DNA from: a plasmid
Assembly (NCBI RefSeq): GCF_055900595.2
Contig: NZ_JBVWEU010000002.1
Reading direction: 5' to 3' (one strand)
Length of the DNA stretch: 64,000 bases
Shown here: in pieces, positions 1-64,000 of the stretch
How positions within the stretch are numbered: the first letter of the stretch is position 1
How the letters are laid out: every line of letters starts with the position of its first letter
The notes under the pieces: model-generated
What the model was told of the DNA's origin: nothing
The model's database searches: none
Seen by the model: the letters and a program-made list of their open reading frames with translations, nothing else
Position numbers and translations under genes: made by a program

Positions 1-138
1 CAACCCAAAGTGGAAGCCATTATTGATTTCATCAATGCCAGCCAGCAACAAGGCAAACAGGCCAGCGGACTGATTACTTCACCGCAAACCATAAAAGCAG
101 CCCTGGCACATCAGAGCGGAACATGGATAACCCTTTAA
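1..138 (+). CDS. 3' terminal fragment of an unidentified gene (5' end outside window)
   Basis: Frame 1 is open from the window edge to TAA at 136-138; the next gene starts 17 bp downstream. Confidence 0.3.
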   Translation, partial: QPKVEAIIDFINASQQQGKQASGLITSPQTIKAALAHQSGTWITL

Positions 139-154
139 TTCTCTGGAGAACACA

Positions 155-544
155 ATGACTACAACACTTTTAGCCGTTAACGGAACGCTGATGCGCGGTC
201 TGGAACTCAACCCAAATATGCAAAAAGCTGGCGGTATTTTTGTCCGTGAAGACCGAACTGACGCCCATTACCGGTTATGGAGTATTAATGATCGTCATCC
301 CGGAATGATCCGCGTGAATGAAGGAGGAGCACACGTAGACGTAGAAATCTGGCAACTGCCTCTGGCCAGTTTTGCCGAACTGTTAATGAACGAACCCGAA
401 GGCCTGACCATTGGAAAAATCAAACTTGCCGATGGTAGCGAAGTACTGGGCGTACTGGCAGAAAGCTGGCTGACTGAAGGCCAGAAGGAGATTACAGCAC
501 TGGGGGGCTGGCGCAAATACACCGGGAATTTTCACACGATGTAA
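155..544 (+). CDS. small hypothetical protein, possibly gamma-glutamylcyclotransferase-like
   Basis: 129-aa ORF tightly linked upstream of the permease gene; family guess rests only on the N-terminal motif LLAVNGTLMRG. Confidence 0.4.
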   Translation: MTTTLLAVNGTLMRGLELNPNMQKAGGIFVREDRTDAHYRLWSINDRHPGMIRVNEGGAHVDVEIWQLPLASFAELLMNEPEGLTIGKIKLADGSEVLGVLAESWLTEGQKEITALGGWRKYTGNFHTM

Positions 545-569
545 CGCGCATTTATAAAGGAAACATATT

Positions 570-1790
570 ATGCGTAAAGAAGATAATATGAATACGGCAT
601 CAGGATTGCGTATTACCATGATTTTGCTGGGTATTGCCGTCACACCTGTGCTGTTGTCATCCTCAAGCCTCGGCAATCAACTTTCCAGTGGTAGTTTAAT
701 TAGCGTCGTACTATTAGGCGGCGTCATTCTGACCTTACTTTCAGCCATCACCATTAGTGTGGGAGAAAAAGCCCGCCTGCCAACATACGGTATTGTGAAA
801 TATTCATTTGGCGAAAAAGGGGCCATCGCCATTAATATTTTGATGGCTATAAGTCTGTTCGGCTGGATTGCCGTTACCGCTAATATGTTTGGTCATTCGG
901 TGCATGACTTACTGGCGCAGAATGGGATTGAAGCGCCACTGGCACTGTTAGTGGCAGCTGGTTGTGTCATTTTTGTCGCCTCTACGGCCTTTGGTTTTTC
1001 CATTCTGGGCAAAGTTGCCCAGGTCGCCGTGCCGGTTATCGCACTGGTGCTGTGTTATATACTCTATGTGGCAACCCATACCGAAGTATCAGCGCCAGCA
1101 GCGATAGCGGAGATGAGTACAGGTGTCGCCGTTTCCACCGTTGTTGGCACTATTATTGTGCTGGTTGCTACACTTCCCGACTTCGGTAGTTTTGTACATA
1201 ACCGAAAACATGCTCTGATTGCCGCAGGTATGACGTTTCTGGTTGCCTACCCTCTGCTATACTGGGCGGGTGCAACGCCGAGTGCCATTAGCGGCCAGGG
1301 CTCTTTACTGAATGCTATGGCAGTATTCGGTGCGGTTATGCCTGCAGCACTGTTGCTGATATTCGCCTGCGTCACCGGTAATGCGGGCAATATGTTCCAG
1401 GGGACGTTGGTAGTTTCCACACTGCTTAGCCGCTTTCCCAAATGGCAGATTACCGTTGCGCTGGGTATCCTTTCCGCCATCGTAGGCAGTATGGATATTA
1501 TGGCGTGGTTTATTCCGTTTCTGCTGTTCCTGGGTATCGCGACTCCCCCAGTTGCCGGAATTTATATCGCTGACTTTTTCCTTTATCGCCGTAATGGCTA
1601 TCAAGAGTCGGTGTTAACTCAGGAGTCACAGGTTAAAGTACTGACATTCGCTGCATGGATCACAGGCACAGCGGTTGGCTTTATGACCGTAAAAGGCTTA
1701 TTCACCCTGACGACGATCCCTTCAGTTGACTCCATTCTGGTGGCATGTATCGCGTATGCGATTCTCAGTCGGGCAAGTCAACACCGCTAA
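570..1790 (+). CDS. NCS1-family cytosine/purine permease (CodB-like)
   Basis: 406-aa polytopic membrane protein; length and hydrophobic-segment pattern resemble E. coli CodB as recalled. Confidence 0.65.
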   Translation: MRKEDNMNTASGLRITMILLGIAVTPVLLSSSSLGNQLSSGSLISVVLLGGVILTLLSAITISVGEKARLPTYGIVKYSFGEKGAIAINILMAISLFGWIAVTANMFGHSVHDLLAQNGIEAPLALLVAAGCVIFVASTAFGFSILGKVAQVAVPVIALVLCYILYVATHTEVSAPAAIAEMSTGVAVSTVVGTIIVLVATLPDFGSFVHNRKHALIAAGMTFLVAYPLLYWAGATPSAISGQGSLLNAMAVFGAVMPAALLLIFACVTGNAGNMFQGTLVVSTLLSRFPKWQITVALGILSAIVGSMDIMAWFIPFLLFLGIATPPVAGIYIADFFLYRRNGYQESVLTQESQVKVLTFAAWITGTAVGFMTVKGLFTLTTIPSVDSILVACIAYAILSRASQHR

Positions 1791-1867
1791 TTCCTGGGTA
1801 TACTCAGGCAATGATTACGGCTGAATCTGGAGAGATTCAGCCACTTTACCACTGACCAGGGAGCCTT

Positions 1868-2758
1868 ATGTTCATCTCAGACGAAACGATTCGAATTATT
1901 CATCTGGTCGCCAGACACCAGAACATCACCACCGCAGCCGAACAGTTAAATAAAGTCCCTTCTACTATCAGTTACACCCTGAAGAAAGCGGAAGAAACCC
2001 TGGGCGTTGAACTGTTCATTCGTAAGGGACGATATATTGAATTATCTCCGGCGGGGAGTTACTTCATCGAACATAGCAAAAATATTCTCCGCGATCTGGA
2101 TGCATTAAAGCGCAACACAGTGCTGATTCACGATGGTATTGAGCGTGAACTGACAATTGCGGTGAACAATATTATACCTGGTGATTTTCTGGTGTCATTT
2201 ATTCAAGATTTTGAACGGCAATTCACATCAACAACACTGACGGTAGATATTGAAGTATACAACGGCTGCTGGGATGCGCTGTACAGTAAACGTGCTGATC
2301 TGGTCTACGGTGCTCCTCATGCAGTACCAAGCAGTGAAGGCATCATTAGCGAACCGGTCGGACAAATAGAATGGGATTTTGTCGTCAGCCCACTTCATCC
2401 ACTGGCAGTGAAGCGGAATCCATTAGAAAATAGTGAATTGCGTCATTATCCTGCGGTTTGTATCCGGGATACCTCCGTTAACTTCCCCCCAATGCAAGCC
2501 TGGTTGTTGGAAGGACAAAAACCTATTTTTGTTCCTGACTTCGCCATGGCAATCAGCTTAATAGAACAAAACGTCGGTATTGGTTATATTCCACATCATC
2601 TGGCATTGCCGTTATTGAACAGAGGTAAATTGCTTAAAAAGCCAATGCGCGAACATAAACACGCCACCAAGTTATTTCTTGCCGCTCGTTCCGATGGTAT
2701 AGGAAAAGCCTGTCTGTGGTGCATGTCGTATTTAAGAAATAAGCAATTCATGGCGTAA
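1868..2758 (+). CDS. LysR-family transcriptional regulator (AllS-like)
   Basis: 296 aa; N-terminal HTH motif (ITTAAEQLNKVPSTISYTLKKAEETLGVELF) followed by a LysR substrate-binding domain. Confidence 0.8.
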   Translation: MFISDETIRIIHLVARHQNITTAAEQLNKVPSTISYTLKKAEETLGVELFIRKGRYIELSPAGSYFIEHSKNILRDLDALKRNTVLIHDGIERELTIAVNNIIPGDFLVSFIQDFERQFTSTTLTVDIEVYNGCWDALYSKRADLVYGAPHAVPSSEGIISEPVGQIEWDFVVSPLHPLAVKRNPLENSELRHYPAVCIRDTSVNFPPMQAWLLEGQKPIFVPDFAMAISLIEQNVGIGYIPHHLALPLLNRGKLLKKPMREHKHATKLFLAARSDGIGKACLWCMSYLRNKQFMA

Positions 2759-2976
2759 TACCATCAATACAGTGATATTGCCAGGCTCTTCCAGGGTTAT
2801 ACTGAATGCAATGATCCGAAAGGATGATGAATGGATTGATTCATACCACAAGTTTTCATTTTGACATCCTCCACGCCCTAAGGACGAGGGGTCCTGCTTC
2901 AACGGGCGGCATCCGTCATCCGCCAATACATTGAATAGCAGCAGACACCTGGTTAGGTGGAAAACAGCGCCTTATA

Positions 2977-2999
2977 TCCCCGCTGAAGGACGGGGTTTT
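2977..2999 (+). terminator. possible rho-independent terminator
   Basis: hairpin ccccg-ctgaagga-cgggg followed by TTTTA, about 220 bp downstream of the LysR gene. Confidence 0.3.
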
Positions 3000-3173
3000 A
3001 CGGTGCACGGATAAAAGGAGCATGAATGATGGAGTATGTAGAAGTATCGGAGAAAATTTGATATTCTTCTTGATAAAATGAGATTTTCTGCACATATAAG
3101 CATACAGGAGATTCATAGTACAAAAATAAAAAATCATAATAATAAACTTAAATTGACATAACTATAATCAACT

Positions 3174-3581
3174 TTGAACAGGAATATATTAATGATAAAA
3201 CAAAAGGTATTTTTCTCAGGTACTGTACTAGCTATTTTTTTATCTCTCAGCAACGTATCTTTGGCTTCCGGCCTGGATAAAAACATGCAGTCTCTTGCCA
3301 AAAGTATGAGTATTCTACAATCTTCCAATGATAAATCATCACTATTAAATGCTCTTGAAATGATGGATAAATCTGTAGATTCTTCTATGAATATTATTCC
3401 TGAAAAGATAGATGTTAATGATAAAGTTTCTGTAGATAATTATAAGGAAGAGTTAAAAAAACTACAACATGAAATCAATATTGCAAAAAAGAAAGTTGAG
3501 GACGGGAATATAGAATCATTACGTGAGTCTCTGGATAAAATGAACGATATAAAACTTGAAGGTCACCGAAAATTCAGATGA
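3174..3581 (+). CDS. cytochrome b562-family periplasmic protein (CybC-like), divergent
   Basis: 135 aa with signal peptide; alignable to cytochrome b562 including a Met near the mature N-terminus (LDKNMQSL) and a C-terminal His (EGHRKFR) at the expected heme-ligand positions; gene is AT-rich relative to its surroundings. Confidence 0.5.
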   Translation: MNRNILMIKQKVFFSGTVLAIFLSLSNVSLASGLDKNMQSLAKSMSILQSSNDKSSLLNALEMMDKSVDSSMNIIPEKIDVNDKVSVDNYKEELKKLQHEINIAKKKVEDGNIESLRESLDKMNDIKLEGHRKFR

Positions 3582-3832
3582 TCTACAAAAATAAATTTTA
3601 ATATTTAAATACGGCAATATATTTTATCATGTATTGCCGTCTTGGCGTATTCTTTCCGTTCCATTCAATTGCATCTGGCATAACAAGAGAAATAGTAGAC
3701 TCCTCATTACTGCTGTTGTATAACTGCGCACCATAATCTGCTAGACTGGCCCCCTGAATCTCCAGACAACCAATATCACTTAAATAAGTGATAGTCTTAA
3801 TACTAGTTTTTAGACTAGTCATTGGAGAGCAG

Positions 3833-4198
3833 ATGATTGATGTCTTAGGACCGGAGAAACGCAGACGGCGTACTACACAGGAAAAGATCGCTATTGTTCA
3901 GCAGAGTTTTGAACCGGGAATGACGGTCTCCCTTGTAGCCCGGCAACACGGTGTGGCAGCCAGCCAGCTATTTCTCTGGCGCAAGCAATACCAGGAGGGA
4001 AGTCTTACTGCTGTGGCCGCAGGAGAGCAGGTCGTTCCTGCCTCTGAACTTGCTGCTGCCATGAAGCAGATTAAAGAACTCCAGCGCCTGCTCGGCAAAA
4101 AAACGATGGAAAATGAACTCCTTAAAGAAGCCGTTGAATATGGGCGTGCAAAAAAGTGGATAGCGCACGCGCCCTTATTGCCCGGGGATGGGGAGTAA
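3833..4198 (+). CDS. insC: IS2 transposase OrfA (InsC)
   Basis: [40 protein letters not shown] matches IS2 InsC; the annotated ORF starts 15 codons upstream at 3788. Confidence 0.85.
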
Positions 4199-4821
4199 GC
4201 TTAGTCAGCCGTTGTCTCCGGGTGTCGCGTGCGCAGTTGCACGTCATTCTCAGACGAACCGATGACTGGAAAGATGGTCGCCGCAGCCGTCACTCCGATA
4301 ATACGGATGTGCTTCTCCGTATACACCATGTTATCGGAGAGCTGCCCACGTATGGTTATCGTCGGGTATGGGCGCTGCTTCGCAGACAGGCCGAACTTGA
4401 TGGTATGCCTGCGATCAATGCCAAACGTGTTTACCGGATCATGCGCCAGAATGCGCTGTTGCTTGAGCGAAAAACCGCTGTACCGCCATCGAAGCGGGCA
4501 CATACTGGCAAAGTGGCCGTGAAAGAAAGCAATCAACGATGGTGCTCTGACGGGTTCGAGTTCCGCTGTGATAACGGAGAAAAACTGCGAGTCACGTTCG
4601 CGCTGGACTGCTGTGACCGTGAGGCACTGTACTGGGCGGTCACTACGGGCGGCTTCGACAGTGAAACAGTACAGGACGTCATGCCAGGAGCGGTGGAACG
4701 CCGCTTCGGCAACGAGCTTCCGGCGTCTCCAGTAGAGTGGCTGACGGATAATGGTTCATGCTACCGGGCTAATGAAACACGGCAGTTTGCCCGGATGTTG
4801 GGGCTTGAACCGAAGAACACA
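4156..4821 (+). pseudogene. insD: IS2 transposase OrfB (InsD), truncated after about 222 codons
   Basis: [34 protein letters not shown] matches InsD; the frame then continues in-frame into unrelated ABC-transporter sequence. Confidence 0.8.
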
Positions 4822-5292
4822 GAGTTGAGTGCGTCTATCCTGGAGAACGTTGCTGTTGTGCCTCAAAAAGCCGTTCTGGTGCAGGGAACTATTCGTGATA
4901 ATATTCTGTATGGAACCGATGACATTCTTCCCGATGATGAACTGTTTTGCATCCTGAATTCATTAGGGTTAATTAAAGAGGACTGCGGAGAACATTTCCT
5001 TGCTTTCCTAGACCGGGATATTAATCCTCTGGGTAGTGGTTTGAGTGGTGGAGAGATCCAGCGATTATGCATAGCCCGCGCCCTAGCCCGTAAGAAAAAG
5101 ATTATCGTACTTGATGAACCCACGGCCTCTATTGGCGAAGAACTCGCGATAAAGATCATTACCTATATCCGGCAGCATTGCCCTACCGTTATTATTACAA
5201 CTCATAATCCACGAATTCTGGAGCTCGCCGATCATTTTTTTGATGGTATGTCAAAGTCTTGCGTCATTGCTGGAGAAGGCAGAGACCAATAA
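4822..5292 (+). pseudogene. 3' fragment of an ABC-transporter ATP-binding protein gene (exporter type)
   Basis: translation carries ABC signature LSGGEIQR, Walker [11 protein letters not shown] and H-loop TTHN; the 5' two-thirds of the gene is absent (replaced by IS2). Confidence 0.6.
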
Positions 5293-5493
5293 ACCACACA
5301 CGTTAATTCATTTATATCTAATCGGGGTTGTACGCCGGAAACGCCGAAATTTCCGATACAGCGAATTTGTTGATTTTTGAAGCATGTTTGGAAGGTTTTG
5401 ACGTGTACGTTTATGGTGCAGTAAGTGAGAATTTATTCGTACCAGCCATATGATACGTTACGGGCAGTGATTTTTCGCGCTAGACAGCTATTT

Positions 5494-5746
5494 GGGGTTT
5501 GGGGAGTAGTGGAACTCAAAAGGCGGTTAAGCGGTTCAATTGAATGGTCAATAACAGGTAAATCAATCTGTTGAGATCAACAACGTCGTTTGTTCCGCAA
5601 ACGGCCAGGATGAGTAAAGCCAACTTGGCCCCCCCCAAAACAGATAGCCAAGAACGCAGATTCACGATGTAAATTGGCTGGTTGATTTTTGGCTATTTAA
5701 AATGACCGCTTAACGGCGGTTATTGTTCCACTGAGCCTCAAACCCC
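5494..5746. mobile_element. Tn3-family-derived inverted-repeat miniature element (no transposase)
   Basis: 38-bp terminal inverted repeats ggggtttggggagtagtggaac...gttaag (5494-5531) and the reverse complement of ggggtttgaggctcagtggaacaataaccgccgttaag (5709-5746), closely resembling Tn3/gamma-delta 38-bp IRs, flanking about 177 bp of non-coding DNA. Confidence 0.5.
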
Positions 5747-5969
5747 GAAACCTGGATTTTTCCGCGACCAGTAACGGCGTGGGTTGTCACATAAACGACC
5801 GATTGAGTGACTGTCACTGAAACAACGATTTCTGCATCAGATTTCGTCACATAACCCGTCACCTATTCAACGTCATGCAAATCTGTCAATTACTGGCTTT
5901 GGTTACGGAATTTTCTAGGTTTTCGGCTTAGAACCCCAAATAGTCTTAACGTGGTTTATTTTCCGAATT

Positions 5970-6248
5970 TCAAGCGCCCCCCTGGATGAGCGTGATGATT
6001 ACTGGCGGACCTTTGACGTTCCAGCAAATTCCCCTGTTCCACATAGGTTTCCAGATATGACCGGTTATTTTCACGTTCGGTGTACGTGTTACAGCTGCAT
6101 TATCAATATCATCAGGGATAAAATTGTAAGATCGTGGAAAATGTTTATTCATAGCCCGGATGATGGCTGTCTGTGCATCCTTTGTTCGGGCGCGGTGTTT
6201 CCATTCACGCCAGCCATCCACCTCAGAAATAATAACAGTAATCATCAA
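5970..6248 (-). CDS. hypothetical protein
   Basis: 92-aa ORF immediately downstream of and co-oriented with the 233-aa ORF; no family recognised. Confidence 0.35.
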   Translation of the reverse strand: MMITVIISEVDGWREWKHRARTKDAQTAIIRAMNKHFPRSYNFIPDDIDNAAVTRTPNVKITGHIWKPMWNRGICWNVKGPPVIITLIQGGA

Positions 6249-6302
6249 AACCTCGTGTCGTTACTCAATTTTGATTCCATAGCGGGACAGCATTTCACAT
6301 AA

Positions 6303-7004
6303 TTATGCCCCGTTATGAATGCAGGCGTCCTTCAAATTGCTGTCCGGTGTGACAGTTTTCGATGGTTGGTTGCAACGAGCATCTTCTGTCTCTTTCATCC
6401 TGGCGTTATAACGCTGCGTGTGTTTTTCAAGTTTTGCCTGCGCATACAGCGCTTCTTCCTCCGTTACAGTTCCATGAACTTTGCCATCCAGACCATAACG
6501 CGGAGTACCTGCGACTGATATACGCTGCAGATATTTGTAACCGCCAGTAATCATCCTTACAGCACAATTCCATTCTTTTACAGTTAGTCCACACTCAGGA
6601 CTGGCCGAAATAAAAGCCATGACATCCTTTGAGATGCCTATTTTAAATGCATGATATCCCCCCTCTTCAGCCCGTAACTGAGGGAATGTTTTTTTAACAC
6701 AGTCCAGACTGTGTCGGATAAACTCATGATTCCATCTATTGTTCTTCTTTTTTTTCTTCTTCTTACGTCCTGTTTTTTTCTGTTGTTCCGGGGAACCGGC
6801 CACTGTGGCTGGTATTTCAGGAGGTAATGAGTCGGTTTTAAATTCCATTACTGGCGCTGGTTTTATATCATCAGGAACTGCCTGTACAGCATCATCCTGA
6901 TGAGAAAGAATTCGTCTTTTTTTCTTAATAATAACAACAGGTGACGGTTTCTTTGTAACACTGCCCATATACACACCTCTGCGTATCGTTAATATATAAT
7001 GCAC
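6303..7004 (-). CDS. hypothetical protein with internal poly-lysine tract
   Basis: 233-aa ORF (alternative start MGSV at 6968); KKTGRKKKKKKKNNRW tract encoded by AAG/AAA repeats including an A8 run (T8 on the plus strand at 6748-6755). Confidence 0.4.
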   Translation of the reverse strand: MHYILTIRRGVYMGSVTKKPSPVVIIKKKRRILSHQDDAVQAVPDDIKPAPVMEFKTDSLPPEIPATVAGSPEQQKKTGRKKKKKKKNNRWNHEFIRHSLDCVKKTFPQLRAEEGGYHAFKIGISKDVMAFISASPECGLTVKEWNCAVRMITGGYKYLQRISVAGTPRYGLDGKVHGTVTEEEALYAQAKLEKHTQRYNARMKETEDARCNQPSKTVTPDSNLKDACIHNGA

Positions 7005-7070
7005 GACATACAGATAGTATATATCTGAGTCGGTAAAGTCACCAACAGAAGAATAATAACATGTATTTCA

Positions 7071-7349
7071 TTACTGTTCGCGAATTATCACTCTGGATTC
7101 CTTCCTGGTGACATAAGTACAGTTATCAGGTACATCTTCCATAATAAAAGACATTGCCCCGATTTTAACATTACTTCCGATTTTCACATTTAACCCAATA
7201 ATACATGTATGGGCACCAATATCGACATTATCACCAATAACAATATAGTTTTCCCTACTGTCAGAAACCTTTTCACCAATGGTTGTATTCTGCCGTATAA
7301 TGACATTCTCACCGATATCAACATTACCATGAATGACGATTCCTGCATG
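7071..7349 (-). pseudogene. hexapeptide-repeat acetyltransferase (CysE/WcaB-like), C-terminal half
   Basis: reverse translation HAGIVIHGNVDIGENVIIRQNTTIGE...RVIIREQ* with no start codon; abuts the IS1 end at 7350. Confidence 0.6.
7341..7349. repeat. 9-bp target-site duplication tcctgcatg (left copy)
   Basis: identical 9-mer directly abuts the outward-facing IS1 ends at 7350 and 22357. Confidence 0.7.
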
Positions 7350-7630
7350 GGTAATGACTCCAACTTATTGATAGTGTTTTATGTTCAGATAATGCCCGAT
7401 GACTTTGTCATGCAGCTCCACCGATTTTGAGAACGACAGCGACTTCCGTCCCAGCCGTGCCAGGTGCTGCCTCAGGTTCAGGTTATGCCGCTCAATTCGC
7501 TGCGTATATCGCTTGCTGATTACGTGCAGCTTTCCCTTCAGGCGGGATTCATACAGCGGCCAGCCATCCGTCATCCATATCACCACGTCAAAGGGTGACA
7601 GCAGGCTCATAAGACGCCCCAGCGTCGCCA
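7350..7630 (-). mobile_element. IS1, about 280-bp fragment from the IRR end (inverted orientation)
   Basis: GGTAATGACTCCAACTTATTGATAGTG at 7350; encodes the C-terminal 88 aa of InsB on the minus strand, identical to the copy at 22079-22342; similarity ends at about 7630. Confidence 0.85.
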
Positions 7631-7639
7631 CGGAAAGAA

Positions 7640-8486
<847 letters not shown>

Positions 8487-9095
8487 TAATTACACTGTGG
8501 GTTGACGCCGGAAGAATCAGAGAACAGATACCGTTCTTACTGTAAAACGTGGCTAATATTAATTGAGCACTGCAGTGTTCAGAGCACAAAGAAGAAAAAA
8601 GATGTGTGCGAATGCCTGTAATGTGTTAAAAGAATGTTCCGCGTTTCCGGTACGCTTTTCGTAACTAACAATGCAGGGTGACGTAACGCTGGTTGTGCCG
8701 GAAACGCGTCCCTCCCCCTATCTTTCCTGTTTGGATTTGCCCCTATATTTCTGGATTATCCGACAAAACCGGCGTGAAGTATTACTCTCGTCGCCCAGCA
8801 CCATAAGGATAACGCCCATAAAATCATGAAACTTTTCTTCCAGATTGGATACAATCAGGCCGAAACGGTGATGAATATTATCCAAATCTGATGGTTCGTA
8901 GCGTTTTCAGCCCCCAGATTCTGAGTTGCCTGTAGGGATGATTTCAATTCCCGATTTGTCTATCGCATAGAGAAAAAGAATTTCATTTCTGTTCACCAGA
9001 ACCCATGTAACCCACTCCAATTCGTTATTTATCTCACTGATTGCCCTTCATTTATCTCATTGATGCACCGAAAGGTAAAACTGCCATCCGGTGCA

Positions 9096-10025
9096 TCACG
9101 CTCGATGCATCAAATCCTGATAAATCCCCGTCAGTATTCCTTGTAAGCTAAATTCTCTTTTTATCCACTGAGTGACTTGACCGCTTGCCGAATGCCTGGT
9201 TGCCAACAGCATTCGTGAATCCTGACGTGGGTTGTGGATCTGCCGTGTCACCAGCAATGACTTTTCCATCGCTTCACGCACCATATAGTCTGGCAGAAAA
9301 CCGATTCCCTCCCCCAAGATCTGGCACTGAAGCTTAGTATTAAAGTCGGGAACCAGAATCGACTCTTGCCCGTGTAACAGCCAGCCGACTTTTTTGTTTA
9401 TAGTGTTTGCAGTGTCTTCCACCATGATGTTCGGGTACAGACGTAACTGACTCTCAGAAATGGGCTCAGGAATAAACGCCAGCGGATGAGCCGGAGAAAT
9501 CGCGAACAACCAACGAATCATGCCGATTTCAATGTAATCAATTCCACCACCGTCCAGTAACGTATCGGGCGCGCCAATGGCGATATCAGCCTGGTTATTA
9601 ATGAGTGAATCCCAGACGCCATTATACACCTCTGTAGTAATAGCTATCTGGCAGGTTGGAAAGTGTTCCCTGAGCACTTGCAGAAGCCGAGCTGTATGCT
9701 GAGGGGTATACAACAGTTGATTAATACAAATGCGCACCCGGGATTTAATTCCCTGAGCGATGGCATCAACTCTACGTATGATGGAGTGGTAATCGTTGAG
9801 CAGGTCAGTTGCTTTGCAAAAAAGGTAGTGCCCGGGCTCGGTCAGCTCAATGCTACGGGTAGTTCGGGTAAAAAGCACCACGTCAAGCCCCATTTCCATA
9901 CGCTTGATAGTGTAACTAATTGCCGATGTGGTTAAGCCCAGTTCCTTCGCCGCCTTGCTGAAACTTCTATAGCGGGCAGCCATAGTAAATGCCAGTAAGT
10001 TTTCTTCCGTAAATATTGAATTCAT
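9096..10025 (-). CDS. LysR-family transcriptional regulator (YahB-like)
   Basis: HTH motif FSKAAKELGLTTSAISYTIKRMEMGLDVVLF; start placed at the internal ATG (MNSIFTEENLL) rather than the 352-aa extended ORF. Confidence 0.8.
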   Translation of the reverse strand: MNSIFTEENLLAFTMAARYRSFSKAAKELGLTTSAISYTIKRMEMGLDVVLFTRTTRSIELTEPGHYLFCKATDLLNDYHSIIRRVDAIAQGIKSRVRICINQLLYTPQHTARLLQVLREHFPTCQIAITTEVYNGVWDSLINNQADIAIGAPDTLLDGGGIDYIEIGMIRWLFAISPAHPLAFIPEPISESQLRLYPNIMVEDTANTINKKVGWLLHGQESILVPDFNTKLQCQILGEGIGFLPDYMVREAMEKSLLVTRQIHNPRQDSRMLLATRHSASGQVTQWIKREFSLQGILTGIYQDLMHRA

Positions 10026-10412
10026 CTTTCTTTCCTCTGGCGACAATACACATACACAACATGATGATTGTTGAATGTATTTGTAATTCTTATAACCGAC
10101 AATCAGTTTTGAAAAAACTAACACCGTATTTACATTTAATTTGAAGGAAATCACACATCTGAATTTTAATTACAGGCAGCTATCCGTGCTGCAGACCACC
10201 TTTATTTATATGACTGCGGATTAATGGCTAAAATATCCCCAGCTATAATAGAAATATTGCACTATATCACACTCTCTTATTATTGTTAATTTTGTTTCAA
10301 TAATTCATGGTCTAATGATGAGTAAATTTTAAATGGATGGTGCTCTATGCATTCTGTTGCTATTCTTGGCTTGTTATATTTGTAAAATCTTAAAAAGAGC
10401 AGGAGATCGATT

Positions 10413-11018
10413 ATGTCCAATAAAGAACTCATTACAGAATTTCTGCTGGCGGCAGAACAAGGTAATTCCGATGGATTAAAATCATGCCTTGATAAAAAGG
10501 TTGATATTAATGCGACTAACCGCGAGGGGCGTACTGCAATTATTATTGCCAGTCTGAATAAACATTATGACTGCGTTTCTTTATTGATTTCCGCAGGTGC
10601 TGATATTAATAAACAAGATCAAACTTGTTTTAATCCCTTCCTGATTGGCTGCCTGAATAATGATTTAACACTGTTGCGTACGGTATTACCGGCTAACCCC
10701 GACCTTAATTGCCTAACCCGTTTTGGCGGTGTTGGTATTACACCTGCCTGCGAAAAAGGCCATGTCGAGATTGTACGTGAATTGCTGATGCGTACTGATA
10801 TCAATGTCAACCATACTAATTTTGTTGGCTGGACGCCGCTCCTAGAGGCCATCGTGCTGAATGACGGCGGTGAAAAGCAGCAGGAGATCGTCAAACTGTT
10901 GCTTGAGCATGGCGCAAACCCGCACATGACGGATAAATACGGTAAAACCCCGCTGGAGCTGGCGCGAGAAAAAGGCTACCACAAAATTGCCGAGTTGCTG
11001 ATTTCGGCTGGAGCCTGA
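10413..11018 (+). CDS. ankyrin-repeat protein (YahD-like)
   Basis: 201 aa with repeated ankyrin motifs (GRTAIIIASLNKHYDCVSLLISAGADIN; GWTPLLEAIV...LLLEHGANPH; GKTPLELAREKGYHKIAELLISAGA). Confidence 0.8.
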   Translation: MSNKELITEFLLAAEQGNSDGLKSCLDKKVDINATNREGRTAIIIASLNKHYDCVSLLISAGADINKQDQTCFNPFLIGCLNNDLTLLRTVLPANPDLNCLTRFGGVGITPACEKGHVEIVRELLMRTDINVNHTNFVGWTPLLEAIVLNDGGEKQQEIVKLLLEHGANPHMTDKYGKTPLELAREKGYHKIAELLISAGA

Positions 11019-11103
11019 CAACAGGAGCACGATTATCGCTATATTATCACGGCAATCTTTTCGGGCACTAACCGCAGACTGCGCGTTTCTCACTTTTCGG
11101 GGA

Positions 11104-11952
11104 ATGGGCCAGGTTGAACAGGTTTTTTCCCATGCGGTAAATCTGTTAATACCTGAACAGCAGCGACTGCTGACGTTACTGAGTGAGGATTGTGATAACG
11201 CACCTAACAGTTGTCGTTTAGCACTGACACATTATGAAGACCTTTTTCACCCCGGTGAACAGGTCAATTTTAGCGGGTCTGGAATAACTGTTGGAAATGA
11301 TAAATGGATAGAAATAACCGGTTGTCAGATGTGGCGAATACCACGGTGGACATCTGATTCAGCAAGCCTTGCCAAAGTCGGCTGGCAGCATTGGGAAGAG
11401 TTTATCCGCCAACAACTAAGAAGCAACGACACATTATTTCTGTACCAGGGTGACAATCCATTTTATCAGGAAATTTCTCGCCAATTACTCAACCGCCGAA
11501 AAAATTTGCTGAAGGCGTTGTGTACAGGAGAAAACATCACTGCGGCAGTCAACCAGTTAATTGGTCTTGGAATAGGGCTGACGCCATCATCGGATGATTA
11601 TTTAGTAGGTTTAAGCACTATTTTATTTATTCAAGGACATCCACTAAGGAAGTATAGATACGATTTCTTAGCAGCATTACAACTTGCAGGAAATAACATA
11701 ACGCTTCTCAGCAAAATAACGTTAGAGGAAGCATTTAATCAGCGTTATCGGGAAAGAGTCGGACGGCTACTGAACCAATTTATTACTGAGCCACAACCCA
11801 TTTCTACGCAATATGTTACTGACATAAAAAATATAGGCTCAAGTTCTGGATGCGACATGCTGTATGGCATGGCGGATGCCTGCGCCCTGAGCCACAGGTC
11901 CGGAGGTAATTATGTCAATCAGGATAGTTGTAAAAAAAAACACGTATTTTGA
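11104..11952 (+). CDS. YlbF/YahE-family protein (DUF2877-like)
   Basis: 282-aa ORF overlapping the downstream FdrA-family gene by 41 nt; position and size match yahE in the E. coli yah cluster as recalled. Confidence 0.6.
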   Translation: MGQVEQVFSHAVNLLIPEQQRLLTLLSEDCDNAPNSCRLALTHYEDLFHPGEQVNFSGSGITVGNDKWIEITGCQMWRIPRWTSDSASLAKVGWQHWEEFIRQQLRSNDTLFLYQGDNPFYQEISRQLLNRRKNLLKALCTGENITAAVNQLIGLGIGLTPSSDDYLVGLSTILFIQGHPLRKYRYDFLAALQLAGNNITLLSKITLEEAFNQRYRERVGRLLNQFITEPQPISTQYVTDIKNIGSSSGCDMLYGMADACALSHRSGGNYVNQDSCKKKHVF

Positions 11953-13459
11953 TTCTGTTTCACTGATGTCTATCTCCACGCGCGCAAATAAGCTTGATGG
12001 AGTTGAGCAGGCATTTGTTGCTATGGCGACAGAGATGAATAAGGGGGTGCTGAAGAATCTCGGTCTGCTGACCCCTGAGCTGGAAGAGGCGAAAAGTGGC
12101 GATCTGATGATTGTCATTAAAGGTACCAGCGAGGAGGCGAACGAGCGGACGCTAATAGCGATTGATGAGCTGTTTGCGCATAAAGAACAGGGAGGCCAGC
12201 ACGAAGCACGCTATGCCACGATTGCCAGTGCGAAGAAGCATGCTCCAGAGAGTAATCTGGCGGTGATCTCTGTCAATGGCCTGTTTGCTGCTCGTGAAGC
12301 TCGTCAGGCACTACAAAATAACCTCAATGTTATGCTGTTTTCTGACAACGTCTCTCTTGAGGACGAGCTGGAACTCAAGCATCTGGCACATGAAAAAGGG
12401 TTGTTGATGATGGGGCCTGATTGTGGAACCGCCATCATTAACGGCGCAGCGTTGTGTTTTGGCAATGCAGTGCGTCGCGGCAACATCGGAATCATTGGTG
12501 CCTCCGGTACGGGTAGCCAGGAGCTGAGCGTACGCATTCACGAATTTGGCGGCGGGATTTCCCAGCTGATTGGGACAGGTGGACGCGATATGAGTGAAAA
12601 AATTGGCGGCCTGATGATGCTTGACGCGATTAGCATGCTGGAGGCCGATCCACAAACTGAGATCATTACGCTTATATCCAAACCTCCTGCACCAGCGGTA
12701 GCCCGTAAGGTGCTGGAACGTGCGCGCACCTGTCACAAGCCTGTGGTGGTGTGTTTCCTCGGACGTGAGTCCACCCCTGCGGATGAAGAAGGCCTACAGT
12801 TTGCCCGCGGTACTAAAGAGGCTGCCTTGAAAGCGGTACTGTTGACTGGTGTGAAAAAAGAGAGTCTGGATTTGCATCCGCTCAACTGGCAGCTGATTGA
12901 AGAGGTTCGCTCCCGTCTGACTCCACAACAAAAGTATATCCGTGGCCTGTTCTGTGGTGGCACGTTATGCGATGAAGCGATGTTTACTGCCATGGAAAAA
13001 CTCTCGGATGTGTATAGCAATATTCACCCGAATCCGGCGTTCCGCCTTACAGATCTCAACCGTAGCGTGGCGCATACCTTCCTCGATTTCGGCGATGATT
13101 ATTTTACCAACGGCAAACCACATCCGATGATCGATCCCACCAATCGCATTACCCGGCTCTTGCAGGAAGCACAGGATCCTGAAGTTGGCGTGATCGTGAT
13201 GGACTTCATTCTTGGATTTGGATCACATGAAGATCCGGTTGGAGTGATGCTGGATACAATTGTTGAAGCCAAAGAAATTGCTGCCGCAGACGGTCGCCCG
13301 CTTGAGATCCTCGGCTATGTGCTGGGAACCGACCTTGATACACCGTCGCTGAAAAAACAGTGTCAGATGTTGACCGATGCCGGGGTTATTTGGGCAAGCA
13401 GTAGCACCAACACCGGATTACTGGCACGTGAATTTATATTTAAAGGGGAGGAAGGCTGA
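11912..13459 (+). CDS. FdrA-family protein (YahF-like)
   Basis: 515 aa with CoA-ligase-like glycine-rich motifs (MMGPDCGTAIINGA, GNIGIIGASGTGSQE); length equals E. coli YahF as recalled. Confidence 0.75.
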   Translation: MSIRIVVKKNTYFDSVSLMSISTRANKLDGVEQAFVAMATEMNKGVLKNLGLLTPELEEAKSGDLMIVIKGTSEEANERTLIAIDELFAHKEQGGQHEARYATIASAKKHAPESNLAVISVNGLFAAREARQALQNNLNVMLFSDNVSLEDELELKHLAHEKGLLMMGPDCGTAIINGAALCFGNAVRRGNIGIIGASGTGSQELSVRIHEFGGGISQLIGTGGRDMSEKIGGLMMLDAISMLEADPQTEIITLISKPPAPAVARKVLERARTCHKPVVVCFLGRESTPADEEGLQFARGTKEAALKAVLLTGVKKESLDLHPLNWQLIEEVRSRLTPQQKYIRGLFCGGTLCDEAMFTAMEKLSDVYSNIHPNPAFRLTDLNRSVAHTFLDFGDDYFTNGKPHPMIDPTNRITRLLQEAQDPEVGVIVMDFILGFGSHEDPVGVMLDTIVEAKEIAAADGRPLEILGYVLGTDLDTPSLKKQCQMLTDAGVIWASSSTNTGLLAREFIFKGEEG

Positions 13460-14877
13460 TGAGCCAGACACTGTTTAATCAGCCGCTGAACGTTATTAAT
13501 GTCGGTATCGAAATGTTCAGCGATGACATGAAAAAGCAGAATGTACCGGTAACCCAACTTGACTGGACACCGCCAGGCCAAGGAAACATACAAGTGGTAA
13601 CGGCACTGGACGACATTGCCGCTTCACCACTGGCAGACAAAATTGCAGCTGCTAATCAGCTGGCGCTGGAACGCATTATCCAGTCGCATCCTGTGCTAAT
13701 TGGCTATGATCAGGCGATCAACGTCGTGCCGGGTATGACCCGTAACACTATCCTTCACGCCGGGCCGCCAATCCACTGGGAAAAAATGTGCGGCGCAATG
13801 AAGGGCGCAGTAACCGGGGCTCTGGTATTTGAAGGACTGGCGAAAGATCTGGATGATGCCGCCGAACTAGCTGCTTCAGGTGAAATCATCTTCTCTCCGT
13901 GCCACGAACATGACTGTGTCGGCTCAATGGCGGGTGTCACGTCTGCATCGATGTTTATGCACATCGTCGAGAACAAAACCTATGGAAACCGCGCATATAC
14001 CAATATGAGCGAGCAGATGGCAAAGATCCTGCGTATGGGCGCTAACGACCAGAGCGTTATAGAGCGTCTTAACTGGATGCGAGATGTACTGGGACCTATG
14101 TTGCGCGATGCTATGAAGCTGGCGGGCGAAATCGATCTGCACTTGATGTTAGCGCAGGCGCTGCATATGGGCGATGAGTGCCATAACCGCAACAACGCCG
14201 GGACGGCGCTGCTGATTCAGACGCTGACGCCGTGGATTATTCAGACTGGCTACCCTGTTGAGCAGCAGCGTGAGGTGTTCGAGTTTGTCCTCAGTAGTGA
14301 TTACTTCTCAGGACCAACATGGATGGCAATGTGTAAAGCCGCAATGGACGCTGCGCACGGCATTGAATACAGCACCGTGGTGACAACGATGGCACGCAAT
14401 GGTGTTGAGTTCGGTCTTCGTATTAGCGGTTTGCCGGGCCAGTGGTTTACCGGTCCGGCGCAGCAGGTGATTGGGCCGATGTTTGCGGGCTATAAGCTAG
14501 AGGATTCCGGACGTGATATCGGTGATAGTGCAATTACCGAAACCTACGGCGTTGGCGGTTTCGCTATGGCGACGGCACCAGCTATTGTGTCACTGGTGGG
14601 CGGAACAGTTGAGGAAGCTATTGATTTCTCACGTAAAATGAGAGAAATCACTCTCGGAGAAAACCCCAACGTCACCATTCCCCTGCTTGGTTTTATGGGC
14701 GTACCGACCGCTATCGATATTACACGTGTAGGCAGTACAGGCATTCTGCCGGTAATTAACACAGCCATTGCGCACAAAGACGCAGGGATCGGCATGATCG
14801 GCGCAGGAATTGTTCACCCGCCGTTCACTTGTTTTGAAAAGGCGATCCTCAACTGGCGTGACCACTACTGCCAATAA
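13459..14877 (+). CDS. YlbE/YahG-family protein (DUF1116-like)
   Basis: 472 aa; start codon overlaps the upstream stop (ATGA); length equals E. coli YahG as recalled. Confidence 0.7.
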   Translation: MSQTLFNQPLNVINVGIEMFSDDMKKQNVPVTQLDWTPPGQGNIQVVTALDDIAASPLADKIAAANQLALERIIQSHPVLIGYDQAINVVPGMTRNTILHAGPPIHWEKMCGAMKGAVTGALVFEGLAKDLDDAAELAASGEIIFSPCHEHDCVGSMAGVTSASMFMHIVENKTYGNRAYTNMSEQMAKILRMGANDQSVIERLNWMRDVLGPMLRDAMKLAGEIDLHLMLAQALHMGDECHNRNNAGTALLIQTLTPWIIQTGYPVEQQREVFEFVLSSDYFSGPTWMAMCKAAMDAAHGIEYSTVVTTMARNGVEFGLRISGLPGQWFTGPAQQVIGPMFAGYKLEDSGRDIGDSAITETYGVGGFAMATAPAIVSLVGGTVEEAIDFSRKMREITLGENPNVTIPLLGFMGVPTAIDITRVGSTGILPVINTAIAHKDAGIGMIGAGIVHPPFTCFEKAILNWRDHYCQ

Positions 14878-14989
14878 CAATAACCGGGGCTAACGCAGTT
14901 AGCCCCACAGTAGCGGAAAACGTTGTTTACCTTCAGGGCTGGGCGATCTCCATGATCGCAAACGATGCTTAACCTGTTAAGGAGATTCC

Positions 14990-16540
14990 ATGAACAGCAT
15001 AAAACTAGAATGGAAACGTGGTGACTGGGCGGCTTACTTTGGACTGATGACCAACAATCTGACTAACCTGCTGACAATGATGGGTCTGCTAATTTTTGTC
15101 GTCGGAATCCCTACTGAAATTGTCTATGGACGCATTGCGCCTGCCTTTGGTCTTGCAGTGCTGGCGGCCAGTGTCTGCTACTCCTGGTTTGGTCTACAGA
15201 TGGTGAAGAAAACCGGTCGTAGCGATGTAACGGCGCTGCCGTCTGGACCGAGCGCACCCTCAATCTTTACCGTGACATTCCTGGTGCTGATGCCGGTTTA
15301 TCAGCAAACCAAAGATGCCAACTTTGCTATTCAGATAGGATTGGTGTGGTGCTTTGTCGAAGCGTTGATCCTGGTCGGTGGCTCCTTCCTGGGTGAGACT
15401 ATCCGCAAGATGATCCCGCGTACAGTGCTGCTTTCTTGTCTGTCCGGACTGGGGTTATTACTGCTGGCAATGAACCCGATGCTGCAAGCGTTCGAAGCGC
15501 CGACAGTTTCTTTCATCGTCCTGTTATTGATCTTCATTAACTGGTTCGGTAAGAAGCCGATTTTTCCCCATATTCCTACCGGTTTGCTGTTGCTGATTGC
15601 TGGTACGTCCCTAGCGTGGATATCCGGTTTACAAAGCCCGGAAGACATTAAAGCGTCGATGTCTTCCTTCGGCTTCAACCCGCCGGAAATTCATGTAAGG
15701 AGCTTCCTGCAAGGTTTGCCGCACGCTCTGCCATATCTGGCTTCTGCAGTTCCTTTGGGCCTGGCTAACTACATTTTTGACCTCGAGAACATTGAAAGTG
15801 CGCACGCGGCTGGTGATGAATACAACACCCGTAAGGTCATGATGGCGAACGGCTTTGCCTCCATGCTCGGTTGCATGCTGGGTAATCCGTTCCCGGTAAC
15901 CGTATATGTTGGGCATGCAGGCTGGAAAGCTATGGGCGCTAGTATCTGCTATACCCTCGCATCAGGCATCACTATGTTCCTGGTGCCATTGTTTGGGTTG
16001 GGCGCGTTTATGCTCGCCATTATTCCCATGACTGCTATAGTGCCAATTCTGGTTTTTATCGGTGTGGTAACCGCCAATCAGGTGGTGCGAGAAACTCCTA
16101 AAGTCGAGGTTCCCGTCATTTTCATCTGTCTGTTCCCATGGGTCGCCAACTGGGCATTGACCATCGTTAACAGCGTGATGGGCGCAGCCGGAACATCCGC
16201 TGAGAAACTTGGTAGCGACCTGTTGCACAGCAAAGGCGTCTATTACGATGGACTGATGCATCTGGGAAGCGGTGCACCGCTGGCCAGCATGCTGTGGGGA
16301 TGCATTGCTATCTTTGCCATTATGAATAAGCCGCTGCGCGGGGCGATAGCTGCATCCTTTGGAGCACTGTTATCGCTGTTTGGCGTGATTCACTCCCCAG
16401 CGGTTGGCTTTGCGGAAGGCAGCTCGATTGTGTTTGTTGTGGCCTACCTGATGATGCTTGCTATGTTTGCCCTCAAGCATGTTATTGATAGCCGTGAAAC
16501 AGTGGCTGCGTCTGAGCAGGAAGAGACTAAAACGACCTGA
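14990..16540 (+). CDS. polytopic membrane permease (possibly NCS2/AzgA-like)
   Basis: 516 aa with many hydrophobic segments; sits between yahG-like and carbamate kinase genes; family assignment tentative. Confidence 0.6.
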   Translation: MNSIKLEWKRGDWAAYFGLMTNNLTNLLTMMGLLIFVVGIPTEIVYGRIAPAFGLAVLAASVCYSWFGLQMVKKTGRSDVTALPSGPSAPSIFTVTFLVLMPVYQQTKDANFAIQIGLVWCFVEALILVGGSFLGETIRKMIPRTVLLSCLSGLGLLLLAMNPMLQAFEAPTVSFIVLLLIFINWFGKKPIFPHIPTGLLLLIAGTSLAWISGLQSPEDIKASMSSFGFNPPEIHVRSFLQGLPHALPYLASAVPLGLANYIFDLENIESAHAAGDEYNTRKVMMANGFASMLGCMLGNPFPVTVYVGHAGWKAMGASICYTLASGITMFLVPLFGLGAFMLAIIPMTAIVPILVFIGVVTANQVVRETPKVEVPVIFICLFPWVANWALTIVNSVMGAAGTSAEKLGSDLLHSKGVYYDGLMHLGSGAPLASMLWGCIAIFAIMNKPLRGAIAASFGALLSLFGVIHSPAVGFAEGSSIVFVVAYLMMLAMFALKHVIDSRETVAASEQEETKTT

Positions 16541-16566
16541 ATAGCCTGCAAACGGAAGATAATTCT

Positions 16567-17529
16567 ATGAAAGAACTTGTGGTCGTTGCCATTGGTGGCA
16601 ACAGCATTATCAAAGATAACGCCAGCCAGTCGATTGAGCATCAGGCGGAGGCGGTGAAGGCCGTCGCCGATACGGTTCTGGAAATGCTGGCTTCCGATTA
16701 CGACATTGTGCTGACCCACGGCAACGGGCCGCAGGTCGGTCTGGATTTACGCCGCGCGGAGATAGCCCACGAGCGCGAAGGGCTACCCTTAACGCCGCTG
16801 GCGAACTGTGTGGCGGATACGCAAGGCGGCATTGGCTATCTGATCCAGCAGGCGCTGAACAACCGGCTGGCGCCTCACGGCGAGAAAAAAGCCGTCACCG
16901 TGGTGACTCAGGTGGAAGTGGATAAAAACGATCCGGGGTTTGTCCATCCCACCAAGCCCATCGGTGCATTCTTTAGTGAAAACCAGCGTGATGAACTACA
17001 AAAGGCAAACCCTGACTGGCGTTTTGTTGAAGATGCCGGACGGGGCTATCGCCGCGTGGTCGCCTCGCCGGAACCGAAACGTATTGTCGAAGCACCTGCC
17101 ATTAAGACTCTGATCCAGCAAGGCTTTGTGGTGATTGGCGCGGGCGGCGGTGGCATTCCGGTGGTGCGTACTGACGCAGGGGATTACCAAAGCGTGGACG
17201 CGGTTATCGACAAAGATCTCTCTAGCGCGCTACTGGCTCGCGAAATTCACGCCGACATTCTGGTGATCACCACCGGCGTGGAAAAAGTGAGTATTCATTT
17301 TGGGAAACCCAACCAGCATGCACTGGATACAGTGGATGTCCTAACGATGGCCCGTTACATGCAGGAGGGTCACTTCCCGCCTGGGAGTATGTTACCGAAG
17401 ATTCTTGCCAGTCTGGAGTTCCTGGAACGTGGAGGTAAAAGAGTGATTATCACCACGCCTGAATGCCTGTCCGCGGCACTGCGTGGCGAAACAGGCACCC
17501 ATATTATCCACTCCCAAGAGGAGACGTAA
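16567..17529 (+). CDS. carbamate kinase (ArcC/YahI-like)
   Basis: 320 aa; N-terminal motif VVVAIGGNSI and HGNGPQVG typical of carbamate kinase. Confidence 0.85.
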   Translation: MKELVVVAIGGNSIIKDNASQSIEHQAEAVKAVADTVLEMLASDYDIVLTHGNGPQVGLDLRRAEIAHEREGLPLTPLANCVADTQGGIGYLIQQALNNRLAPHGEKKAVTVVTQVEVDKNDPGFVHPTKPIGAFFSENQRDELQKANPDWRFVEDAGRGYRRVVASPEPKRIVEAPAIKTLIQQGFVVIGAGGGGIPVVRTDAGDYQSVDAVIDKDLSSALLAREIHADILVITTGVEKVSIHFGKPNQHALDTVDVLTMARYMQEGHFPPGSMLPKILASLEFLERGGKRVIITTPECLSAALRGETGTHIIHSQEET

Positions 17530-18316
17530 ATTAAGGAAAGCGACCGCCGCCGTGAATTTTTAATGTTCATTGCAGATTATCGTGGGCTGGAAATGATAAC
17601 GGTTGGGGAGTTATTGTTTAGTTGCTAAAACAGAACGATAACCAACCCCAACCGTTCTCAATTTCGAATACTATCTTTTCCATTTATCTCTGGATAGGCT
17701 TTGACGTCGTCCCTACTGAGTAAAATCCCCCTCATCATCCACCTAAAACCGATTGAAAACGGTCATTACTCTTGTGGCAAACAGGCTAAAGCCGTTCACG
17801 ATGCTTCACTTCGCACCTTATCGTAATGAACAATACTGGTATTTCCAGTTCAGTTACGCCTACCCGTCTACCGCATTCTTTGCCCTAACTACGGCATAGT
17901 TCGGGATTATATCAGCTGGCTAAAGCCTTATGCTCATCAGACCACATGACTCATTGAGCATGTTGAGGCGTTACTCAAAATCTTGCCGATTAAACATATT
18001 TCGTAATTTCTTACCCTGCACTAGCATATCATCAATACTATCGACAAACGTCAGTTGCAAATAGAGGTCACAGGGTCTGATTGATGTACTGCCAAGGCCG
18101 GGTCATGAAAGAGTTTGCCCTGTTCAAAGCTCATCGTTACGCACCGTCGTAGCCGATGCGGATACTCATCAATCCTCTGGATAGGTGAGGTGCGTAGTAG
18201 AGAAGCTCGGTCGTTTTTCGTTAATCTGAATCAGTACTGTCAACATATTCAAGTCGTTAATATGGATATGAATACCTCCTTTGACCTAGAGGTACAGATG
18301 CACTACCCCCCAAGCT

Positions 18317-18338
18317 GTCAACGACGGATGAAAAGTGG
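18317..18338 (+). repeat. orphan 22-bp copy of the IS100 left terminal repeat
   Basis: tgtcaacgacggatgaaaagtg is identical to the first 22 bp of the IS100 copy at 20039; flanking sequence is unrelated. Confidence 0.45.
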
Positions 18339-18626
18339 CTCTTCCGCAACCTGGATGGAGATTTTCATGCCAGTGGACTCATGACCCTCTGCCTGAGTAG
18401 TTCAAATCCGGCTCGACCATACATCTGGCCTTTCAGCATTTTTAGCCAATTTACATGACTTTCGACACCCCCCATTATTCCAGCGACTGCTGATTGCCTC
18501 ACATATAGCCGCAGCATCAGCTGCCATCCTTGCAGCCACGCGCCGAAGTTACCACTTTCTCGTTGCTCTTTTAACCACTCCCTCCATGGGTCCAGAAGTC
18601 CTCACTCTGGAGGCCGGGTTGACATT

Positions 18627-19439
18627 TCAGGGAATGTTCCTGAACACACCCAGAGACTGTCTGTCACACGTGATAAGCCTGTAATACGGGATAAGCCTGT
18701 AATACGGGATATTTCCCCTGAACCCACATCCCTTGTTATGTAGTGCCATAACCTCTGTCCAACGCTGATGCCGTTTTTGGCGGGTTTGCTGTTTAAGGCG
18801 TTCCGGACGACGGAGCGATGCTACAGGCACAGACAGTACTGGCTTAGGTGATTTCTTTGGTGACAACCCACTGGCAACAAGACGTATCAGAGGCATCTGT
18901 CTGTACATCATTCGTTCAGGCGCATCGCCAATATTTTTTAGCCGGTGCCATCGAGCTGCTATCTGTCTGGCCTGAGGTGCACCTTCACGTGATGCTGTCG
19001 CATAGACTCCGCCACGGTCACATGAGACAACCTGTATTTCCGGATATTTTCTGAACCAGGTCGCCAGCGTACTCTGCTCGCAACCGGGAAGCAGGACGAG
19101 GGGACGGTGAGTATAAAGATTGACGATTAACGTACCGTAATGGTAGCCCCGATGCCACGCCCACTCATCAATACCGACATGAGGCGCGCCTGACTGTTTC
19201 GTCTCCGGGGTATTAATAACCCTGCGAAGAAGAGTATCAGCACTGCAACGGAGCCCCACTGCCGTTGCTGCCTGTTTCCCGGCCTCACCTCCGGCTATTA
19301 ATCCCAGTTGATGTTGTAAATTTTGTAACACCTGTGAAGAATGCTGGGAGTGAACCGGCGAAGGGGGCAAGCGACCCGGCAAAAATTTTACGTGAACAAG
19401 CCGGGTTACGGCAGTACCAGTGGCGGACGGAAAATACAA
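18627..19439 (-). pseudogene. ISL3-family transposase, truncated/frameshifted
   Basis: motifs HVGIDEWAWHRGYHYGTLIVNL, DRGGVYA and ARWHRLKN; N-terminal region out of frame and cut by IS1 at 19631; contains an 18-bp tandem duplication at 18672-18707. Confidence 0.6.
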
Positions 19440-19685
19440 GCCATAGCGTCTGCCCTGAGCAGGGTAGATGCTGTATCCGGCGCCGACGATAACTATGAAC
19501 AGAGTCGCTACGCTTAAAGCATTCAGGACTTGTGCTGTTTTGCGTTTTCCGTGGAGATGGAGGGTTATACCGTCAGAGCTAATAATTTGTCGACTGCATC
19601 TCCATCCGCAAGGTAACTGTAGAAGTGTCTGGTGATGCTGCCAACTTACTGATTTAGTGTATGATGGTGTTTTTGAGGTGCTCCA

Positions 19686-21992
<2,307 letters not shown>

Positions 21993-22342
21993 CTAAATCG
22001 CGCCAGCGCTGGCTGTTTTACGCGTATGACAGTCTCCGGAAGACGGTTGTTGCGCACGTATTCGGTGAACGCACTATGGCGACGCTGGGGCGTCTTATGA
22101 GCCTGCTGTCACCCTTTGACGTGGTGATATGGATGACGGATGGCTGGCCGCTGTATGAATCCCGCCTGAAGGGAAAGCTGCACGTAATCAGCAAGCGATA
22201 TACGCAGCGAATTGAGCGGCATAACCTGAATCTGAGGCAGCACCTGGCACGGCTGGGACGGAAGTCGCTGTCGTTTTCAAAATCGGTGGAGCTGCATGAC
22301 AAAGTCATCGGGCATTATCTGAACATAAAACACTATCAATAA
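21993..22342 (+). pseudogene. insB: IS1 InsB, C-terminal part (split by IS100)
   Basis: resumes in frame with [15 protein letters not shown]... immediately after the IS100 right end. Confidence 0.85.
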
Positions 22343-22357
22343 GTTGGAGTCATTACC

Positions 22358-22366
22358 TCCTGCATG
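22358..22366. repeat. 9-bp target-site duplication tcctgcatg (right copy)
   Basis: immediately follows the IS1 IRR end at 22357; identical to 7341-7349. Confidence 0.7.
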
Positions 22367-22678
22367 ATGAGGTAACATGAGGCCTTTACCAATCCGCGCG
22401 CCCAGGCCGATATCACATCCATACCGTTCCATAAGTGCATTTTTTATCTTTATCGCACATTTCCTTTGTTTTTGGTTTCCAGAGATAAACATCTCATTGG
22501 CCAGGCGCCACCACATCAGAAAGCCTCGTTGTCTCTGCAACCCGTTTCTTATCAGGCGGTGTAAGACAAACTTATCCCGCATGATGACTTCGGCTTTCCA
22601 GTATTCTGACAGATTACGACTTTTACCTGACAATAAAAAGGTGGCAATATGAAAATAAGCTAATGGATTTTTCATCAT
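22358..22678 (-). pseudogene. hexapeptide-repeat acetyltransferase (CysE/WcaB-like), N-terminal half
   Basis: ORF MMKNPLAYFH...GCDIGLGARIGKGLMLPHHAG runs into the IS1 end; joins in frame with the fragment at 7071-7349 through the shared 9-bp repeat (HAG codons). Confidence 0.6.
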
Positions 22679-22781
22679 AAAAACGACCTTAAAGAATAAA
22701 GAAAATATTCTGTATTGTGGAATAAAATAACATAACTATCAGAAATACTTTTAAAGTAATATCAGTCAGCTTTAAAGATAA

Positions 22782-23069
22782 CTATCTCATTCTCTCACTG
22801 GCGAGATTATAAACGTTACTACGTTCACGTTTACCTACCGCGACAACCGCAATAATTAGCATGTCATCAATAACCTGATAGACCAGACGAAACCCCGATG
22901 CGCGAAGTTTGATTTTGTAGCAGTCTTTTAATCCACGCAGTTTTGCGGAAGGAATATGAGGATTTTCGCTGCATTTCTTTAGTTTTTTCGCAAACTGCTG
23001 TTGAATGGATTTATCCAGTTTCAGCCATTCTTTGAGCGCATCATCCCTGAATTTTACTGTATAAGTCAT
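22782..23069 (-). CDS. RelE/ParE-family toxin
   Basis: 95 aa, overlaps the upstream antitoxin gene by 4 nt; plasmid addiction-module context. Confidence 0.75.
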   Translation of the reverse strand: MTYTVKFRDDALKEWLKLDKSIQQQFAKKLKKCSENPHIPSAKLRGLKDCYKIKLRASGFRLVYQVIDDMLIIAVVAVGKRERSNVYNLASERMR

Positions 23070-23317
23070 AAATAACTGTCCAGGTCCACATCATGCAGTG
23101 GCTGATTGCTGCGTTCAGTAACCAGTTTCACCAGTTCCTGGTCATCCAGCGCATCAAGCATCCTTTCATAGAGTTCCGCAGGCACACAGTAGAATGCCGG
23201 CTGATTCCGGTTAAGAATGGCGACAGGATAACCATCTCCGGCACTGACTGTAGCCATAGGATTTTTTTTCAGTTCACTGACACTTGCACTGGTGTCAGAC
23301 AGAATGATGTTAGGCAT
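23066..23317 (-). CDS. antitoxin (RelB/StbD, Phd/YefM-like)
   Basis: 83 aa, immediately upstream of and overlapping the RelE-like gene. Confidence 0.7.
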   Translation of the reverse strand: MPNIILSDTSASVSELKKNPMATVSAGDGYPVAILNRNQPAFYCVPAELYERMLDALDDQELVKLVTERSNQPLHDVDLDSYL

Positions 23318-23336
23318 AACGTACCTTTGAGACTGT

Positions 23337-23382
23337 TTAACAAGTCTTAAAGATACCTCTGAAAGGACCGGTTAACAAGTCT
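23337..23382. promoter_or_regulatory. putative operator/promoter of the antitoxin-toxin operon
   Basis: direct repeat ttaacaagtct at 23337-23347 and 23372-23382, 20-65 bp upstream of the antitoxin start. Confidence 0.35.
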
Positions 23383-23929
23383 GTATTACTCATACTTTTG
23401 CAAATACATTTAATGCTGGTTTTATTGTTCTGATGCCGCGTGAGCGGCATGGAAGGCGGTATAATGTAGCTACATATGGCACAAGAGTAAAACCGCCGAA
23501 GCCCGGCGTAAGCCGGTACTGATTGATAGATTTCACCTTACCCATCCCCGTCCTGCTAAGCCATGCCCGCTGTCAGCCATGAGAGAGCTTATGTGCGCGG
23601 TCGGAGTGGTCCCGACGAGGGTTTACCCGAAGTCGGGGCGTATCTCCGCGTTAGCGGGCCGTTAGGGCCGCTTACGAGCGTGTACACGATACGTCCAGCC
23701 AGAAGACTGACAGCGATGACAACGTAGTTACAACATTCATAATTAAAAGCGACTCTGTTCCGGCCCTTTGGGCCGGGGCGGGGCCGCTTTTCAGTTATGA
23801 GGGAGGGGCTTTGTGGTTTCGGTTCTGCGCTGGACCGGGGTTTTCTTGGCGGTTGTATTTGAGTGTTGTAACTAAAATGGCTCCGGTCGGGGCCCGCCGC
23901 TTGCGGTGGGAGGTGCATATCTGTCTGTC

Positions 23930-24280
23930 CACAGGACAGGCAGTGAATAGGTTTTCTTTTTAAATGAATGTAATTAAGTAGTTTAAAGGAGATATAAACA
24001 GGTGTTTAAAAGATACATTGCACCCTGTAAGACTGGCGGCTGGCGCTTTATGACATGAACGGTTGTAACCTTATGGGGAAGTCCCTTGCAGTTTAATGTG
24101 GATAAGCAAAATTCCCCGTCTGTGAGGCGTGTTTTGTATCGAAAACAGGGGGGGCCGGATGCTCCAGAAGGTGGATGGTGAGGTTGTTTTTTGTATGTGG
24201 TGCTGATTTTTTGTGCACTGACGGGCTTCAGGCGTGCGAATGCCTCCGGCGCGTGCCAGATTATTCTGAGGAGGTCACTT
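23930..24280. other. IncFII-type vegetative origin (oriR) region
   Basis: AT-rich block immediately downstream of repA1 containing a DnaA box (tgtggataa at 24097-24105, TTATCCACA on the minus strand). Confidence 0.6.
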
Positions 24281-25150
24281 TCAGGGGGAAGCTGTGGCCA
24301 GCCGGCTGTAATTACGGTTACGTGACAGAATCATGCGCTCCTTCACACGACGCTCCACTTCGCGTTTTACCGCCTCACGATTGGCAGTGAAGCGCCCTTC
24401 TGAGATTTCACGTGTCAGCTGCCGTTTCACCAGGGTGACAATTTCCTGACGTTCCCTGCTTGCATCACGACGCGCACGGGCACGCTTTATTCCCCGGGAC
24501 TTAAGCTCTGTCTGGTAACTGCGGAAACGCTCACGCACAAAACGCCAGGCCTTCGCTATCAGCTCATCCATACTCAGCGCATCCAACCCCTGCTTTTTAC
24601 GCTGTCGGTTTTCCCATTCCACACGACTGCGACGCGCGGCGGCCACCGCATCCTCTGACACATCGAGGGCGGTAAACAGCGACGGTGTGAGTGTGATGTC
24701 GGTCGGAATGTTGCAGCCAATAAGTGGGTCATATTCCGTCTGGTAGGTAATCAACCCCAGCTCTGACAGAAACATCAGGGCACGGGTGGCACGGGTGATG
24801 GAGAGTTTTCCGGCAGCAGACTCCGTCGCCAGTCCGCACTCAATGGCCAGTGTGGTGATGGAGCACTGGACGCGGTTGGCCAGCGGGTCATAGTGGAAAC
24901 ACAGCCCCTGCAGCAGCGCATCAATAGCCCGTCGACGCAGCACCGGTGGCATGCGTCGACGCAGACCACGCGAACGGGCATGCGCCACATGAATGGCGAA
25001 ATCAAAACGGGAAGTGAAGCCCAGCGCCTTTTCCATCAGTTTTTCGCAGAACTTCAGCGTTCCGGCACCTTCACGGGGTGTAAACACCGGATTCGGGTTC
25101 TTTACCTGGCGGTAATACGTTTGTTGAAGATCAGCCACACCATCCTGCAC
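24281..25150 (-). CDS. repA: IncFII replication initiator RepA1
   Basis: 289 aa; [33 protein letters not shown]... through ...[14 protein letters not shown] matches R100/R1 RepA1. Confidence 0.9.
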
Positions 25151-25214
25151 TTACAATGCGCAGAAGGAGTGAGCACAGAAAGAAGTCTTGAACTTTTCCG
25201 GGCATATAGCTATA

Positions 25215-25312
25215 CTCCCCGCATAGCTGAATTGTTGGCTATGCGGTTTTATGGGGCCCCGGTAATCTTTTCGTACTCGCCAAAGTTGAAGAAGATTATC
25301 GGGGTTTTCGCT
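25215..25312 (+). ncRNA. copA: CopA-like antisense RNA of the repA1 leader
   Basis: two stem-loops on the plus strand (25220-25246 and 25257-25304); second loop contains cgccaaa and is followed by a T-run; boundaries approximate. Confidence 0.45.
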
Positions 25313-25450
25313 TTTCTGGCTCCTGTACATCCACATCAGAACCAGTTCCCTGCCACCTTATGGCGTGGCCAGCCACAAAATTCCTTAAACGATCAGCAAT
25401 CTATCACGCACACCAGAAACAGGCAAGAATGTGATGTCGCTACATTTTAG

Positions 25451-25699
25451 TTAGCTGAAAGCACTCTTCTGCTTTATCAGTTCAGCAATCATCTCAGCCT
25501 GAGTAACACCTTCAGCGTCACACATCTCCTGTAATTGCGCTTTTAACGCAGCAGGAATGAACACTCTGAGTTCTTTATGTGTGGCACGTTTTCTTGCCAG
25601 AGATGCCTGCTGACGTTCTGCAAGCGTCAGAGGATTACCTTTTCGGTATGCTCGCTTTGTACCTGATGAGGAAGTCACTGCATTTTCTGTCTGCGACAT
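25451..25699 (-). CDS. copB: replication regulatory protein RepA2 (CopB)
   Basis: 82 aa, [11 protein letters not shown]... resembles IncFII CopB. Confidence 0.8.
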
Positions 25700-25982
25700 C
25701 TCGCCTCCTCAATTCTCAAACAGGGATCGTTTCGCAGAGGATACTACAGTTTTTTGAAATCAGCGACTTGAAAGTTGTGATGATGATCTGTGTTGGCGCA
25801 CAAATCATGTCTGATTACGACCGTTTAATGTGATTTTGATGATGAAATGACTGAAAAACAGGAAATGCCTTAACATGGATGCCGGCCCCGGGCGGGACCG
25901 GCTGTTTCTGGCATGTCGGGTGTCTGCCCCTGAAATACCTCACACTTCCGGAAAGCGGGGACTTCCGTCCCCGCCCGGCAGC

Positions 25983-26132
25983 TTACTTCCGTGCTTCGTA
26001 GGCCAGAGTTACCTGCACCACTGTATTTCCCCTGTGAATATTCAGCTCACATAACCGTTCTCTGAATATCAGTGAAAAACACAACACCGTGGCGCACACG
26101 GCGAGCAGCCCGATAAGGGCATATTTCGTCAT
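25983..26132 (-). CDS. srnB: Hok/Gef-family toxin (SrnB-like)
   Basis: MTKYALIGLLAVCATVLCFSLIFRERLCELNIHRGNTVVQVTLAYEARK; an overlapping upstream reading frame (MKYLNTTDCSLF...) resembles the mok/srnB' leader. Confidence 0.75.
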   Translation of the reverse strand: MTKYALIGLLAVCATVLCFSLIFRERLCELNIHRGNTVVQVTLAYEARK

Positions 26133-26341
26133 AAACTTTGACCTCTCTGCAAAGAAGAGGCTACAATCAGTAGTGTTAAGGTACTTCATGCAGACCTCAC
26201 GAGTTAATGGATTAACGAGTGGGGTCTTCGCATTTCTGGTACCTGCGTCTTGCCTGAACCAGAAAGGCTCAGACACCCGCCGCGATAATACCACATTCCT
26301 GTCTGGTTACGACGATCTCCATGCCCCCGGTTTTTATTGCA

Positions 26342-26416
26342 GAAACGCCGGGAGCGGGGAAAACTTGCTTTTTCCCGTTTCCGGGGTTGGACAACTGAGC
26401 AACGCGAAGGCGTCAG
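26342..26416. repeat. structured repeat, copy A (hairpin plus conserved 3' tail)
   Basis: gaaacgccgg...hairpin...tttccggggttggacaactgagcaacgcgaaggcgtcag; paired with the copy at 37222-37293. Confidence 0.5.
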
Positions 26417-26915
26417 CTACGATGTTCCGGTGACTGCTGATCAGCCCCTGTTGTATTCAGCCATTCTCCGGTCATCTGCAGCAGTTTTCTGGCATCGTGG
26501 CTTCTGAGCAACGGAATACCAGCCTGCCTCAGAACCTCTTCCAGAAGAATATCCCGGCGTCTGCGTTCCGGTCGTAAATGGCTGGCATCATCCAGCTCTA
26601 CTGCTGCAACAATACTGAACGAACGCCGCTCAACGATAACCACATCAACATGCCACTGAGACACCATCCTGAATAACTGCCACCACTGGCGTGATCGTGG
26701 CCGGATATTCCCGTTCAGCTGGACGATATCCGCGACCCGTACCTGCGGACACAGATACCACCGCTGGACAGTATTCGCTCTGCATCACCGGTCCGTATAC
26801 CTGCCGTATGCAATTGCATCAGCAAAGGAGAATGCTGATTTACACTTCTGAGGATAATCCGGATAAGTAACGCTGCAATAATCAGAACAATGAGAATAAA
26901 AATAATCAACTTCAT
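26413..26915 (-). pseudogene. hypothetical protein, apparently frameshifted (two adjacent ORFs)
   Basis: ORF 26715-26915 (N-terminal hydrophobic segment) and ORF 26413-26667 lie in tandem in different frames. Confidence 0.25.
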
Positions 26916-26953
26916 TATTTATCTGCTCCTGGCAATTAATTATTGCTGAATTA

Positions 26954-27163
26954 TTACCTTACATATTTCCATATCTCTTTTGGTATCCTGTCATATAACT
27001 TTCCGGTGATTAATTCCGCTAACCGGTGGTCTGCTGCTGAATTAAATGACTCACGTTCACTGTTTGATAAACTGTCTCTGTTTTTATGAATAATTTTTTC
27101 CAGCGTATTGACTGATGAACATCGCCGTAACTGATACAGCCATTCCTGTTTTGTTTTTGCCAT
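26954..27163 (-). CDS. hypothetical protein
   Basis: 69-aa ORF in the finO-distal maintenance region. Confidence 0.3.
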   Translation of the reverse strand: MAKTKQEWLYQLRRCSSVNTLEKIIHKNRDSLSNSERESFNSAADHRLAELITGKLYDRIPKEIWKYVR

Positions 27164-27208
27164 TTTTATTCCCGCTGAGAACAGATGAATGATAGGATTG
27201 CCATCGCT

Positions 27209-27670
27209 TTATTTACGGTGCCTCCATATCCAGGGGGGAACCGGATCAGCATCTGACCAGAGCCCACGTTTTTGTTGTCTGGCTTCGTTCTGAAGGACAG
27301 GCAGCACGGGATCTGTGTTGTACTGCTCATATACCCAGGCAGCCCCGGCCCGGACCATAAACTGATTAATATTCATTCCGTCTGGTGCATAAACCTGCCC
27401 GAGAATACGACCATAACGATCTCGCTGAAAATATGTGACGGTAACCGTTTTTCCTGCGACCAGTGATTTCATCATGTCTGTTGACCACCGGCCATAATCC
27501 TGTTTCTTTTCCGGTGCATCAATATTTACCAGCCTGATCCGCACCGCCTTCCGTGAGTCCATGACCTCGATGGTATCACCGTCCAGTACACGAACAACCC
27601 GTCCATGAATATCTGCAGACAATACCGGCCATGAAAAGATAAATAATACCAGTGGAATATATTTCATCAT
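27209..27670 (-). CDS. nuc: secreted thermonuclease (staphylococcal-nuclease-like)
   Basis: signal peptide MMKYIPLVLFIFSWPVLSA; SNase motifs DGDT, NIDAPE, DRYGR. Confidence 0.8.
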   Translation of the reverse strand: MMKYIPLVLFIFSWPVLSADIHGRVVRVLDGDTIEVMDSRKAVRIRLVNIDAPEKKQDYGRWSTDMMKSLVAGKTVTVTYFQRDRYGRILGQVYAPDGMNINQFMVRAGAAWVYEQYNTDPVLPVLQNEARQQKRGLWSDADPVPPWIWRHRK

Positions 27671-27915
27671 GTTATTCTCCATATCAGATAAATGGCACCT
27701 GTATTTCAGGCATCCTGAACATTGCAGCACACAATGAATAACACCTTATTTTGTGAAATAAATCACAAAATATAAAATCACGACTTAATACGGAAAAAAC
27801 TCTGTGCTACTCAGAACTGTCCGGTCATACTGCCCGACCGGATATTAAAAAAAGCAAATCTCATAAACTCCTTTCAGCCTTCTGACTTCTGGTGTAATGA
27901 AGGCTGCTTTTTTCA

Positions 27916-28128
27916 TTACACCCTTCCCCGGCAGCGCCGGTGGCAGTGTTCAGCCTTTTTCCGGGCAAACTGCTGCCAGTCTGTCCGGGGAGCTATGCAG
28001 GCAGCCCGTCGCCATGCTTCTGCCGCTTCCATCCAGCGTCCACTGACCTCCAGAATAACGGCCCGCCCGCCGGCACGCTGGTAACGCCAGACCTGACCGT
28101 TCCGTGAACTGTTTCTGAATCCATTCAT
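27916..28128 (-). CDS. hypothetical protein
   Basis: 70-aa ORF downstream of finO. Confidence 0.3.
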   Translation of the reverse strand: MNGFRNSSRNGQVWRYQRAGGRAVILEVSGRWMEAAEAWRRAACIAPRTDWQQFARKKAEHCHRRCRGRV

Positions 28129-28263
28129 TTTTCTGCTCCTCCCTTTTAGTCGTCAGTATTATTGTGGTAAATAATTCAGTGGACTGGCTTCCTTTCGGGT
28201 ACGGAAGTTATTTCCTTTTAAGCCTTATTGTTTCAGCCTCCTCACTCTTTCGGGGAGGCCTTT

Positions 28264-28824
28264 TTATTTCTCATCAAGCACGGCCTGAAGTTCTGCCTTT
28301 ATCCGGTTCTGGCGGCGGATTTTATCCAGACGCGCTGCCGCATACGCTTCCTCCTCCTGAGAAATATGCTCCGTCACATACCCTTCCGTGTCATACCGGC
28401 AGGCACCGGCTTTCATGGCACACAGATAGCTTTCTGAACGGGTGATGGCCTTCAGCGCCCTGCGCAGTTTTTTATGCGAGAGCGGGATATTCCGCTGCGC
28501 CACGTCTTCCAGTAACACGTCCCGGATACCGCAGGCCAGAAGCCGGGGCGTGTCACCGTCAAATAATCCCGGCCACCAGGGCTTCAGGGTATTCACGGCC
28601 TCATCCAGTGAGGGCAGGTTCAGATAAATGGACAGCGCCTGTCTAGCCTGCGCTTTTTTTGCCGCCAGCTCTGCTTCCCGGGCCGCTTTCTCGGCCAGTT
28701 TCTGCTTTTTCACCTTCCATTTTGGTGGCGTGGTGACATTGATGATGGTTTTCCGGCTGCGGACAGGCGTCTCTCCTTCTGTTTTCCGCTTCAGTGTCAG
28801 TACCGGTCGTTTCTGCTCTGTCAT
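28264..28824 (-). CDS. finO: fertility inhibition protein FinO
   Basis: [25 protein letters not shown]... matches FinO; gene uninterrupted. Confidence 0.85.
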
Positions 28825-28877
28825 GCTGTGTTCTGCCTCTGACGAATCATCCTTTACGGTCAAAGATACCACACCCT

Positions 28878-29624
28878 TTACAGTGCCAGAACGCCCAGCA
28901 CAGCCAGATGGCAGGCGTAGAAAGTCGGGAAAAAATCCCCGGGCCAGAAACGGGGTAATGATTTCCCTGCACAGGACACCAGGCCAACGGTCAGCACCGT
29001 CATCACAAGGCCGGCCACCGCCGCTGTATCACTGGTGGCAAGGTTAAGCGCAGGAATCACAGTCAGCAGGCATGCAACCAGCACCAGACGTTCCGTTCTG
29101 TCTTCCGCCCGGTACAGCCGGTGACTGACTGCCAGCATCAGCAGCCCGGCAATACCGTAACTGGTGCCGGACAAAGGCCCCCACAGTGCCATCAGGAGAA
29201 TGGCCGCTGCAGTACGCCACAGACTGCGCGTTTCACACCACGTCAGCACCTGTGCCGCAACTGCAAAGGCAAACAGGATATTCCCCTCATACCAGGGAAA
29301 GCCGGCCAGATAATACGCGAACTGGGCAATCACACCCCATCCCCACAGCCGGTTAATGGCCGACTGCCGGATATGCGCATGGCGGGACAGATTCAGCCCC
29401 CACACCAGGGCAAAAAGCGGAAAGGCTCCACGCCCGGCCAGAAACATCCACGTCTGGTCCAGATGCAGAATGCGGTTTGCATGGTCCAGTACCATCAGCA
29501 CCAGTGCCACCGTTTTGATGATATCCCGCTGTCCGGGGGACCAGACCAGCAATGACTGCAACCAGGTATCGGTCCGGGCAGCCAGTGAATCGTTACGTGT
29601 CGTGTTCGTGTTATCCGTTGTCAT
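28878..29624 (-). CDS. traX: pilin acetylase TraX
   Basis: 248-aa polytopic membrane protein directly downstream of traI. Confidence 0.85.
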
Positions 29625-29643
29625 CAGCGTTTATCTTCCTGTA

Positions 29644-32600
29644 TCAGTCTCCGCCCAGGGTTTTCTCTTTCTGCAGGTCACGAACCATATCCCGCTCCAT
29701 CTGCTGCAGACGCTCCTGCAGCAGGTTTTCCCGGGCAACCTCGCGGACCGCTTCCCGTTCCCGTTGTGGTTCACGCAGTACACTCTCCGGCAGCGCGGCT
29801 TCCCGTTCAGTTATGGCAGCCCGGTCACGCTCCTGCCCGGCAATTTCCCTGACAGCCAGCTCTGTTTTGCCATCCGGCAGGTCAGGTTTGTTCTCTGCCA
29901 TTTTACGGACAATTTCATCTGCGCGGCGTTCCGTTTCACGGCGGATAGCCTCTTCAGCCTGCCGCTGTGCCAGTACCTCTGCCGTGACCGGTTCGCCATT
30001 TCCGGCACCCGGCTGGACGCTGTTGTCCGGGATATCCCCCCACACGCGGCCACCGGTGATGGCACCGGGATTCCACGGACGGCCTTCACCGGCGATTCTT
30101 ACCACCACACCACTGTCAGGATTATCACGGGCAATCCGGACGCCATCCTGCATATTATCAGCCAGCAGGCTCTCTCCGTTACGGCTGCCCTGCAGGGCCA
30201 CGAACTGCGCATCCCCGCTGCCTTTCACACGGCCTTCACCACTGAATCCCCGCAGCCCGTTTCCGTCATCCGTGGTCAGTGGGTTCAGCCAGATACCTGC
30301 TGACTTGCCGTTACGGTCAAACGCCGGCAGTGCCACATACGGCTGCGGATATTTGCGCCCCGGTGCAATAAACCGTGCAGGACTGTCTCCCCCGGCCAGC
30401 CCCGCCTGACGAAGAACGGCACGGCCTGCCGCCACGTCCCGCAGCTCCCGCGCCGTACTGAACAGCCGCTCTGCATTCATGACCTCCCGGTCCGGTTTCG
30501 GCTCAAACACATCGTGGGCCGTACCTTTCTGTACGGCATTGTTGATGGCATCCGTCCAGCCCTGACGGTTATCGGTGTACACCTGCACATGCTGCTTCAT
30601 ACGCGACAGGGCCACGTAGGCTGACTCAAAGCCGGCCATCAGTTTCCGGTTACCTTCCGTGCCTTCAAGCGCGATGGCAAAGGTTTCACTTGCCCCCTGC
30701 GCACCGTGGGCGGTGATGGCATAAGCCAGGTCAATATGTTGCTCTGCCCGCTCCTGACCGGGGCGAATCACCCGGGTCTGCTGTCCGTCCGACAGCGTGA
30801 CACTGTCACCGGAAACCGCTGTCACCGTCCAGACGCTGTTGGCCACATAGCCGCGCTCCCGATCACTCTTCGTGAAGCGCATCCGGTCACCGGTTCCCAC
30901 CCGGATGGTGTCCGGGGTGTACAGTGTGACGCCTTCAGCCACCGCCTCCCGGGGCGAAATCAGCCGCGTGTTACCTTCCGCATCCTGCAGGGTTATCAGC
31001 CCGTCATCCTTACTGATACCGGCAATCCGGTGATACGCATTATCCACCAGGACAAGTGCGTCCCGATGTGTCTCCCAGGTGGAGAGACGACGCAGTTCTC
31101 CGTCACGTATATTCGCTGTGTTCAGGACAGGCACCATGACCTGCTCTTTGCCCAGCTCACCGGCCTTTTCCCGTGCATCATGAATCATGCTGTTCAGTAC
31201 GCGCCGGTCCTCATTCAGGTGTGTGACAATCAGCGTCTGCTCCCGTGCTTCCGGTGTCCTGCCGGTATAGTCGCGGACAATGGCTTCATACAGTGTCATG
31301 GGGATATCCGGGAAAGCCTCGCCTTTCAGCATCGCCTTCTGCTGCGCTTCTGCCAGTTTCGCTTCCTGGCTGTGACTGAACTCCGTCACGGAGTGCTCCG
31401 GTGCCCATGCGCCCTCCAGACGTGGCACCTGAGACGGTTTCACGCTCTCAAGCCCGGACAGTGCCCTTTCCACATCCCGGTTAATCAGGCTGTATACCGC
31501 CTCCCGCAGTTCCGGCGTCTGACGCACAATCTCCTTCATGATGACCACATCGGCAGCACTGCGCGTCTGCTGGAGACGGAAAGGCTGACCGGGCGCGATG
31601 GCCTGCAGCTGGTCCGTGTCACCGCTGGCCACAGCCCGACCGCCACCGGCCGCAATCAGGGCGTATGCCCGTGCCATGTCGGTATTGCCCACCATTGAGC
31701 TCTCATCGAGCAGGAACAGCGTGTTGCTGAAATCCGGCGTTTCTCCGCTGCGCTGCTGCATCTGCGTGTCATGCAGAAAGGACGCCAGTGTCTGTGCATC
31801 CACGCCGGCGCTGCGCATCTCCCCGACCGCACGGTGCGTGGGGCCCAGCCCAACGACACGGGGACGCTCACTCTCCGGCAGCATGTTCACGGCTGACATC
31901 ACCGCCCGGAACTGTGTGGTCTTACCCACGCCGGCATAGCCCTGCACCACCGTGAAACGGTCGGACGTTTCCAGTATCATGCGGGTGGCGGCACGCTGTC
32001 CTGATGTCAGTTTCTCCATGAGTTCGCCAGGTACTCTCTCCATCAGCGGCGTGACCGCCTCCTTACCTTCGAGAATATGGCGAAGAATGCTCTTTTCTGC
32101 CTCATACGACGCACGGGAAACCAGCAGGCCTGTGCCATAGCCTTTTGCCACATCCACATACAGTAAATCACCGCGTTTTATCTGCGCATTGATTTCCCCT
32201 CCCAGGTCGATAAAACTGGTTCCTTCTGCAGCAAACGACTTCGCCTCTGTCAGCAGGTCCACCATGCTGAAGGCCAGGTTTTTACTTTCCAGCACAGGAA
32301 GGGCCAGATGAATAGCCTGCTGTGCCGGCGTGTGAAGCCCGGCTTTCTGCAGACTGATAGCGGTTTCCAGCAATGTCTCACCGGCACGCGCCTTTATCTG
32401 CTCAGAAACCACCGTAAAGGAGGGATGACGGGCAAGTTTTTCCGCAGTACGGGTTTCATCCAGTGAAGAATACAGCCGGACATCACGACCGCTGCGGGCC
32501 AGACCGTTCAGGGTGGCGTTGTCCATTGCCATCTGTGTGACGGAGGCAAAAACCTTCGCACTGTCGCTGACGGAATGCCCGGGCGTTTCCACCCAGCCGT

Positions 32601-34914
32601 TCTCCAGCTTCAGTGCCGTGAACGGTGAATCAGCCACAGGCAGGGTGGCCGGTTCAGCCCGCCCCGGCACAACAACCGTCATCGCATCTTCACTGACGGA
32701 TGCCACCTGCAGGCGGTCACCGCCGGAGACGCGGAGTCCGGGAATTTTCCCTGTCACCCTCAGACGCTCGCCGTCTGCCACCGGCATTTTTTCCGGCCGG
32801 AACAGCGACCAGCTGCTGTCCAGAGAAGAAATACGCACCACCTGCGTTTCACCCTGCGCATCCCGCAGGGTCAGGCTGTGACTCTGCGCCGTCACCCGGT
32901 CTATCACATAGCGGTCATGACTGCGTGTCTCCGGGTTCCACTGCTCCATCACCATTCCCGGGCGGTACATATCCCGCAGATAACGGCTCCGGCTGTCCAG
33001 CCAGACCGGTGACAGTGCCGTCATGGTCACCTCCTGATGTCCGAGCACGCCCTGTGTTTTCAGCTCACTGCGAATGGCCTGTGTCAGTATGGCCTGTTCC
33101 CGTACCCCGCTGACCTGTGCCACGCTCTCTTCTCCGGCTTTCACGCTGGCCGCAAAATCTCCTGCCAGCCGGGCATAGCGGACATTACGGTCCGGTTCAC
33201 TGATGATGGTGGCCGGTCGCTGTTCTCCCCCCTGCCAGCGATATGTGTTCACCCCGGCATCCTTCATGGCCATCAGCGCACTGCCTGTACCGGTTCGCTG
33301 CCCGCTGTCGGTTATCAGGACCTGTACGTTATGACGTGCGGCACCGTCCAGCAGGGTTAACGTCTCTTTCAGGGAGAGTTTTTCGCCCTGGTCAACGATA
33401 ACAGTACTGCCCGGCGTGAAGGCCATGCCTTCCAGCAACTGACGACGTCCGGTTATCAGCTCACCGGACAGCCGTTCATCCTGCTTCAGGTTCATCTGCG
33501 AGCGACGGTCAGCAGCGATAATCTGCACTTCCCGCCCCTGCTCCCGGGCCATCATGACCAGTTCAGCCACCCGCTCACGCTGCCCGGCTGCACCGCCCTG
33601 CCCGGACACAATGGCCAGCGACGGACGGTCCTGTGCCAGAACACTGACCGCATCGCTGTAACCAGCCGTCCGGGGGACACTTTTCTCCGGATGTACGGTC
33701 ACCCGGTTCTGTTTCATGATGTCACGACTGAGTGCCCGGACGGACAGCTCATCGAGCACATGAATTCCTGATGCGAACAGCCCCTTCTCACGGTCGAGGG
33801 GGATAAGCTGCTCACGACTGATGGTCTCATCGATACCGGCGCGTGCCCGTTCAATCACACCATTTTCCGGCGGCAGTATACCGACCGTTCTGGCCAGCAC
33901 GTCCGTGTACGTAAACTGCACTTTTCGTTCACTTAATCCGGCAATCGCCTGTGTCACCGCCTGCTGCACATCCGGCCCCTCCTGTGAAACAGCCCCGGGC
34001 GCCTGCGTGCGGGTCTCCGCACGCTGATCCGCCGCGTCACGATATGCCCGGATGTCGAACCCGGTTTCCTTCAGCGTCTGCATCCATTCAGCCATTCTGA
34101 CTTCAGGATCGACGTGCTGTTTGGATTTTCGCGTATCCAGTGCCGCCACATCCCGGGATTTCAGCGAGGCATCTTCCCCGACGGCCTCCCGGATTGCCTG
34201 TGAGCGTCCGGAAAAGGCCTCCACCGGTACGCCCGGCATCTCCCACATACCGTGCTTACCCACCACTTCGGTTTCATAGCCCAGCGCCTCAACCTGCTCT
34301 TTCAGTTTTTCCCGGTAGAGCCTGCCAAAGGCAATCTGATTAGCGTACACATTCTCAATGAACCCCGTTTTCCCCACTTTGTCACTGCTCAGTGTCTTCC
34401 ATTCGCCGTTATGCTGCGTGACATTAGCCACCACCGCATGCGTGTGTAACTGTGGTTCCTGATCGCGACTGGTGTCGTGGTTAAACAGTGCCATCACCAG
34501 ATTACCGGTCAGCACCGTTTCTGACTGTCCGTCCGTCATCACCCGTGTGGAGGCCAGCGCCTCCACCTGACGAACAGCAAAGTCCACGGCCTGGTTATGT
34601 GCATCAATCAGGCGCTTATCGCCACCTAACATGGCCATCATGGAGACACTTTTGGGGGCGGAGAAGGTCAGGTCGTAGCCGGGACGATGCCTGTTACTGC
34701 CATCCTGCATGCGGCTTAGATCCGCTCCGTCCGGCAGCCTTCCCTCCAGAAGACGGGTAAAAACATCCTTATCGACACTGCCCTGCAGTCCCAGCTGTTC
34801 AGCCCCCCTGCCGGCCCAGCGTTCTCCCATGCTGCCCAGCACATAGTAATTATCCTTGTCGGTATAATAGTTACCGGCACTTCCGGCCGATCTGACCTGC
34901 GCGATACTCATCAT
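29644..34914 (-). CDS. traI: relaxase/helicase TraI
   Basis: 1756 aa; N-terminal relaxase ([24 protein letters not shown]) and helicase domains. Confidence 0.95.
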   Translation of the reverse strand: MMSIAQVRSAGSAGNYYTDKDNYYVLGSMGERWAGRGAEQLGLQGSVDKDVFTRLLEGRLPDGADLSRMQDGSNRHRPGYDLTFSAPKSVSMMAMLGGDKRLIDAHNQAVDFAVRQVEALASTRVMTDGQSETVLTGNLVMALFNHDTSRDQEPQLHTHAVVANVTQHNGEWKTLSSDKVGKTGFIENVYANQIAFGRLYREKLKEQVEALGYETEVVGKHGMWEMPGVPVEAFSGRSQAIREAVGEDASLKSRDVAALDTRKSKQHVDPEVRMAEWMQTLKETGFDIRAYRDAADQRAETRTQAPGAVSQEGPDVQQAVTQAIAGLSERKVQFTYTDVLARTVGILPPENGVIERARAGIDETISREQLIPLDREKGLFASGIHVLDELSVRALSRDIMKQNRVTVHPEKSVPRTAGYSDAVSVLAQDRPSLAIVSGQGGAAGQRERVAELVMMAREQGREVQIIAADRRSQMNLKQDERLSGELITGRRQLLEGMAFTPGSTVIVDQGEKLSLKETLTLLDGAARHNVQVLITDSGQRTGTGSALMAMKDAGVNTYRWQGGEQRPATIISEPDRNVRYARLAGDFAASVKAGEESVAQVSGVREQAILTQAIRSELKTQGVLGHQEVTMTALSPVWLDSRSRYLRDMYRPGMVMEQWNPETRSHDRYVIDRVTAQSHSLTLRDAQGETQVVRISSLDSSWSLFRPEKMPVADGERLRVTGKIPGLRVSGGDRLQVASVSEDAMTVVVPGRAEPATLPVADSPFTALKLENGWVETPGHSVSDSAKVFASVTQMAMDNATLNGLARSGRDVRLYSSLDETRTAEKLARHPSFTVVSEQIKARAGETLLETAISLQKAGLHTPAQQAIHLALPVLESKNLAFSMVDLLTEAKSFAAEGTSFIDLGGEINAQIKRGDLLYVDVAKGYGTGLLVSRASYEAEKSILRHILEGKEAVTPLMERVPGELMEKLTSGQRAATRMILETSDRFTVVQGYAGVGKTTQFRAVMSAVNMLPESERPRVVGLGPTHRAVGEMRSAGVDAQTLASFLHDTQMQQRSGETPDFSNTLFLLDESSMVGNTDMARAYALIAAGGGRAVASGDTDQLQAIAPGQPFRLQQTRSAADVVIMKEIVRQTPELREAVYSLINRDVERALSGLESVKPSQVPRLEGAWAPEHSVTEFSHSQEAKLAEAQQKAMLKGEAFPDIPMTLYEAIVRDYTGRTPEAREQTLIVTHLNEDRRVLNSMIHDAREKAGELGKEQVMVPVLNTANIRDGELRRLSTWETHRDALVLVDNAYHRIAGISKDDGLITLQDAEGNTRLISPREAVAEGVTLYTPDTIRVGTGDRMRFTKSDRERGYVANSVWTVTAVSGDSVTLSDGQQTRVIRPGQERAEQHIDLAYAITAHGAQGASETFAIALEGTEGNRKLMAGFESAYVALSRMKQHVQVYTDNRQGWTDAINNAVQKGTAHDVFEPKPDREVMNAERLFSTARELRDVAAGRAVLRQAGLAGGDSPARFIAPGRKYPQPYVALPAFDRNGKSAGIWLNPLTTDDGNGLRGFSGEGRVKGSGDAQFVALQGSRNGESLLADNMQDGVRIARDNPDSGVVVRIAGEGRPWNPGAITGGRVWGDIPDNSVQPGAGNGEPVTAEVLAQRQAEEAIRRETERRADEIVRKMAENKPDLPDGKTELAVREIAGQERDRAAITEREAALPESVLREPQREREAVREVARENLLQERLQQMERDMVRDLQKEKTLGGD

Positions 34915-37076
34915 CAGAAATCATCTCCCGGCTCAACATCCTCCCCGCGCTCCCGGTGCACATTAATGTTCACCTCTTCACGACGCTGCATCTGCTGCTG
35001 GATGTCCGGATGATTTTCCTGTTGCCATGCCTCATAAGCGGCCATATCCACCACTTCACCGGATTCACTGATCCCGGGTGGCAGTTGCTGTTCCATCTCT
35101 TCTTCCGGTTTCATTTTCAGCTCCTGCTCGATCCCCCCTGCCGGAACATTCACACCTGAATCTGACTTCTTATCGTTGATGGCAGGAGACACCGGCTGTT
35201 GCGGCTGTTGCGGCTGTTCAGCCTGAGTCACGTCTTCTCCGGAAACAACTTCCGGCACATCCGGTTCGAAGAGGCTGGCCATCTGACGACCTTCTGCTTC
35301 CCTTGCGGCAAGTACGGCACTCAGACGGTTCTCCATTTCCGGGTTGATGTCACGCGGAATAAACTCCGGAGCGACCTTCGGACGTGCCTGATATTTCAGT
35401 GAGAGTTTTACTGCCGGATACGGTCCGGGCAGGGTGACATAACAGGTCAAATCCGGCAGAGACTGAATGTCAGAATAACTGACCAGCGTCTGGCGCTCCA
35501 TATCCTTACCGGTCGATACCCCGTCACGTACCGGATCAGCACCGTAGGAGTACTGCTCGCTGGCTTTCAGGTGCTCTTTCTCACCAATCTCACCGGCAGC
35601 GAACTCTGCAATCTTATGGCTGGGAGAACGGAAAAAGGCACGGGTGTTCATGACGTCAAACAGCGTGGCAGCCGCTTTCTCACCGTAGATATCTTCCAGC
35701 TGGGCATAGGACTGGATACCAAACACATAACAGCCACCGAACTTACGGGCTTCCGGCAGGATCTCCACCAGGTCCGGCAGTTTGTGTAACGTGGGTAGCT
35801 CATCACAGAAAAACCACACACGACGGTTACGGTTTTCTCCCATTGCCAGCAGACCACGAATGGCAATGGACAGCCACATGGAGATCACCGGCTTCAGGGA
35901 GGCATGGGTGTCGGCATTCGACGAGATAAACAGCCAGCCGTTTTTCTGATCTTCCCGGACACCCCGCATCCAGTCACGGATGGTAAAAGACTCACCGTTA
36001 TGCTCAATCCCCTGCAGGTAACGGATGGCTTTCACGTAGTTGGTCAGCACAGCACGGATGGAAATCGCCGTTTTCTCAATTTTCTCTTCCACCAGGTTGG
36101 CCGCCGGTGAATTACGCAGGAAGGTACGCAGTTTTTCGATTTTGATGGAAAGCAGTGTGTCCACCAGTTTGCTGTAGCTGCGGTTGGGGTCATTACGCAT
36201 CAGGTACGCCGCTTCCGCAAAAATGGTACGTCCTGAACCCTGCCAGAACGGGTCCTCTTTTGTGCCCATCGGGATCAGGGTATTTGCCGTATTATCAAAA
36301 TCCGGCTGTGTCAGACACTCCTTCCATAAATCCCAGGCGGCACAGCGGGCATCCAGCGGATTCAGGATCTTATCGATGGAGGGATCATAGTAACTTTTAA
36401 CAAATTCCCCTGAACGGTCATAAATCACCACCATATCACCGCGCTGACGGGCGTAGTTGGCCAGACGACGGATAACTTCCGACTTACCGGCCCCGACCGT
36501 GCCGTGCAGACAGAAGTTCTGGATTTCAGAATCCCGGATAATCGGCAGGTCGCCAATCCGGATATCGGAGTCCTTGCCGTCTTTTTTCAGCATCCGGGCA
36601 ACGTCTTTCGGATTGTCTGTCAGCTGACGACCACCTGTGACTTCATTTTCGCTCTGTTGTTTACCCTGACGCCCCAGAATCCAGGAGACAACAAAGAAGG
36701 TAATCAGGCAAATAACCAGTGCCACAACTGTGGCCAGAACGAATGCGGACCATAGCTGCTCTCCGCACCAGATCATATATTTATCATGCAGTACCTGAGC
36801 AGCATTCATCCGGAAGGTTTTGCCGTAATACTGGATCTCATAGACCGGCTGGGACTTGATTAAATCCCGCATGCCTTCCAGCGTGGTACACCACCAGTAA
36901 ATACAGCCGTTCACAAACGTCTGCCAGCTTATTTTTACCCATAAAACCAGACCAACGAGTATCCAGAAAAAAATAAACAGGCAGTAAAGCATGATATTGG
37001 CGATCTGGCTGAACATGCGGATACGCATGGACGCAATCTGACCGCCCTGGGTCATATCCTTTGCGTTAAAACTCAT
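34914..37076 (-). CDS. traD: type IV coupling protein TraD
   Basis: 720 aa with Walker A and C-terminal QQP repeats. Confidence 0.95.
35194..35219. repeat. 9-bp tandem repeat ggctgttgc (about 2.8 copies) encoding the TraD QQP repeat
   Basis: read directly in sequence; translates on the minus strand to QPQQPQQP. Confidence 0.8.
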
Positions 37077-37221
37077 GATGATATTCCGAAGAAAAAAAGT
37101 TAGTCGGACTGATTATTAATGATGAAAAGATTAATAACCGTTAAATTCCGGCTTCGCCGGCAACACTTCACGGTCGCACAAAGAATTTGCACAACCGCTC
37201 AGTGTTTTCATATTTATTTCG

Positions 37222-37293
37222 GAAACGCCGGGGAGAAATAAAATTTATTTTATTTCTTTCCGGGGTTGGACAACGAGCAAAGCGAGGCGTCAG
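37222..37293. repeat. structured repeat, copy B (hairpin plus conserved 3' tail)
   Basis: gaaacgccgg...hairpin...tttccggggttggacaacgagcaaagcgaggcgtcag in the traT-traD intergenic region. Confidence 0.5.
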
Positions 37294-37328
37294 TCAGGAG
37301 GCCGGTCAGACCAGCCTCCGGAAGATAA

Positions 37329-38060
37329 TCAGAGAATATTTGCGATTGATTTGGCCAGCTGGTCTTCGAGAACAGGCTTCGCCTCTTCAAATTTCAGGTT
37401 AACCTTGTTCGCATTTGAGACCACACGGGTCTGGTATTTATGCTGGTTACCTGTTTCAGTACTGGTCTGAATTTTCGCACCTGATGTGCCCTGACGCAGG
37501 GCGGCTACATTGTCCGTTGTCACCGTTGCCTTAGTACGCTCTGCAATCTGCACATCCGTGATCATGGTATAGTTCACATCTTCCACCATCGCATCTGCAG
37601 CCATACCCACCAGACCGGCAGCAAGGCCCACACCGAGTGTGGCACCGGCAGAACTGGAATTATATCCGGTGATACCGGCACCTAACGCTGCACCAACTGC
37701 TGCGCCTTCATAACCACGGTTCAGCCATCCCTGAGACTCCCGCAGATCCATCTTATCGGCCTTCAGCACATTCGCCTGAATCCAGTAGTAGGCTTTATCC
37801 GGAGAAGTCACCACCTGATACCCTTTTGCTTTCACAGCATCAGCAATTTTGCCCTGCAGCCCACTCATGTCTTTATCAGACGTGTTTTTGATCTGCAGAA
37901 ATACCGTGCGTTCGCTGGCGGGTTCAAGCCAGATGGTCTCACTCATCTGAGTCTTCACCTCAAGGTTACGCTTCTTGATTGCTGTGCTCATCGCACCACA
38001 CCCTGAAACGGCCAGAGTGGAACTGACCAGTGCAACCATCATCAATTTTTTTGTTTTCAT
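37329..38060 (-). CDS. traT: surface exclusion lipoprotein TraT
   Basis: [21 protein letters not shown] lipoprotein signal; start set at the internal ATG of the longer ORF. Confidence 0.9.
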
Positions 38061-38091
38061 CAAATTACCTTTATTACAAACCACAGTTTTC

Positions 38092-38607
38092 TTATCGCCT
38101 GTCATCATAGTCCTGCCAACAAGTCCCAAAAGTATTTCCTGCTGAATCAAATCCTCCATGCATAGCTAATCCTGTTGCCGGATTAGTACGATAAAAATCC
38201 ACATAATCAAAATTCACATCATCAAAATCCAGATGCAAATCTTCATTAGTTTGTTCATTTACCTGAGATTGCATCCATTCTCTTACACTTACACAACCAC
38301 TAATTCGCCTTAATTCGTATAGTGTACCAATGATAAAAACCATCAGGCTTAATAACGGAGAGAGTAAGGAAGATACTGGCATCAGTATATACCAAACGCC
38401 TTTACTGAATTTAAACTCATCCGACACATGCCGTTTTTTTCGTATTTGAGAAAATAACCATATAAACAATCCCTGCCATAGTACAATAAAGCACAGGATA
38501 AAAACTGTTTCGGCACTCCCCCAATCAGCCAGATAACAGGCAATGAACTGTATCACCGTCACCAGAGCAATATGAGCTAAATTTTTCATTATCATCTCCC
38601 CATACAA
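38092..38607 (-). CDS. traS: entry exclusion protein TraS
   Basis: small hydrophobic protein between traG and traT. Confidence 0.6.
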
Positions 38608-38609
38608 TA

Positions 38610-41432
38610 TTATTGCTTGTGCTTATCCTGATACTCCTTTGCTCTTTTCATCAGTTCCTGTGGACTGTCAGCCCCGGGCATTCTTTCCTGACCCGATTTT
38701 TCTTCATTATATTTATTATTCTGAGATAATGCCTCTGTTTTATGGTGATTTTGTAGTTCAGAATACTGTCTTCCTACAATATTTTCTTCGCCACGTATGC
38801 TGCTCTGAGTATCTCCGATATTGCCTCTGTATTCTGTGACCATATTATCAACCTGATGTTTTACATCATTACGGATATTACTGTCCTGCGTTCTTTGCTC
38901 AATAATGGCCTGATGCCCCTGATGATCAGCAATAATATCCTGGCTGCCACCCCCCGAAGGTACGCTCTCCATTCCTTTACCGATGTCCCCACGGGATTCA
39001 CGCCAGGCATTATCAACACCAGGCTGCACCTGTTCCTGAACAAAAGACCACGCCATAGCCCGACGGCGTTCTGCAATCTCCGGGGAACTGGTGTTTGTCA
39101 GAATAGCTTCGGCATCCTGCGGCGCGTGTTTCATCACATACTGTGCAAACTGTTGCGACAGGTCTTCACTCATCTGCCCACTCATGCTTTCAGTACGGGA
39201 TGCCATTTCAGCATATTCATGGCTGCGGGTCATATTCGTCGTGTACTGGTCGTAACTCTGTTTTGCTGAGTTCAGGGCTGCAGACAGCTGGTCCACACGG
39301 GAATCGGCATTATTGTCCGTATGGCTGCCGGATTCACTGACCTTGCGACTGGTAAAGTAATCGCTGGCCTCTTTAAAGTCTTGTGTAGCCCTGGCATCGA
39401 TATCATGGCGAGCATCATGGCTGGCCCGTGAACCACTGCTGGCCTGATGCGCATCCTCATCACTCCAGTCAATACTTGCCCGACCACCACCTCTAACACC
39501 TACGCCACCACCAACACCAAGAATTTTAGGTTTAACCCCCCATTCAGCATGAGCATCGCCATACATCCCCGCAGAACCTCTCGTACTTCTTGATGCCAGT
39601 TCTCTTGTCGCCTGCTCATTACTGATATTATGCGCCTTCGCATAGCTTTCCACTGCGCTGCGCATACGGCTGGCCATCATGGAGTCCTGTGCACTCATCG
39701 TGCTGTCAGCACCACCGGTGACAGAATCACTGCTCCCCCGGTTAGAACCAAACTGACTGAGCGAGTTCCAGGCACTGGCAATACTGCTGCTGAACCCATG
39801 CAGGGCGCTTTCTGCTCTGTTCGACGCCTCCCGGGCCATTTCCTGTTGTGCCGCCGCAATCTGACGCGTTGCATTGATACCGACCGGTAAACGGGACATC
39901 GCCCCGCTCGCATCCATCACCATATTACCGTCACGGGTCTGTGTGGCGGTTGCGCCACTGCCGGTCTGGTACATCATCTGACCAAACGACGTGGTGCTGT
40001 TGGTGCTCCAGCTGAATCCGTTCACGTTTTCCGTCTGCATGTTGCCGTAGGAGTAATTACCGTCAACCACACTACCTGCCGCACTGGCAGTCGGGCTGAT
40101 AGCAGAGGAAGCGAAATGGCTGTACACACTGGAAAATCCGGCCCCGAGTCCCCTGACCATCATCCAGGATAATGGCGGGATCATCATGGAAAGATACCCG
40201 GCAGTGGAAGCCAGATCGGAGTATTTCAGCTGTATCTGTGAAATTTCCGAGAGCACCACCGGTGCACCATTCTGCTTCGCATAAAATGTCATGGCGCTGT
40301 TCAGAATGGCGTACAACATTGGCCATGACTGCAACCACATCAGGGCAAACACATAGCCTTTCAGGACGGACAGCGTCAGTTTGTTGAAGACAGCCGCCAG
40401 TACCAGAAGCGGGAAAATACCGATGGCGATCCCCGTCAGGATGGTCTGCGTCATGGGCAGTGTCCGCATCGCCACATGACCGATGGAGACATGTGCCAGA
40501 CGTTGCTTCTCCATCGATGACGTGGTGGCCAGATTCACCAGGCTGGCTGAATCACCATTACGCGCGGCATAACTGGTGATCCCCTCCTTCAGCGCATTGA
40601 TGGTGACATTCTGGCGGATGATCTGGCTGGCTGATTTACTTGAGCCATAGAAGTAACTGTAACTGTCGCCAATCAGCGTACTGAACAACAGGTTCGGATC
40701 AGGGCGTCCACCAAATAGCTGCTGGGCATAATAATGCCAGGTTTTTCCGCCACTCTGTGTATCCAGATTCAGCTTGTCTTTCAGCGAAACCGACGCGTCC
40801 TTACAGGTCACGAAATTATTATTGCTGTCATAAACGCCCCGTAGCGGACTGGGGCGGGAAAAAATCAGCGTGTAGGGATCAGCGGAGGCCATCAGCTCCT
40901 CCAGCGTGTATTTGTGGTTCAGGTAAATATCCCCCATCACGCAGTTCTGCACATAATCCTGGAAAAGATTGGCGATTTCCGGATTGCGGGACAAAAAGTC
41001 GGTGCTTTTTGATACCAGTTCTGCGCCAAACAGCATCCCCGTTTTGCTGTAGGTGACACTGTCCGGTTGCGTGAAGATCATCTCGTAACTGGCCACCATT
41101 GCATGCCCGATACGGGTCGTCAGTGAAAGTGGCATCGCCAGTCCGACCGGCACATTATCCACCCGGTGAACTTTGACCAGGTCACTGTTATCAATAATCT
41201 GCACCGATGTGCGGACATTAACCAGCAGGCTGATAAGCACAAACACGGCCACCCAGCCCAGCAAATCCATCACGTTGTGCCGCTGTACCCACATTACGGC
41301 CACCGCGAGAACAGACAATGTGAGCGCAATTTTTTCAATGGAATCCCACGTCCGGGTCCCCATAAAGGCGGCAATGGCATTCAGGTTATTCCGCAACCAC
41401 TCACCACCGGCAATCACATAAACTTCATTCAC
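38610..41432 (-). CDS. traG: mating-pair stabilisation protein TraG
   Basis: 940 aa; position and size. Confidence 0.9.
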   Translation of the reverse strand: MNEVYVIAGGEWLRNNLNAIAAFMGTRTWDSIEKIALTLSVLAVAVMWVQRHNVMDLLGWVAVFVLISLLVNVRTSVQIIDNSDLVKVHRVDNVPVGLAMPLSLTTRIGHAMVASYEMIFTQPDSVTYSKTGMLFGAELVSKSTDFLSRNPEIANLFQDYVQNCVMGDIYLNHKYTLEELMASADPYTLIFSRPSPLRGVYDSNNNFVTCKDASVSLKDKLNLDTQSGGKTWHYYAQQLFGGRPDPNLLFSTLIGDSYSYFYGSSKSASQIIRQNVTINALKEGITSYAARNGDSASLVNLATTSSMEKQRLAHVSIGHVAMRTLPMTQTILTGIAIGIFPLLVLAAVFNKLTLSVLKGYVFALMWLQSWPMLYAILNSAMTFYAKQNGAPVVLSEISQIQLKYSDLASTAGYLSMMIPPLSWMMVRGLGAGFSSVYSHFASSAISPTASAAGSVVDGNYSYGNMQTENVNGFSWSTNSTTSFGQMMYQTGSGATATQTRDGNMVMDASGAMSRLPVGINATRQIAAAQQEMAREASNRAESALHGFSSSIASAWNSLSQFGSNRGSSDSVTGGADSTMSAQDSMMASRMRSAVESYAKAHNISNEQATRELASRSTRGSAGMYGDAHAEWGVKPKILGVGGGVGVRGGGRASIDWSDEDAHQASSGSRASHDARHDIDARATQDFKEASDYFTSRKVSESGSHTDNNADSRVDQLSAALNSAKQSYDQYTTNMTRSHEYAEMASRTESMSGQMSEDLSQQFAQYVMKHAPQDAEAILTNTSSPEIAERRRAMAWSFVQEQVQPGVDNAWRESRGDIGKGMESVPSGGGSQDIIADHQGHQAIIEQRTQDSNIRNDVKHQVDNMVTEYRGNIGDTQSSIRGEENIVGRQYSELQNHHKTEALSQNNKYNEEKSGQERMPGADSPQELMKRAKEYQDKHKQ

Positions 41433-42805
41433 AGCGTGCTCCCTCCGAAGTGATAGTTGTTCTGGTAACGACTGAGCATGCGGGCGGAAAGCTGCTGACG
41501 CATGTAGCTCATCTGACGATCGACGACCAGCAGCGCATCCTGCTGTACCTGCACCTGTGACTGAAACGCCGCAATCTGCCGGGTGGCATCATTCATGTTG
41601 TCGTTAATATGTTCGATAACTGCTTCGTCATAATTTCCTGTGGCCACCATCGCCCGGGCCTGCTGTATCAGCTCCTGAATGTACTGCAGCAGGATGTCGT
41701 AACCGATATAGTCCGTCAGCTGGTAAATCATACTGTTGGAAACACCGAGCATTTGCGGGTCAACCAGGTATTTGAAGACGGGGATGGTGGTACTGGAAAT
41801 AAAGCCTTTTTCCTTGTCATCCAGAGGCGTGTCACTGACCGCCTTGTTCTGAATGCTGGCCAGAAGTTTAGTAATCTGAGACTTCAGTGCATTATCCCGG
41901 CTGATGGTCACCGGTGTGTCTGCCACCACTTTCAGGCATTTATCAGAATCGTTGCAGTGATAAATTTTTGCTGTGCCGCCTTCCATCATGACCCGGATAA
42001 TTGAGCGGTCAGTGGTTCTGGCTGACAAGGGTGTGATTTCGCCGTTAGGACCAAACACCAGTGAGCCGGTCAACGTCATCACAAACTCTTTCAGCTCTTT
42101 GTTGCCGTCAAACATTCTGTTTTTGGAAAGCGCATTCCACATGATGTTGATGTTTTTGGTCACCCGCTCCTTATCCTTGTCGCTGGCTTTATCCCTGACA
42201 CTGTCAGATTTCCCGCCAACGGTACATCCCTGCCGGGAAGCCGCCCAGTCAGCAAAAATATTGCTCTCACCGGCAATGTCCTGACAGACTTTCTGCTGGG
42301 ACACCTGCGTCCGGGGGAAAAGCCCGCCGATAATCCCCTGTGCCGCCTGGCAGGAACTGAGGTTCATACTGTTAATGTCGCTTGCCATTTTCTGCAGGAA
42401 GTCTTTTGCGGTTTTGATTTCCGGCACCGTTGTCTGCAGGGCAAGGTCAAAAAAGTAACCGGCAGCATTGCTCATAATCTGCTTAACAAAACGCTGCAGC
42501 TGCTCGCCATTAATAAAACTGAACGAGCCGAGATAAGCGTCGATGCCGCCACATCCGGCATTGATATCCGGCAGCGTCATGGAAATCAGCTGAACATTTT
42601 TGACCTGAGTACGGGCATACAGGGAGCCACCGTAAGCATAACCGGCGGCCTGCCCCTGCCAGACGCCCGGCTGTGTGGTATTGGAGGCGAAGCCCAGCTT
42701 GTTAAAGAACTGATTCATGTCGCTGTTCACATCCGCTGACGCTGCGGGTGTGACCGTCAGTAAAGCAGCACAAAGAACCAGAAGAGGTTTAATGCGTGGC
42801 ATCAT
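41429..42805 (-). CDS. traH: pilus assembly protein TraH
   Basis: 458 aa with signal peptide; position and size. Confidence 0.9.
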   Translation of the reverse strand: MMPRIKPLLVLCAALLTVTPAASADVNSDMNQFFNKLGFASNTTQPGVWQGQAAGYAYGGSLYARTQVKNVQLISMTLPDINAGCGGIDAYLGSFSFINGEQLQRFVKQIMSNAAGYFFDLALQTTVPEIKTAKDFLQKMASDINSMNLSSCQAAQGIIGGLFPRTQVSQQKVCQDIAGESNIFADWAASRQGCTVGGKSDSVRDKASDKDKERVTKNINIMWNALSKNRMFDGNKELKEFVMTLTGSLVFGPNGEITPLSARTTDRSIIRVMMEGGTAKIYHCNDSDKCLKVVADTPVTISRDNALKSQITKLLASIQNKAVSDTPLDDKEKGFISSTTIPVFKYLVDPQMLGVSNSMIYQLTDYIGYDILLQYIQELIQQARAMVATGNYDEAVIEHINDNMNDATRQIAAFQSQVQVQQDALLVVDRQMSYMRQQLSARMLSRYQNNYHFGGSTL

Positions 42806-43197
42806 TCTTGCCCTCCCTTAATTTGTTCTCCCGGCGCATACGACATTTCAGCAGGAATATCCCGATATTTCCGTCCAGTCCTGCGGCTGTAATATATTTC
42901 AGACACCGAAATCCATCCCACAATTGCCCCCACAAAAAACACAACAGAAACAGAAAAGGTAAGGCACAGCGAAACGACAATTTCTACAGGGCTGGCGGGA
43001 TAAAAAAGCCCCTGATGGATAAAGGGGATATTCAGGCTGACGATTATTCCCGTCGCGATGCCGGATATTCCGGCAATGAGTAACACCACCTGCTTATTTC
43101 GCACCTTTTTTTCCTCCGTACATCTGCAGAACGGTATCCATCCGCGCCATAAAACCGGCGGCATCCGTTGCCCCCTGTAAAAGCGGTAATGCCTCAA
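42802..43197 (-). CDS. TrbF-like (or TrbJ-like) transfer protein
   Basis: small membrane ORF between trbB and traH; only one ORF occupies the slot that holds trbJ and trbF in F. Confidence 0.45.
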   Translation of the reverse strand: MRHYRFYRGQRMPPVLWRGWIPFCRCTEEKKVRNKQVVLLIAGISGIATGIIVSLNIPFIHQGLFYPASPVEIVVSLCLTFSVSVVFFVGAIVGWISVSEIYYSRRTGRKYRDIPAEMSYAPGEQIKGGQE

Positions 43198-43639
43198 GCG
43201 TGTTGACGTTGACCAGGAAGGTGGTCGGTGTGGCCACCGGGATATTCGGGAAGAAGGTCTGCATCACGTCCGGTGGCACCGGTAATGCTTCCGGAAAGGC
43301 GGTATCCCCCTGACCATCCAGGGTGTAGGGAAAAACGGAAAAGCCGTACTGCTGTGCCAACTGCTTCAGTACCGGGTCAAACTGGTGACAGTAAGGGCAA
43401 TGCCCCTGCATAAACAGCACCACCTTCCAGTCGGCCAGGTTAACCTGCCTGCCGTTGCTGAGGCGGAACCAGCGGGGGGCCGGCTTTTCTGTCCTGGCTG
43501 ACGTGTCTGCTGCCGGTTGTGCAGGCTGCGCGGCCATACCCTGCGGATTCCAGAGTCGCTCTATTTCATCCCGGGTGGAGGCCTGCACACCTGTGGCCAT
43601 CATCAACAAAATGACCGGCAGTAAGTTAGTGAGAGACAT
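43094..43639 (-). CDS. trbB: thioredoxin-like transfer protein TrbB
   Basis: 181 aa with signal peptide and a CPYC thioredoxin motif. Confidence 0.8.
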   Translation of the reverse strand: MSLTNLLPVILLMMATGVQASTRDEIERLWNPQGMAAQPAQPAADTSARTEKPAPRWFRLSNGRQVNLADWKVVLFMQGHCPYCHQFDPVLKQLAQQYGFSVFPYTLDGQGDTAFPEALPVPPDVMQTFFPNIPVATPTTFLVNVNTLEALPLLQGATDAAGFMARMDTVLQMYGGKKGAK

Positions 43640-43910
43640 GTCCGCCCTCCTGCTGCTCTGCCATCATGGCCTGTTGCCTGGCTTCCAGTGCCTCACGCTC
43701 TTCCCGGCTGACACGGGCAATCCATGCATCCAGCACCTGGTATGCGCCGAACAGCACAAGGATGGCCGCAATCAACTCCGCCAGAAAAAAAGCCATCCAG
43801 GGTTTGCTGTAAACAAGACGGGCGACGATATGAAACCAGACACCCAGGGAAAATACCCACATTCCCGTAATATCAAGCCGGGGTAAAGAGAATCTGCGTT
43901 TACTTATCAT
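43626..43910 (-). CDS. traQ: pilin chaperone TraQ
   Basis: 94-aa membrane protein; position and size. Confidence 0.8.
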   Translation of the reverse strand: MISKRRFSLPRLDITGMWVFSLGVWFHIVARLVYSKPWMAFFLAELIAAILVLFGAYQVLDAWIARVSREEREALEARQQAMMAEQQEGGHVSH

Positions 43911-44028
43911 GTTAAACTCCGGTTATTATTTACATGAGAGTATTTATGTCTGTAATATTCGCGTTTGTGTGATATTAATCAGATCAACCTCATTATTTTG
44001 TATGGTTTTTATTACCGTTTTATATGAC

Positions 44029-44376
44029 TTAGCCTGTCATAAGCCCCCTTATAAAAAACCACATCACTCCGGACCATACTGATGACAACATAATACAGAT
44101 AAATATTCTTCTGAACCCGTCGAAGCTCGTAACGTTCGGTAATGAGCCAATAACCATTGGAACAACCATTGCTGCGCCCTGATTCATAATTGCACCACAC
44201 AGAAACCAGAGACTGGCAGTCAGCACATATAAACACGCGATATTAATAACAAGGAAAACCAGTGAGCTCAGGAGAAACATTTTCCTGTCATTACGCTCAG
44301 AAAAGAAATAACCGGCAATAATGACAAATATTAACAGAACAACACCTGTAAACAGTTTCAAATAATCTTCACTCAT
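44029..44376 (-). CDS. trbA: TrbA
   Basis: 115-aa membrane protein between traF and traQ. Confidence 0.65.
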   Translation of the reverse strand: MSEDYLKLFTGVVLLIFVIIAGYFFSERNDRKMFLLSSLVFLVINIACLYVLTASLWFLCGAIMNQGAAMVVPMVIGSLPNVTSFDGFRRIFICIMLSSVWSGVMWFFIRGLMTG

Positions 44377-44391
44377 AAATCAAATCCGCGA

Positions 44392-45165
44392 TTAAAAATT
44401 GGGTTTAAAATCTTCAGAAACGTTCAGGAATTGTTTTGCCAGGTCGTCCTGCGAAATAAAGCCGTATGATAACGGGCGAACACTGCCCTGTTTCGGGTCA
44501 ACCAGCATCATGGCCGGGAAATATTTCACGCCGAGGCGCTGCGCCTGCCCCTGGTCAGTCCGGGAATCCGGCAACAGCGGATTAATCACACCATCCACGG
44601 AAACGGGAATAACACTCAGACCATAGGTATCCCTGAAGCCATTAATGACCTGCGCCAGCTGCCCGTCGATGGGGTCCTGCCCCCGGTAAAAGAACATGAT
44701 GCCGTAGTGTTCAGCCAGTTTCGCAATGGCCTGTCGCTGCTGCACCTGGTCTGCCGCCAGCTGGTTCCGGACCGTGCCGTTGTAATGGCTGTACTGCAGG
44801 TTATAGTCCAGTTCGGGATGCGCCAGCATGGCTTTTTTGGCGCTCATGGTGAAAAGCCCGGCCTGCTGAGTCCAGTAATTCTGCAGCCGGAAATATTTCA
44901 CAAAATTATCCACGCCGGGATACAGAATGGCTTCGTACAGCGCCCGCTTTGTTGCCGTCTGCAGTGCGGCCAGTTTCTGCATAATGTCCGGCTCCTGACG
45001 GGGGGCTGCAGGTACTGGTTTATTTTCTTTTTCCTTCGGATTTATTTTCTCGTTATACCACTGCCAGCCTGCATCTTTTCCTGACGCCGGAAAAATAAAG
45101 CAGCAGAGTAACAGTGGCAGTAATGCTTTATTCATCTTCATTCCTTTCATCACTTTTTCTTTCAT
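44392..45165 (-). CDS. traF: pilus assembly protein TraF
   Basis: 257 aa with signal peptide; position and size. Confidence 0.9.
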   Translation of the reverse strand: MKEKVMKGMKMNKALLPLLLCCFIFPASGKDAGWQWYNEKINPKEKENKPVPAAPRQEPDIMQKLAALQTATKRALYEAILYPGVDNFVKYFRLQNYWTQQAGLFTMSAKKAMLAHPELDYNLQYSHYNGTVRNQLAADQVQQRQAIAKLAEHYGIMFFYRGQDPIDGQLAQVINGFRDTYGLSVIPVSVDGVINPLLPDSRTDQGQAQRLGVKYFPAMMLVDPKQGSVRPLSYGFISQDDLAKQFLNVSEDFKPNF

Positions 45166-45355
45166 CAGGTTTCTGCAGGTCAGTCAGGGCAGAAAAACAA
45201 AAATACAGAATAAACAGGAGCACACCGGAGTAAAAAATAACGAAAGCAGCAGCAAGTATCTCACCTGCAGTGGTTTCTTTTACCGTATCCCACGACCAGA
45301 TAATTACCGGGGAAATGACAATCGCTGTAATCAAAAGCCGGATGCGTATTCTCAT
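45128..45355 (-). CDS. trbE: TrbE
   Basis: 75-aa membrane protein (MRIRIRLLITAIVISPVIIWSW) overlapping the traF start. Confidence 0.7.
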   Translation of the reverse strand: MRIRIRLLITAIVISPVIIWSWDTVKETTAGEILAAAFVIFYSGVLLFILYFCFSALTDLQKPDERKSDERNEDE

Positions 45356-45442
45356 GAAAGGAGATCACTCAATAACTTCCATCGAGATCGGGTAATAACG
45401 GCGTTTTTCAAGGTAGTTGTCGCCTTTTGTAATAAAATTACG

Positions 45443-46348
45443 TTATGCCGCTTCTTTTTCTGGATTCAGATAAACTGCCTGAATGAGTTCCCAGTCACGC
45501 AACTGTTTGCTCCAGCGCTCAGGATGACGTTTGCGAGCTTCGCGATAAACTTTTTTTCTGGCTTCCAGTATTTGTGCGTCAATTCCGCGATGGCGTTCAT
45601 CCGGAGTAACATACTTAATACCGCTGTGCTTGTGTTCCAGGTTGTACCATCGCGTGAACTTGCTTAACCAACTTCTGGCTTCATCTATGGTTCGAAAACC
45701 ATTCTCTGGCCACCATGGACAATACTTAATCGTCCGGAAGAGCGATTCGGAATAAGGGTTATCATTGCTGACCCGGGGACGGGAATAAGAACTTAATACG
45801 CCAAGCGCGTACATTTTTGCCAGTAACGTACAACTGCGCATTGGTCCTCCGTTATCAGAATGAAGCACGAGATTGCGGGATGAACATTTTTCATTCCATA
45901 CAGCACGTTGAAGCAGTTCTGCCGCATACTGCCCAGATTCTTTCGTAAATACTTCGGCAGCAATAATTTTTCGGCTATAAATATCGACGATCATATAGAG
46001 ATAAAAATGCTGCCCCTTAACCCACGATGGGATATAACTAATATCCCAGCTCCACACCTGGTTGGGGGCTACAGCTTTGAGTACTTCAGGCCGCTTATAT
46101 TGGTGTTCACGGGTTCTCCTTGTCAGTTGGTTAGCTGATTTTAATACGCGATAAAAAGTTGATTCTGACGCGATATAAACCCCTCTGTCGGCAAGAGTCG
46201 GAACAATAATATTCGGAGACAATGATGCAAACTCCGGAGAATTGCATACATCAAGTATTCTTAATCTTTCTGTTTCTGACAGTTTATTCCCCGGGGTACG
46301 CCTTGATGCACCTGGTCTCTGATCTGTATGAACCACACCACCCTGCAT
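45443..46348 (-). CDS. IS3-family transposase OrfB (integrase core)
   Basis: 301 aa with DDE-type motifs; frame is open upstream of the first Met, consistent with frameshift fusion to orfA. Confidence 0.75.
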   Translation of the reverse strand: MQGGVVHTDQRPGASRRTPGNKLSETERLRILDVCNSPEFASLSPNIIVPTLADRGVYIASESTFYRVLKSANQLTRRTREHQYKRPEVLKAVAPNQVWSWDISYIPSWVKGQHFYLYMIVDIYSRKIIAAEVFTKESGQYAAELLQRAVWNEKCSSRNLVLHSDNGGPMRSCTLLAKMYALGVLSSYSRPRVSNDNPYSESLFRTIKYCPWWPENGFRTIDEARSWLSKFTRWYNLEHKHSGIKYVTPDERHRGIDAQILEARKKVYREARKRHPERWSKQLRDWELIQAVYLNPEKEAA

Positions 46349-46467
46349 CCAACGTTGAAGTGTTCTGACTGAAATACCAATACACTGGCAGGCTTGTGTT
46401 TTTCTCGCTCCTGAACTGACAGCCTCGCTGACCAGATTAATAATCTTCTGCCGCTCTGGAAGAGGAG

Positions 46468-47013
46468 TCAGCCTTCCTCGCTGTTGTCCCAGAGGGCATT
46501 GAACTTTTCCCTTAACATCAAAAGAGCAGCTGCTTCCGCCAGAGCTTTATCTTTACGGAGAAGTTCTTTTTCCAGTTCCCGTAACTGGGTCTTTGCTTCG
46601 CGTAATTCTTTATCAGCACGGCGACTTTCTGCCATTTTCATTTCATGAGCCTGAATGGATATAGCTCTCCATTCTTTAACTTGCTCAACAAATAACCCCA
46701 TTCTCCGACAATAATCAGCCAGTTCCATTTCAGATAATGTTGCAGTTTCAATTACAACAGAAAATCGTCGCTCCGGTGTCCATTCATTTCCATCGACAGA
46801 AGATATTTTTTCATTTTCAGGTAACAGGCCTTGTTGCACCAGTTCAAGTCTCCATCTTGCTATTACTGAAGGGCTCAGGTCCAGTTTACGAGCAATATGC
46901 CGTATGGACCAACTATAAGGTGGTAATAACCAGGTAACACCTTGTTCTTTTATATCAATTGGTACTGCATGTGCGGGCATAGTCTCTCTCCTGTGTAAAA
47001 ATCTAGGCGACAA
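46468..47013 (-). CDS. IS3-family transposase OrfA
   Basis: 181 aa (likely start MPAHAV at 46980); DNA-binding N-terminus and C-terminal coiled coil. Confidence 0.7.
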   Translation of the reverse strand: MSPRFLHRRETMPAHAVPIDIKEQGVTWLLPPYSWSIRHIARKLDLSPSVIARWRLELVQQGLLPENEKISSVDGNEWTPERRFSVVIETATLSEMELADYCRRMGLFVEQVKEWRAISIQAHEMKMAESRRADKELREAKTQLRELEKELLRKDKALAEAAALLMLREKFNALWDNSEEG

Positions 47014-47172
47014 CTATGCTGACACAGGGGGATAACATTTGAACAGATCGCTGAATAACATCGATGGAGATCACTTTTGACTCATTTTGTTATTCAGTGA
47101 TCTCCATCAATGTTATTGGAACTTCACAGGTGTGTTGATCTGTATCTTTTGCCATTCCGGTAAAGGATACCT

Positions 47173-48714
47173 ATGCCAACAGTTCCAATTTCTATGAGAA
47201 AACTTAAAGAAATTCTTAGGCTTAAATACGGTGTTGGACTCAGCCATCGACAAATTGGTCGTAGTCTTGCAATCTCCCCTTCCGTTGTATCCAGATATGC
47301 TAATCGGGCGGCTCAACTTGGCATAAAGCAGTGGCCCTTACCTACAGGATGGGATGATACAAAACTAAAACATGCGTTCCTTCAGACCCAGGTTAAGATG
47401 AAGAAGCACTCTCTGCCTGACTGGGCTACAGTACACCGGGAACTGCGTAATAAATGCGTGACGCTGCAGCTACTCTGGGAAGAATACTGTGAGCGTAATC
47501 CAGGCGGTTTTTACAGCTATAACCATTACTGCCGGATGTACCGTGAATGGCTCAAAACCACTTCACCATCAATGCGTCAGGTACATAAAGCTGGCGAAAA
47601 ACTTTTCGTTGATTACTGTGGACCTACCGTTGGCGTTACCGACCCTGAGACCGGAGAAATAAGAACTGCTCAGGTCATCGTAGCTGTTCTCGGGGCATCA
47701 AGTTACACATGGGCAGAGGCCACCTGGTCTCAGCAGCTTGAAGACTGGGTGATGAGTCATGTTCGCTGCTTCCAGTGGTTGGGTGGCGTTCCTGAACTTG
47801 TTGTTCCGGACAATCTGAAAAGCGCCACATCCAGGGCATGTAAGTATGATCCTGACGTTAACCCTACCTACCAGCAGATGCTTGAGCATTATAATGTCGC
47901 AGTTTTGCCTGCGCGGCCACGTAAACCGAAAGATAAAGCCAAAGCTGAAGTTGGCGTTCAGGTTGTTGAACGCTGGATCATGGCCCGAATCAGGCATGAG
48001 ATCTTCTACAGCCTTGCATCGCTTAATCAGCGCATTCGGGAGTTGCTGGAAAGACTGAATAACAAAATAATGCAGAAGTTGGGTTATTCACGTGCAGAAC
48101 TCTTCATCCAGCTTGATAAACCCGCACTGAAGCCTCTTCCTGAAGCCAGTTACAGTTACACCCTGGTGAAGAAAGTCAGAGTTCATGCCGATTACCACGT
48201 GGAAATCGACAAACATTACTACTCGGTTCCATGTTCGCTGTTAGGCCAGCAACTGGAAGCATGGATCTCCGGAGAACTGGTAAGACTCTTCAATCAGGGG
48301 CAGGAGGTTGCTGTGCACCCGCGCAAGCGTACTTATGGCTACAGTACCCGCAACGAGCACATGCCTGAAGCTCATCGACAGCATGCCACCTGGACGCCAG
48401 AGCGTCTTCTGGAATGGGCGGGGCACATAGGCAGTGAAACTCATAGTTATGTGCTTCATATACTGAACTCTCGTCCACATCCGGAACAAAGCTATCGCTT
48501 CTGCCTTGGACTCCTGAACCTTCATAAAAAATACAGTAAAGCCAGACTTAATGCAGCATGTGCAAGAGCTCTGAAAACAAAGGTATGGCGTCTGTCAGGT
48601 ATTAAATCGATCCTGGAAAAAGGTCTGGATAAACAACCTGTTCAGGATCCAAAACCAGATCTGTTATCCACGATGGAACACGAAAACGTACGCGGCAGTG
48701 AGTATTACCACTGA
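47173..48714 (+). CDS. istA: IS21-family transposase IstA
   Basis: 513 aa; N-terminal HTH and DDE core. Confidence 0.85.
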   Translation: MPTVPISMRKLKEILRLKYGVGLSHRQIGRSLAISPSVVSRYANRAAQLGIKQWPLPTGWDDTKLKHAFLQTQVKMKKHSLPDWATVHRELRNKCVTLQLLWEEYCERNPGGFYSYNHYCRMYREWLKTTSPSMRQVHKAGEKLFVDYCGPTVGVTDPETGEIRTAQVIVAVLGASSYTWAEATWSQQLEDWVMSHVRCFQWLGGVPELVVPDNLKSATSRACKYDPDVNPTYQQMLEHYNVAVLPARPRKPKDKAKAEVGVQVVERWIMARIRHEIFYSLASLNQRIRELLERLNNKIMQKLGYSRAELFIQLDKPALKPLPEASYSYTLVKKVRVHADYHVEIDKHYYSVPCSLLGQQLEAWISGELVRLFNQGQEVAVHPRKRTYGYSTRNEHMPEAHRQHATWTPERLLEWAGHIGSETHSYVLHILNSRPHPEQSYRFCLGLLNLHKKYSKARLNAACARALKTKVWRLSGIKSILEKGLDKQPVQDPKPDLLSTMEHENVRGSEYYH

Positions 48715-48725
48715 TACGGGATCCA

Positions 48726-49475
48726 ATGATGAATCATCTTTACGAACAACTGACCGCACTTAAACTCACCGGCTTCCGTGATGCGCTTAAAAAGCAACTT
48801 GCTCAGCCGGGCACATACCAGGAGCTGGGCTTCGAAGAACGCCTGTCATTACTGACAGCAGAAGAACTAACCTGCCGTGAAAACAGGAAGGCAGAGCGTC
48901 TGATCAAACATGCACGGTTCAGACTTAATGCTGAGTTATCAAAGCTGGATTATCGTAACAATAGAGGGCTGGACAGGGCCCTCATCCGTTCACTCAGTCA
49001 GGGAAACTGGTTAACCCTGAAACAAAATATTTTACTGACCGGGGCCACCGGCAGCGGTAAAACGTTCCTGGCATGTGCACTTGGTCATAATGCCTGCCGA
49101 CAGGGATACAAGGTCTACTATTATCGCCTTAAAGCGCTGATGGAACAGTGCTATCAGGGGCATGCTGATGGAAGATACAGCAAACTTTTGACCAGGCTGA
49201 ATAATAGCGATCTGCTGCTTCTGGATGACTGGGGGCTGGAACCTCTCTCATCAGAACAGCGTAGCGACCTGCTGGAAATAGTGGATCTGATGTACCAACG
49301 AGGCTCAATCATCGTAGTGAGCCAGTTGCCGGTGGAAAACTGGTACAAAATGATCGGAGACTCCACACATGCGGATGCCATCCTAGATCGACTGGTTCAT
49401 GGCAGTATCAAGATCGAACTTAAAGGAGAATCAATGCGGAAAATACAATCTCCGTTGACCGAAGGAGATCAGTGA
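48726..49475 (+). CDS. istB: IS21-family helper ATPase IstB
   Basis: 249 aa with Walker A GATGSGKTF and Walker B LLLLDDWG. Confidence 0.85.
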   Translation: MMNHLYEQLTALKLTGFRDALKKQLAQPGTYQELGFEERLSLLTAEELTCRENRKAERLIKHARFRLNAELSKLDYRNNRGLDRALIRSLSQGNWLTLKQNILLTGATGSGKTFLACALGHNACRQGYKVYYYRLKALMEQCYQGHADGRYSKLLTRLNNSDLLLLDDWGLEPLSSEQRSDLLEIVDLMYQRGSIIVVSQLPVENWYKMIGDSTHADAILDRLVHGSIKIELKGESMRKIQSPLTEGDQ

Positions 49476-49634
49476 AGGTAATTTAAAAACGGTTCTGTGA
49501 AAGTGACACGAACCGATCTCCATCGATGTTACTCACCGATCTCCTTCACGGTAATACGCACCGGATAAGAAAATCAATAAAACGGTTCGACGTGAATATG
49601 ACTTTCATCATTTTCCCCGGTTATTTTCCCTACC

Positions 49635-51443
49635 TTACTGTCCTGCCTGTTTCAGCTGGTCAGCAATCTGCTCTTTCACTTTCTGCGTCAGAACACCACT
49701 GTCCGGGATTTTCTGGTTATTCATCAGGTCTTCGTAGAAGTTAGTGAAATCCAGTCTGTCGAACTGAATTTTCTGCAGCTCATCAACCGTAATCCCCCGA
49801 CAGTCAGGATGCTTCGCACTGCCAAAACTGATACGCAGCTGTCCGTTGCGCCCCTGCTGCTGGACTATCTGCGCCAGCTTCGAATCAAACTGACAGTAAC
49901 TGCGTTTTTTCTCCAGGCAGACACCCAGCACTTTCTTCGAACAGAACTCTCCGACACTGACGGTCAGTTTGTTTGATTTTGCTTTAGCCAGGGCTTTTTC
50001 ATCACTGCTGCATTTGGCCAGCCCGATGTCCTGTCCCCAGCCGCTGTCCTTACAGCAGTTGCTGTATCCGGCTGCAGCCTTCTTACAAAATTTCGCCTGA
50101 CCGGTGAAAGCACGGACATCCACCCCGTTCAGCGCCGCAACATCCTTACCTGCTGCGGCCAGTGCCGCCAGCTGAGAAACGGCTTCGGCAAAATCATTAC
50201 TCTTCCCGCTCTGAGCCTTATCGCATTCGCCATCGAGACAGAAGACGTCTCCCCCACAGACCATCACTTTCCCGGATGTTTTTGACTCACAGGAGTACGT
50301 GGCATATTCATGCAGACAGGCACCTTCTTCGGAGTAAAAGGCACACTGGTGTGACACCAGGGTACAGGCTGGATTGTCGGTGTAGGTCTGACAGGTTCCC
50401 TTGTCTGCTGACTGTGTGACATACGTGTCCCGGTATGCCCAGCAGCTCTGGTACATGCTGTATGACTGACCGTCTTTCACCAGCGTCCTGTTCCCGCCAG
50501 CCTCCGTACATTCTGTTTTTGTCAGTTTCCCCAGCTCCTTGCTGAACGGGCAGCTTTCAGACCAGACAACATACGGGGTGTACGAGGCTTTTTTTACCCT
50601 GACAACCAGACGCAGCTTCATTGCCGTATGACGTTTGAATTTTGTATTCCCGACCCGGACGGGGTGAGATGACGTAAAAGCAACACCGGCAGTCAGTGTT
50701 TTCTGTACTGGTGTAAATGAGGCATCTGCTGAGTATTTGGCATTCCAGCTCAGTGGGGTTCCCAGTACTGTAATTGTCATAGGTACACTCTTCTGCAGGT
50801 AAGTACGACTCCAGCTGTAATGCGCATCGACAATTTCACCGGTAACGGGAGAGGTAATGGAGACAACATACTGACCATTCACTTCACGTGCAGGTAGCTG
50901 ACTCATTTCATACTCCAGCGTCCGGGTTTCCCATGTGGTACTCCCCTGCAGCTCCATACGGGCAGTTCGTGTGCAGTACTGCTCCACCTGTAAATCCCGC
51001 TCACAGGTGTAATTCGTGTATTCACTCCGGCTAATCTCCTGCGCACTGCACTGCTGCCCGGTGTTTCCCACAATGCTGTCAGCCCGGTTCACCACATCCC
51101 TGCCGGTCTGGATAAACGGTGCATCCGGTGAAAGAATGTCTTTCGGCTTGTTCATGAATGACTCTGTGATGGTTTTTCCGGTTTCACCGGTCGCCCATTC
51201 CGTGGTGCCGTCATTTTTCAGGCCGCCATCCCCGCCGGCAGTCACGCCACCGTAGTATTTTGTCTCGTCCGGATTCGCGTTATAGCCGGGGATACTCTCC
51301 TGTGGCTTAAAGCCCTGAATACTGCTGCTTCCCTGTCCTTTGATCTGGTGAGCAAAATCAGAGCCGGCCCGGTAATCACTGTTGCTGTCAGCCTGTGCCA
51401 TGCCGGCAACCAGAGCCAGTATCAGAGGTAAAATACGTTTCAT
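49635..51443 (-). CDS. traN: mating-pair stabilisation outer-membrane protein TraN
   Basis: 602 aa, cysteine-rich, with signal peptide. Confidence 0.9.
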   Translation of the reverse strand: MKRILPLILALVAGMAQADSNSDYRAGSDFAHQIKGQGSSSIQGFKPQESIPGYNANPDETKYYGGVTAGGDGGLKNDGTTEWATGETGKTITESFMNKPKDILSPDAPFIQTGRDVVNRADSIVGNTGQQCSAQEISRSEYTNYTCERDLQVEQYCTRTARMELQGSTTWETRTLEYEMSQLPAREVNGQYVVSITSPVTGEIVDAHYSWSRTYLQKSVPMTITVLGTPLSWNAKYSADASFTPVQKTLTAGVAFTSSHPVRVGNTKFKRHTAMKLRLVVRVKKASYTPYVVWSESCPFSKELGKLTKTECTEAGGNRTLVKDGQSYSMYQSCWAYRDTYVTQSADKGTCQTYTDNPACTLVSHQCAFYSEEGACLHEYATYSCESKTSGKVMVCGGDVFCLDGECDKAQSGKSNDFAEAVSQLAALAAAGKDVAALNGVDVRAFTGQAKFCKKAAAGYSNCCKDSGWGQDIGLAKCSSDEKALAKAKSNKLTVSVGEFCSKKVLGVCLEKKRSYCQFDSKLAQIVQQQGRNGQLRISFGSAKHPDCRGITVDELQKIQFDRLDFTNFYEDLMNNQKIPDSGVLTQKVKEQIADQLKQAGQ

Positions 51444-52081
51444 TTCCCGGAATCTCCTTTCCCTGCCAGTAAATCATGAGCCACCTGCCGGCAGTCACCC
51501 GTGGCGGCCACTTTCTCCAGCGCCTGGCCGACCCGCAGGTTTCCCCGGATGATGTCGTATCCCTGACTGCAGAACACCACCAGTGCCGGTACACTGCGAA
51601 TGCCGTACTGTGAAAACAGCGTCGGGTCGATCTGAACACCATCAGTCGCGCCGTCTTTCACCAGGGACAGCACGGCTTCAGCGGTGGTCTTCAGGTCATT
51701 GTTCACCATGCCCCGCAGTGTGGCGGGTATACCGTAGTGCCGGGTTTCGCCCAGCATTCGTTTCAGCCCCTCTTCGGAAATGGAAAACGACACAAAATAC
51801 AGAGCACCCTGCCGGGGTTTCCCGTCCTGCGAAGCCTGCTGTTTACGAACCAGCTCATCCAGGAAATGGTTATCTGAACGCTGAAGGGGGTTTTCCAGCA
51901 CCTGCTTCTCCGCCCAGGCTTTCAGCTGATGGTCAGGTTTTTCACGCAGTTGTCTGCTTAAATTTTCCTGCTGCTTCAGGAACTGGCGGTTTTCAGGAGT
52001 GTTCACGTTTTCTGACGCCATAACCGCCCCGTTCAGCATCATCAGCAGTGCTGCCAGAAATTTCATACTCAGCTTCATCAT
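51440..52081 (-). CDS. trbC: TrbC
   Basis: 213 aa with signal peptide; position and size. Confidence 0.85.
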   Translation of the reverse strand: MMKLSMKFLAALLMMLNGAVMASENVNTPENRQFLKQQENLSRQLREKPDHQLKAWAEKQVLENPLQRSDNHFLDELVRKQQASQDGKPRQGALYFVSFSISEEGLKRMLGETRHYGIPATLRGMVNNDLKTTAEAVLSLVKDGATDGVQIDPTLFSQYGIRSVPALVVFCSQGYDIIRGNLRVGQALEKVAATGDCRQVAHDLLAGKGDSGK

Positions 52082-52086
52082 TCACC

Positions 52087-53079
52087 TCACAGGAAGACAC
52101 AGTTACGTTTACGCCACATCAGGTAGCCGAAGTTTTTCTTTGTGTTGGGCGGATTTTTCCCGGTTTCCCAGCGGGTCACGCTGCGCCCGAACGGGTGGCA
52201 CTGTCCGCTGTCCGGATACATATTCACCATCTGGTAACGCCAGCGTTCTTTGGGCAGGATTGGGGACGGATATTCATTACAGACGGCGTTATTTTTCCCG
52301 ATGGTTTCCATAATCATGCCCTGACGGTGCAGCTTGAACGCCATGCGTTCACTGACCAGCAGGGAGGACTGCAACGGACTGGACTCATTACTCACCCAGC
52401 CATTGAACGGGTACATACTTCCCTGCGAACCGGCACACCAGAACAGAACATCGAGAGGCATATTAAAGGCGCTGGCAATCGCATCTGCTGCGCAGGCTCC
52501 CTGTGCTATCGGATTGGCAAAGATGACAGCTTCCGGATTGAGAATGGTGGTCAGGCTGCTGTCCGTCCAGGTGGGGTCGATTTCAGAAAGATAAGCGATA
52601 TCCAGGTCACCACCTTCCAGACAGCCCAGCGATGTGATGATGTTAAGCCAGTACGTCAGCGGGTATTTGTACCAGTGAACGTGATAGAACGCCCCGTTCA
52701 CCTGCTTCTCATCCTTTTTCGCCGTTCCCTGTGCCGTTTTACCAAAAGCCGGCAGGCTGAAGCCCAGGTTAACCATGCATCCCGGTGATCGGGTGACGTC
52801 CGTCAGCGCCATCGGCTCCCAGTAACCAATGGCCAGCCCGATACGCCTGAACAGCGGCGGCGGTGCCGGACAAATCTGAATGGGCATCGACGGGTTCGCC
52901 GTGTCGGGGACCTTACCCTGACTGACTTTGATACTGCCCAGCGAGAGCGGGAAAATACAGCTCCAGCAGATATCCGTGATCGGGTTTACAAAACGCCCCT
53001 CACAGGCAGAATCCGCAGACGCTGCAGGGACATGACCGGCGAGAAGGAATAACATCAGCAGCCACAGGCTTCGCTTCAT
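52087..53079 (-). CDS. traU: TraU
   Basis: 330 aa with signal peptide; position and size. Confidence 0.9.
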   Translation of the reverse strand: MKRSLWLLMLFLLAGHVPAASADSACEGRFVNPITDICWSCIFPLSLGSIKVSQGKVPDTANPSMPIQICPAPPPLFRRIGLAIGYWEPMALTDVTRSPGCMVNLGFSLPAFGKTAQGTAKKDEKQVNGAFYHVHWYKYPLTYWLNIITSLGCLEGGDLDIAYLSEIDPTWTDSSLTTILNPEAVIFANPIAQGACAADAIASAFNMPLDVLFWCAGSQGSMYPFNGWVSNESSPLQSSLLVSERMAFKLHRQGMIMETIGKNNAVCNEYPSPILPKERWRYQMVNMYPDSGQCHPFGRSVTRWETGKNPPNTKKNFGYLMWRKRNCVFL

Positions 53080-53708
53080 TTTCTGCCCTCCTCTGCCGGA
53101 ATAAATTCCACCTTCAGGAAGCGATCGCCGGGAACGGCGCTCACCCGTGCCGGGACCTGATCAATGCCGAGGCGCTGGCAGAGCACACCGTTCTGGTCAA
53201 AGTAAACACGGCTGTCCAGAGACTTCTGCATCTCCGGGATACTGCCCTGCACGAGGATAATTTTGCTCTCCAGTGTGGGCGGCGTCTGGCGTTTCATCCA
53301 GGCCACCTGCGCCGGATCATCGCCATTGATGAAATACAGCGTCTGGTTAAAAGGAACATACTGCAGCGGATTCATCACTTCACCCTGACGGGCAAACACC
53401 CGCCCTTCGTTATCCCGGATATCCGCAGCCAGTCTGACGGACGGGTCAAACAACCGGCTGCCGTATTTCTCCGTGCGTCCGATACCGGGCACGGCAGGGG
53501 GCCGCAGACTGTTGCGGATCACCCGCTCCTTAAAGGCATCCATTTTCCGGCCCATCTCACCGGACTGCTCCAGTGCCGTCAGGCGCTGCATGATCACCGT
53601 CAGCATGTCCGGCTCCTTTACCGGCCACAGATCGCCCCAGGTACCAAGATCGGCGGCGGCCACACTCTGCCCCCATATCAGCAGGGCAATCAGCCCCCGG
53701 CATCTCAT
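53076..53708 (-). CDS. traW: TraW
   Basis: start set at MRCRGLIALLIWGQSVAA (signal peptide) inside the longer annotated ORF. Confidence 0.85.
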   Translation of the reverse strand: MRCRGLIALLIWGQSVAAADLGTWGDLWPVKEPDMLTVIMQRLTALEQSGEMGRKMDAFKERVIRNSLRPPAVPGIGRTEKYGSRLFDPSVRLAADIRDNEGRVFARQGEVMNPLQYVPFNQTLYFINGDDPAQVAWMKRQTPPTLESKIILVQGSIPEMQKSLDSRVYFDQNGVLCQRLGIDQVPARVSAVPGDRFLKVEFIPAEEGRK

Positions 53709-54091
53709 GGCTCCGCCCTCATTCGCCGGGCGATATCCTGCTGGATTTCCCGGGTGATATCCGGAGCCCCCTGTACCACGGCAGGCGACACCAGAATGAC
53801 CGCGTGGTGTTTCTGCTGCCATGCCTGCAGGCTGGCTTCCAGTGCCGTGTTAAAACGCGCTGAAAGGGCTTTTGACTGTACTTCTGACAGTTGTTTCTGA
53901 CTGGCGCTGTCAAAAAACGCATCCACGGTCTGTTTCATGTTGAAGGCGGCAGTCACCGGTGCGTTCAGTCTGACAATGCCGTAACTGATGGCTGCGTTCA
54001 GTAACACCATTGCCAGGCATCCCGGCACCGTCCACCACCAGTGGCTGCGTCGACGGGCTGTAACGTCAGTCGTTTTTTGCGTTGTGGTCAT
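53705..54091 (-). CDS. trbI: TrbI
   Basis: 128-aa membrane protein between traC and traW. Confidence 0.8.
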   Translation of the reverse strand: MTTTQKTTDVTARRRSHWWWTVPGCLAMVLLNAAISYGIVRLNAPVTAAFNMKQTVDAFFDSASQKQLSEVQSKALSARFNTALEASLQAWQQKHHAVILVSPAVVQGAPDITREIQQDIARRMRAEP

Positions 54092-56718
54092 GCAACACTC
54101 CTGTATTTCTCATGTTCTTCCAGCCAGGCTTCCAGCGAAGCCATCTCCGGCCCTGACTTCTTCCACGCCAGCTGCCACACCGCCTCATGAATACTCAGCC
54201 CCTCTTTACGTTTCTGCTGCACAAACTCAAAATCCGGGCCGTCAGAGCTGTACATGGCGCGGCTTAACGGGTCCACAAACAGGCGGTGCCAGGAGGAATG
54301 GTTTTCCACCTGCAGCAGGAAGGAACTGAACCACTGATCTTTGGCCGCACCGAACTTACCAATCATGTCACGCTGCAGTGGCAGGAACTGGTCCGGATAC
54401 AGCTGGTTGTATTTCGCGAACTCCTTCGCACTCTGTTTGAGGATAATTTTGTAGGAGGAGTTACCCCATGCTGCACGGGCCGCACTGGAGGCCTTGTCAG
54501 AGTCAAAGTCGACGATGTTCTGTGTGATGGTGATATAGGCACCGGTATGACGGCGGGCGGTACGGTAGCCTTTCTCAATAAATTCACCGACCTTGTGATT
54601 TTTGAAGTCCAGCAGACGCCAGCCTTCATCAATGACGTTCAGTTTCTTGAGGTTACGCGGCGTGCGGTACATCCGGTTCTCAATGTAAATGATAAGGCTG
54701 AACATCACCGCAACCAGCAGGGATGGACGGTCTTCCAGTCCGCCCAGCTCCAGCACCACCATTTTCGCATCATCCCGCAGGGACGGCTCATCGGAGTTGA
54801 AATACTGGCCATAAGTGCCGTTAGCAGTGTACTGGTCAAGCAGCACAATCATTTCGTCCAGACGGCTGCGGATGGTCGGTGATTCGGCATACTGCTCGCT
54901 GTCACTGGCGTTTTTCAGGAAATCCACCACGTCATCAATACGTGCCCTGTTCTCTTTGGCCAGCCATGATGCCCTGACTGCCTGCAGCAGCAGACCTTCA
55001 TGCACTTCATCCAGGTTACCGTTGGGGCTGGCCATCACCGACAGCTGGTCGCGGACACGCTCCGCTGACTGGTCAATATCGGTGATGTTCGCAAACGGGT
55101 TAAAGCGCAGGGTTTCACCGTCCAGATATACGCCCCCCATGTTCTCACACAGGGACTTGTAGCCATCCCCCATGTCGAACACCACGGCAAAGCCCCCGGA
55201 GTCCAGCACGCTGCGGATAAGTGGCTGTATCAGCCCGGTTTTACCGGCCCCGGAGGTGCCACAGACCGCCATGTTATAGTTGGTGTTATTCATCCCCCGG
55301 AAGAAAATATCGATAAACGCCAGCTGGTTACGGTAGGTGGGTGCCAGCAGACCTGCCGGTGTCAGGGGGTTATCCGCCACTAACGGCATCAGGTTGGCCA
55401 CATTAAAGCTCTCTGCGCGCTGTACCACTCCGGCCTCTTTCAGCTGTTTAAACAACCCTTTCCCGGCCATAAAGGGCAGACAGGTCAGGAAATTGCGCAT
55501 GTGGTTAAAGCGCGGTGAAATCAGCTCAAAACCGTTTTTACGGAAGCTGTTCAGGATGTCCTGCTCCACTTCCAGTGCCGTTTCATTATTGTCCTTGCAG
55601 AAGGCTGTGATGTTGAGGAAGTAGGACACGACAGAGGACTGACCGGAGCCCAGCCGCTGACGCAGTTCCCCCCACTCCTTCGCCTCTTTCTCCACGGACG
55701 GAAACCATTTGGCATAGGAGGTCTTCGACTTTTTCTCCAGGTCCATGTACTTCAGGTTGGCTTCGCTGTGGGTTTTCACCTGGTCTTCCACCACCAGAGT
55801 CAGCGTCAGGATGAACGGACAGGAGATGGACAGTTCCGGGTTCAGCAGGTTGCTGTAGTTGTCGGCCATGTTCCACAGGAAGGCGATTTCCGGGTTACGG
55901 GCCAGATGGAAATTCAGGATGCGGGCCGTGCTGTTCCTGCCGTTCTCACGCAGGCCCAGCGTCAGGTAATCAGCCCGGACTTTCAGGTCAAAACTGTCCT
56001 CCACACACTGATAATTCAGATCAGAATACGGGTCCAGCTGACGTCTTTTCGGGTACAGGGAGTCCGGGTTATGGTTAATCATCTCCCCGACAATATCGAT
56101 AAAGGCCTGTGCATCCACCGTCTGTGTGGTGATACTGGCCCCCTGTAACGACGCCCGGATGATTTTCACCAGGTTTTCCATTTCCAGAATGTCGGCCCGG
56201 CTTTTTTTCTTCGAAGGAGAACAGTACGAGATAAACACCCGGTAATGGCGCAGGGTCAGGGGCAGATTCATCCCCTCCGGCAGCGGAAACTGTGTCGCTG
56301 CCGCTTTCATATAATAGGCCCGGGTAATGGCGTTAAACCGTTCAGCCTGTTCACCTGACCAGGAGAACTCACGCAGCCCGTATTCAATCCTGTCACCAAC
56401 CAGCTGACTGGACATCAGATGGATACACAACGGAATACCGCGCGGCAGTTTGGTGCGCAGCATGTGATCGAGGGCCTCCACAATGGACTCATTCGCCCCA
56501 TTGATGGGAATGGCTTCCAGCATAAAGCCCATCGTGGTGTCATTCATGAACAGACCGGATTCCTGGTTGTAATCACGATACGGCAGCAGACGGCTGAACT
56601 GCGGGAAGCTCATTTCGCCCAGCACTTCATTGGCCTTTGCTGATTCGTCAGGCAGTTTCAGTGCTGTGACGAGGGAGTTAACCGCCTGAGTGACGGCCTC
56701 AAGTGGGTTATTACTCAT
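54088..56718 (-). CDS. traC: pilus assembly ATPase TraC (VirB4-like)
   Basis: 876 aa with Walker A GTSGAGKT. Confidence 0.95.
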   Translation of the reverse strand: MSNNPLEAVTQAVNSLVTALKLPDESAKANEVLGEMSFPQFSRLLPYRDYNQESGLFMNDTTMGFMLEAIPINGANESIVEALDHMLRTKLPRGIPLCIHLMSSQLVGDRIEYGLREFSWSGEQAERFNAITRAYYMKAAATQFPLPEGMNLPLTLRHYRVFISYCSPSKKKSRADILEMENLVKIIRASLQGASITTQTVDAQAFIDIVGEMINHNPDSLYPKRRQLDPYSDLNYQCVEDSFDLKVRADYLTLGLRENGRNSTARILNFHLARNPEIAFLWNMADNYSNLLNPELSISCPFILTLTLVVEDQVKTHSEANLKYMDLEKKSKTSYAKWFPSVEKEAKEWGELRQRLGSGQSSVVSYFLNITAFCKDNNETALEVEQDILNSFRKNGFELISPRFNHMRNFLTCLPFMAGKGLFKQLKEAGVVQRAESFNVANLMPLVADNPLTPAGLLAPTYRNQLAFIDIFFRGMNNTNYNMAVCGTSGAGKTGLIQPLIRSVLDSGGFAVVFDMGDGYKSLCENMGGVYLDGETLRFNPFANITDIDQSAERVRDQLSVMASPNGNLDEVHEGLLLQAVRASWLAKENRARIDDVVDFLKNASDSEQYAESPTIRSRLDEMIVLLDQYTANGTYGQYFNSDEPSLRDDAKMVVLELGGLEDRPSLLVAVMFSLIIYIENRMYRTPRNLKKLNVIDEGWRLLDFKNHKVGEFIEKGYRTARRHTGAYITITQNIVDFDSDKASSAARAAWGNSSYKIILKQSAKEFAKYNQLYPDQFLPLQRDMIGKFGAAKDQWFSSFLLQVENHSSWHRLFVDPLSRAMYSSDGPDFEFVQQKRKEGLSIHEAVWQLAWKKSGPEMASLEAWLEEHEKYRSVA

Positions 56719-56843
56719 ATGAGTATTCCTTAGTGCGTTTAAAAAAGGAAAATATCAGTCTGTGGCCGTGGATATATCACGCAGTGCCATTCCTGAAACC
56801 ACAGCACAAATAAGAGATGGAGGCTTTTAACAGGAAACCAGGA

Positions 56844-57233
56844 TTAACGTTCCTTTACTGAATGAGCATCATTTAATGCCTGAATTTGTTTTTCGCGAAT
56901 CTTATTGCGCTCATTTTCTCTTACCCGTTTCACCTCTGCCATTTCGTTTCTTTCTCTACACGCTGATGCAAGCTCTTTTGCCTTACCAAGACTTAAAGGT
57001 TCAGGCTGATAATCAGATGTGTCAGACTTAATAGCTTCCTTAAATGCTTCTGCTGCACAGGGGATATCCTGTGTAATCTCTGTCAGTTGTTCTGGTGTTG
57101 CAGGTTGTTGCTCAAGGTAGTCATTGTAAAAAAGACCACATATCAACATAGCCATAACGCCAACAAATATAAAAGCCAGAACAGATTTTAAATATATCGA
57201 CTTCATTTCATTTTCCTTCGAAGCAGTAAGCAC
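56844..57233 (-). CDS. hypothetical membrane-anchored protein (between traR and traC)
   Basis: 129-aa ORF; possible start MKSIYLKSVLAFIFVGVMAMLICGLF (signal/TM); lower GC than flanking tra genes. Confidence 0.45.
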   Translation of the reverse strand: MLTASKENEMKSIYLKSVLAFIFVGVMAMLICGLFYNDYLEQQPATPEQLTEITQDIPCAAEAFKEAIKSDTSDYQPEPLSLGKAKELASACRERNEMAEVKRVRENERNKIREKQIQALNDAHSVKER

Positions 57234-57452
57234 TCATTGCCCACCACCATTCAGTGTTTCCATCACGTTGTTCAAAGGTTCATTTGTTTTAACTTCAATA
57301 CATTCCCCTGTATTTCCAAAGCCCCTGCCTCCGTGTGCTTCGATTGTCCGAAGAACCTGCACGCATACGTCCGTATTTGGCATGGGAGTAACATTCCAGC
57401 TTCCGCCACCGTTAATATTTTTTATCAGCACAAGAAAAATAAAGGTATGCAT
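57234..57452 (-). CDS. hypothetical small protein (between traR and traC)
   Basis: 72-aa ORF abutting the downstream ORF. Confidence 0.35.
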   Translation of the reverse strand: MHTFIFLVLIKNINGGGSWNVTPMPNTDVCVQVLRTIEAHGGRGFGNTGECIEVKTNEPLNNVMETLNGGGQ

Positions 57453-57531
57453 TCTTTATTACCGCCTGTTAAATATTAATCACTGAATATCCCTTCAGTT
57501 AACTTATGAGGTCATAAAACACTGCAGATTC

Positions 57532-58008
57532 TCATTCGGATTTATTCTCTTCAGTAAACTTCCGGATGGTATCCTGTTCACGCTGACGGGTGGCAGACTC
57601 CTGCATTGCATCCACTTTCTCCTGCCAGAGACGCCGGATATCCTGTTCATCCCGACCAGTCAGTTTTTTACCGGACAACAAACGGTTAAGCAGTTCCTGT
57701 CTCGCATCCGGTACGTCTTCAGTCAGACGCATAAGCTGAAGCAGGCTCTGACGGCTGAGGACCATGCGTGATTCCTCCGGTACGCTGTAATAATTAAAAA
57801 TACGACTGAATACCCCACAACAGCAGGCAACGGACAGGCACAGGGATTTCAGATACAGGCCAGAAACACAGAATGTGGCAACACCACAAAGAATAGCTAT
57901 AACTAAAAAGCCCTTACCCAGCGCCATACACAAAGAACCCTGTTTTCTGGATATCCGCTCATGCTCATCCAGAATAAAATCTATTTTTTCATTTTCTGAT
58001 TTATGCAT
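57532..58008 (-). CDS. hypothetical membrane protein (between traR and traC)
   Basis: about 158-171 aa with a central hydrophobic segment and charged C-terminal coiled coil; overlaps the traR 3' end. Confidence 0.45.
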   Translation of the reverse strand: MHKSENEKIDFILDEHERISRKQGSLCMALGKGFLVIAILCGVATFCVSGLYLKSLCLSVACCCGVFSRIFNYYSVPEESRMVLSRQSLLQLMRLTEDVPDARQELLNRLLSGKKLTGRDEQDIRRLWQEKVDAMQESATRQREQDTIRKFTEENKSE

Positions 58009-58222
58009 AGTGTTTCCTCTGCCTTTCCTGATACGCCTGACATTCAACGCACAACGTCACACCGGGAAATATTTTCCGCCGGGCTTCCGGAATAGGATTT
58101 CCGCATGCTTCACAGAGATAAACAGGAATACCATGAGCATTTATTTTCTGGCGTATCCGGTTTATTCCTGTCATGGTCAGTTGTTCTGTCACTGAATATG
58201 CTTCATCGACTTCATCACTCAC
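58001..58222 (-). CDS. traR: TraR (DksA-like zinc-finger protein)
   Basis: 73 aa with C4 zinc finger CEACGNPIP...CVECQ. Confidence 0.9.
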   Translation of the reverse strand: MSDEVDEAYSVTEQLTMTGINRIRQKINAHGIPVYLCEACGNPIPEARRKIFPGVTLCVECQAYQERQRKHYA

Positions 58223-58356
58223 GGAATATTCCTCCCGACATGTTCTGACACGCTACCGCCCATCCCTTTTCACGCACAGGGCACTCGTTTTACAGGCAGA
58301 TTTTGAATACAGAAAGCCCGCCGGCATTGCCGGCTGATATACAACTTCAGGGCCAG

Positions 58357-58872
58357 TTAATTAATACGTGGTTTTCCCCACGCAGACGGTTTAATAACAA
58401 AAAACACGCTGGATGGCTGATGATAAACATCCTGATTATCAATATAAGGCGCTATCCATAATGCTGCCGTCTGCTCACCCGTTCTTAGCGGACGGGGAGG
58501 CGTTACCGGCGCAACTGAACTGACCGGGACAACCGTTTTCACTTCCCGGGCTGCAGTAAACAGCGGGCGAGGTGTCAGCAGTTTCTGCTCCGGAAGTGTC
58601 GTCACCGCAGGTCTGCTGCCGGACGGAGTGGTTGCGGTGATGGTCTGCACCGGCATTGTCCGGAAGTTCCCTTCAGCCAGGCGCGGCAGTGATGCCGCAA
58701 CCGGCTTTGCTTCTGAGGACTGCTCCAGTTTTTTGGCCTTCTCATTGGCCTGCTCCATCGTCATACAGGTATCGGATGTGGTGGCGTTACACTCAAATTC
58801 CGTATTTGTTCCTGCGCAGCCGGAAAGTAATAAGGTTCCCAGCAGAGGAATAAATAAAGAAATCTGTTTCAT
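58357..58872 (-). CDS. traV: pilus assembly lipoprotein TraV
   Basis: 171 aa with lipoprotein signal LLLSGCAG. Confidence 0.9.
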   Translation of the reverse strand: MKQISLFIPLLGTLLLSGCAGTNTEFECNATTSDTCMTMEQANEKAKKLEQSSEAKPVAASLPRLAEGNFRTMPVQTITATTPSGSRPAVTTLPEQKLLTPRPLFTAAREVKTVVPVSSVAPVTPPRPLRTGEQTAALWIAPYIDNQDVYHQPSSVFFVIKPSAWGKPRIN

Positions 58873-59237
58873 TGCCCTTCTCCTTTTTTATTACTCCCCA
58901 CAACAGCAGAAATTAACTCTGCTGTCAGATTTGTTTTCCCTGCACAGGGATGTCCGGAGACCACTGTATTTCCCGGAGAAGAAAATAAGCTCATCGACAT
59001 TCCCTTCTTCATCACACCGACAGCAGCCATATTAAAATTGTGCGGCAATGATTCAGAACTGAACTCCTTCGGAGCAGGAAGAACTATTTTTGTGGTGCAG
59101 TTACTGAGAACAGCATGCATAAAATCATCTGATACGTTTTTATCCGGCACAACGCGGGCTGTAATAACATTAATATTACGCATGTTCATTTTTATCTCCG
59201 TTGCCTCTGTTTGTTCGGTCATCAGGGAAATAAACAT
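58869..59237 (-). CDS. TrbG/TrbD-region ORF
   Basis: 122-aa ORF in the traP-traV interval where F carries trbD and trbG; exact start uncertain. Confidence 0.35.
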   Translation of the reverse strand: MFISLMTEQTEATEIKMNMRNINVITARVVPDKNVSDDFMHAVLSNCTTKIVLPAPKEFSSESLPHNFNMAAVGVMKKGMSMSLFSSPGNTVVSGHPCAGKTNLTAELISAVVGSNKKGEGQ

Positions 59238-59766
59238 GGCATTTCCTGATTTTTCCCGGCAGGGAAGCGTCTTCCGTATAAACGTCCTTCAGATATTCAT
59301 CTGCGGTTACCACCCGGATACATTTCATTTTTCCGGGCAGCACCGGATATTTCCCGGTGATCGCTGCCAGCGAGACATACATCAGTGCCAGTGTTGCCCA
59401 TAATGCGGTGACCAGTTGCATCAGTGACCGGTCAGTCTCCCTGACATAATCTGCAGCATCAGCCGCGCGGTAATGGCAGATATCCTGTATTTCTGATCTG
59501 CCTGAAGAATCAGAGGAAGAAAACCAGCATTCACTGACCGGGAACTGTCCGGCAGGTGCTGTTTGTCTTACGAAGTTAATCTCCTTAACCAGTAATTTCC
59601 CCGGCGTGGTGTTGTCCTTCCATAAAACAAACAGAGCCATCAGGGCCATTGTGGCCAGTGGCAGAATGACGGTGTACTTCAGACACCAGAACAGTCCTCG
59701 CAGAACCCGGGCGACAACATACCGGGCGGCATGGCACGCCTGACGGGACGACATATTATTTGCCAT
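59176..59766 (-). CDS. traP: TraP
   Basis: 196-aa membrane protein downstream of traB. Confidence 0.8.
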   Translation of the reverse strand: MANNMSSRQACHAARYVVARVLRGLFWCLKYTVILPLATMALMALFVLWKDNTTPGKLLVKEINFVRQTAPAGQFPVSECWFSSSDSSGRSEIQDICHYRAADAADYVRETDRSLMQLVTALWATLALMYVSLAAITGKYPVLPGKMKCIRVVTADEYLKDVYTEDASLPGKIRKCHVYFPDDRTNRGNGDKNEHA

Positions 59767-61183
59767 CGTTGCCCCCTCCCTGGCTGCCGGACATAAACTG
59801 CTGCGGATTCAGGTTGCCCAGCTGCTTCAGCATCTGGTCAGTATTAAAGCCGTTAAGATGACTTTCAGCCGATGGCGGAACAGGAACCGGACTTTCCGGA
59901 TTGTCTTCTTCCGCTCTGCTCTGCGTGCGTTCCAGCGCCATCTCTTCCACGGTTTTCAGCTGGAAGCCGTCCTGGAACACCACGGTCACTTCGTTGCCCG
60001 CACCAATCGGTATCACCGGGTGATACTGTTCGGCACGTTTGATGTAGTAGTCACTGAGCGTCTGTGCGGCTTTCGATGCGCCGCCACCGATACCCATTTT
60101 CAGGACATCACCAGCCCCGTAAGCGGCTGTGGCACCCAGCCCGACAGCCGGCTGGGAAGCGCGCTCCATTCCCTGACCGATACCGTCAACAAATCCCGCG
60201 CCCCATGCCCAGCCGAGGATTTTGCCGTTACGCATCACCACTTCGCCCTTGATACCGTTTTTACCCCGGAAGCTGACATGCCCCTTAATCGGCATATCAA
60301 TGGTTTTGCCGTCCTTCAGGCAGCTGATATTGCGGGTGCGTACAATGGCACGTTCACTGGACACATCCCCCCAGGCTTCCAGCCCCACAAAACATCCCGT
60401 TGCGTCATACGTTTTGCTGTTCGGCATTTCCACCAGACCGGTGATACGCAGCTGCATCGGCACCGTGGATTCATTACCGGTGACTGAGGCATTGGCATCC
60501 GCTCCTTCAATCAGCATGGCTTTCGCAAAACTTCCTGACGGAATGTACGGCAGTGATGGTCCCTGTTTTCCCTCATTACGGGTGAACACCTTACGCTGTA
60601 TCCGGTTAGGCACCGGTACAGACTGGTACGTCACCTGCGGTGGTGGCGTGACACCATTACCTGGATAAAACGCCGTCGGCGGTGGAACAGCAACGCTGCC
60701 CTGCGGCGGGAAAGATACGGGTGTGTTTCCTGGCTGTGGTTCGCCTTCCGGGCCGGGCGGTGAGGCTGGCGTCTGCGGTACTGGCTCACCGGTCGCGGTG
60801 ACAGGATTTGCACCCAGGGCTTTCACCTGCTCTGCCAGTGCAGCATTGTCCTGTCCCAGCTTTTCAATACGACGCTGGTCATCACCGCGCTGTTTGTTCA
60901 GGACATCCAGCTCACGACGGATTTCCTCATACTGCTTCTGCATCTGTGCTGCCGTCACCTGCATCTCTGTGGTGGCATGCTGACGCACCTTGTCATCAAA
61001 GGTCGTATCCACCACACCGGTCATATCCGGCACAGGCTCCTGTTCAGCCACGGCTTCACCGTTACCGGACATGTCCACATCAGACAGATACAGTGCCCCA
61101 CCAATCGCGGAGGCTGCACCGACAACCACAATCCCCAGCCACAGGTACTGCTTGCGTTTCACAATGGTATTGATACTGGCCAT
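59756..61183 (-). CDS. traB: TraB (VirB10-like)
   Basis: 475 aa with N-terminal TM segment and proline-rich linker. Confidence 0.9.
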   Translation of the reverse strand: MASINTIVKRKQYLWLGIVVVGAASAIGGALYLSDVDMSGNGEAVAEQEPVPDMTGVVDTTFDDKVRQHATTEMQVTAAQMQKQYEEIRRELDVLNKQRGDDQRRIEKLGQDNAALAEQVKALGANPVTATGEPVPQTPASPPGPEGEPQPGNTPVSFPPQGSVAVPPPTAFYPGNGVTPPPQVTYQSVPVPNRIQRKVFTRNEGKQGPSLPYIPSGSFAKAMLIEGADANASVTGNESTVPMQLRITGLVEMPNSKTYDATGCFVGLEAWGDVSSERAIVRTRNISCLKDGKTIDMPIKGHVSFRGKNGIKGEVVMRNGKILGWAWGAGFVDGIGQGMERASQPAVGLGATAAYGAGDVLKMGIGGGASKAAQTLSDYYIKRAEQYHPVIPIGAGNEVTVVFQDGFQLKTVEEMALERTQSRAEEDNPESPVPVPPSAESHLNGFNTDQMLKQLGNLNPQQFMSGSQGGGNDGK

Positions 61184-61911
61184 CAGTTGCCCTCCCCGTC
61201 ACGGATGACATACACATCCATGCGCGCACCTGCCAGTAACTGGCTGGCAGGCTGGCTGAACATCACGGCACGGGTTCCCGGCTGCCAGAAATCACTTTCC
61301 CGGATATTCAGGGCAGACAGCGTTTTATTTTCCACGGCAAAGCGGACCATCTTCAGGTGATTCCCCGTCCATACGGCATCTGCCACTGAAGACAGCCCCG
61401 CCGGGGCCTGCAGGGTTTCCTTTGTCACCGGGACCTGATACCAGCCTGCGGGTAATTTTCCGCCACGGACGGCCTGGCTGATGGTCACAAGCAGGGATTC
61501 GTAAGGCGTGGACGTTTCCCACGCACCGGCTTCTTCTCCGGTTCCGCGCAGGTCACTGACCAGCTGAATGGTACGCCCCGCGCCTTCACGGGGAACGGCC
61601 TGAATGGAAAGATTCAGACCACGTTCTGTTTCCAGAATGAACGTAAAGGGCTTTTTGTTGACGGTGGCCACCACCACACCGCCGGAGGCGGTCTGCTCAT
61701 TATTGGTCAGGGCACCATCCAGACTGTTCACGGCGATAATCCGGTCACCGGGAACGGTAAACAGATTCGGGCTGGTATTGCTGATGGCAATACTGGCCTG
61801 ACCACCGTTCACCATTGGCACCACGGTGGGGGCCAGCGTACCTGTACCGGCCATCACGCTGCAGGAAAAAAACAGGCTGCCGAATATTATTGCCGTATTA
61901 TTTTTTCTCAT
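61183..61911 (-). CDS. traK: TraK (secretin-like)
   Basis: 242 aa with signal peptide. Confidence 0.9.
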
Positions 61912-62464
61912 CGTCTGTTTCCCCGAAATTATCCAGCCAGGTCACCCCGTTTTCCCGCTTCAGAATAAGGATGTAATGTTTGATATCAGTGAAAGGTTTT
62001 GAATCACCAATCCAGGTTTTAAGCACACCACGAATTTCCACACGGCCATACTGAGGCCAGACACGAACACTGGTCTGGAAAAAGGCTGAGTTCACGTTAT
62101 CGTTTTTAATACGCTTCGCTTCTTCAGCCAGAATAACTTTCATCTGGTTCTGTGCGCCCGGGCGGATATATTGCAGAAGCGCCTGATGTGAGGCATCGAC
62201 GGTTTCTGATGAAACATTCAGACGGAGGGCAATAAATGACAGCGCCATCTGCTGTAAATAAGAGGCGTCGGCACTGTTCTGTGACACGGCAAAGGGAGCA
62301 TTAAATGCCATTGGCGTCACGGCAGTGCGTTGCTCATTCTGAAGACGGTAGTTATTCACCCCCTGAATGACGTTAACAGAGAGGCTGAGAACAATAAGCA
62401 CTGACATAAATATAAAGGCGATGGCCATTACACGACTGGTACTTAAACGGGCACCGTGTTCCAT
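61898..62464 (-). CDS. traE: TraE
   Basis: 188 aa with N-terminal TM segment. Confidence 0.9.
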
Positions 62465-62485
62465 ATAACAATCCTGGTATCAGTT

Positions 62486-62797
62486 CTATTTAATCCACTG
62501 CCGGAAACACGAATCGGGAACATTATGAAAAATACCGCGCAGCAGGGCTGTTGGCATATACCAGTAAATCAGGTCACGTAACCAGGAACTGCCCCGCCCT
62601 TTTTTCAGTTTTTTAATCCCGAAATAAACCAGAACCGCTGCACCAATACCGAACAGATATTTCGATGTTGTGATACCCCAGCCAATACAGATTGCTGCGG
62701 GGATCAGTTCATCCAGTGGCAGGCCAAACCAGCGGCTCTGGTTGGTCAGTGTTTCCGGGAAACGATATTTCTTAAGTTTATTCTCGTCTCCCGACAT
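62486..62797 (-). CDS. traL: TraL
   Basis: small membrane protein [31 protein letters not shown]. Confidence 0.85.
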
Positions 62798-62811
62798 CGT
62801 TTTATTTCCTG

Positions 62812-63171
62812 TCAGAGGCCAACGACGGCCATACCCACAGCAATAAATACAGAGATGATGGCAAAACCGGCCAGGAACTTGACGTTTTTGGTCATCATGT
62901 ACATGACAGCACCGACCAGAACTTCAGCCAGAACAACCCATTTAACAACACTGGAGTCCTTACCGAAGGTCGCCTTAACCGTGGTGTTACCGCTTGCCAT
63001 CAGGTCCTGGCCCTGTGCTGCCATTGCCAGTTGCGGGAAGAACATCATCAGAACAGCAGCCGGGATCACAGCGCGAGCCAGGCGAAGCATATTCAGACGA
63101 GTGAATTTAGAAAAAAACGATTTCTTTTTGACGGGCGCAGAAGCACCCTGAACACTTAAAACAGCATTCAT
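62812..63171 (-). CDS. traA: F-type propilin TraA
   Basis: 119 aa; [35 protein letters not shown]... leader and mature pilin. Confidence 0.95.
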
Positions 63172-63203
63172 AAGTTACCTCAATTTCGGATAAATGAATA
63201 AAA

Positions 63204-63605
63204 CTAGAGTGTATTAAATGTTATATCTTCCTCTTTATCTGCCTCCCTGAATATCTCCGAGTTATAAAAATCAGGAAACTTGATCAAATGATCAATAACT
63301 CTGTCTGCAGCCTCATCTGTTTTACACCATCCACTACGATTTTTGGCTGCAATAAGTAGCTGGTTAGTTTCATCATCCAGACGCATTGTCAGATACTTAA
63401 CCAGCGACTTACCATAGATATTCCCTGCCCTGTTAAACTTTGGATAGCGGTGAAGATGATCTTTAAGTCTTATTACTGCCTCAAACGATCGACTTCTTCC
63501 GCTTCTGTTACTTGCCTCAATTAATAGACTTTCCACATCTACAGGTAATTTTAGTTTTACCATCTTACCTGTTGCAGAACGTGTACCAAATCTTTTCAAT
63601 AACAC
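63204..63605 (-). CDS. traY: relaxosome accessory protein TraY (ribbon-helix-helix)
   Basis: 133 aa with two RHH-like repeats. Confidence 0.85.
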   Translation of the reverse strand: MLLKRFGTRSATGKMVKLKLPVDVESLLIEASNRSGRSRSFEAVIRLKDHLHRYPKFNRAGNIYGKSLVKYLTMRLDDETNQLLIAAKNRSGWCKTDEAADRVIDHLIKFPDFYNSEIFREADKEEDITFNTL

Positions 63606-63697
63606 CTCCCGCTGTTTATCTTCTGGTTACCACTTATGTTTGCAGAATAATCAGAAAAGGTAAATAGACGGAAAGTCTATATTTTATTAACACTTTA

Positions 63698-64000
63698 TTA
63701 ACGCGTATTTATGATACACATAGCCTTCTCGTACAAATAATGAATAAACTTTTTATTGTAGAGTAAGATGATTAACTCATCTTTATTAGAAACAGAGAAG
63801 TAGTCGCATATCAGAGATGCGTGTTTCTTTGATGTGGAGATGGATATTTTTAATATTCTTGCTATAGCATTATGACTGATTCCGGTGCTATATAAGTAAA
63901 AGACATCATTTACATATGATGATACAGAAGAATCATCACTCATTCTTCTGATTATATTTCTGATATCATCACTGACAATCGTTTTTTGATTATAACTGTC
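63698..64000 (-). CDS. traJ: transfer activator TraJ, C-terminal part (5' end beyond window)
   Basis: reading frame stays open upstream of the annotated Met to the window edge (..DSYNQKTIVSDDIRNIIRRMSDDSS..). Confidence 0.8.
   Translation of the reverse strand, partial: DSYNQKTIVSDDIRNIIRRMSDDSSVSSYVNDVFYLYSTGISHNAIARILKISISTSKKHASLICDYFSVSNKDELIILLYNKKFIHYLYEKAMCIINTR

What the first reader, a model, noticed from the sequence alone, without database searches (positions are those of the whole stretch)
45356..49634. Two insertion sequences lodged between traN and trbE inside the tra operon
About 4.3 kb of IS DNA (an IS3-family element on the minus strand and an IS21-family element on the plus strand) separates traN from trbE, which are adjacent in F. 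Everything downstream (trbE through traI) would depend on read-through or an IS-borne promoter, so transfer may be reduced or altered. A degenerate copy of the IS21-type terminal motif at 45361-45391, on the far side of the IS3-family element, suggests the IS3-family element inserted into the left end of the IS21-family element.
Basis: partly seen in the sequence, partly recalled or inferred. Interest (0 to 1): 0.5.

Follow-up and report, generated by a model that had tools for sequence, protein, structure and literature searches.

The report
Nested insertion sequences splitting plasmid gene trbE
Two mobile DNA elements, one nested inside the other, have recently inserted into the small dispensable transfer gene trbE of an F-like plasmid. 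This is an ordinary kind of event, though the inner element appears to aim specifically at the ends of the outer one.

Summary
The IS DNA is real, but it is not "between traN and trbE".

**Outer element.** A 2,581-bp ISEc12 (IS21 family) sits inside trbE, after codon 16.
- The whole insert spans 45343-49560, flanked by a 5-bp target duplication, CCGGA.
- Deleting 45343-49565 in silico restores an 85-codon trbE.
- The restored 2-kb stretch is 100% identical to at least 9 database plasmids.

**Inner element.** A 1,633-bp IS3-family element lies at 45399-47031 on the minus strand.
- It is unnamed by PGAP; its nearest named relative is ISPsy31.
- It sits 56 bp inside the ISEc12 left end, with its own duplication, ATAA.

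**State of the genes.** traN and all downstream tra genes look intact, and both ISs are 99.9-100% identical to other copies, so the event looks recent. The effect on transfer cannot be read from sequence:
- No promoter-like site faces traF.
- An exact RfaH ops site lies upstream in the operon, which could blunt polarity.

**Side finding.** In E. coli this IS3-family lineage is nearly always embedded in ISEc12 ends, at a TTAY-N5-GATCTC repeat. It also occurs in 1.7-kb ISEc12-end "shells" that carry their own target duplications.

**Verdict.** This is a new insertion allele of a known kind, of low to moderate interest.

The parts
49635..51443 (-). traN, intact (602 aa); stop codon at 49637-49635
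   Evidence: NF009010 TraN equivalog, 1459 bits against a cut-off of 1106, full length 1-602. ORF.
49561..49608 (-). trbE 5' fragment, codons 1-16 (MKVIFTSNRFIDFLIR). It now reads into the ISEc12 right tip and stops after 4 more codons. 49561-49565 is one copy of the CCGGA target duplication.
   Evidence: Direct reading. The reconstruction gives an 85-aa TrbE that matches the TrbE of L001 and L003.
45343..49560 (+). Whole insert: ISEc12 (IS21 family, 2,581 bp net) carrying a nested IS3-family element. Tips are TGCGTATT...AATACGCA. The 5-bp target duplication CCGGA lies at 45338-45342 and 49561-49565.
   Evidence: The empty-site reconstruction is 100% identical over 2,000 nt to at least 9 plasmids.
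45343..45398 (+). Outer 56 bp of the ISEc12 left end, cut off from the rest. It holds two of the terminal repeats (reverse strand: TTATTGAGTGATCTC at 45361-45375 and TTATTACCCGATCTC at 45384-45398).
   Evidence: 45343-45399 is 98.2% identical to nt 1-57 of intact ISEc12 copies. Motif positions.
45399..47031 (-). IS3-family element, 1,633 bp, with ends CCCCCTGTG...AAAACGCCG. The 4-bp target duplication ATAA lies at 45395-45398 and 47032-47035. A reading of 1,632 bp with a 5-bp ATAAC duplication cannot be excluded from this window alone.
   Evidence: 100% identical to four other E. coli copies. The end and duplication length are set by copies in other genera.
45443..46980 (-). orfA-orfB transposase of the IS3-family element. 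OrfA is 170 aa (46468-46980). The OrfB frame is open at 45446-46546. There is a -1 programmed frameshift in the overlap, and GGGAAAAG at element nt 521-528 is the likely slip site (inferred).
   Evidence: PGAP annotates identical copies as 'IS3 family transposase, programmed frameshift', WP_252363485.1.
47032..49560 (+). Remainder of ISEc12: inner left-end repeats, istA (47173-48714), istB (48726-49475; PGAP starts it at 48729) and the right end.
   Evidence: 47032-49560 is 100.000% identical over 2,529 nt to the ISEc12 of one of the two plasmid loci L001/L002, and 99.96% to the other. Family models.
45128..45337 (-). trbE 3' fragment, codon 17 to the stop. 45338-45342 is the second CCGGA copy. 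The ORF 45128-45355 is a chimera that starts at an ATG inside the ISEc12 tip.
   Evidence: The TrbE model NF010271 matches only profile positions 14-84.
44392..45135 (-). traF, the first essential gene downstream. It is intact, and its ATG overlaps the end of trbE by 8 nt.
   Evidence: ORF. The traF annotation is colinear in L001 and L003. The reconstruction is 100% identical to plasmids with annotated traF.
58249..58260 (-). Exact ops element GGCGGTAGCGTG (RfaH loading site). It is on the tra strand and upstream of the insert in the direction of transcription.
   Evidence: it is the only exact match in the window. The role of RfaH/ops in F-like tra operons is from PMC7303359 and PMC7593976.

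Best explanation
**Shown**
- An ISEc12 element (IS21 family) transposed into trbE of an F-like (IncFII) plasmid, between codons 16 and 17, and duplicated CCGGA.
- A 1,633-bp IS3-family element transposed into the ISEc12 left end, 56 bp from its tip, and duplicated ATAA. It is related to ISPsy31 and carries no ISfinder-based name in PGAP.
- The site it chose is one of five TTAY-N5-GATCT(C/G) repeats found only in the ISEc12 ends. E. coli copies of this IS lineage are found next to that motif almost every time.
- trbE is destroyed. traN and every downstream tra gene keep intact reading frames.
- Both ISs are 99.9-100% identical to copies elsewhere, and the flanks match uninterrupted plasmids exactly. 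The event is therefore recent.

**Inferred**
- tra transcription from PY must cross about 2.5 kb of antisense ISEc12. It then crosses the IS3-family element in its sense direction before reaching traF.
- RNA polymerase was loaded with RfaH at the ops site upstream, so Rho-dependent polarity should be partly suppressed. Transcripts of the IS3-family transposase genes run the same way and can read out into traF.
- The most likely outcome is lowered but not abolished expression of traF through traI. The loss of trbE itself is harmless.
- The split left end probably weakens ISEc12's own transposition.
For: **Structure**
- Family models for all four IS proteins pass their curated cut-offs.
- PGAP-labelled ISEc12 copies are 99.9-100% identical.
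- The target duplications can be read directly.
- Deleting 45343-49565 gives an 85-aa TrbE and a 2-kb stretch 100% identical, in one piece, to at least 9 plasmids that carry an annotated trbE.
- The IS3-family element is 100% identical to four other copies that PGAP annotates with a programmed frameshift.

**Target choice**
- The motif occurs 5 times in ISEc12 and 0 times in the other 59.8 kb of the window, against a shuffle mean of 0.87.
- 10 of 12 right flanks in the E. coli-collection copies examined (11 E. coli loci plus the window's own copy) read TTAY/TTTC-N5-GATCTC. One of them is a non-ISEc12 site in hyfR.

**Expression**
- An exact ops element lies at 58249-58260 on the tra strand.
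- RfaH and ops are required for full-length tra transcription (PMC7303359; PMC7593976).
- Only weak terminator-like hairpins lie on the tra strand inside the insert.
- That trbE is dispensable for F transfer is from my own recollection of Maneewannakul, Kathir & Ippen-Ihler 1992. The reference is listed in PMC5102898, but I did not read the paper itself.
Against: - No expression or mating data exist for this plasmid.
- The promoter scan found no sigma-70-like site on the tra strand anywhere in 44900-49800. IS-borne transcription into traF is therefore unsupported by consensus matching.
- Terminator-like hairpins are more frequent than in shuffles (12 against 4.0 +/- 2.0), and six of them are on the tra strand within ISEc12.
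- The traF start overlaps the end of trbE. Losing trbE translation could lower TraF even if the mRNA gets through.
- Neither this insertion nor an ISEc12-only version at the same site occurs in PLSDB or in RefSeq complete E. coli genomes. There is thus no sign that the allele has spread.
Confidence: 0.8

Rival explanations
1. One reading: the two ISs lie in the traN-trbE spacer and leave both genes whole.
For: A 75-codon ORF with a strong TrbE match starts right at the IS boundary. A real plasmid, pR14-S7K7-1, does carry ISEc12 in that spacer with trbE intact.
Against: - The TrbE model matches only profile positions 14-84 of that ORF.
- The ORF's ATG and first 13 bases are ISEc12 tip sequence.
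- The missing 16 codons lie at 49561-49608.
- Removing the insert restores an 85-aa TrbE that is 100% identical at the DNA level to intact alleles.
Confidence: 0.02
2. The insert acts as a complete polar block. traF through traI are not expressed from PY, so the plasmid is no longer self-transmissible and is at the start of tra decay.
For: - 4.2 kb of foreign DNA sits in the operon, of which about 2.5 kb is untranslated antisense sequence.
- Terminator-like hairpins are enriched.
- There is no promoter-like site facing traF.
- PY is described as the only known promoter of the operon (PMC7303359; PMC5102898).
- The allele is not seen in any other record.
Against: - An ops site for RfaH anti-termination lies upstream.
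- ISEc12 sits in the same antisense orientation elsewhere in the distal tra region of other plasmids that PLSDB types as conjugative. That typing is predicted from sequence, not tested.
- All downstream reading frames are intact.
Confidence: 0.35
3. The nested pair did not form in place. The IS3-family element entered an ISEc12 copy elsewhere, and the 4.2-kb composite then moved into trbE as one unit on the ISEc12 ends.
For: - No record has ISEc12 alone at this trbE site.
- A comparable composite in ypfH has its own 5-bp duplication, CCTTG. It consists of ISEc12 with an IS3-family relative about 75% identical in DNA in its left end.
- 1.7-kb shells made of ISEc12 ends around the IS3-family element carry their own duplications at four sites. 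ISEc12 ends therefore still work with this cargo between them.
Against: - No second copy of this exact composite exists in 5,426 E. coli genomes. The 12 composites found carry the relative that is about 75% identical.
- Sequential insertion in place needs no extra assumption. The only target motifs on this 64-kb stretch are the ones ISEc12 brought with it.
Confidence: 0.35
4. Assembly artefact: repeated IS copies were misplaced into the tra operon by the assembler.
For: ISEc12 and the IS3-family element are multi-copy in E. coli, and repeats are a common source of misassembly.
Against: Both elements have exact target duplications. Both excisions restore known sequences base for base: ISEc12 at 2,581 bp, and the trbE region at 100% over 2 kb. 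A misjoin would not create two nested, perfectly duplicated targets.
Confidence: 0.03

Closest known systems
ISEc12 (IS21 family) insertions in the distal tra region of other F-like plasmids, e.g. pR14-S7K7-1 (NZ_CP107148.1) and p14408_1 (NZ_LT599826.1)
   Same: The same IS at 99.9-100% identity, a 5-bp duplication, and the same orientation (istAB antisense to tra). All lie within the traN-trbA stretch.
   Different: Those copies lie between genes: in the traN-trbE spacer (duplication GTTAT) and between trbA and traF (GCTGT). They are not interrupted by a second IS. Here the target is inside trbE and the IS carries a nested element.
IS1353 (IS3 family) inside IS1326 (IS21 family) in integron In2 of Tn21 / plasmid R100
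   Same: Same geometry. An IS3-family element on the opposite strand sits in the left terminal-repeat region of an IS21-family element, just upstream of istA (R100 7426-8970 against istA at 9093). It lies right after a repeated end motif (AAATTGACCCAC).
   Different: The elements are not close relatives. OrfA and OrfB of the window element give no tblastn hit to IS1353 at E <= 1e-3. IstA is 23% and IstB 28% identical to those of IS1326. The ends and the duplication also differ.
ISPsy31 (IS3 family, Pseudomonas syringae pv. actinidiae)
   Same: It is the nearest named relative, with OrfB 57% identical over 99% of its length. The 20-nt right tip CAACTACCTTGAAAAACGCC is shared with relatives in Pseudomonas, Vibrio, Marinomonas and others.
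   Different: Relatives in other genera sit in varied targets and show no GATC at the fixed distance (1 of 112 flanks). The E. coli lineage is almost always next to TTAY-N5-GATCTC.
IS elements that change F-like transfer: IS3 in finO of F, and the IS with an outward promoter at the 5' end of the pED208 tra operon
   Same: A natural IS insertion in or beside the tra operon that alters its expression (PMC5102898; PMC8406263).
   Different: Those insertions raise transfer, by removing FinO or by supplying a promoter at the start of the operon. This one is mid-operon, in a dispensable gene, and no outward promoter is evident.
IS1397 / ISKpn1 (IS3 family), which insert only into chromosomal palindromic repeats (from my own knowledge, not tested here)
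   Same: An IS3-family element with a strict preference for a short repeated DNA motif.
   Different: The motif here belongs to another IS, not to a host repeat. The relationship of the transposases was not examined.

Membership tests
IS21 family | Two consecutive genes: istA (transposase) and istB (AAA+ helper ATPase) | tested here: met
   NF033546 at 310.5 bits (cut-off 160). NF038214 at 270 bits (cut-off 200).
IS21 family | Terminal inverted repeats that start TG and end CA, with several repeated motifs inside each end | tested here: met
   Tips are TGCGTATT...AATACGCA. Five copies of TTAY-N5-GATCT(C/G) lie within the first 125 bp and the last 33 bp.
IS21 family | Target duplication of 4-8 bp | tested here: met
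   CCGGA here. GTTAT, GCTGT and CCTTG at other copies.
ISEc12 (the named element) | Near-identity to the reference ISEc12 | tested here: inconclusive
   99.9-100% identical to copies whose proteins PGAP names 'ISEc12 family' (WP_001298859.1, WP_001016257.1). The ISfinder type sequence itself is not available in these tools.
IS3 family | DDE transposase made from orfA and orfB by a -1 programmed frameshift | tested here: met
   - OrfB scores 173 bits against NF033516 (cut-off 160).
- orfB is in the -1 frame and overlaps orfA at element nt 486-561.
- PGAP notes a 'programmed frameshift' on identical copies.
- Frameshifting itself was not demonstrated.
IS3 family | Ends with the canonical 5'-TG...CA-3' tips | tested here: not met
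   The ends read CCCCCTGTG...AAAACGCCG, and TG appears only at positions 6-7. The tips were fixed by 119 of 120 flanks starting with G and by duplications in other genera. This is atypical for the family but consistent across the ISPsy31-like clade.
IS3 family | Short target duplication (3-5 bp) | tested here: met
   4 bp in full copies from other genera (CAAT, CGCT, CTAT). ATAA in the window.
F-type tra operon (traN-trbE-traF order) | traN, trbE and traF are contiguous, with trbE of 85 codons starting about 26 nt after traN | tested here: met
   After in-silico excision the region is colinear and gap-free with L003 (98.3%). It is 100% identical to at least 9 plasmids. R100 shows the same order.
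RfaH-controlled operon | An ops element GGCGGTAGnnTG on the non-template strand, upstream of the genes affected | tested here: met
   Exact GGCGGTAGCGTG at 58249-58260 on the tra strand. RfaH recruitment and its effect on this insert cannot be tested with these tools.

The most novel reading that the evidence does not exclude
The IS3-family element is a specialist parasite of ISEc12.

- It recognises TTAY-N5-GATCTC, the repeat in the ISEc12 ends that is presumably bound by IstA.
- It therefore lands almost only inside ISEc12.
- Recombination between copies in the two ends then leaves 1.7-kb shells: an ISEc12 left tip, the IS3-family element, and an ISEc12 right tip.
- ISEc12's IstA and IstB move these shells in trans.

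The IS would thus gain a second way to move, and would cripple its carrier in the process. The window shows the full-length starting stage of this relationship.
Probability: 0.5. Interest if true: 0.55.

Novelty: new member of a known kind. Interest (0 to 1): 0.3.

Why it matters
**For the plasmid.** The correction is practical. An annotation pipeline would call a 75-codon 'trbE' and miss that the gene is broken. Whether this IncFII plasmid still transfers itself bears on how its cargo spreads. The insert also offers a natural test of how far RfaH-assisted transcription can carry through 4 kb of foreign DNA in the longest E. coli operon.

**More generally.** The tight link between one IS3-family lineage and the ends of ISEc12 suggests sequence-specific targeting of one IS by another. 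If confirmed, it would explain many nested-IS arrangements. It would also give a defined 15-bp target for studying how an IS3-family transposase chooses its site.

Tried and rejected
1. **5-bp duplication for the inner element.** I first read ATAAC with a 1,632-bp element. I revised this to 4 bp and 1,633 bp after 119 of 120 flanks in other genera began with G and full copies there showed 4-bp duplications.
2. **First excision coordinates.** They were off by one base and broke the trbE frame. This was corrected.
3. **Is the inner element IS1353?** A Salmonella hit at 49.5% identity was not IS1353. The true IS1353 in R100 gave no tblastn hit at all. The resemblance is architectural only.
4. **Junction counting.**
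   - The right end of the IS3-family element joined to the ISEc12 right-tip flank was found in 166 of 395 E. coli records.
   - The same end joined to the left-tip flank reached 80% coverage in only 5 records.
   - These counts are inflated by inheritance: five of six further loci sampled were one and the same insertion in a VENN-toxin/adhesin locus. I therefore rely on distinct junction types, not record counts.
5. **Promoter scan.** It found no site on the tra strand.
6. **Literature searches.** Searches for ISEc12, ISPsy31, trbE plus IS, and polar effects in IncF tra operons found nothing on this nested pair or on its target preference.


Full report
**What is there**

The tra operon runs on the minus strand of the window. 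traN is the 602-codon ORF at 49635-51443 and matches the TraN equivalog over its full length (1459 bits, cut-off 1106).

Below it lie four IS genes:
- istA (47173-48714) and istB (48726-49475) on the plus strand. Both pass the curated IS21-family cut-offs.
- An orfA/orfB pair on the minus strand. Its OrfB passes the IS3-family cut-off.

A megablast against PLSDB names the first element. Thousands of records hold it at 99.8-99.9% identity, with proteins that PGAP labels "IS21-like element ISEc12 family".

**Exact boundaries**

I compared the window with two plasmids that carry uninterrupted ISEc12 (L001 and L002).
- Window 45343-45399 equals ISEc12 nt 1-57 (56 of 57 bases).
- Window 47032-49560 equals ISEc12 nt 53-2581 (99.96-100%).
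- The two window blocks overlap by 5 ISEc12 bases (nt 53-57).

The outer element therefore runs from TGCGTATT at 45343 to AATACGCA at 49560. That is 4,218 bp in all and 2,581 bp once the inner element is removed. It is flanked by CCGGA at 45338-45342 and at 49561-49565.

**The insert is inside trbE**

On the tra strand, the 74 bases after the traN stop are a 26-nt spacer followed by ATG AAA GTC... These encode MKVIFTSNRFIDFLIR, which are the first 16 codons of TrbE as annotated in L001 and L003.

Deleting 45343-49565 rejoins these codons in frame to the rest of the gene and gives an 85-residue TrbE. The rebuilt region aligns without gaps to L003 over 3,042 nt.

A 2,000-nt reconstruction, with 1 kb from each side, is 100% identical in a single piece to at least 9 PLSDB plasmids, all with an annotated trbE. 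That result settles both the boundaries and the duplication.

The 75-codon ORF at 45128-45355 that looks like trbE starts at an ATG inside the ISEc12 tip. It matches the TrbE model only from profile position 14 onward.

**The inner element**

The stretch between the two ISEc12 blocks is a complete IS3-family element.
- It is 100% identical over 1,632 nt to four other E. coli copies. It is 96-99% identical to about two hundred more.
- PGAP annotates those copies only as "IS3 family transposase, programmed frameshift" (WP_252363485.1). No ISfinder-based name is attached.
- OrfA has 170 codons. The OrfB frame opens 76 nt before the orfA stop, in the -1 frame.
- The nearest named relative is ISPsy31, at 57% OrfB identity.

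Its 20-nt right tip is exactly conserved in at least 120 places in Pseudomonas, Vibrio, Marinomonas, Aliidiomarina and other genomes. In 119 of 120 of those the next base is G, and full copies there have 4-bp duplications such as CAAT, CGCT and CTAT.

I therefore place the element at 45399-47031 (1,633 bp), with ATAA duplicated at 45395-45398 and 47032-47035.

**Why that spot**

I looked at the flanks of other E. coli copies.

*Copies sampled without regard to their flanks.* The four copies most similar to the window's copy were chosen on the identity of the IS body only. All four sit in ISEc12 end sequence.

*The wider sample.* It holds 12 right flanks: 11 E. coli loci plus the window's own copy. 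Ten of the 12 read TTAY (or TTTC), then five bases, then GATCTC. One of the ten is a site in hyfR that has nothing to do with ISEc12.

*Occurrence of the motif.*
- It occurs five times in ISEc12, all within the first 125 bp or the last 33 bp.
- It does not occur at all in the other 59.8 kb of the window, where shuffles give a mean of 0.87.
- Four of the five ISEc12 sites were seen occupied, and two of them in both orientations.
- Relatives in other genera show no such pattern: GATC lies at that distance in 1 of 112 flanks.

*Shells.* Several E. coli copies are not in a whole ISEc12. They lie in a 1.70-1.72-kb shell, with 33-57 bp of one ISEc12 tip on one side and 33 bp of the other tip on the other.
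- These shells carry their own duplications at four different sites: CCGAT, CAATATA, GCACT and CCTTAA.
- One shell, between trbA and traQ of another F-like plasmid, has no duplication.
- A locus with an IS3-family relative in both ends of one ISEc12 (L007) looks like the precursor of such shells.

*Limits.* This is strong circumstantial evidence for targeting and for co-mobilisation. However, part of my sample was chosen on flank similarity, and many chromosomal copies are one inherited insertion. I offer it as the novel reading, not as the verdict.

**Consequences for transfer**

*Shown*
- trbE is broken.
- traN, traF and the later tra ORFs through traI and traX are full length.
- Both ISs are essentially identical to copies elsewhere.
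- The allele is absent from PLSDB and from 5,426 complete E. coli genomes.

The insertion is therefore young.

*From the literature*
- The operon is described as having PY as its only known promoter, and full-length transcription needs RfaH and its ops site. traS and traT are transcribed constitutively (PMC7303359; PMC7593976).
- That trbE is dispensable for F transfer is my recollection of Maneewannakul et al. 1992. The reference is listed in PMC5102898, but I did not read it.

*Found here*
- An exact ops sequence lies at 58249-58260 on the tra strand, upstream of the insert.

*Inferred*
- RfaH-modified polymerase should resist Rho-dependent termination while crossing the untranslated antisense ISEc12.
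- The IS3-family genes point the same way as tra, so their transcripts can continue into traF.

*Against easy read-through*
- No promoter-like site faces traF.
- Terminator-like hairpins are three times more frequent than in shuffles, and six lie on the tra strand.
- The traF start overlaps the end of trbE.

I rate reduced-but-present transfer as somewhat more likely than a full block. Sequence alone cannot decide between them.

**Comparison with what is known**

- IS insertions in F-like tra regions are common. ISEc12 itself sits in the traN-trbE spacer of pR14-S7K7-1 and between trbA and traF of p14408_1. In both it has the same antisense orientation as here.
- The nested architecture has a textbook counterpart in Tn21, where IS1353 (IS3 family) lies in the left end of IS1326 (IS21 family). 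I confirmed that geometry in R100, but found no detectable similarity between the two IS3-family elements.
- IS3 in finO of F, and the IS at the head of the pED208 tra operon, show that ISs can reshape F-like transfer.

**Verdict**

The finding is a new allele of a familiar kind. Interest is low to moderate. It is raised slightly by the apparent specificity of one IS for the ends of another.

Noticed in passing
45361-45398, 47044-47104, 49529-49543; loci L003-L011, L014, L139-L144: The IS3-family element and its relative that is about 75% identical in DNA are found in E. coli almost only next to TTAY-N5-GATCTC. That repeat occurs five times in the ISEc12 ends and nowhere else in the window. 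One non-ISEc12 site, in hyfR, has the same motif.
   Followed up: yes
L005 1468-3189, L006 1468-3166, L010 1033-2756, L143, L003 5945-7665: There are 1.7-kb 'shells': ISEc12 tips around an intact IS3-family element, with no istAB. They carry their own 5-7-bp target duplications at four different sites, which suggests ISEc12 proteins mobilise them in trans. One shell sits between trbA and traQ of another F-like plasmid.
   Followed up: partly
45399-45418 (right tip of the IS3-family element); loci L019-L138: The 20-nt tip CAACTACCTTGAAAAACGCC is exactly conserved in relatives from Pseudomonas, Vibrio, Marinomonas, Aliidiomarina and others, even though the transposases are only about 57% identical.
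   Followed up: partly
58249-58260 (- strand): An exact RfaH ops element, GGCGGTAGCGTG, lies inside the tra operon, between the ORFs at 57532-58047 and 58357-58872.
   Followed up: partly
L001 2003-4583; L002 1501-4081: Other F-like plasmids have independent ISEc12 insertions within a few hundred bases of this one (in the traN-trbE spacer and between trbA and traF). All three have istAB antisense to tra, which hints at a local hot spot or an orientation bias.
   Followed up: partly
20105-21906 (- strand): A second IS21-family element, with ORFs of 340 aa and 260 aa. The larger scores 320 bits on the IS21 transposase model. The sizes fit IS100, but its ends were not examined.
   Followed up: no
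4156-5292 (+ strand): A 378-codon ORF whose first 227 residues match IS2 TnpB and whose remainder matches the ATPase domain of an ABC exporter. This looks like an IS2 insertion that truncated a transporter gene.
   Followed up: no
18627-19439 (- strand): A partial ISL3-family transposase. It matches profile positions 69-264 of 370.
   Followed up: no
24281-25150 (- strand); 10413-17529 (+ strand): An IncFII RepA replication initiator (607 bits). A seven-kb plus-strand gene cluster includes an FdrA-like acyl-CoA synthetase and is flanked by LysR-type regulators of the AllS/PunR kind.
   Followed up: no
L018 7426-11388 (R100 / Tn21): IS1353 lies in the left end of IS1326 directly after the motif AAATTGACCCAC, which recurs about 40 bp further in. 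The geometry is the same as in the window, although the elements are unrelated at the sequence level.
   Followed up: partly

What the first reader, a model, noticed from the sequence alone, without database searches (positions are those of the whole stretch)
56844..58047. Three unassigned ORFs between traR and traC
Between traR and traC, where I recall no genes in F, lie three co-directional ORFs of 171, 72 and 129 aa; two have predicted membrane or signal segments. The region appears more AT-rich than the neighbouring tra genes, suggesting separate acquisition. Small membrane proteins inside a transfer operon could affect mating-pair formation or exclusion. I am not certain these are absent from F itself.
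Basis: inference. Interest (0 to 1): 0.45.

Follow-up and report, generated by a model that had tools for sequence, protein, structure and literature searches.

The report
R100-type yfiABC genes, lost from F
The three small genes between traR and traC are real and are already annotated as yfiA/yfhA, yfiB and yfiC in plasmid R100 and over a thousand relatives; their function is unknown, and the classical F plasmid lacks them because it deleted them.

Summary
Three co-directional ORFs on the minus strand fill the traR-traC gap, and the interval is AT-rich (GC 0.425, against 0.543 in traC). The likely products are 158, 72 and 120 aa rather than the maximal 171/72/129.

They are not new. R100 names them yfhA/yfiA, yfiB and yfiC. 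In PLSDB, 1165 plasmids carry at least 80% of the interval.

Canonical F has only a 159-bp gap here. That gap still holds the first ~118 nt of a yfiA-like gene, so F is a ~1.16-kb deletion derivative. The cassette is not a recent insertion.

Substitution patterns show that all three ORFs code for protein. No Pfam, NCBIfam, PADLOC, PHROG, PDB or Rfam assignment was found.

- **YfiA:** two membrane-spanning helices, with conserved cytoplasmic N- and C-terminal parts and a mosaic, highly variable hairpin. Its start codon overlaps the traR stop. Relatives follow traR in divergent F-like operons and also occur on IncI1, IncI2 and IncX-like plasmids.
- **YfiB:** a small soluble alpha/beta protein under purifying selection, with a paralogue in a plasmid leading region.
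- **YfiC:** one membrane anchor and a probable periplasmic domain with two conserved cysteines.

The cassette appears dispensable for transfer. The molecular function remains inferred. Interest is low to moderate.

The parts
58001..58222 (-). traR (73 aa, DksA/TraR zinc-finger regulator). Its stop codon overlaps the start of ORF A.
   Evidence: NCBIfam NF010268 TraR E 1e-53 and Pfam PF01258 E 2e-13. The sequence ...CACTATGCATAA shows the 8-nt overlap.
57532..58008 (-). ORF A = yfiA/yfhA-like gene, 158 aa (the maximal ORF from TTG 58047 gives 171 aa). Predicted inner-membrane protein with a two-helix hairpin and both ends in the cytoplasm.
   Evidence: ORF. PGAP start. Named yfiA in LC744480. 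97.7% identical to R100 yfhA over aa 1-130 and 70% to R100 yfiA. Hydropathy. AF2 model pLDDT 83 with helices 5-47, 51-75, 86-95, 100-111 and 118-156. Within-allele dN/dS 0.15-0.27.
57760..57963 (-). Hypervariable, mosaic segment of ORF A (codons 16-83, the membrane hairpin).
   Evidence: Against the R100-type allele: dS 0.56, dN 0.61, ratio about 1.1. The C-terminal codons 84-158 give dS 0.06, dN 0.012. Nucleotide identity drops to 52-77% over 57980-57741 inside flanks that are 95-100% identical. Column entropy is 1.7-1.8 bits, against 0.66 in the C-domain.
57625..57759 (-). Conserved cytoplasmic C-domain of ORF A (codons 84-128), with the motif LSRxxLLxLM..D.PD.RxELLxRLLSGKxLTGRDE.
   Evidence: These residues are invariant or nearly invariant across IncF, pSLT, IncI1 and IncI2 homologues and in remote members P0308, P0338 and P0344. 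pLDDT is above 90.
57234..57452 (-). ORF B = yfiB-like gene, 72 aa. Small soluble protein with no membrane segment and two conserved cysteines.
56844..57206 (-). ORF C = yfiC, 120 aa (the maximal ORF from GTG 57233 gives 129 aa). N-terminal membrane anchor followed by a charged helical domain with two conserved cysteines, predicted to be periplasmic.
   Evidence: UniRef name 'YfiC protein' for the 98%-identical cluster P0195. PGAP start. Hydropathy and charge distribution. The motifs QPATPEQL, PCAxEAF and ASxC are kept in the 39%-identical Klebsiella homologue. dN/dS 0.64-0.76.
56735..57890 (.). The 1156-bp stretch that F-type plasmids lack, replaced there by about 36 unalignable bases.
   Evidence: blastn of the window against F-type L002 aligns 57891-58886 and 56000-56734 only. 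Canonical F has the same 159-bp gap.
56719..56843 (-). Spacer between ORF C and traC, carrying the traC ribosome-binding site (AAGGAAT).
   Evidence: Sequence. It is 100% conserved against L009. No promoter-like site and no convincing terminator were found.
54088..56718 (-). traC (VirB4-type ATPase), the downstream boundary of the interval.
   Evidence: ORF. Over the 874 aligned residues (aa 3-876) it is identical to F TraC.

Best explanation
The three ORFs are the R100-type accessory genes yfiA (also called yfhA), yfiB and yfiC of F-like transfer operons.

**Shown:**
- They are genuine protein-coding genes.
- They sit inside the long tra transcript, with no promoter or terminator of their own.
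- About a third of the traR-containing plasmids matched in PLSDB carry them.
- Classical F lacks them because of a ~1.16-kb deletion that left a decayed 5' stub of yfiA.

**Inferred from sequence and models:**
- YfiA is an inner-membrane protein with a two-helix hairpin. Its conserved N-terminal peptide and ~45-residue C-domain face the cytoplasm. It is made by translational coupling to TraR.
- YfiB is a small cytoplasmic alpha/beta protein.
- YfiC is anchored by one N-terminal helix and exposes a helical domain, probably disulfide-bonded, to the periplasm.

**Inferred function (weakest step):** they are dispensable modulators, not parts of the DNA-transfer machine. They would act while the type IV secretion system is being expressed, on regulation or on envelope homeostasis.
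- The most specific guess is that YfiA is a membrane-tethered cytoplasmic adaptor that works alongside TraR or other operon-proximal regulators.
- YfiC, and perhaps YfiB, would be envelope-side accessory factors.
For: **Identity**
- Papers PMC5052281 and PMC2762410 name them as R100 backbone genes.
- 1165 plasmids carry at least 80% of the interval.

**Coding status**
- dN/dS values are. PGAP calls all three ORFs. No RNA family matches.

**Operon membership**
- No promoter or terminator was found. Good ribosome-binding sites and the traR-yfiA overlap are visible in the sequence.

**F is a deletion derivative**
-.

**Old linkage of yfiA to traR**
- pSLT, L018 and L014 all place a yfiA homologue after traR. 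In these operons TraR is only 60-82% identical to the window's, and YfiA only 24-46%.

**Topology and architecture**
-.

**Dispensability**
- F transfers without the cassette.
- ORF C is internally deleted in L010 and L011, and ORF B is frameshifted in L012.
- The IncI1 homologue YafA scored P(non-essential) 0.96 and P(needed for transfer) 0.00 in the pESBL TnSeq study (PMC4288162).

**Association with regulators**
- yfiA homologues follow TraR in IncF plasmids, a ProQ/FinO-family gene in IncI1, and a NusG-like gene plus a 74-aa ORF at the head of a VirB-type operon in an IncX-like plasmid.
- TraR can stop growth when expressed ectopically and boosts sigma-E activity (PMC9239242). This gives a plausible reason for a coupled partner.
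Against: - No domain, family or fold match gives any biochemical function.
- The link to regulators rests on three contexts only. It could simply reflect where regulators sit in operons.
- YfiA occurs without TraR (IncI1, IncI2, IncX-like). TraR works in F without YfiA.
- YfiB and YfiC occur without YfiA or TraR in Klebsiella IncFII(K) plasmids. The three genes therefore need not act together.
- A YfiB paralogue in a leading region hints at a role in the recipient rather than the donor.
- High dN/dS in YfiC and in the YfiA hairpin could mean relaxed constraint, that is, genes on their way out.
- Topology is predicted, not measured.
Confidence: 0.7

Rival explanations
1. The cassette is foreign cargo (a 'moron') recently inserted into the tra operon of some lineages. 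F shows the original, gene-free state.
For: - GC is low: 0.425 against 0.54 in traC.
- The gene content of this site differs between lineages: 0 in F, 2 in pSLT, 3-4 in R100-type plasmids and 6 in Klebsiella.
- YfiA relatives sit on IncI1, IncI2 and IncX-like plasmids. A YfiB relative sits in a leading region.
Against: - F carries about 118 nt of a yfiA-like 5' end in exactly the right place. The ATG overlaps the traR stop, and the fragment then decays.
- The traR-yfiA order is conserved in F-type operons whose TraR is only 60-64% identical to the window's.
- There is no transposase, no terminal or target-site repeat, and no promoter.
- traR and trbD are just as AT-rich.
Confidence: 0.12
2. 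The membrane proteins are specificity determinants of mating: entry or surface exclusion, or mating-pair formation. Their variable segments would define exclusion or recognition groups, as TraS, TraT, TraG and TraN alleles do.
For: - A and C are located in the membrane.
- Both have mosaic hypervariable segments with dN/dS about 1.1 (A hairpin) and 0.65-1.2 (C), inside otherwise near-identical operons.
- R100 carries two different hairpin alleles in tandem.
- An exclusion function would be invisible in donor-side transfer assays such as the pESBL TnSeq.
Against: - The variable part of YfiA is the buried hairpin, with a periplasmic loop of only about 3-4 residues. Its conserved parts are cytoplasmic and are shared between IncF, IncI and IncX-like systems, whose exclusion partners are unrelated.
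- dS is raised about ten-fold in the same segment (0.56 against 0.06). This points to recombinational mosaicism rather than in-place positive selection.
- F-like plasmids already encode TraS and TraT; in this window they sit at about 37.3-38.6 kb (assigned from position and size, not checked).
- F excludes normally without the cassette (established knowledge).
Confidence: 0.1
3. They are a defence, anti-defence or addiction-type module carried by the plasmid and unrelated to the transfer machine. Examples would be protection against pilus-specific phages, or a small membrane toxin with a soluble partner.
For: - They are small, fast-evolving, narrowly distributed 'dark' proteins on several plasmid types.
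- A YfiB paralogue lies just downstream of psiB-psiA in a leading region, followed by a small membrane protein. From my own knowledge, leading regions are rich in anti-defence genes.
- YfiB is followed by a small membrane-protein gene in all three contexts seen.
Against: - There are no PADLOC hits at E up to 1.
- There are no significant PHROG hits. The best is E 0.007, to a family of unknown function.
- The membrane proteins that follow YfiB are not homologous to each other.
- Frequent pseudogenisation argues against an addiction module.
Confidence: 0.08

Closest known systems
R100 (NR1) backbone ORFs yfhA, yfiA, yfiB and yfiC between traR and traC
   Same: - Same position and orientation.
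- ORF A is 97.7% identical to yfhA over aa 1-130 and 70% to yfiA.
- ORF B is 97% identical to the R100 72-aa ORF.
- ORF C is 79% identical to the R100 115-aa ORF.
- All are annotated as hypothetical.
   Different: - R100 has four ORFs. Its first, yfhA, is a chimera of YfiA aa 1-130 and the last 7 residues of TraR, created by a tandem duplication with its junction at CAGGAA. It is followed by a full yfiA with a different hairpin allele.
- The window has the unduplicated three-gene form.
- The window's YfiC carries a 5-residue insertion relative to the R100 allele.
Classical F plasmid traR-traC junction
   Same: Flanking genes are almost identical. TraC is identical over the 874 aligned residues, TraR is 98.6% identical and TraB 99.4%.
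   Different: F has a 159-bp gap. It contains only a decayed yfiA 5' fragment (28 residues, 64% identical) and no yfiB or yfiC.
YafA of IncI1 plasmids (R64, pESBL, ColIb-type)
   Same: - Same architecture as ORF A: an N-terminal I/L-x-(D/N)-(E/K)-H-(E/D) motif (e.g. LDEHE, LNKHE), a two-helix hairpin, and a C-terminal RLLSGKxMTGRDE domain.
- 34-39% identical.
- Function unknown.
   Different: - It sits outside the transfer genes, after a ProQ/FinO-family gene and next to yagA.
- It is not linked to a TraR homologue.
- It was shown to be non-essential for replication and transfer in the pESBL TnSeq study.
TraS-type inner-membrane entry-exclusion proteins of F-like plasmids
   Same: They are small inner-membrane proteins encoded in the tra operon, with strong allelic divergence between otherwise similar plasmids.
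   Different: - There is no sequence similarity.
- The locus differs: traS lies between traG and traT.
- YfiA has almost no periplasmic exposure.
- YfiA has a cytoplasmic domain conserved across unrelated T4SS types.

Membership tests
R100-type yfhA/yfiA-yfiB-yfiC conserved hypothetical genes | Located between traR and traC, on the same strand as the tra operon | tested here: met
R100-type yfhA/yfiA-yfiB-yfiC conserved hypothetical genes | Clear sequence homology of each ORF to its R100 counterpart | tested here: met
   A: 97.7% to yfhA and 70% to yfiA. B: 97%. C: 79%. Database names yfiA and YfiC appear.
Named F-type Tra/Trb transfer proteins (Pfam and NCBIfam models) | Significant match to a curated Tra/Trb family model | tested here: not met
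   No hit reached the curated cut-off for any of the three ORFs. In the same searches TraR and TrbD scored E 1e-53 and 8e-84.
Named F-type Tra/Trb transfer proteins (Pfam and NCBIfam models) | Required for pilus assembly or DNA transfer | not testable with these tools
   Indirect evidence only. F lacks them. Pseudogenised variants exist. The IncI1 YafA is non-essential for transfer (PMC4288162).
TraS-like entry exclusion proteins | Inner-membrane protein with an exposed, allele-specific region that the donor machinery can recognise | tested here: inconclusive
   YfiA: the variable region is the buried hairpin, with a loop of about 3-4 residues. YfiC: its variable membrane-proximal half is probably periplasmic, so it cannot be excluded.
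TraS-like entry exclusion proteins | Reduces DNA entry when expressed in recipients | not testable with these tools
   This needs an exclusion-index assay.
Known anti-phage defence systems (PADLOC-DB) | Match to a defence-protein model | tested here: not met
   No hits at E up to 1 for any of the three ORFs.
Mobile-element insertion (IS, transposon or gene cassette) | Transposase or integrase, terminal inverted repeats, and target-site duplication at the borders | tested here: not met
   Only short chance repeats were found, and none at the borders. There is no recombinase ORF.
Structured non-coding RNA | Match to an Rfam covariance model | tested here: not met
   No match at E up to 1 over 56500-58400.

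The most novel reading that the evidence does not exclude
YfiA may define an unrecognised family of membrane-tethered partners of transfer-operon regulators. It is made in fixed ratio with TraR by translational coupling. Its conserved cytoplasmic domain would hold or buffer TraR (or, on IncI and IncX-like plasmids, other regulators) at the inner membrane. This would tie the global transcriptional reprogramming by TraR to the state of the secretion machine or envelope. F, the model plasmid, would then be a natural yfiA-null mutant in which TraR acts unrestrained.
Probability: 0.1. Interest if true: 0.6.

Novelty: already known. Interest (0 to 1): 0.27.

Why it matters
Almost all mechanistic knowledge of F-type conjugation comes from F itself. 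At this locus F turns out to be a deletion variant. About a third of the traR-containing plasmids matched in PLSDB, including R100-type resistance plasmids, express three extra small proteins together with the secretion machine, and two of them are membrane proteins. Nobody has tested what they do.

If they tune TraR activity, envelope stress, fitness cost or phage sensitivity, that would affect how resistance plasmids persist and spread. As it stands, the finding is a correct re-discovery of annotated hypothetical genes. What this analysis adds is their evolutionary history, domain architecture and distribution.

Tried and rejected
- **Family searches.** Pfam, NCBIfam, PADLOC and PHROGs gave no significant hit for any of the three proteins. 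Pfam also found nothing for ten neighbouring small ORFs from pSLT, Klebsiella and leading-region loci.
- **PDB profile search.** The YfiA alignment gave nothing below E 2.
- **Exhaustive profile search.** HMMER over 1.84 billion representative proteins found only 114 hits. All are small, with the same architecture or fragments of it. The few longer ones look like gene-call fusions with neighbouring genes (polysaccharide deacetylase, ProQ).
- **Paralogues in the window.** None were found.
- **Local signals.** No promoter, convincing terminator, RNA family or flanking repeat was found.
- **YfiB's downstream neighbours.** I tested whether the small membrane proteins that follow YfiB in different contexts are homologous. 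They are not.
- **Literature.** Searches for any functional study of yfhA, yfiA, yfiB, yfiC or the traR-traC interval found only sequence-annotation papers.
- **Not done.** I considered cross-tabulating yfiA and yfiC alleles against traS, traG and traN alleles.
Full report
**1. What is there**

The tra operon runs on the minus strand of this part of the window: traB 59756-61183, traP 59176-59766, trbD 58869-59237, traV 58357-58872, traR 58001-58222 and traC 54088-56718.

Reading the sequence suggests shorter products for the first and third.
- ORF A most plausibly starts at ATG 58008 (158 aa). This ATG follows GAGGAAA and overlaps the traR stop (ATGCATAA).
- ORF C most plausibly starts at ATG 57206 (120 aa), after GAAGGAAA.
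- NCBI's PGAP annotation pipeline made the same calls in a record that is 100% identical over this interval: E. coli plasmid p135-3, NZ_CP080263.1, from chicken faeces.

The AT-richness is real. The interval has GC 0.425 and ORF C 0.388, against 0.543 for traC. It is shared by traR (0.450) and trbD (0.420).

**2. Are they genes?**

Yes. I compared them with orthologues from seven other F-like plasmids using Nei-Gojobori dN/dS.

| Gene | dN/dS | Note |
|---|---|---|
| ORF A | 0.15-0.27 | within its allele type |
| ORF B | 0.11-0.38 | 0.22 against a Klebsiella homologue at dS 0.87 |
| ORF C | 0.64-0.76 | |
| flanking tra genes | 0.01-0.26 | |

No Rfam family, sigma-70-like promoter or convincing terminator lies in the interval. 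This fits read-through transcription from the main tra promoter.

**3. Are they new?**

No.
- In PLSDB, 1165 of the 3549 plasmids that match the query carry at least 80% of the 1.55-kb interval.
- ORF A is labelled yfiA in some records.
- The cluster 98% identical to ORF C is 'YfiC protein' in UniRef.
- Papers list yfhA and yfiABC as R100 backbone genes. One states that YfhA has no counterpart in F (PMC5052281; PMC2762410).

R100 itself has four ORFs here. Its first, yfhA, is YfiA residues 1-130 joined to the last seven residues of TraR (...RRLWQE|TQRKHYA). This marks a tandem duplication whose unit runs from the 3' end of traR into yfiA. It is followed by a complete yfiA with a different hairpin allele. 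The window carries the simpler, unduplicated form.

**4. Why F lacks them**

Canonical F (NC_002483) has a 159-bp traR-traC gap with no annotated gene. Alignment shows that F-type plasmids match the window on both sides: 57891-58886, and up to 56734. They lack the 1156 bp in between.

The first ~118 nt after the traR stop in F are a diverged yfiA 5' end that soon runs into a frameshift and stop. tblastn detects residues 1-28 at 64% identity, E 5e-6.

Intact yfiA homologues follow traR, overlapping or within 13 nt, in three other settings:
- pSLT, where YfiA is 46% identical;
- an F-type operon where TraR is only 60% identical and YfiA 24%;
- an F-type operon where TraR is 64% identical and YfiA 34%.

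No transposase or border repeats flank the cassette. The parsimonious reading is that yfiA is an old companion of traR and that F is a deletion derivative. In an evenly spaced sample of the PLSDB hits, 24 of 40 rows matched only the stretch that F retains (query 1192-1551; one of them, H20, was fetched and has the F-type gap). The deleted form therefore appears common.

**5. Anatomy of the proteins**

*YfiA*
- It has a hydrophobic hairpin at about residues 23-76 and charged ends.
- AF2 (pLDDT 83) models two long antiparallel helices and a compact C-domain with pLDDT above 90.
- Across 16 diverse homologues, the N-terminal 22 residues (EKIxxILDEHE) and residues 84-128 (LSRxxLLxLM..D.PD.RxELLxRLLSGKxLTGRDE) are conserved. 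The hairpin is highly variable.
- Between the window allele and the R100 yfiA allele, the hairpin has dS 0.56 and dN 0.61. The C-terminal half has dS 0.06 and dN 0.012.
- This is a recombinational mosaic with little constraint beyond hydrophobicity. It is not clean evidence of positive selection.

*YfiB*
- It has no membrane segment, two conserved cysteines and a conserved His2.
- AF2 gives a beta-beta-alpha-beta-alpha fold (pLDDT 78).

*YfiC*
- It has two lysines before its single anchor and an acidic stretch after it, which predicts an N-in, C-out orientation.
- The motifs QPATPEQL, PCAxEAF and ASxC, with both cysteines, are kept in a 39%-identical Klebsiella homologue. That homologue also has a longer charged N-terminus.
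- This is consistent with a disulfide-bonded periplasmic domain, but that is an inference.

**6. Distribution**

*YfiA*
- Homologues occur in about 3100 PLSDB plasmids. These include IncI1, where the gene is named yafA and lies after a ProQ/FinO-family gene, and IncI2 R721.
- In an IncX-like plasmid (Rep3 replicon) it lies at the head of a VirB-type operon. It sits after a NusG-like gene and a 74-aa ORF, and before the VirB1-like transglycosylase.
- An exhaustive profile search of 1.84 billion representative proteins found only 114 hits, all with this architecture or fragments of it. The family is narrow and plasmid-borne.

*YfiB and YfiC*
- Homologues occur in more than 2200 Klebsiella records. 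The two examined are IncFII(K) plasmids, where they lie between traV and traC among six small, mostly membrane ORFs.
- Those plasmids have neither traR nor yfiA.
- An unannotated YfiB paralogue (45% identical, E 1e-20) lies downstream of psiB-psiA in the leading region of IncFII plasmids from Salmonella and Citrobacter.

The three genes are therefore separable modules. The traV/traR-traC interval is a variable site for small envelope proteins: 0 genes in F, 2 in pSLT, 3-4 in R100-type plasmids and 6 in Klebsiella.

**7. Function**

No family, defence-system, phage-family, PDB sequence or fold match gives a biochemical lead.

Three lines of evidence indicate dispensability for transfer:
- F transfers without them.
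- ORF C is internally deleted in two plasmids and ORF B is frameshifted in another.
- In the pESBL (IncI1) TnSeq study, YafA scored 0.96 non-essential and 0.00 required for transfer (PMC4288162).

The best-supported statement is that these are accessory proteins co-expressed with the secretion machine.

For YfiA, several features make a membrane-tethered cytoplasmic adaptor the most specific hypothesis I can defend:
- its conserved cytoplasmic domain;
- its conserved translational coupling to TraR;
- its position next to RNA polymerase-binding or RNA-binding regulators on three plasmid types.

TraR reprograms RNA polymerase, boosts sigma-E activity and can arrest growth (PMC9239242). A coupled partner that buffers or localises it is plausible but unproven, and I give it about 10%.

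Its periplasmic loop is only 3-4 residues, and its conserved parts are shared across unrelated T4SS types. The same role remains open for YfiC.

**8. Verdict**

It is wrong on history, because this is loss in F rather than gain here.

The genes are already annotated, so novelty is 'already known'. What this analysis adds:
- the deletion scar in F;
- the origin of R100's chimeric yfhA;
- the YfiA domain architecture and its spread over IncF, IncI and IncX-like plasmids;
- the YfiB paralogue in a leading region.

Interest is low to moderate.

Noticed in passing
window 45443-49475: The tra operon is interrupted between traN (49635-51443) and traF (44392-45165). On the opposite strand sits an IS21-family istA/istB pair (47173-48714 and 48726-49475; E 1e-92 and 2e-80). 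There is also an IS3-family transposase ORF (45443-46348) and an unassigned 181-aa ORF (46468-47013). The insertion is probably polar on the distal tra genes, so this plasmid may be transfer-defective despite its 'conjugative' typing.
   Followed up: partly
window 58869-59237: trbG is absent, and trbD is the long 122-aa form that abuts traV, as in R100. F has a short trbD plus trbG. This is a second variable spot of small AT-rich genes just upstream of the finding.
   Followed up: partly
L004 (R100, NC_002134) 3699-4578: R100 yfhA is a chimera of YfiA residues 1-130 and the last 7 residues of TraR, with the junction at CAGGAA. It arose by tandem duplication. The following yfiA has a different membrane-hairpin allele, so R100 carries two hairpin types side by side.
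   Followed up: yes
L019 (F, NC_002483) 3575-3658; L002 3001-3117: Classical F keeps a decayed 5' fragment of a yfiA-like gene immediately after traR. It is not annotated in the record.
   Followed up: yes
L022 2995-3198 (NZ_CP034178.1); L023 about 4001-4108: An unannotated 67-aa paralogue of YfiB (45% identical, E 1e-20) lies in the plasmid leading region, downstream of psiB-psiA. It is followed by a 124-aa multi-pass membrane ORF and lies near an N-6 DNA methylase gene.
   Followed up: partly
L005 2772-5277; L021 1339-3694 (Klebsiella IncFII(K) plasmids): These plasmids have no traR. Instead, six small, mostly membrane ORFs lie between traV and traC, including YfiB and YfiC homologues and two paralogues that share a W-K-(N/D)-D-C-R motif. 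None has a Pfam family.
   Followed up: partly
proteins P0041, P0042, P0102: A few database proteins of 148-229 aa combine the TraR zinc-finger domain (PF01258) with YfiA sequence. They could be rare natural fusions across the 8-nt overlap, or frameshift or gene-calling artefacts.
   Followed up: no
L015 5179-6829 (IncX-like plasmid, GCA_010456865.1): A remote YfiA homologue (27% identical) sits between a NusG-like gene plus a 74-aa ORF and the VirB1-like transglycosylase, at the head of a VirB-type transfer operon.
   Followed up: partly
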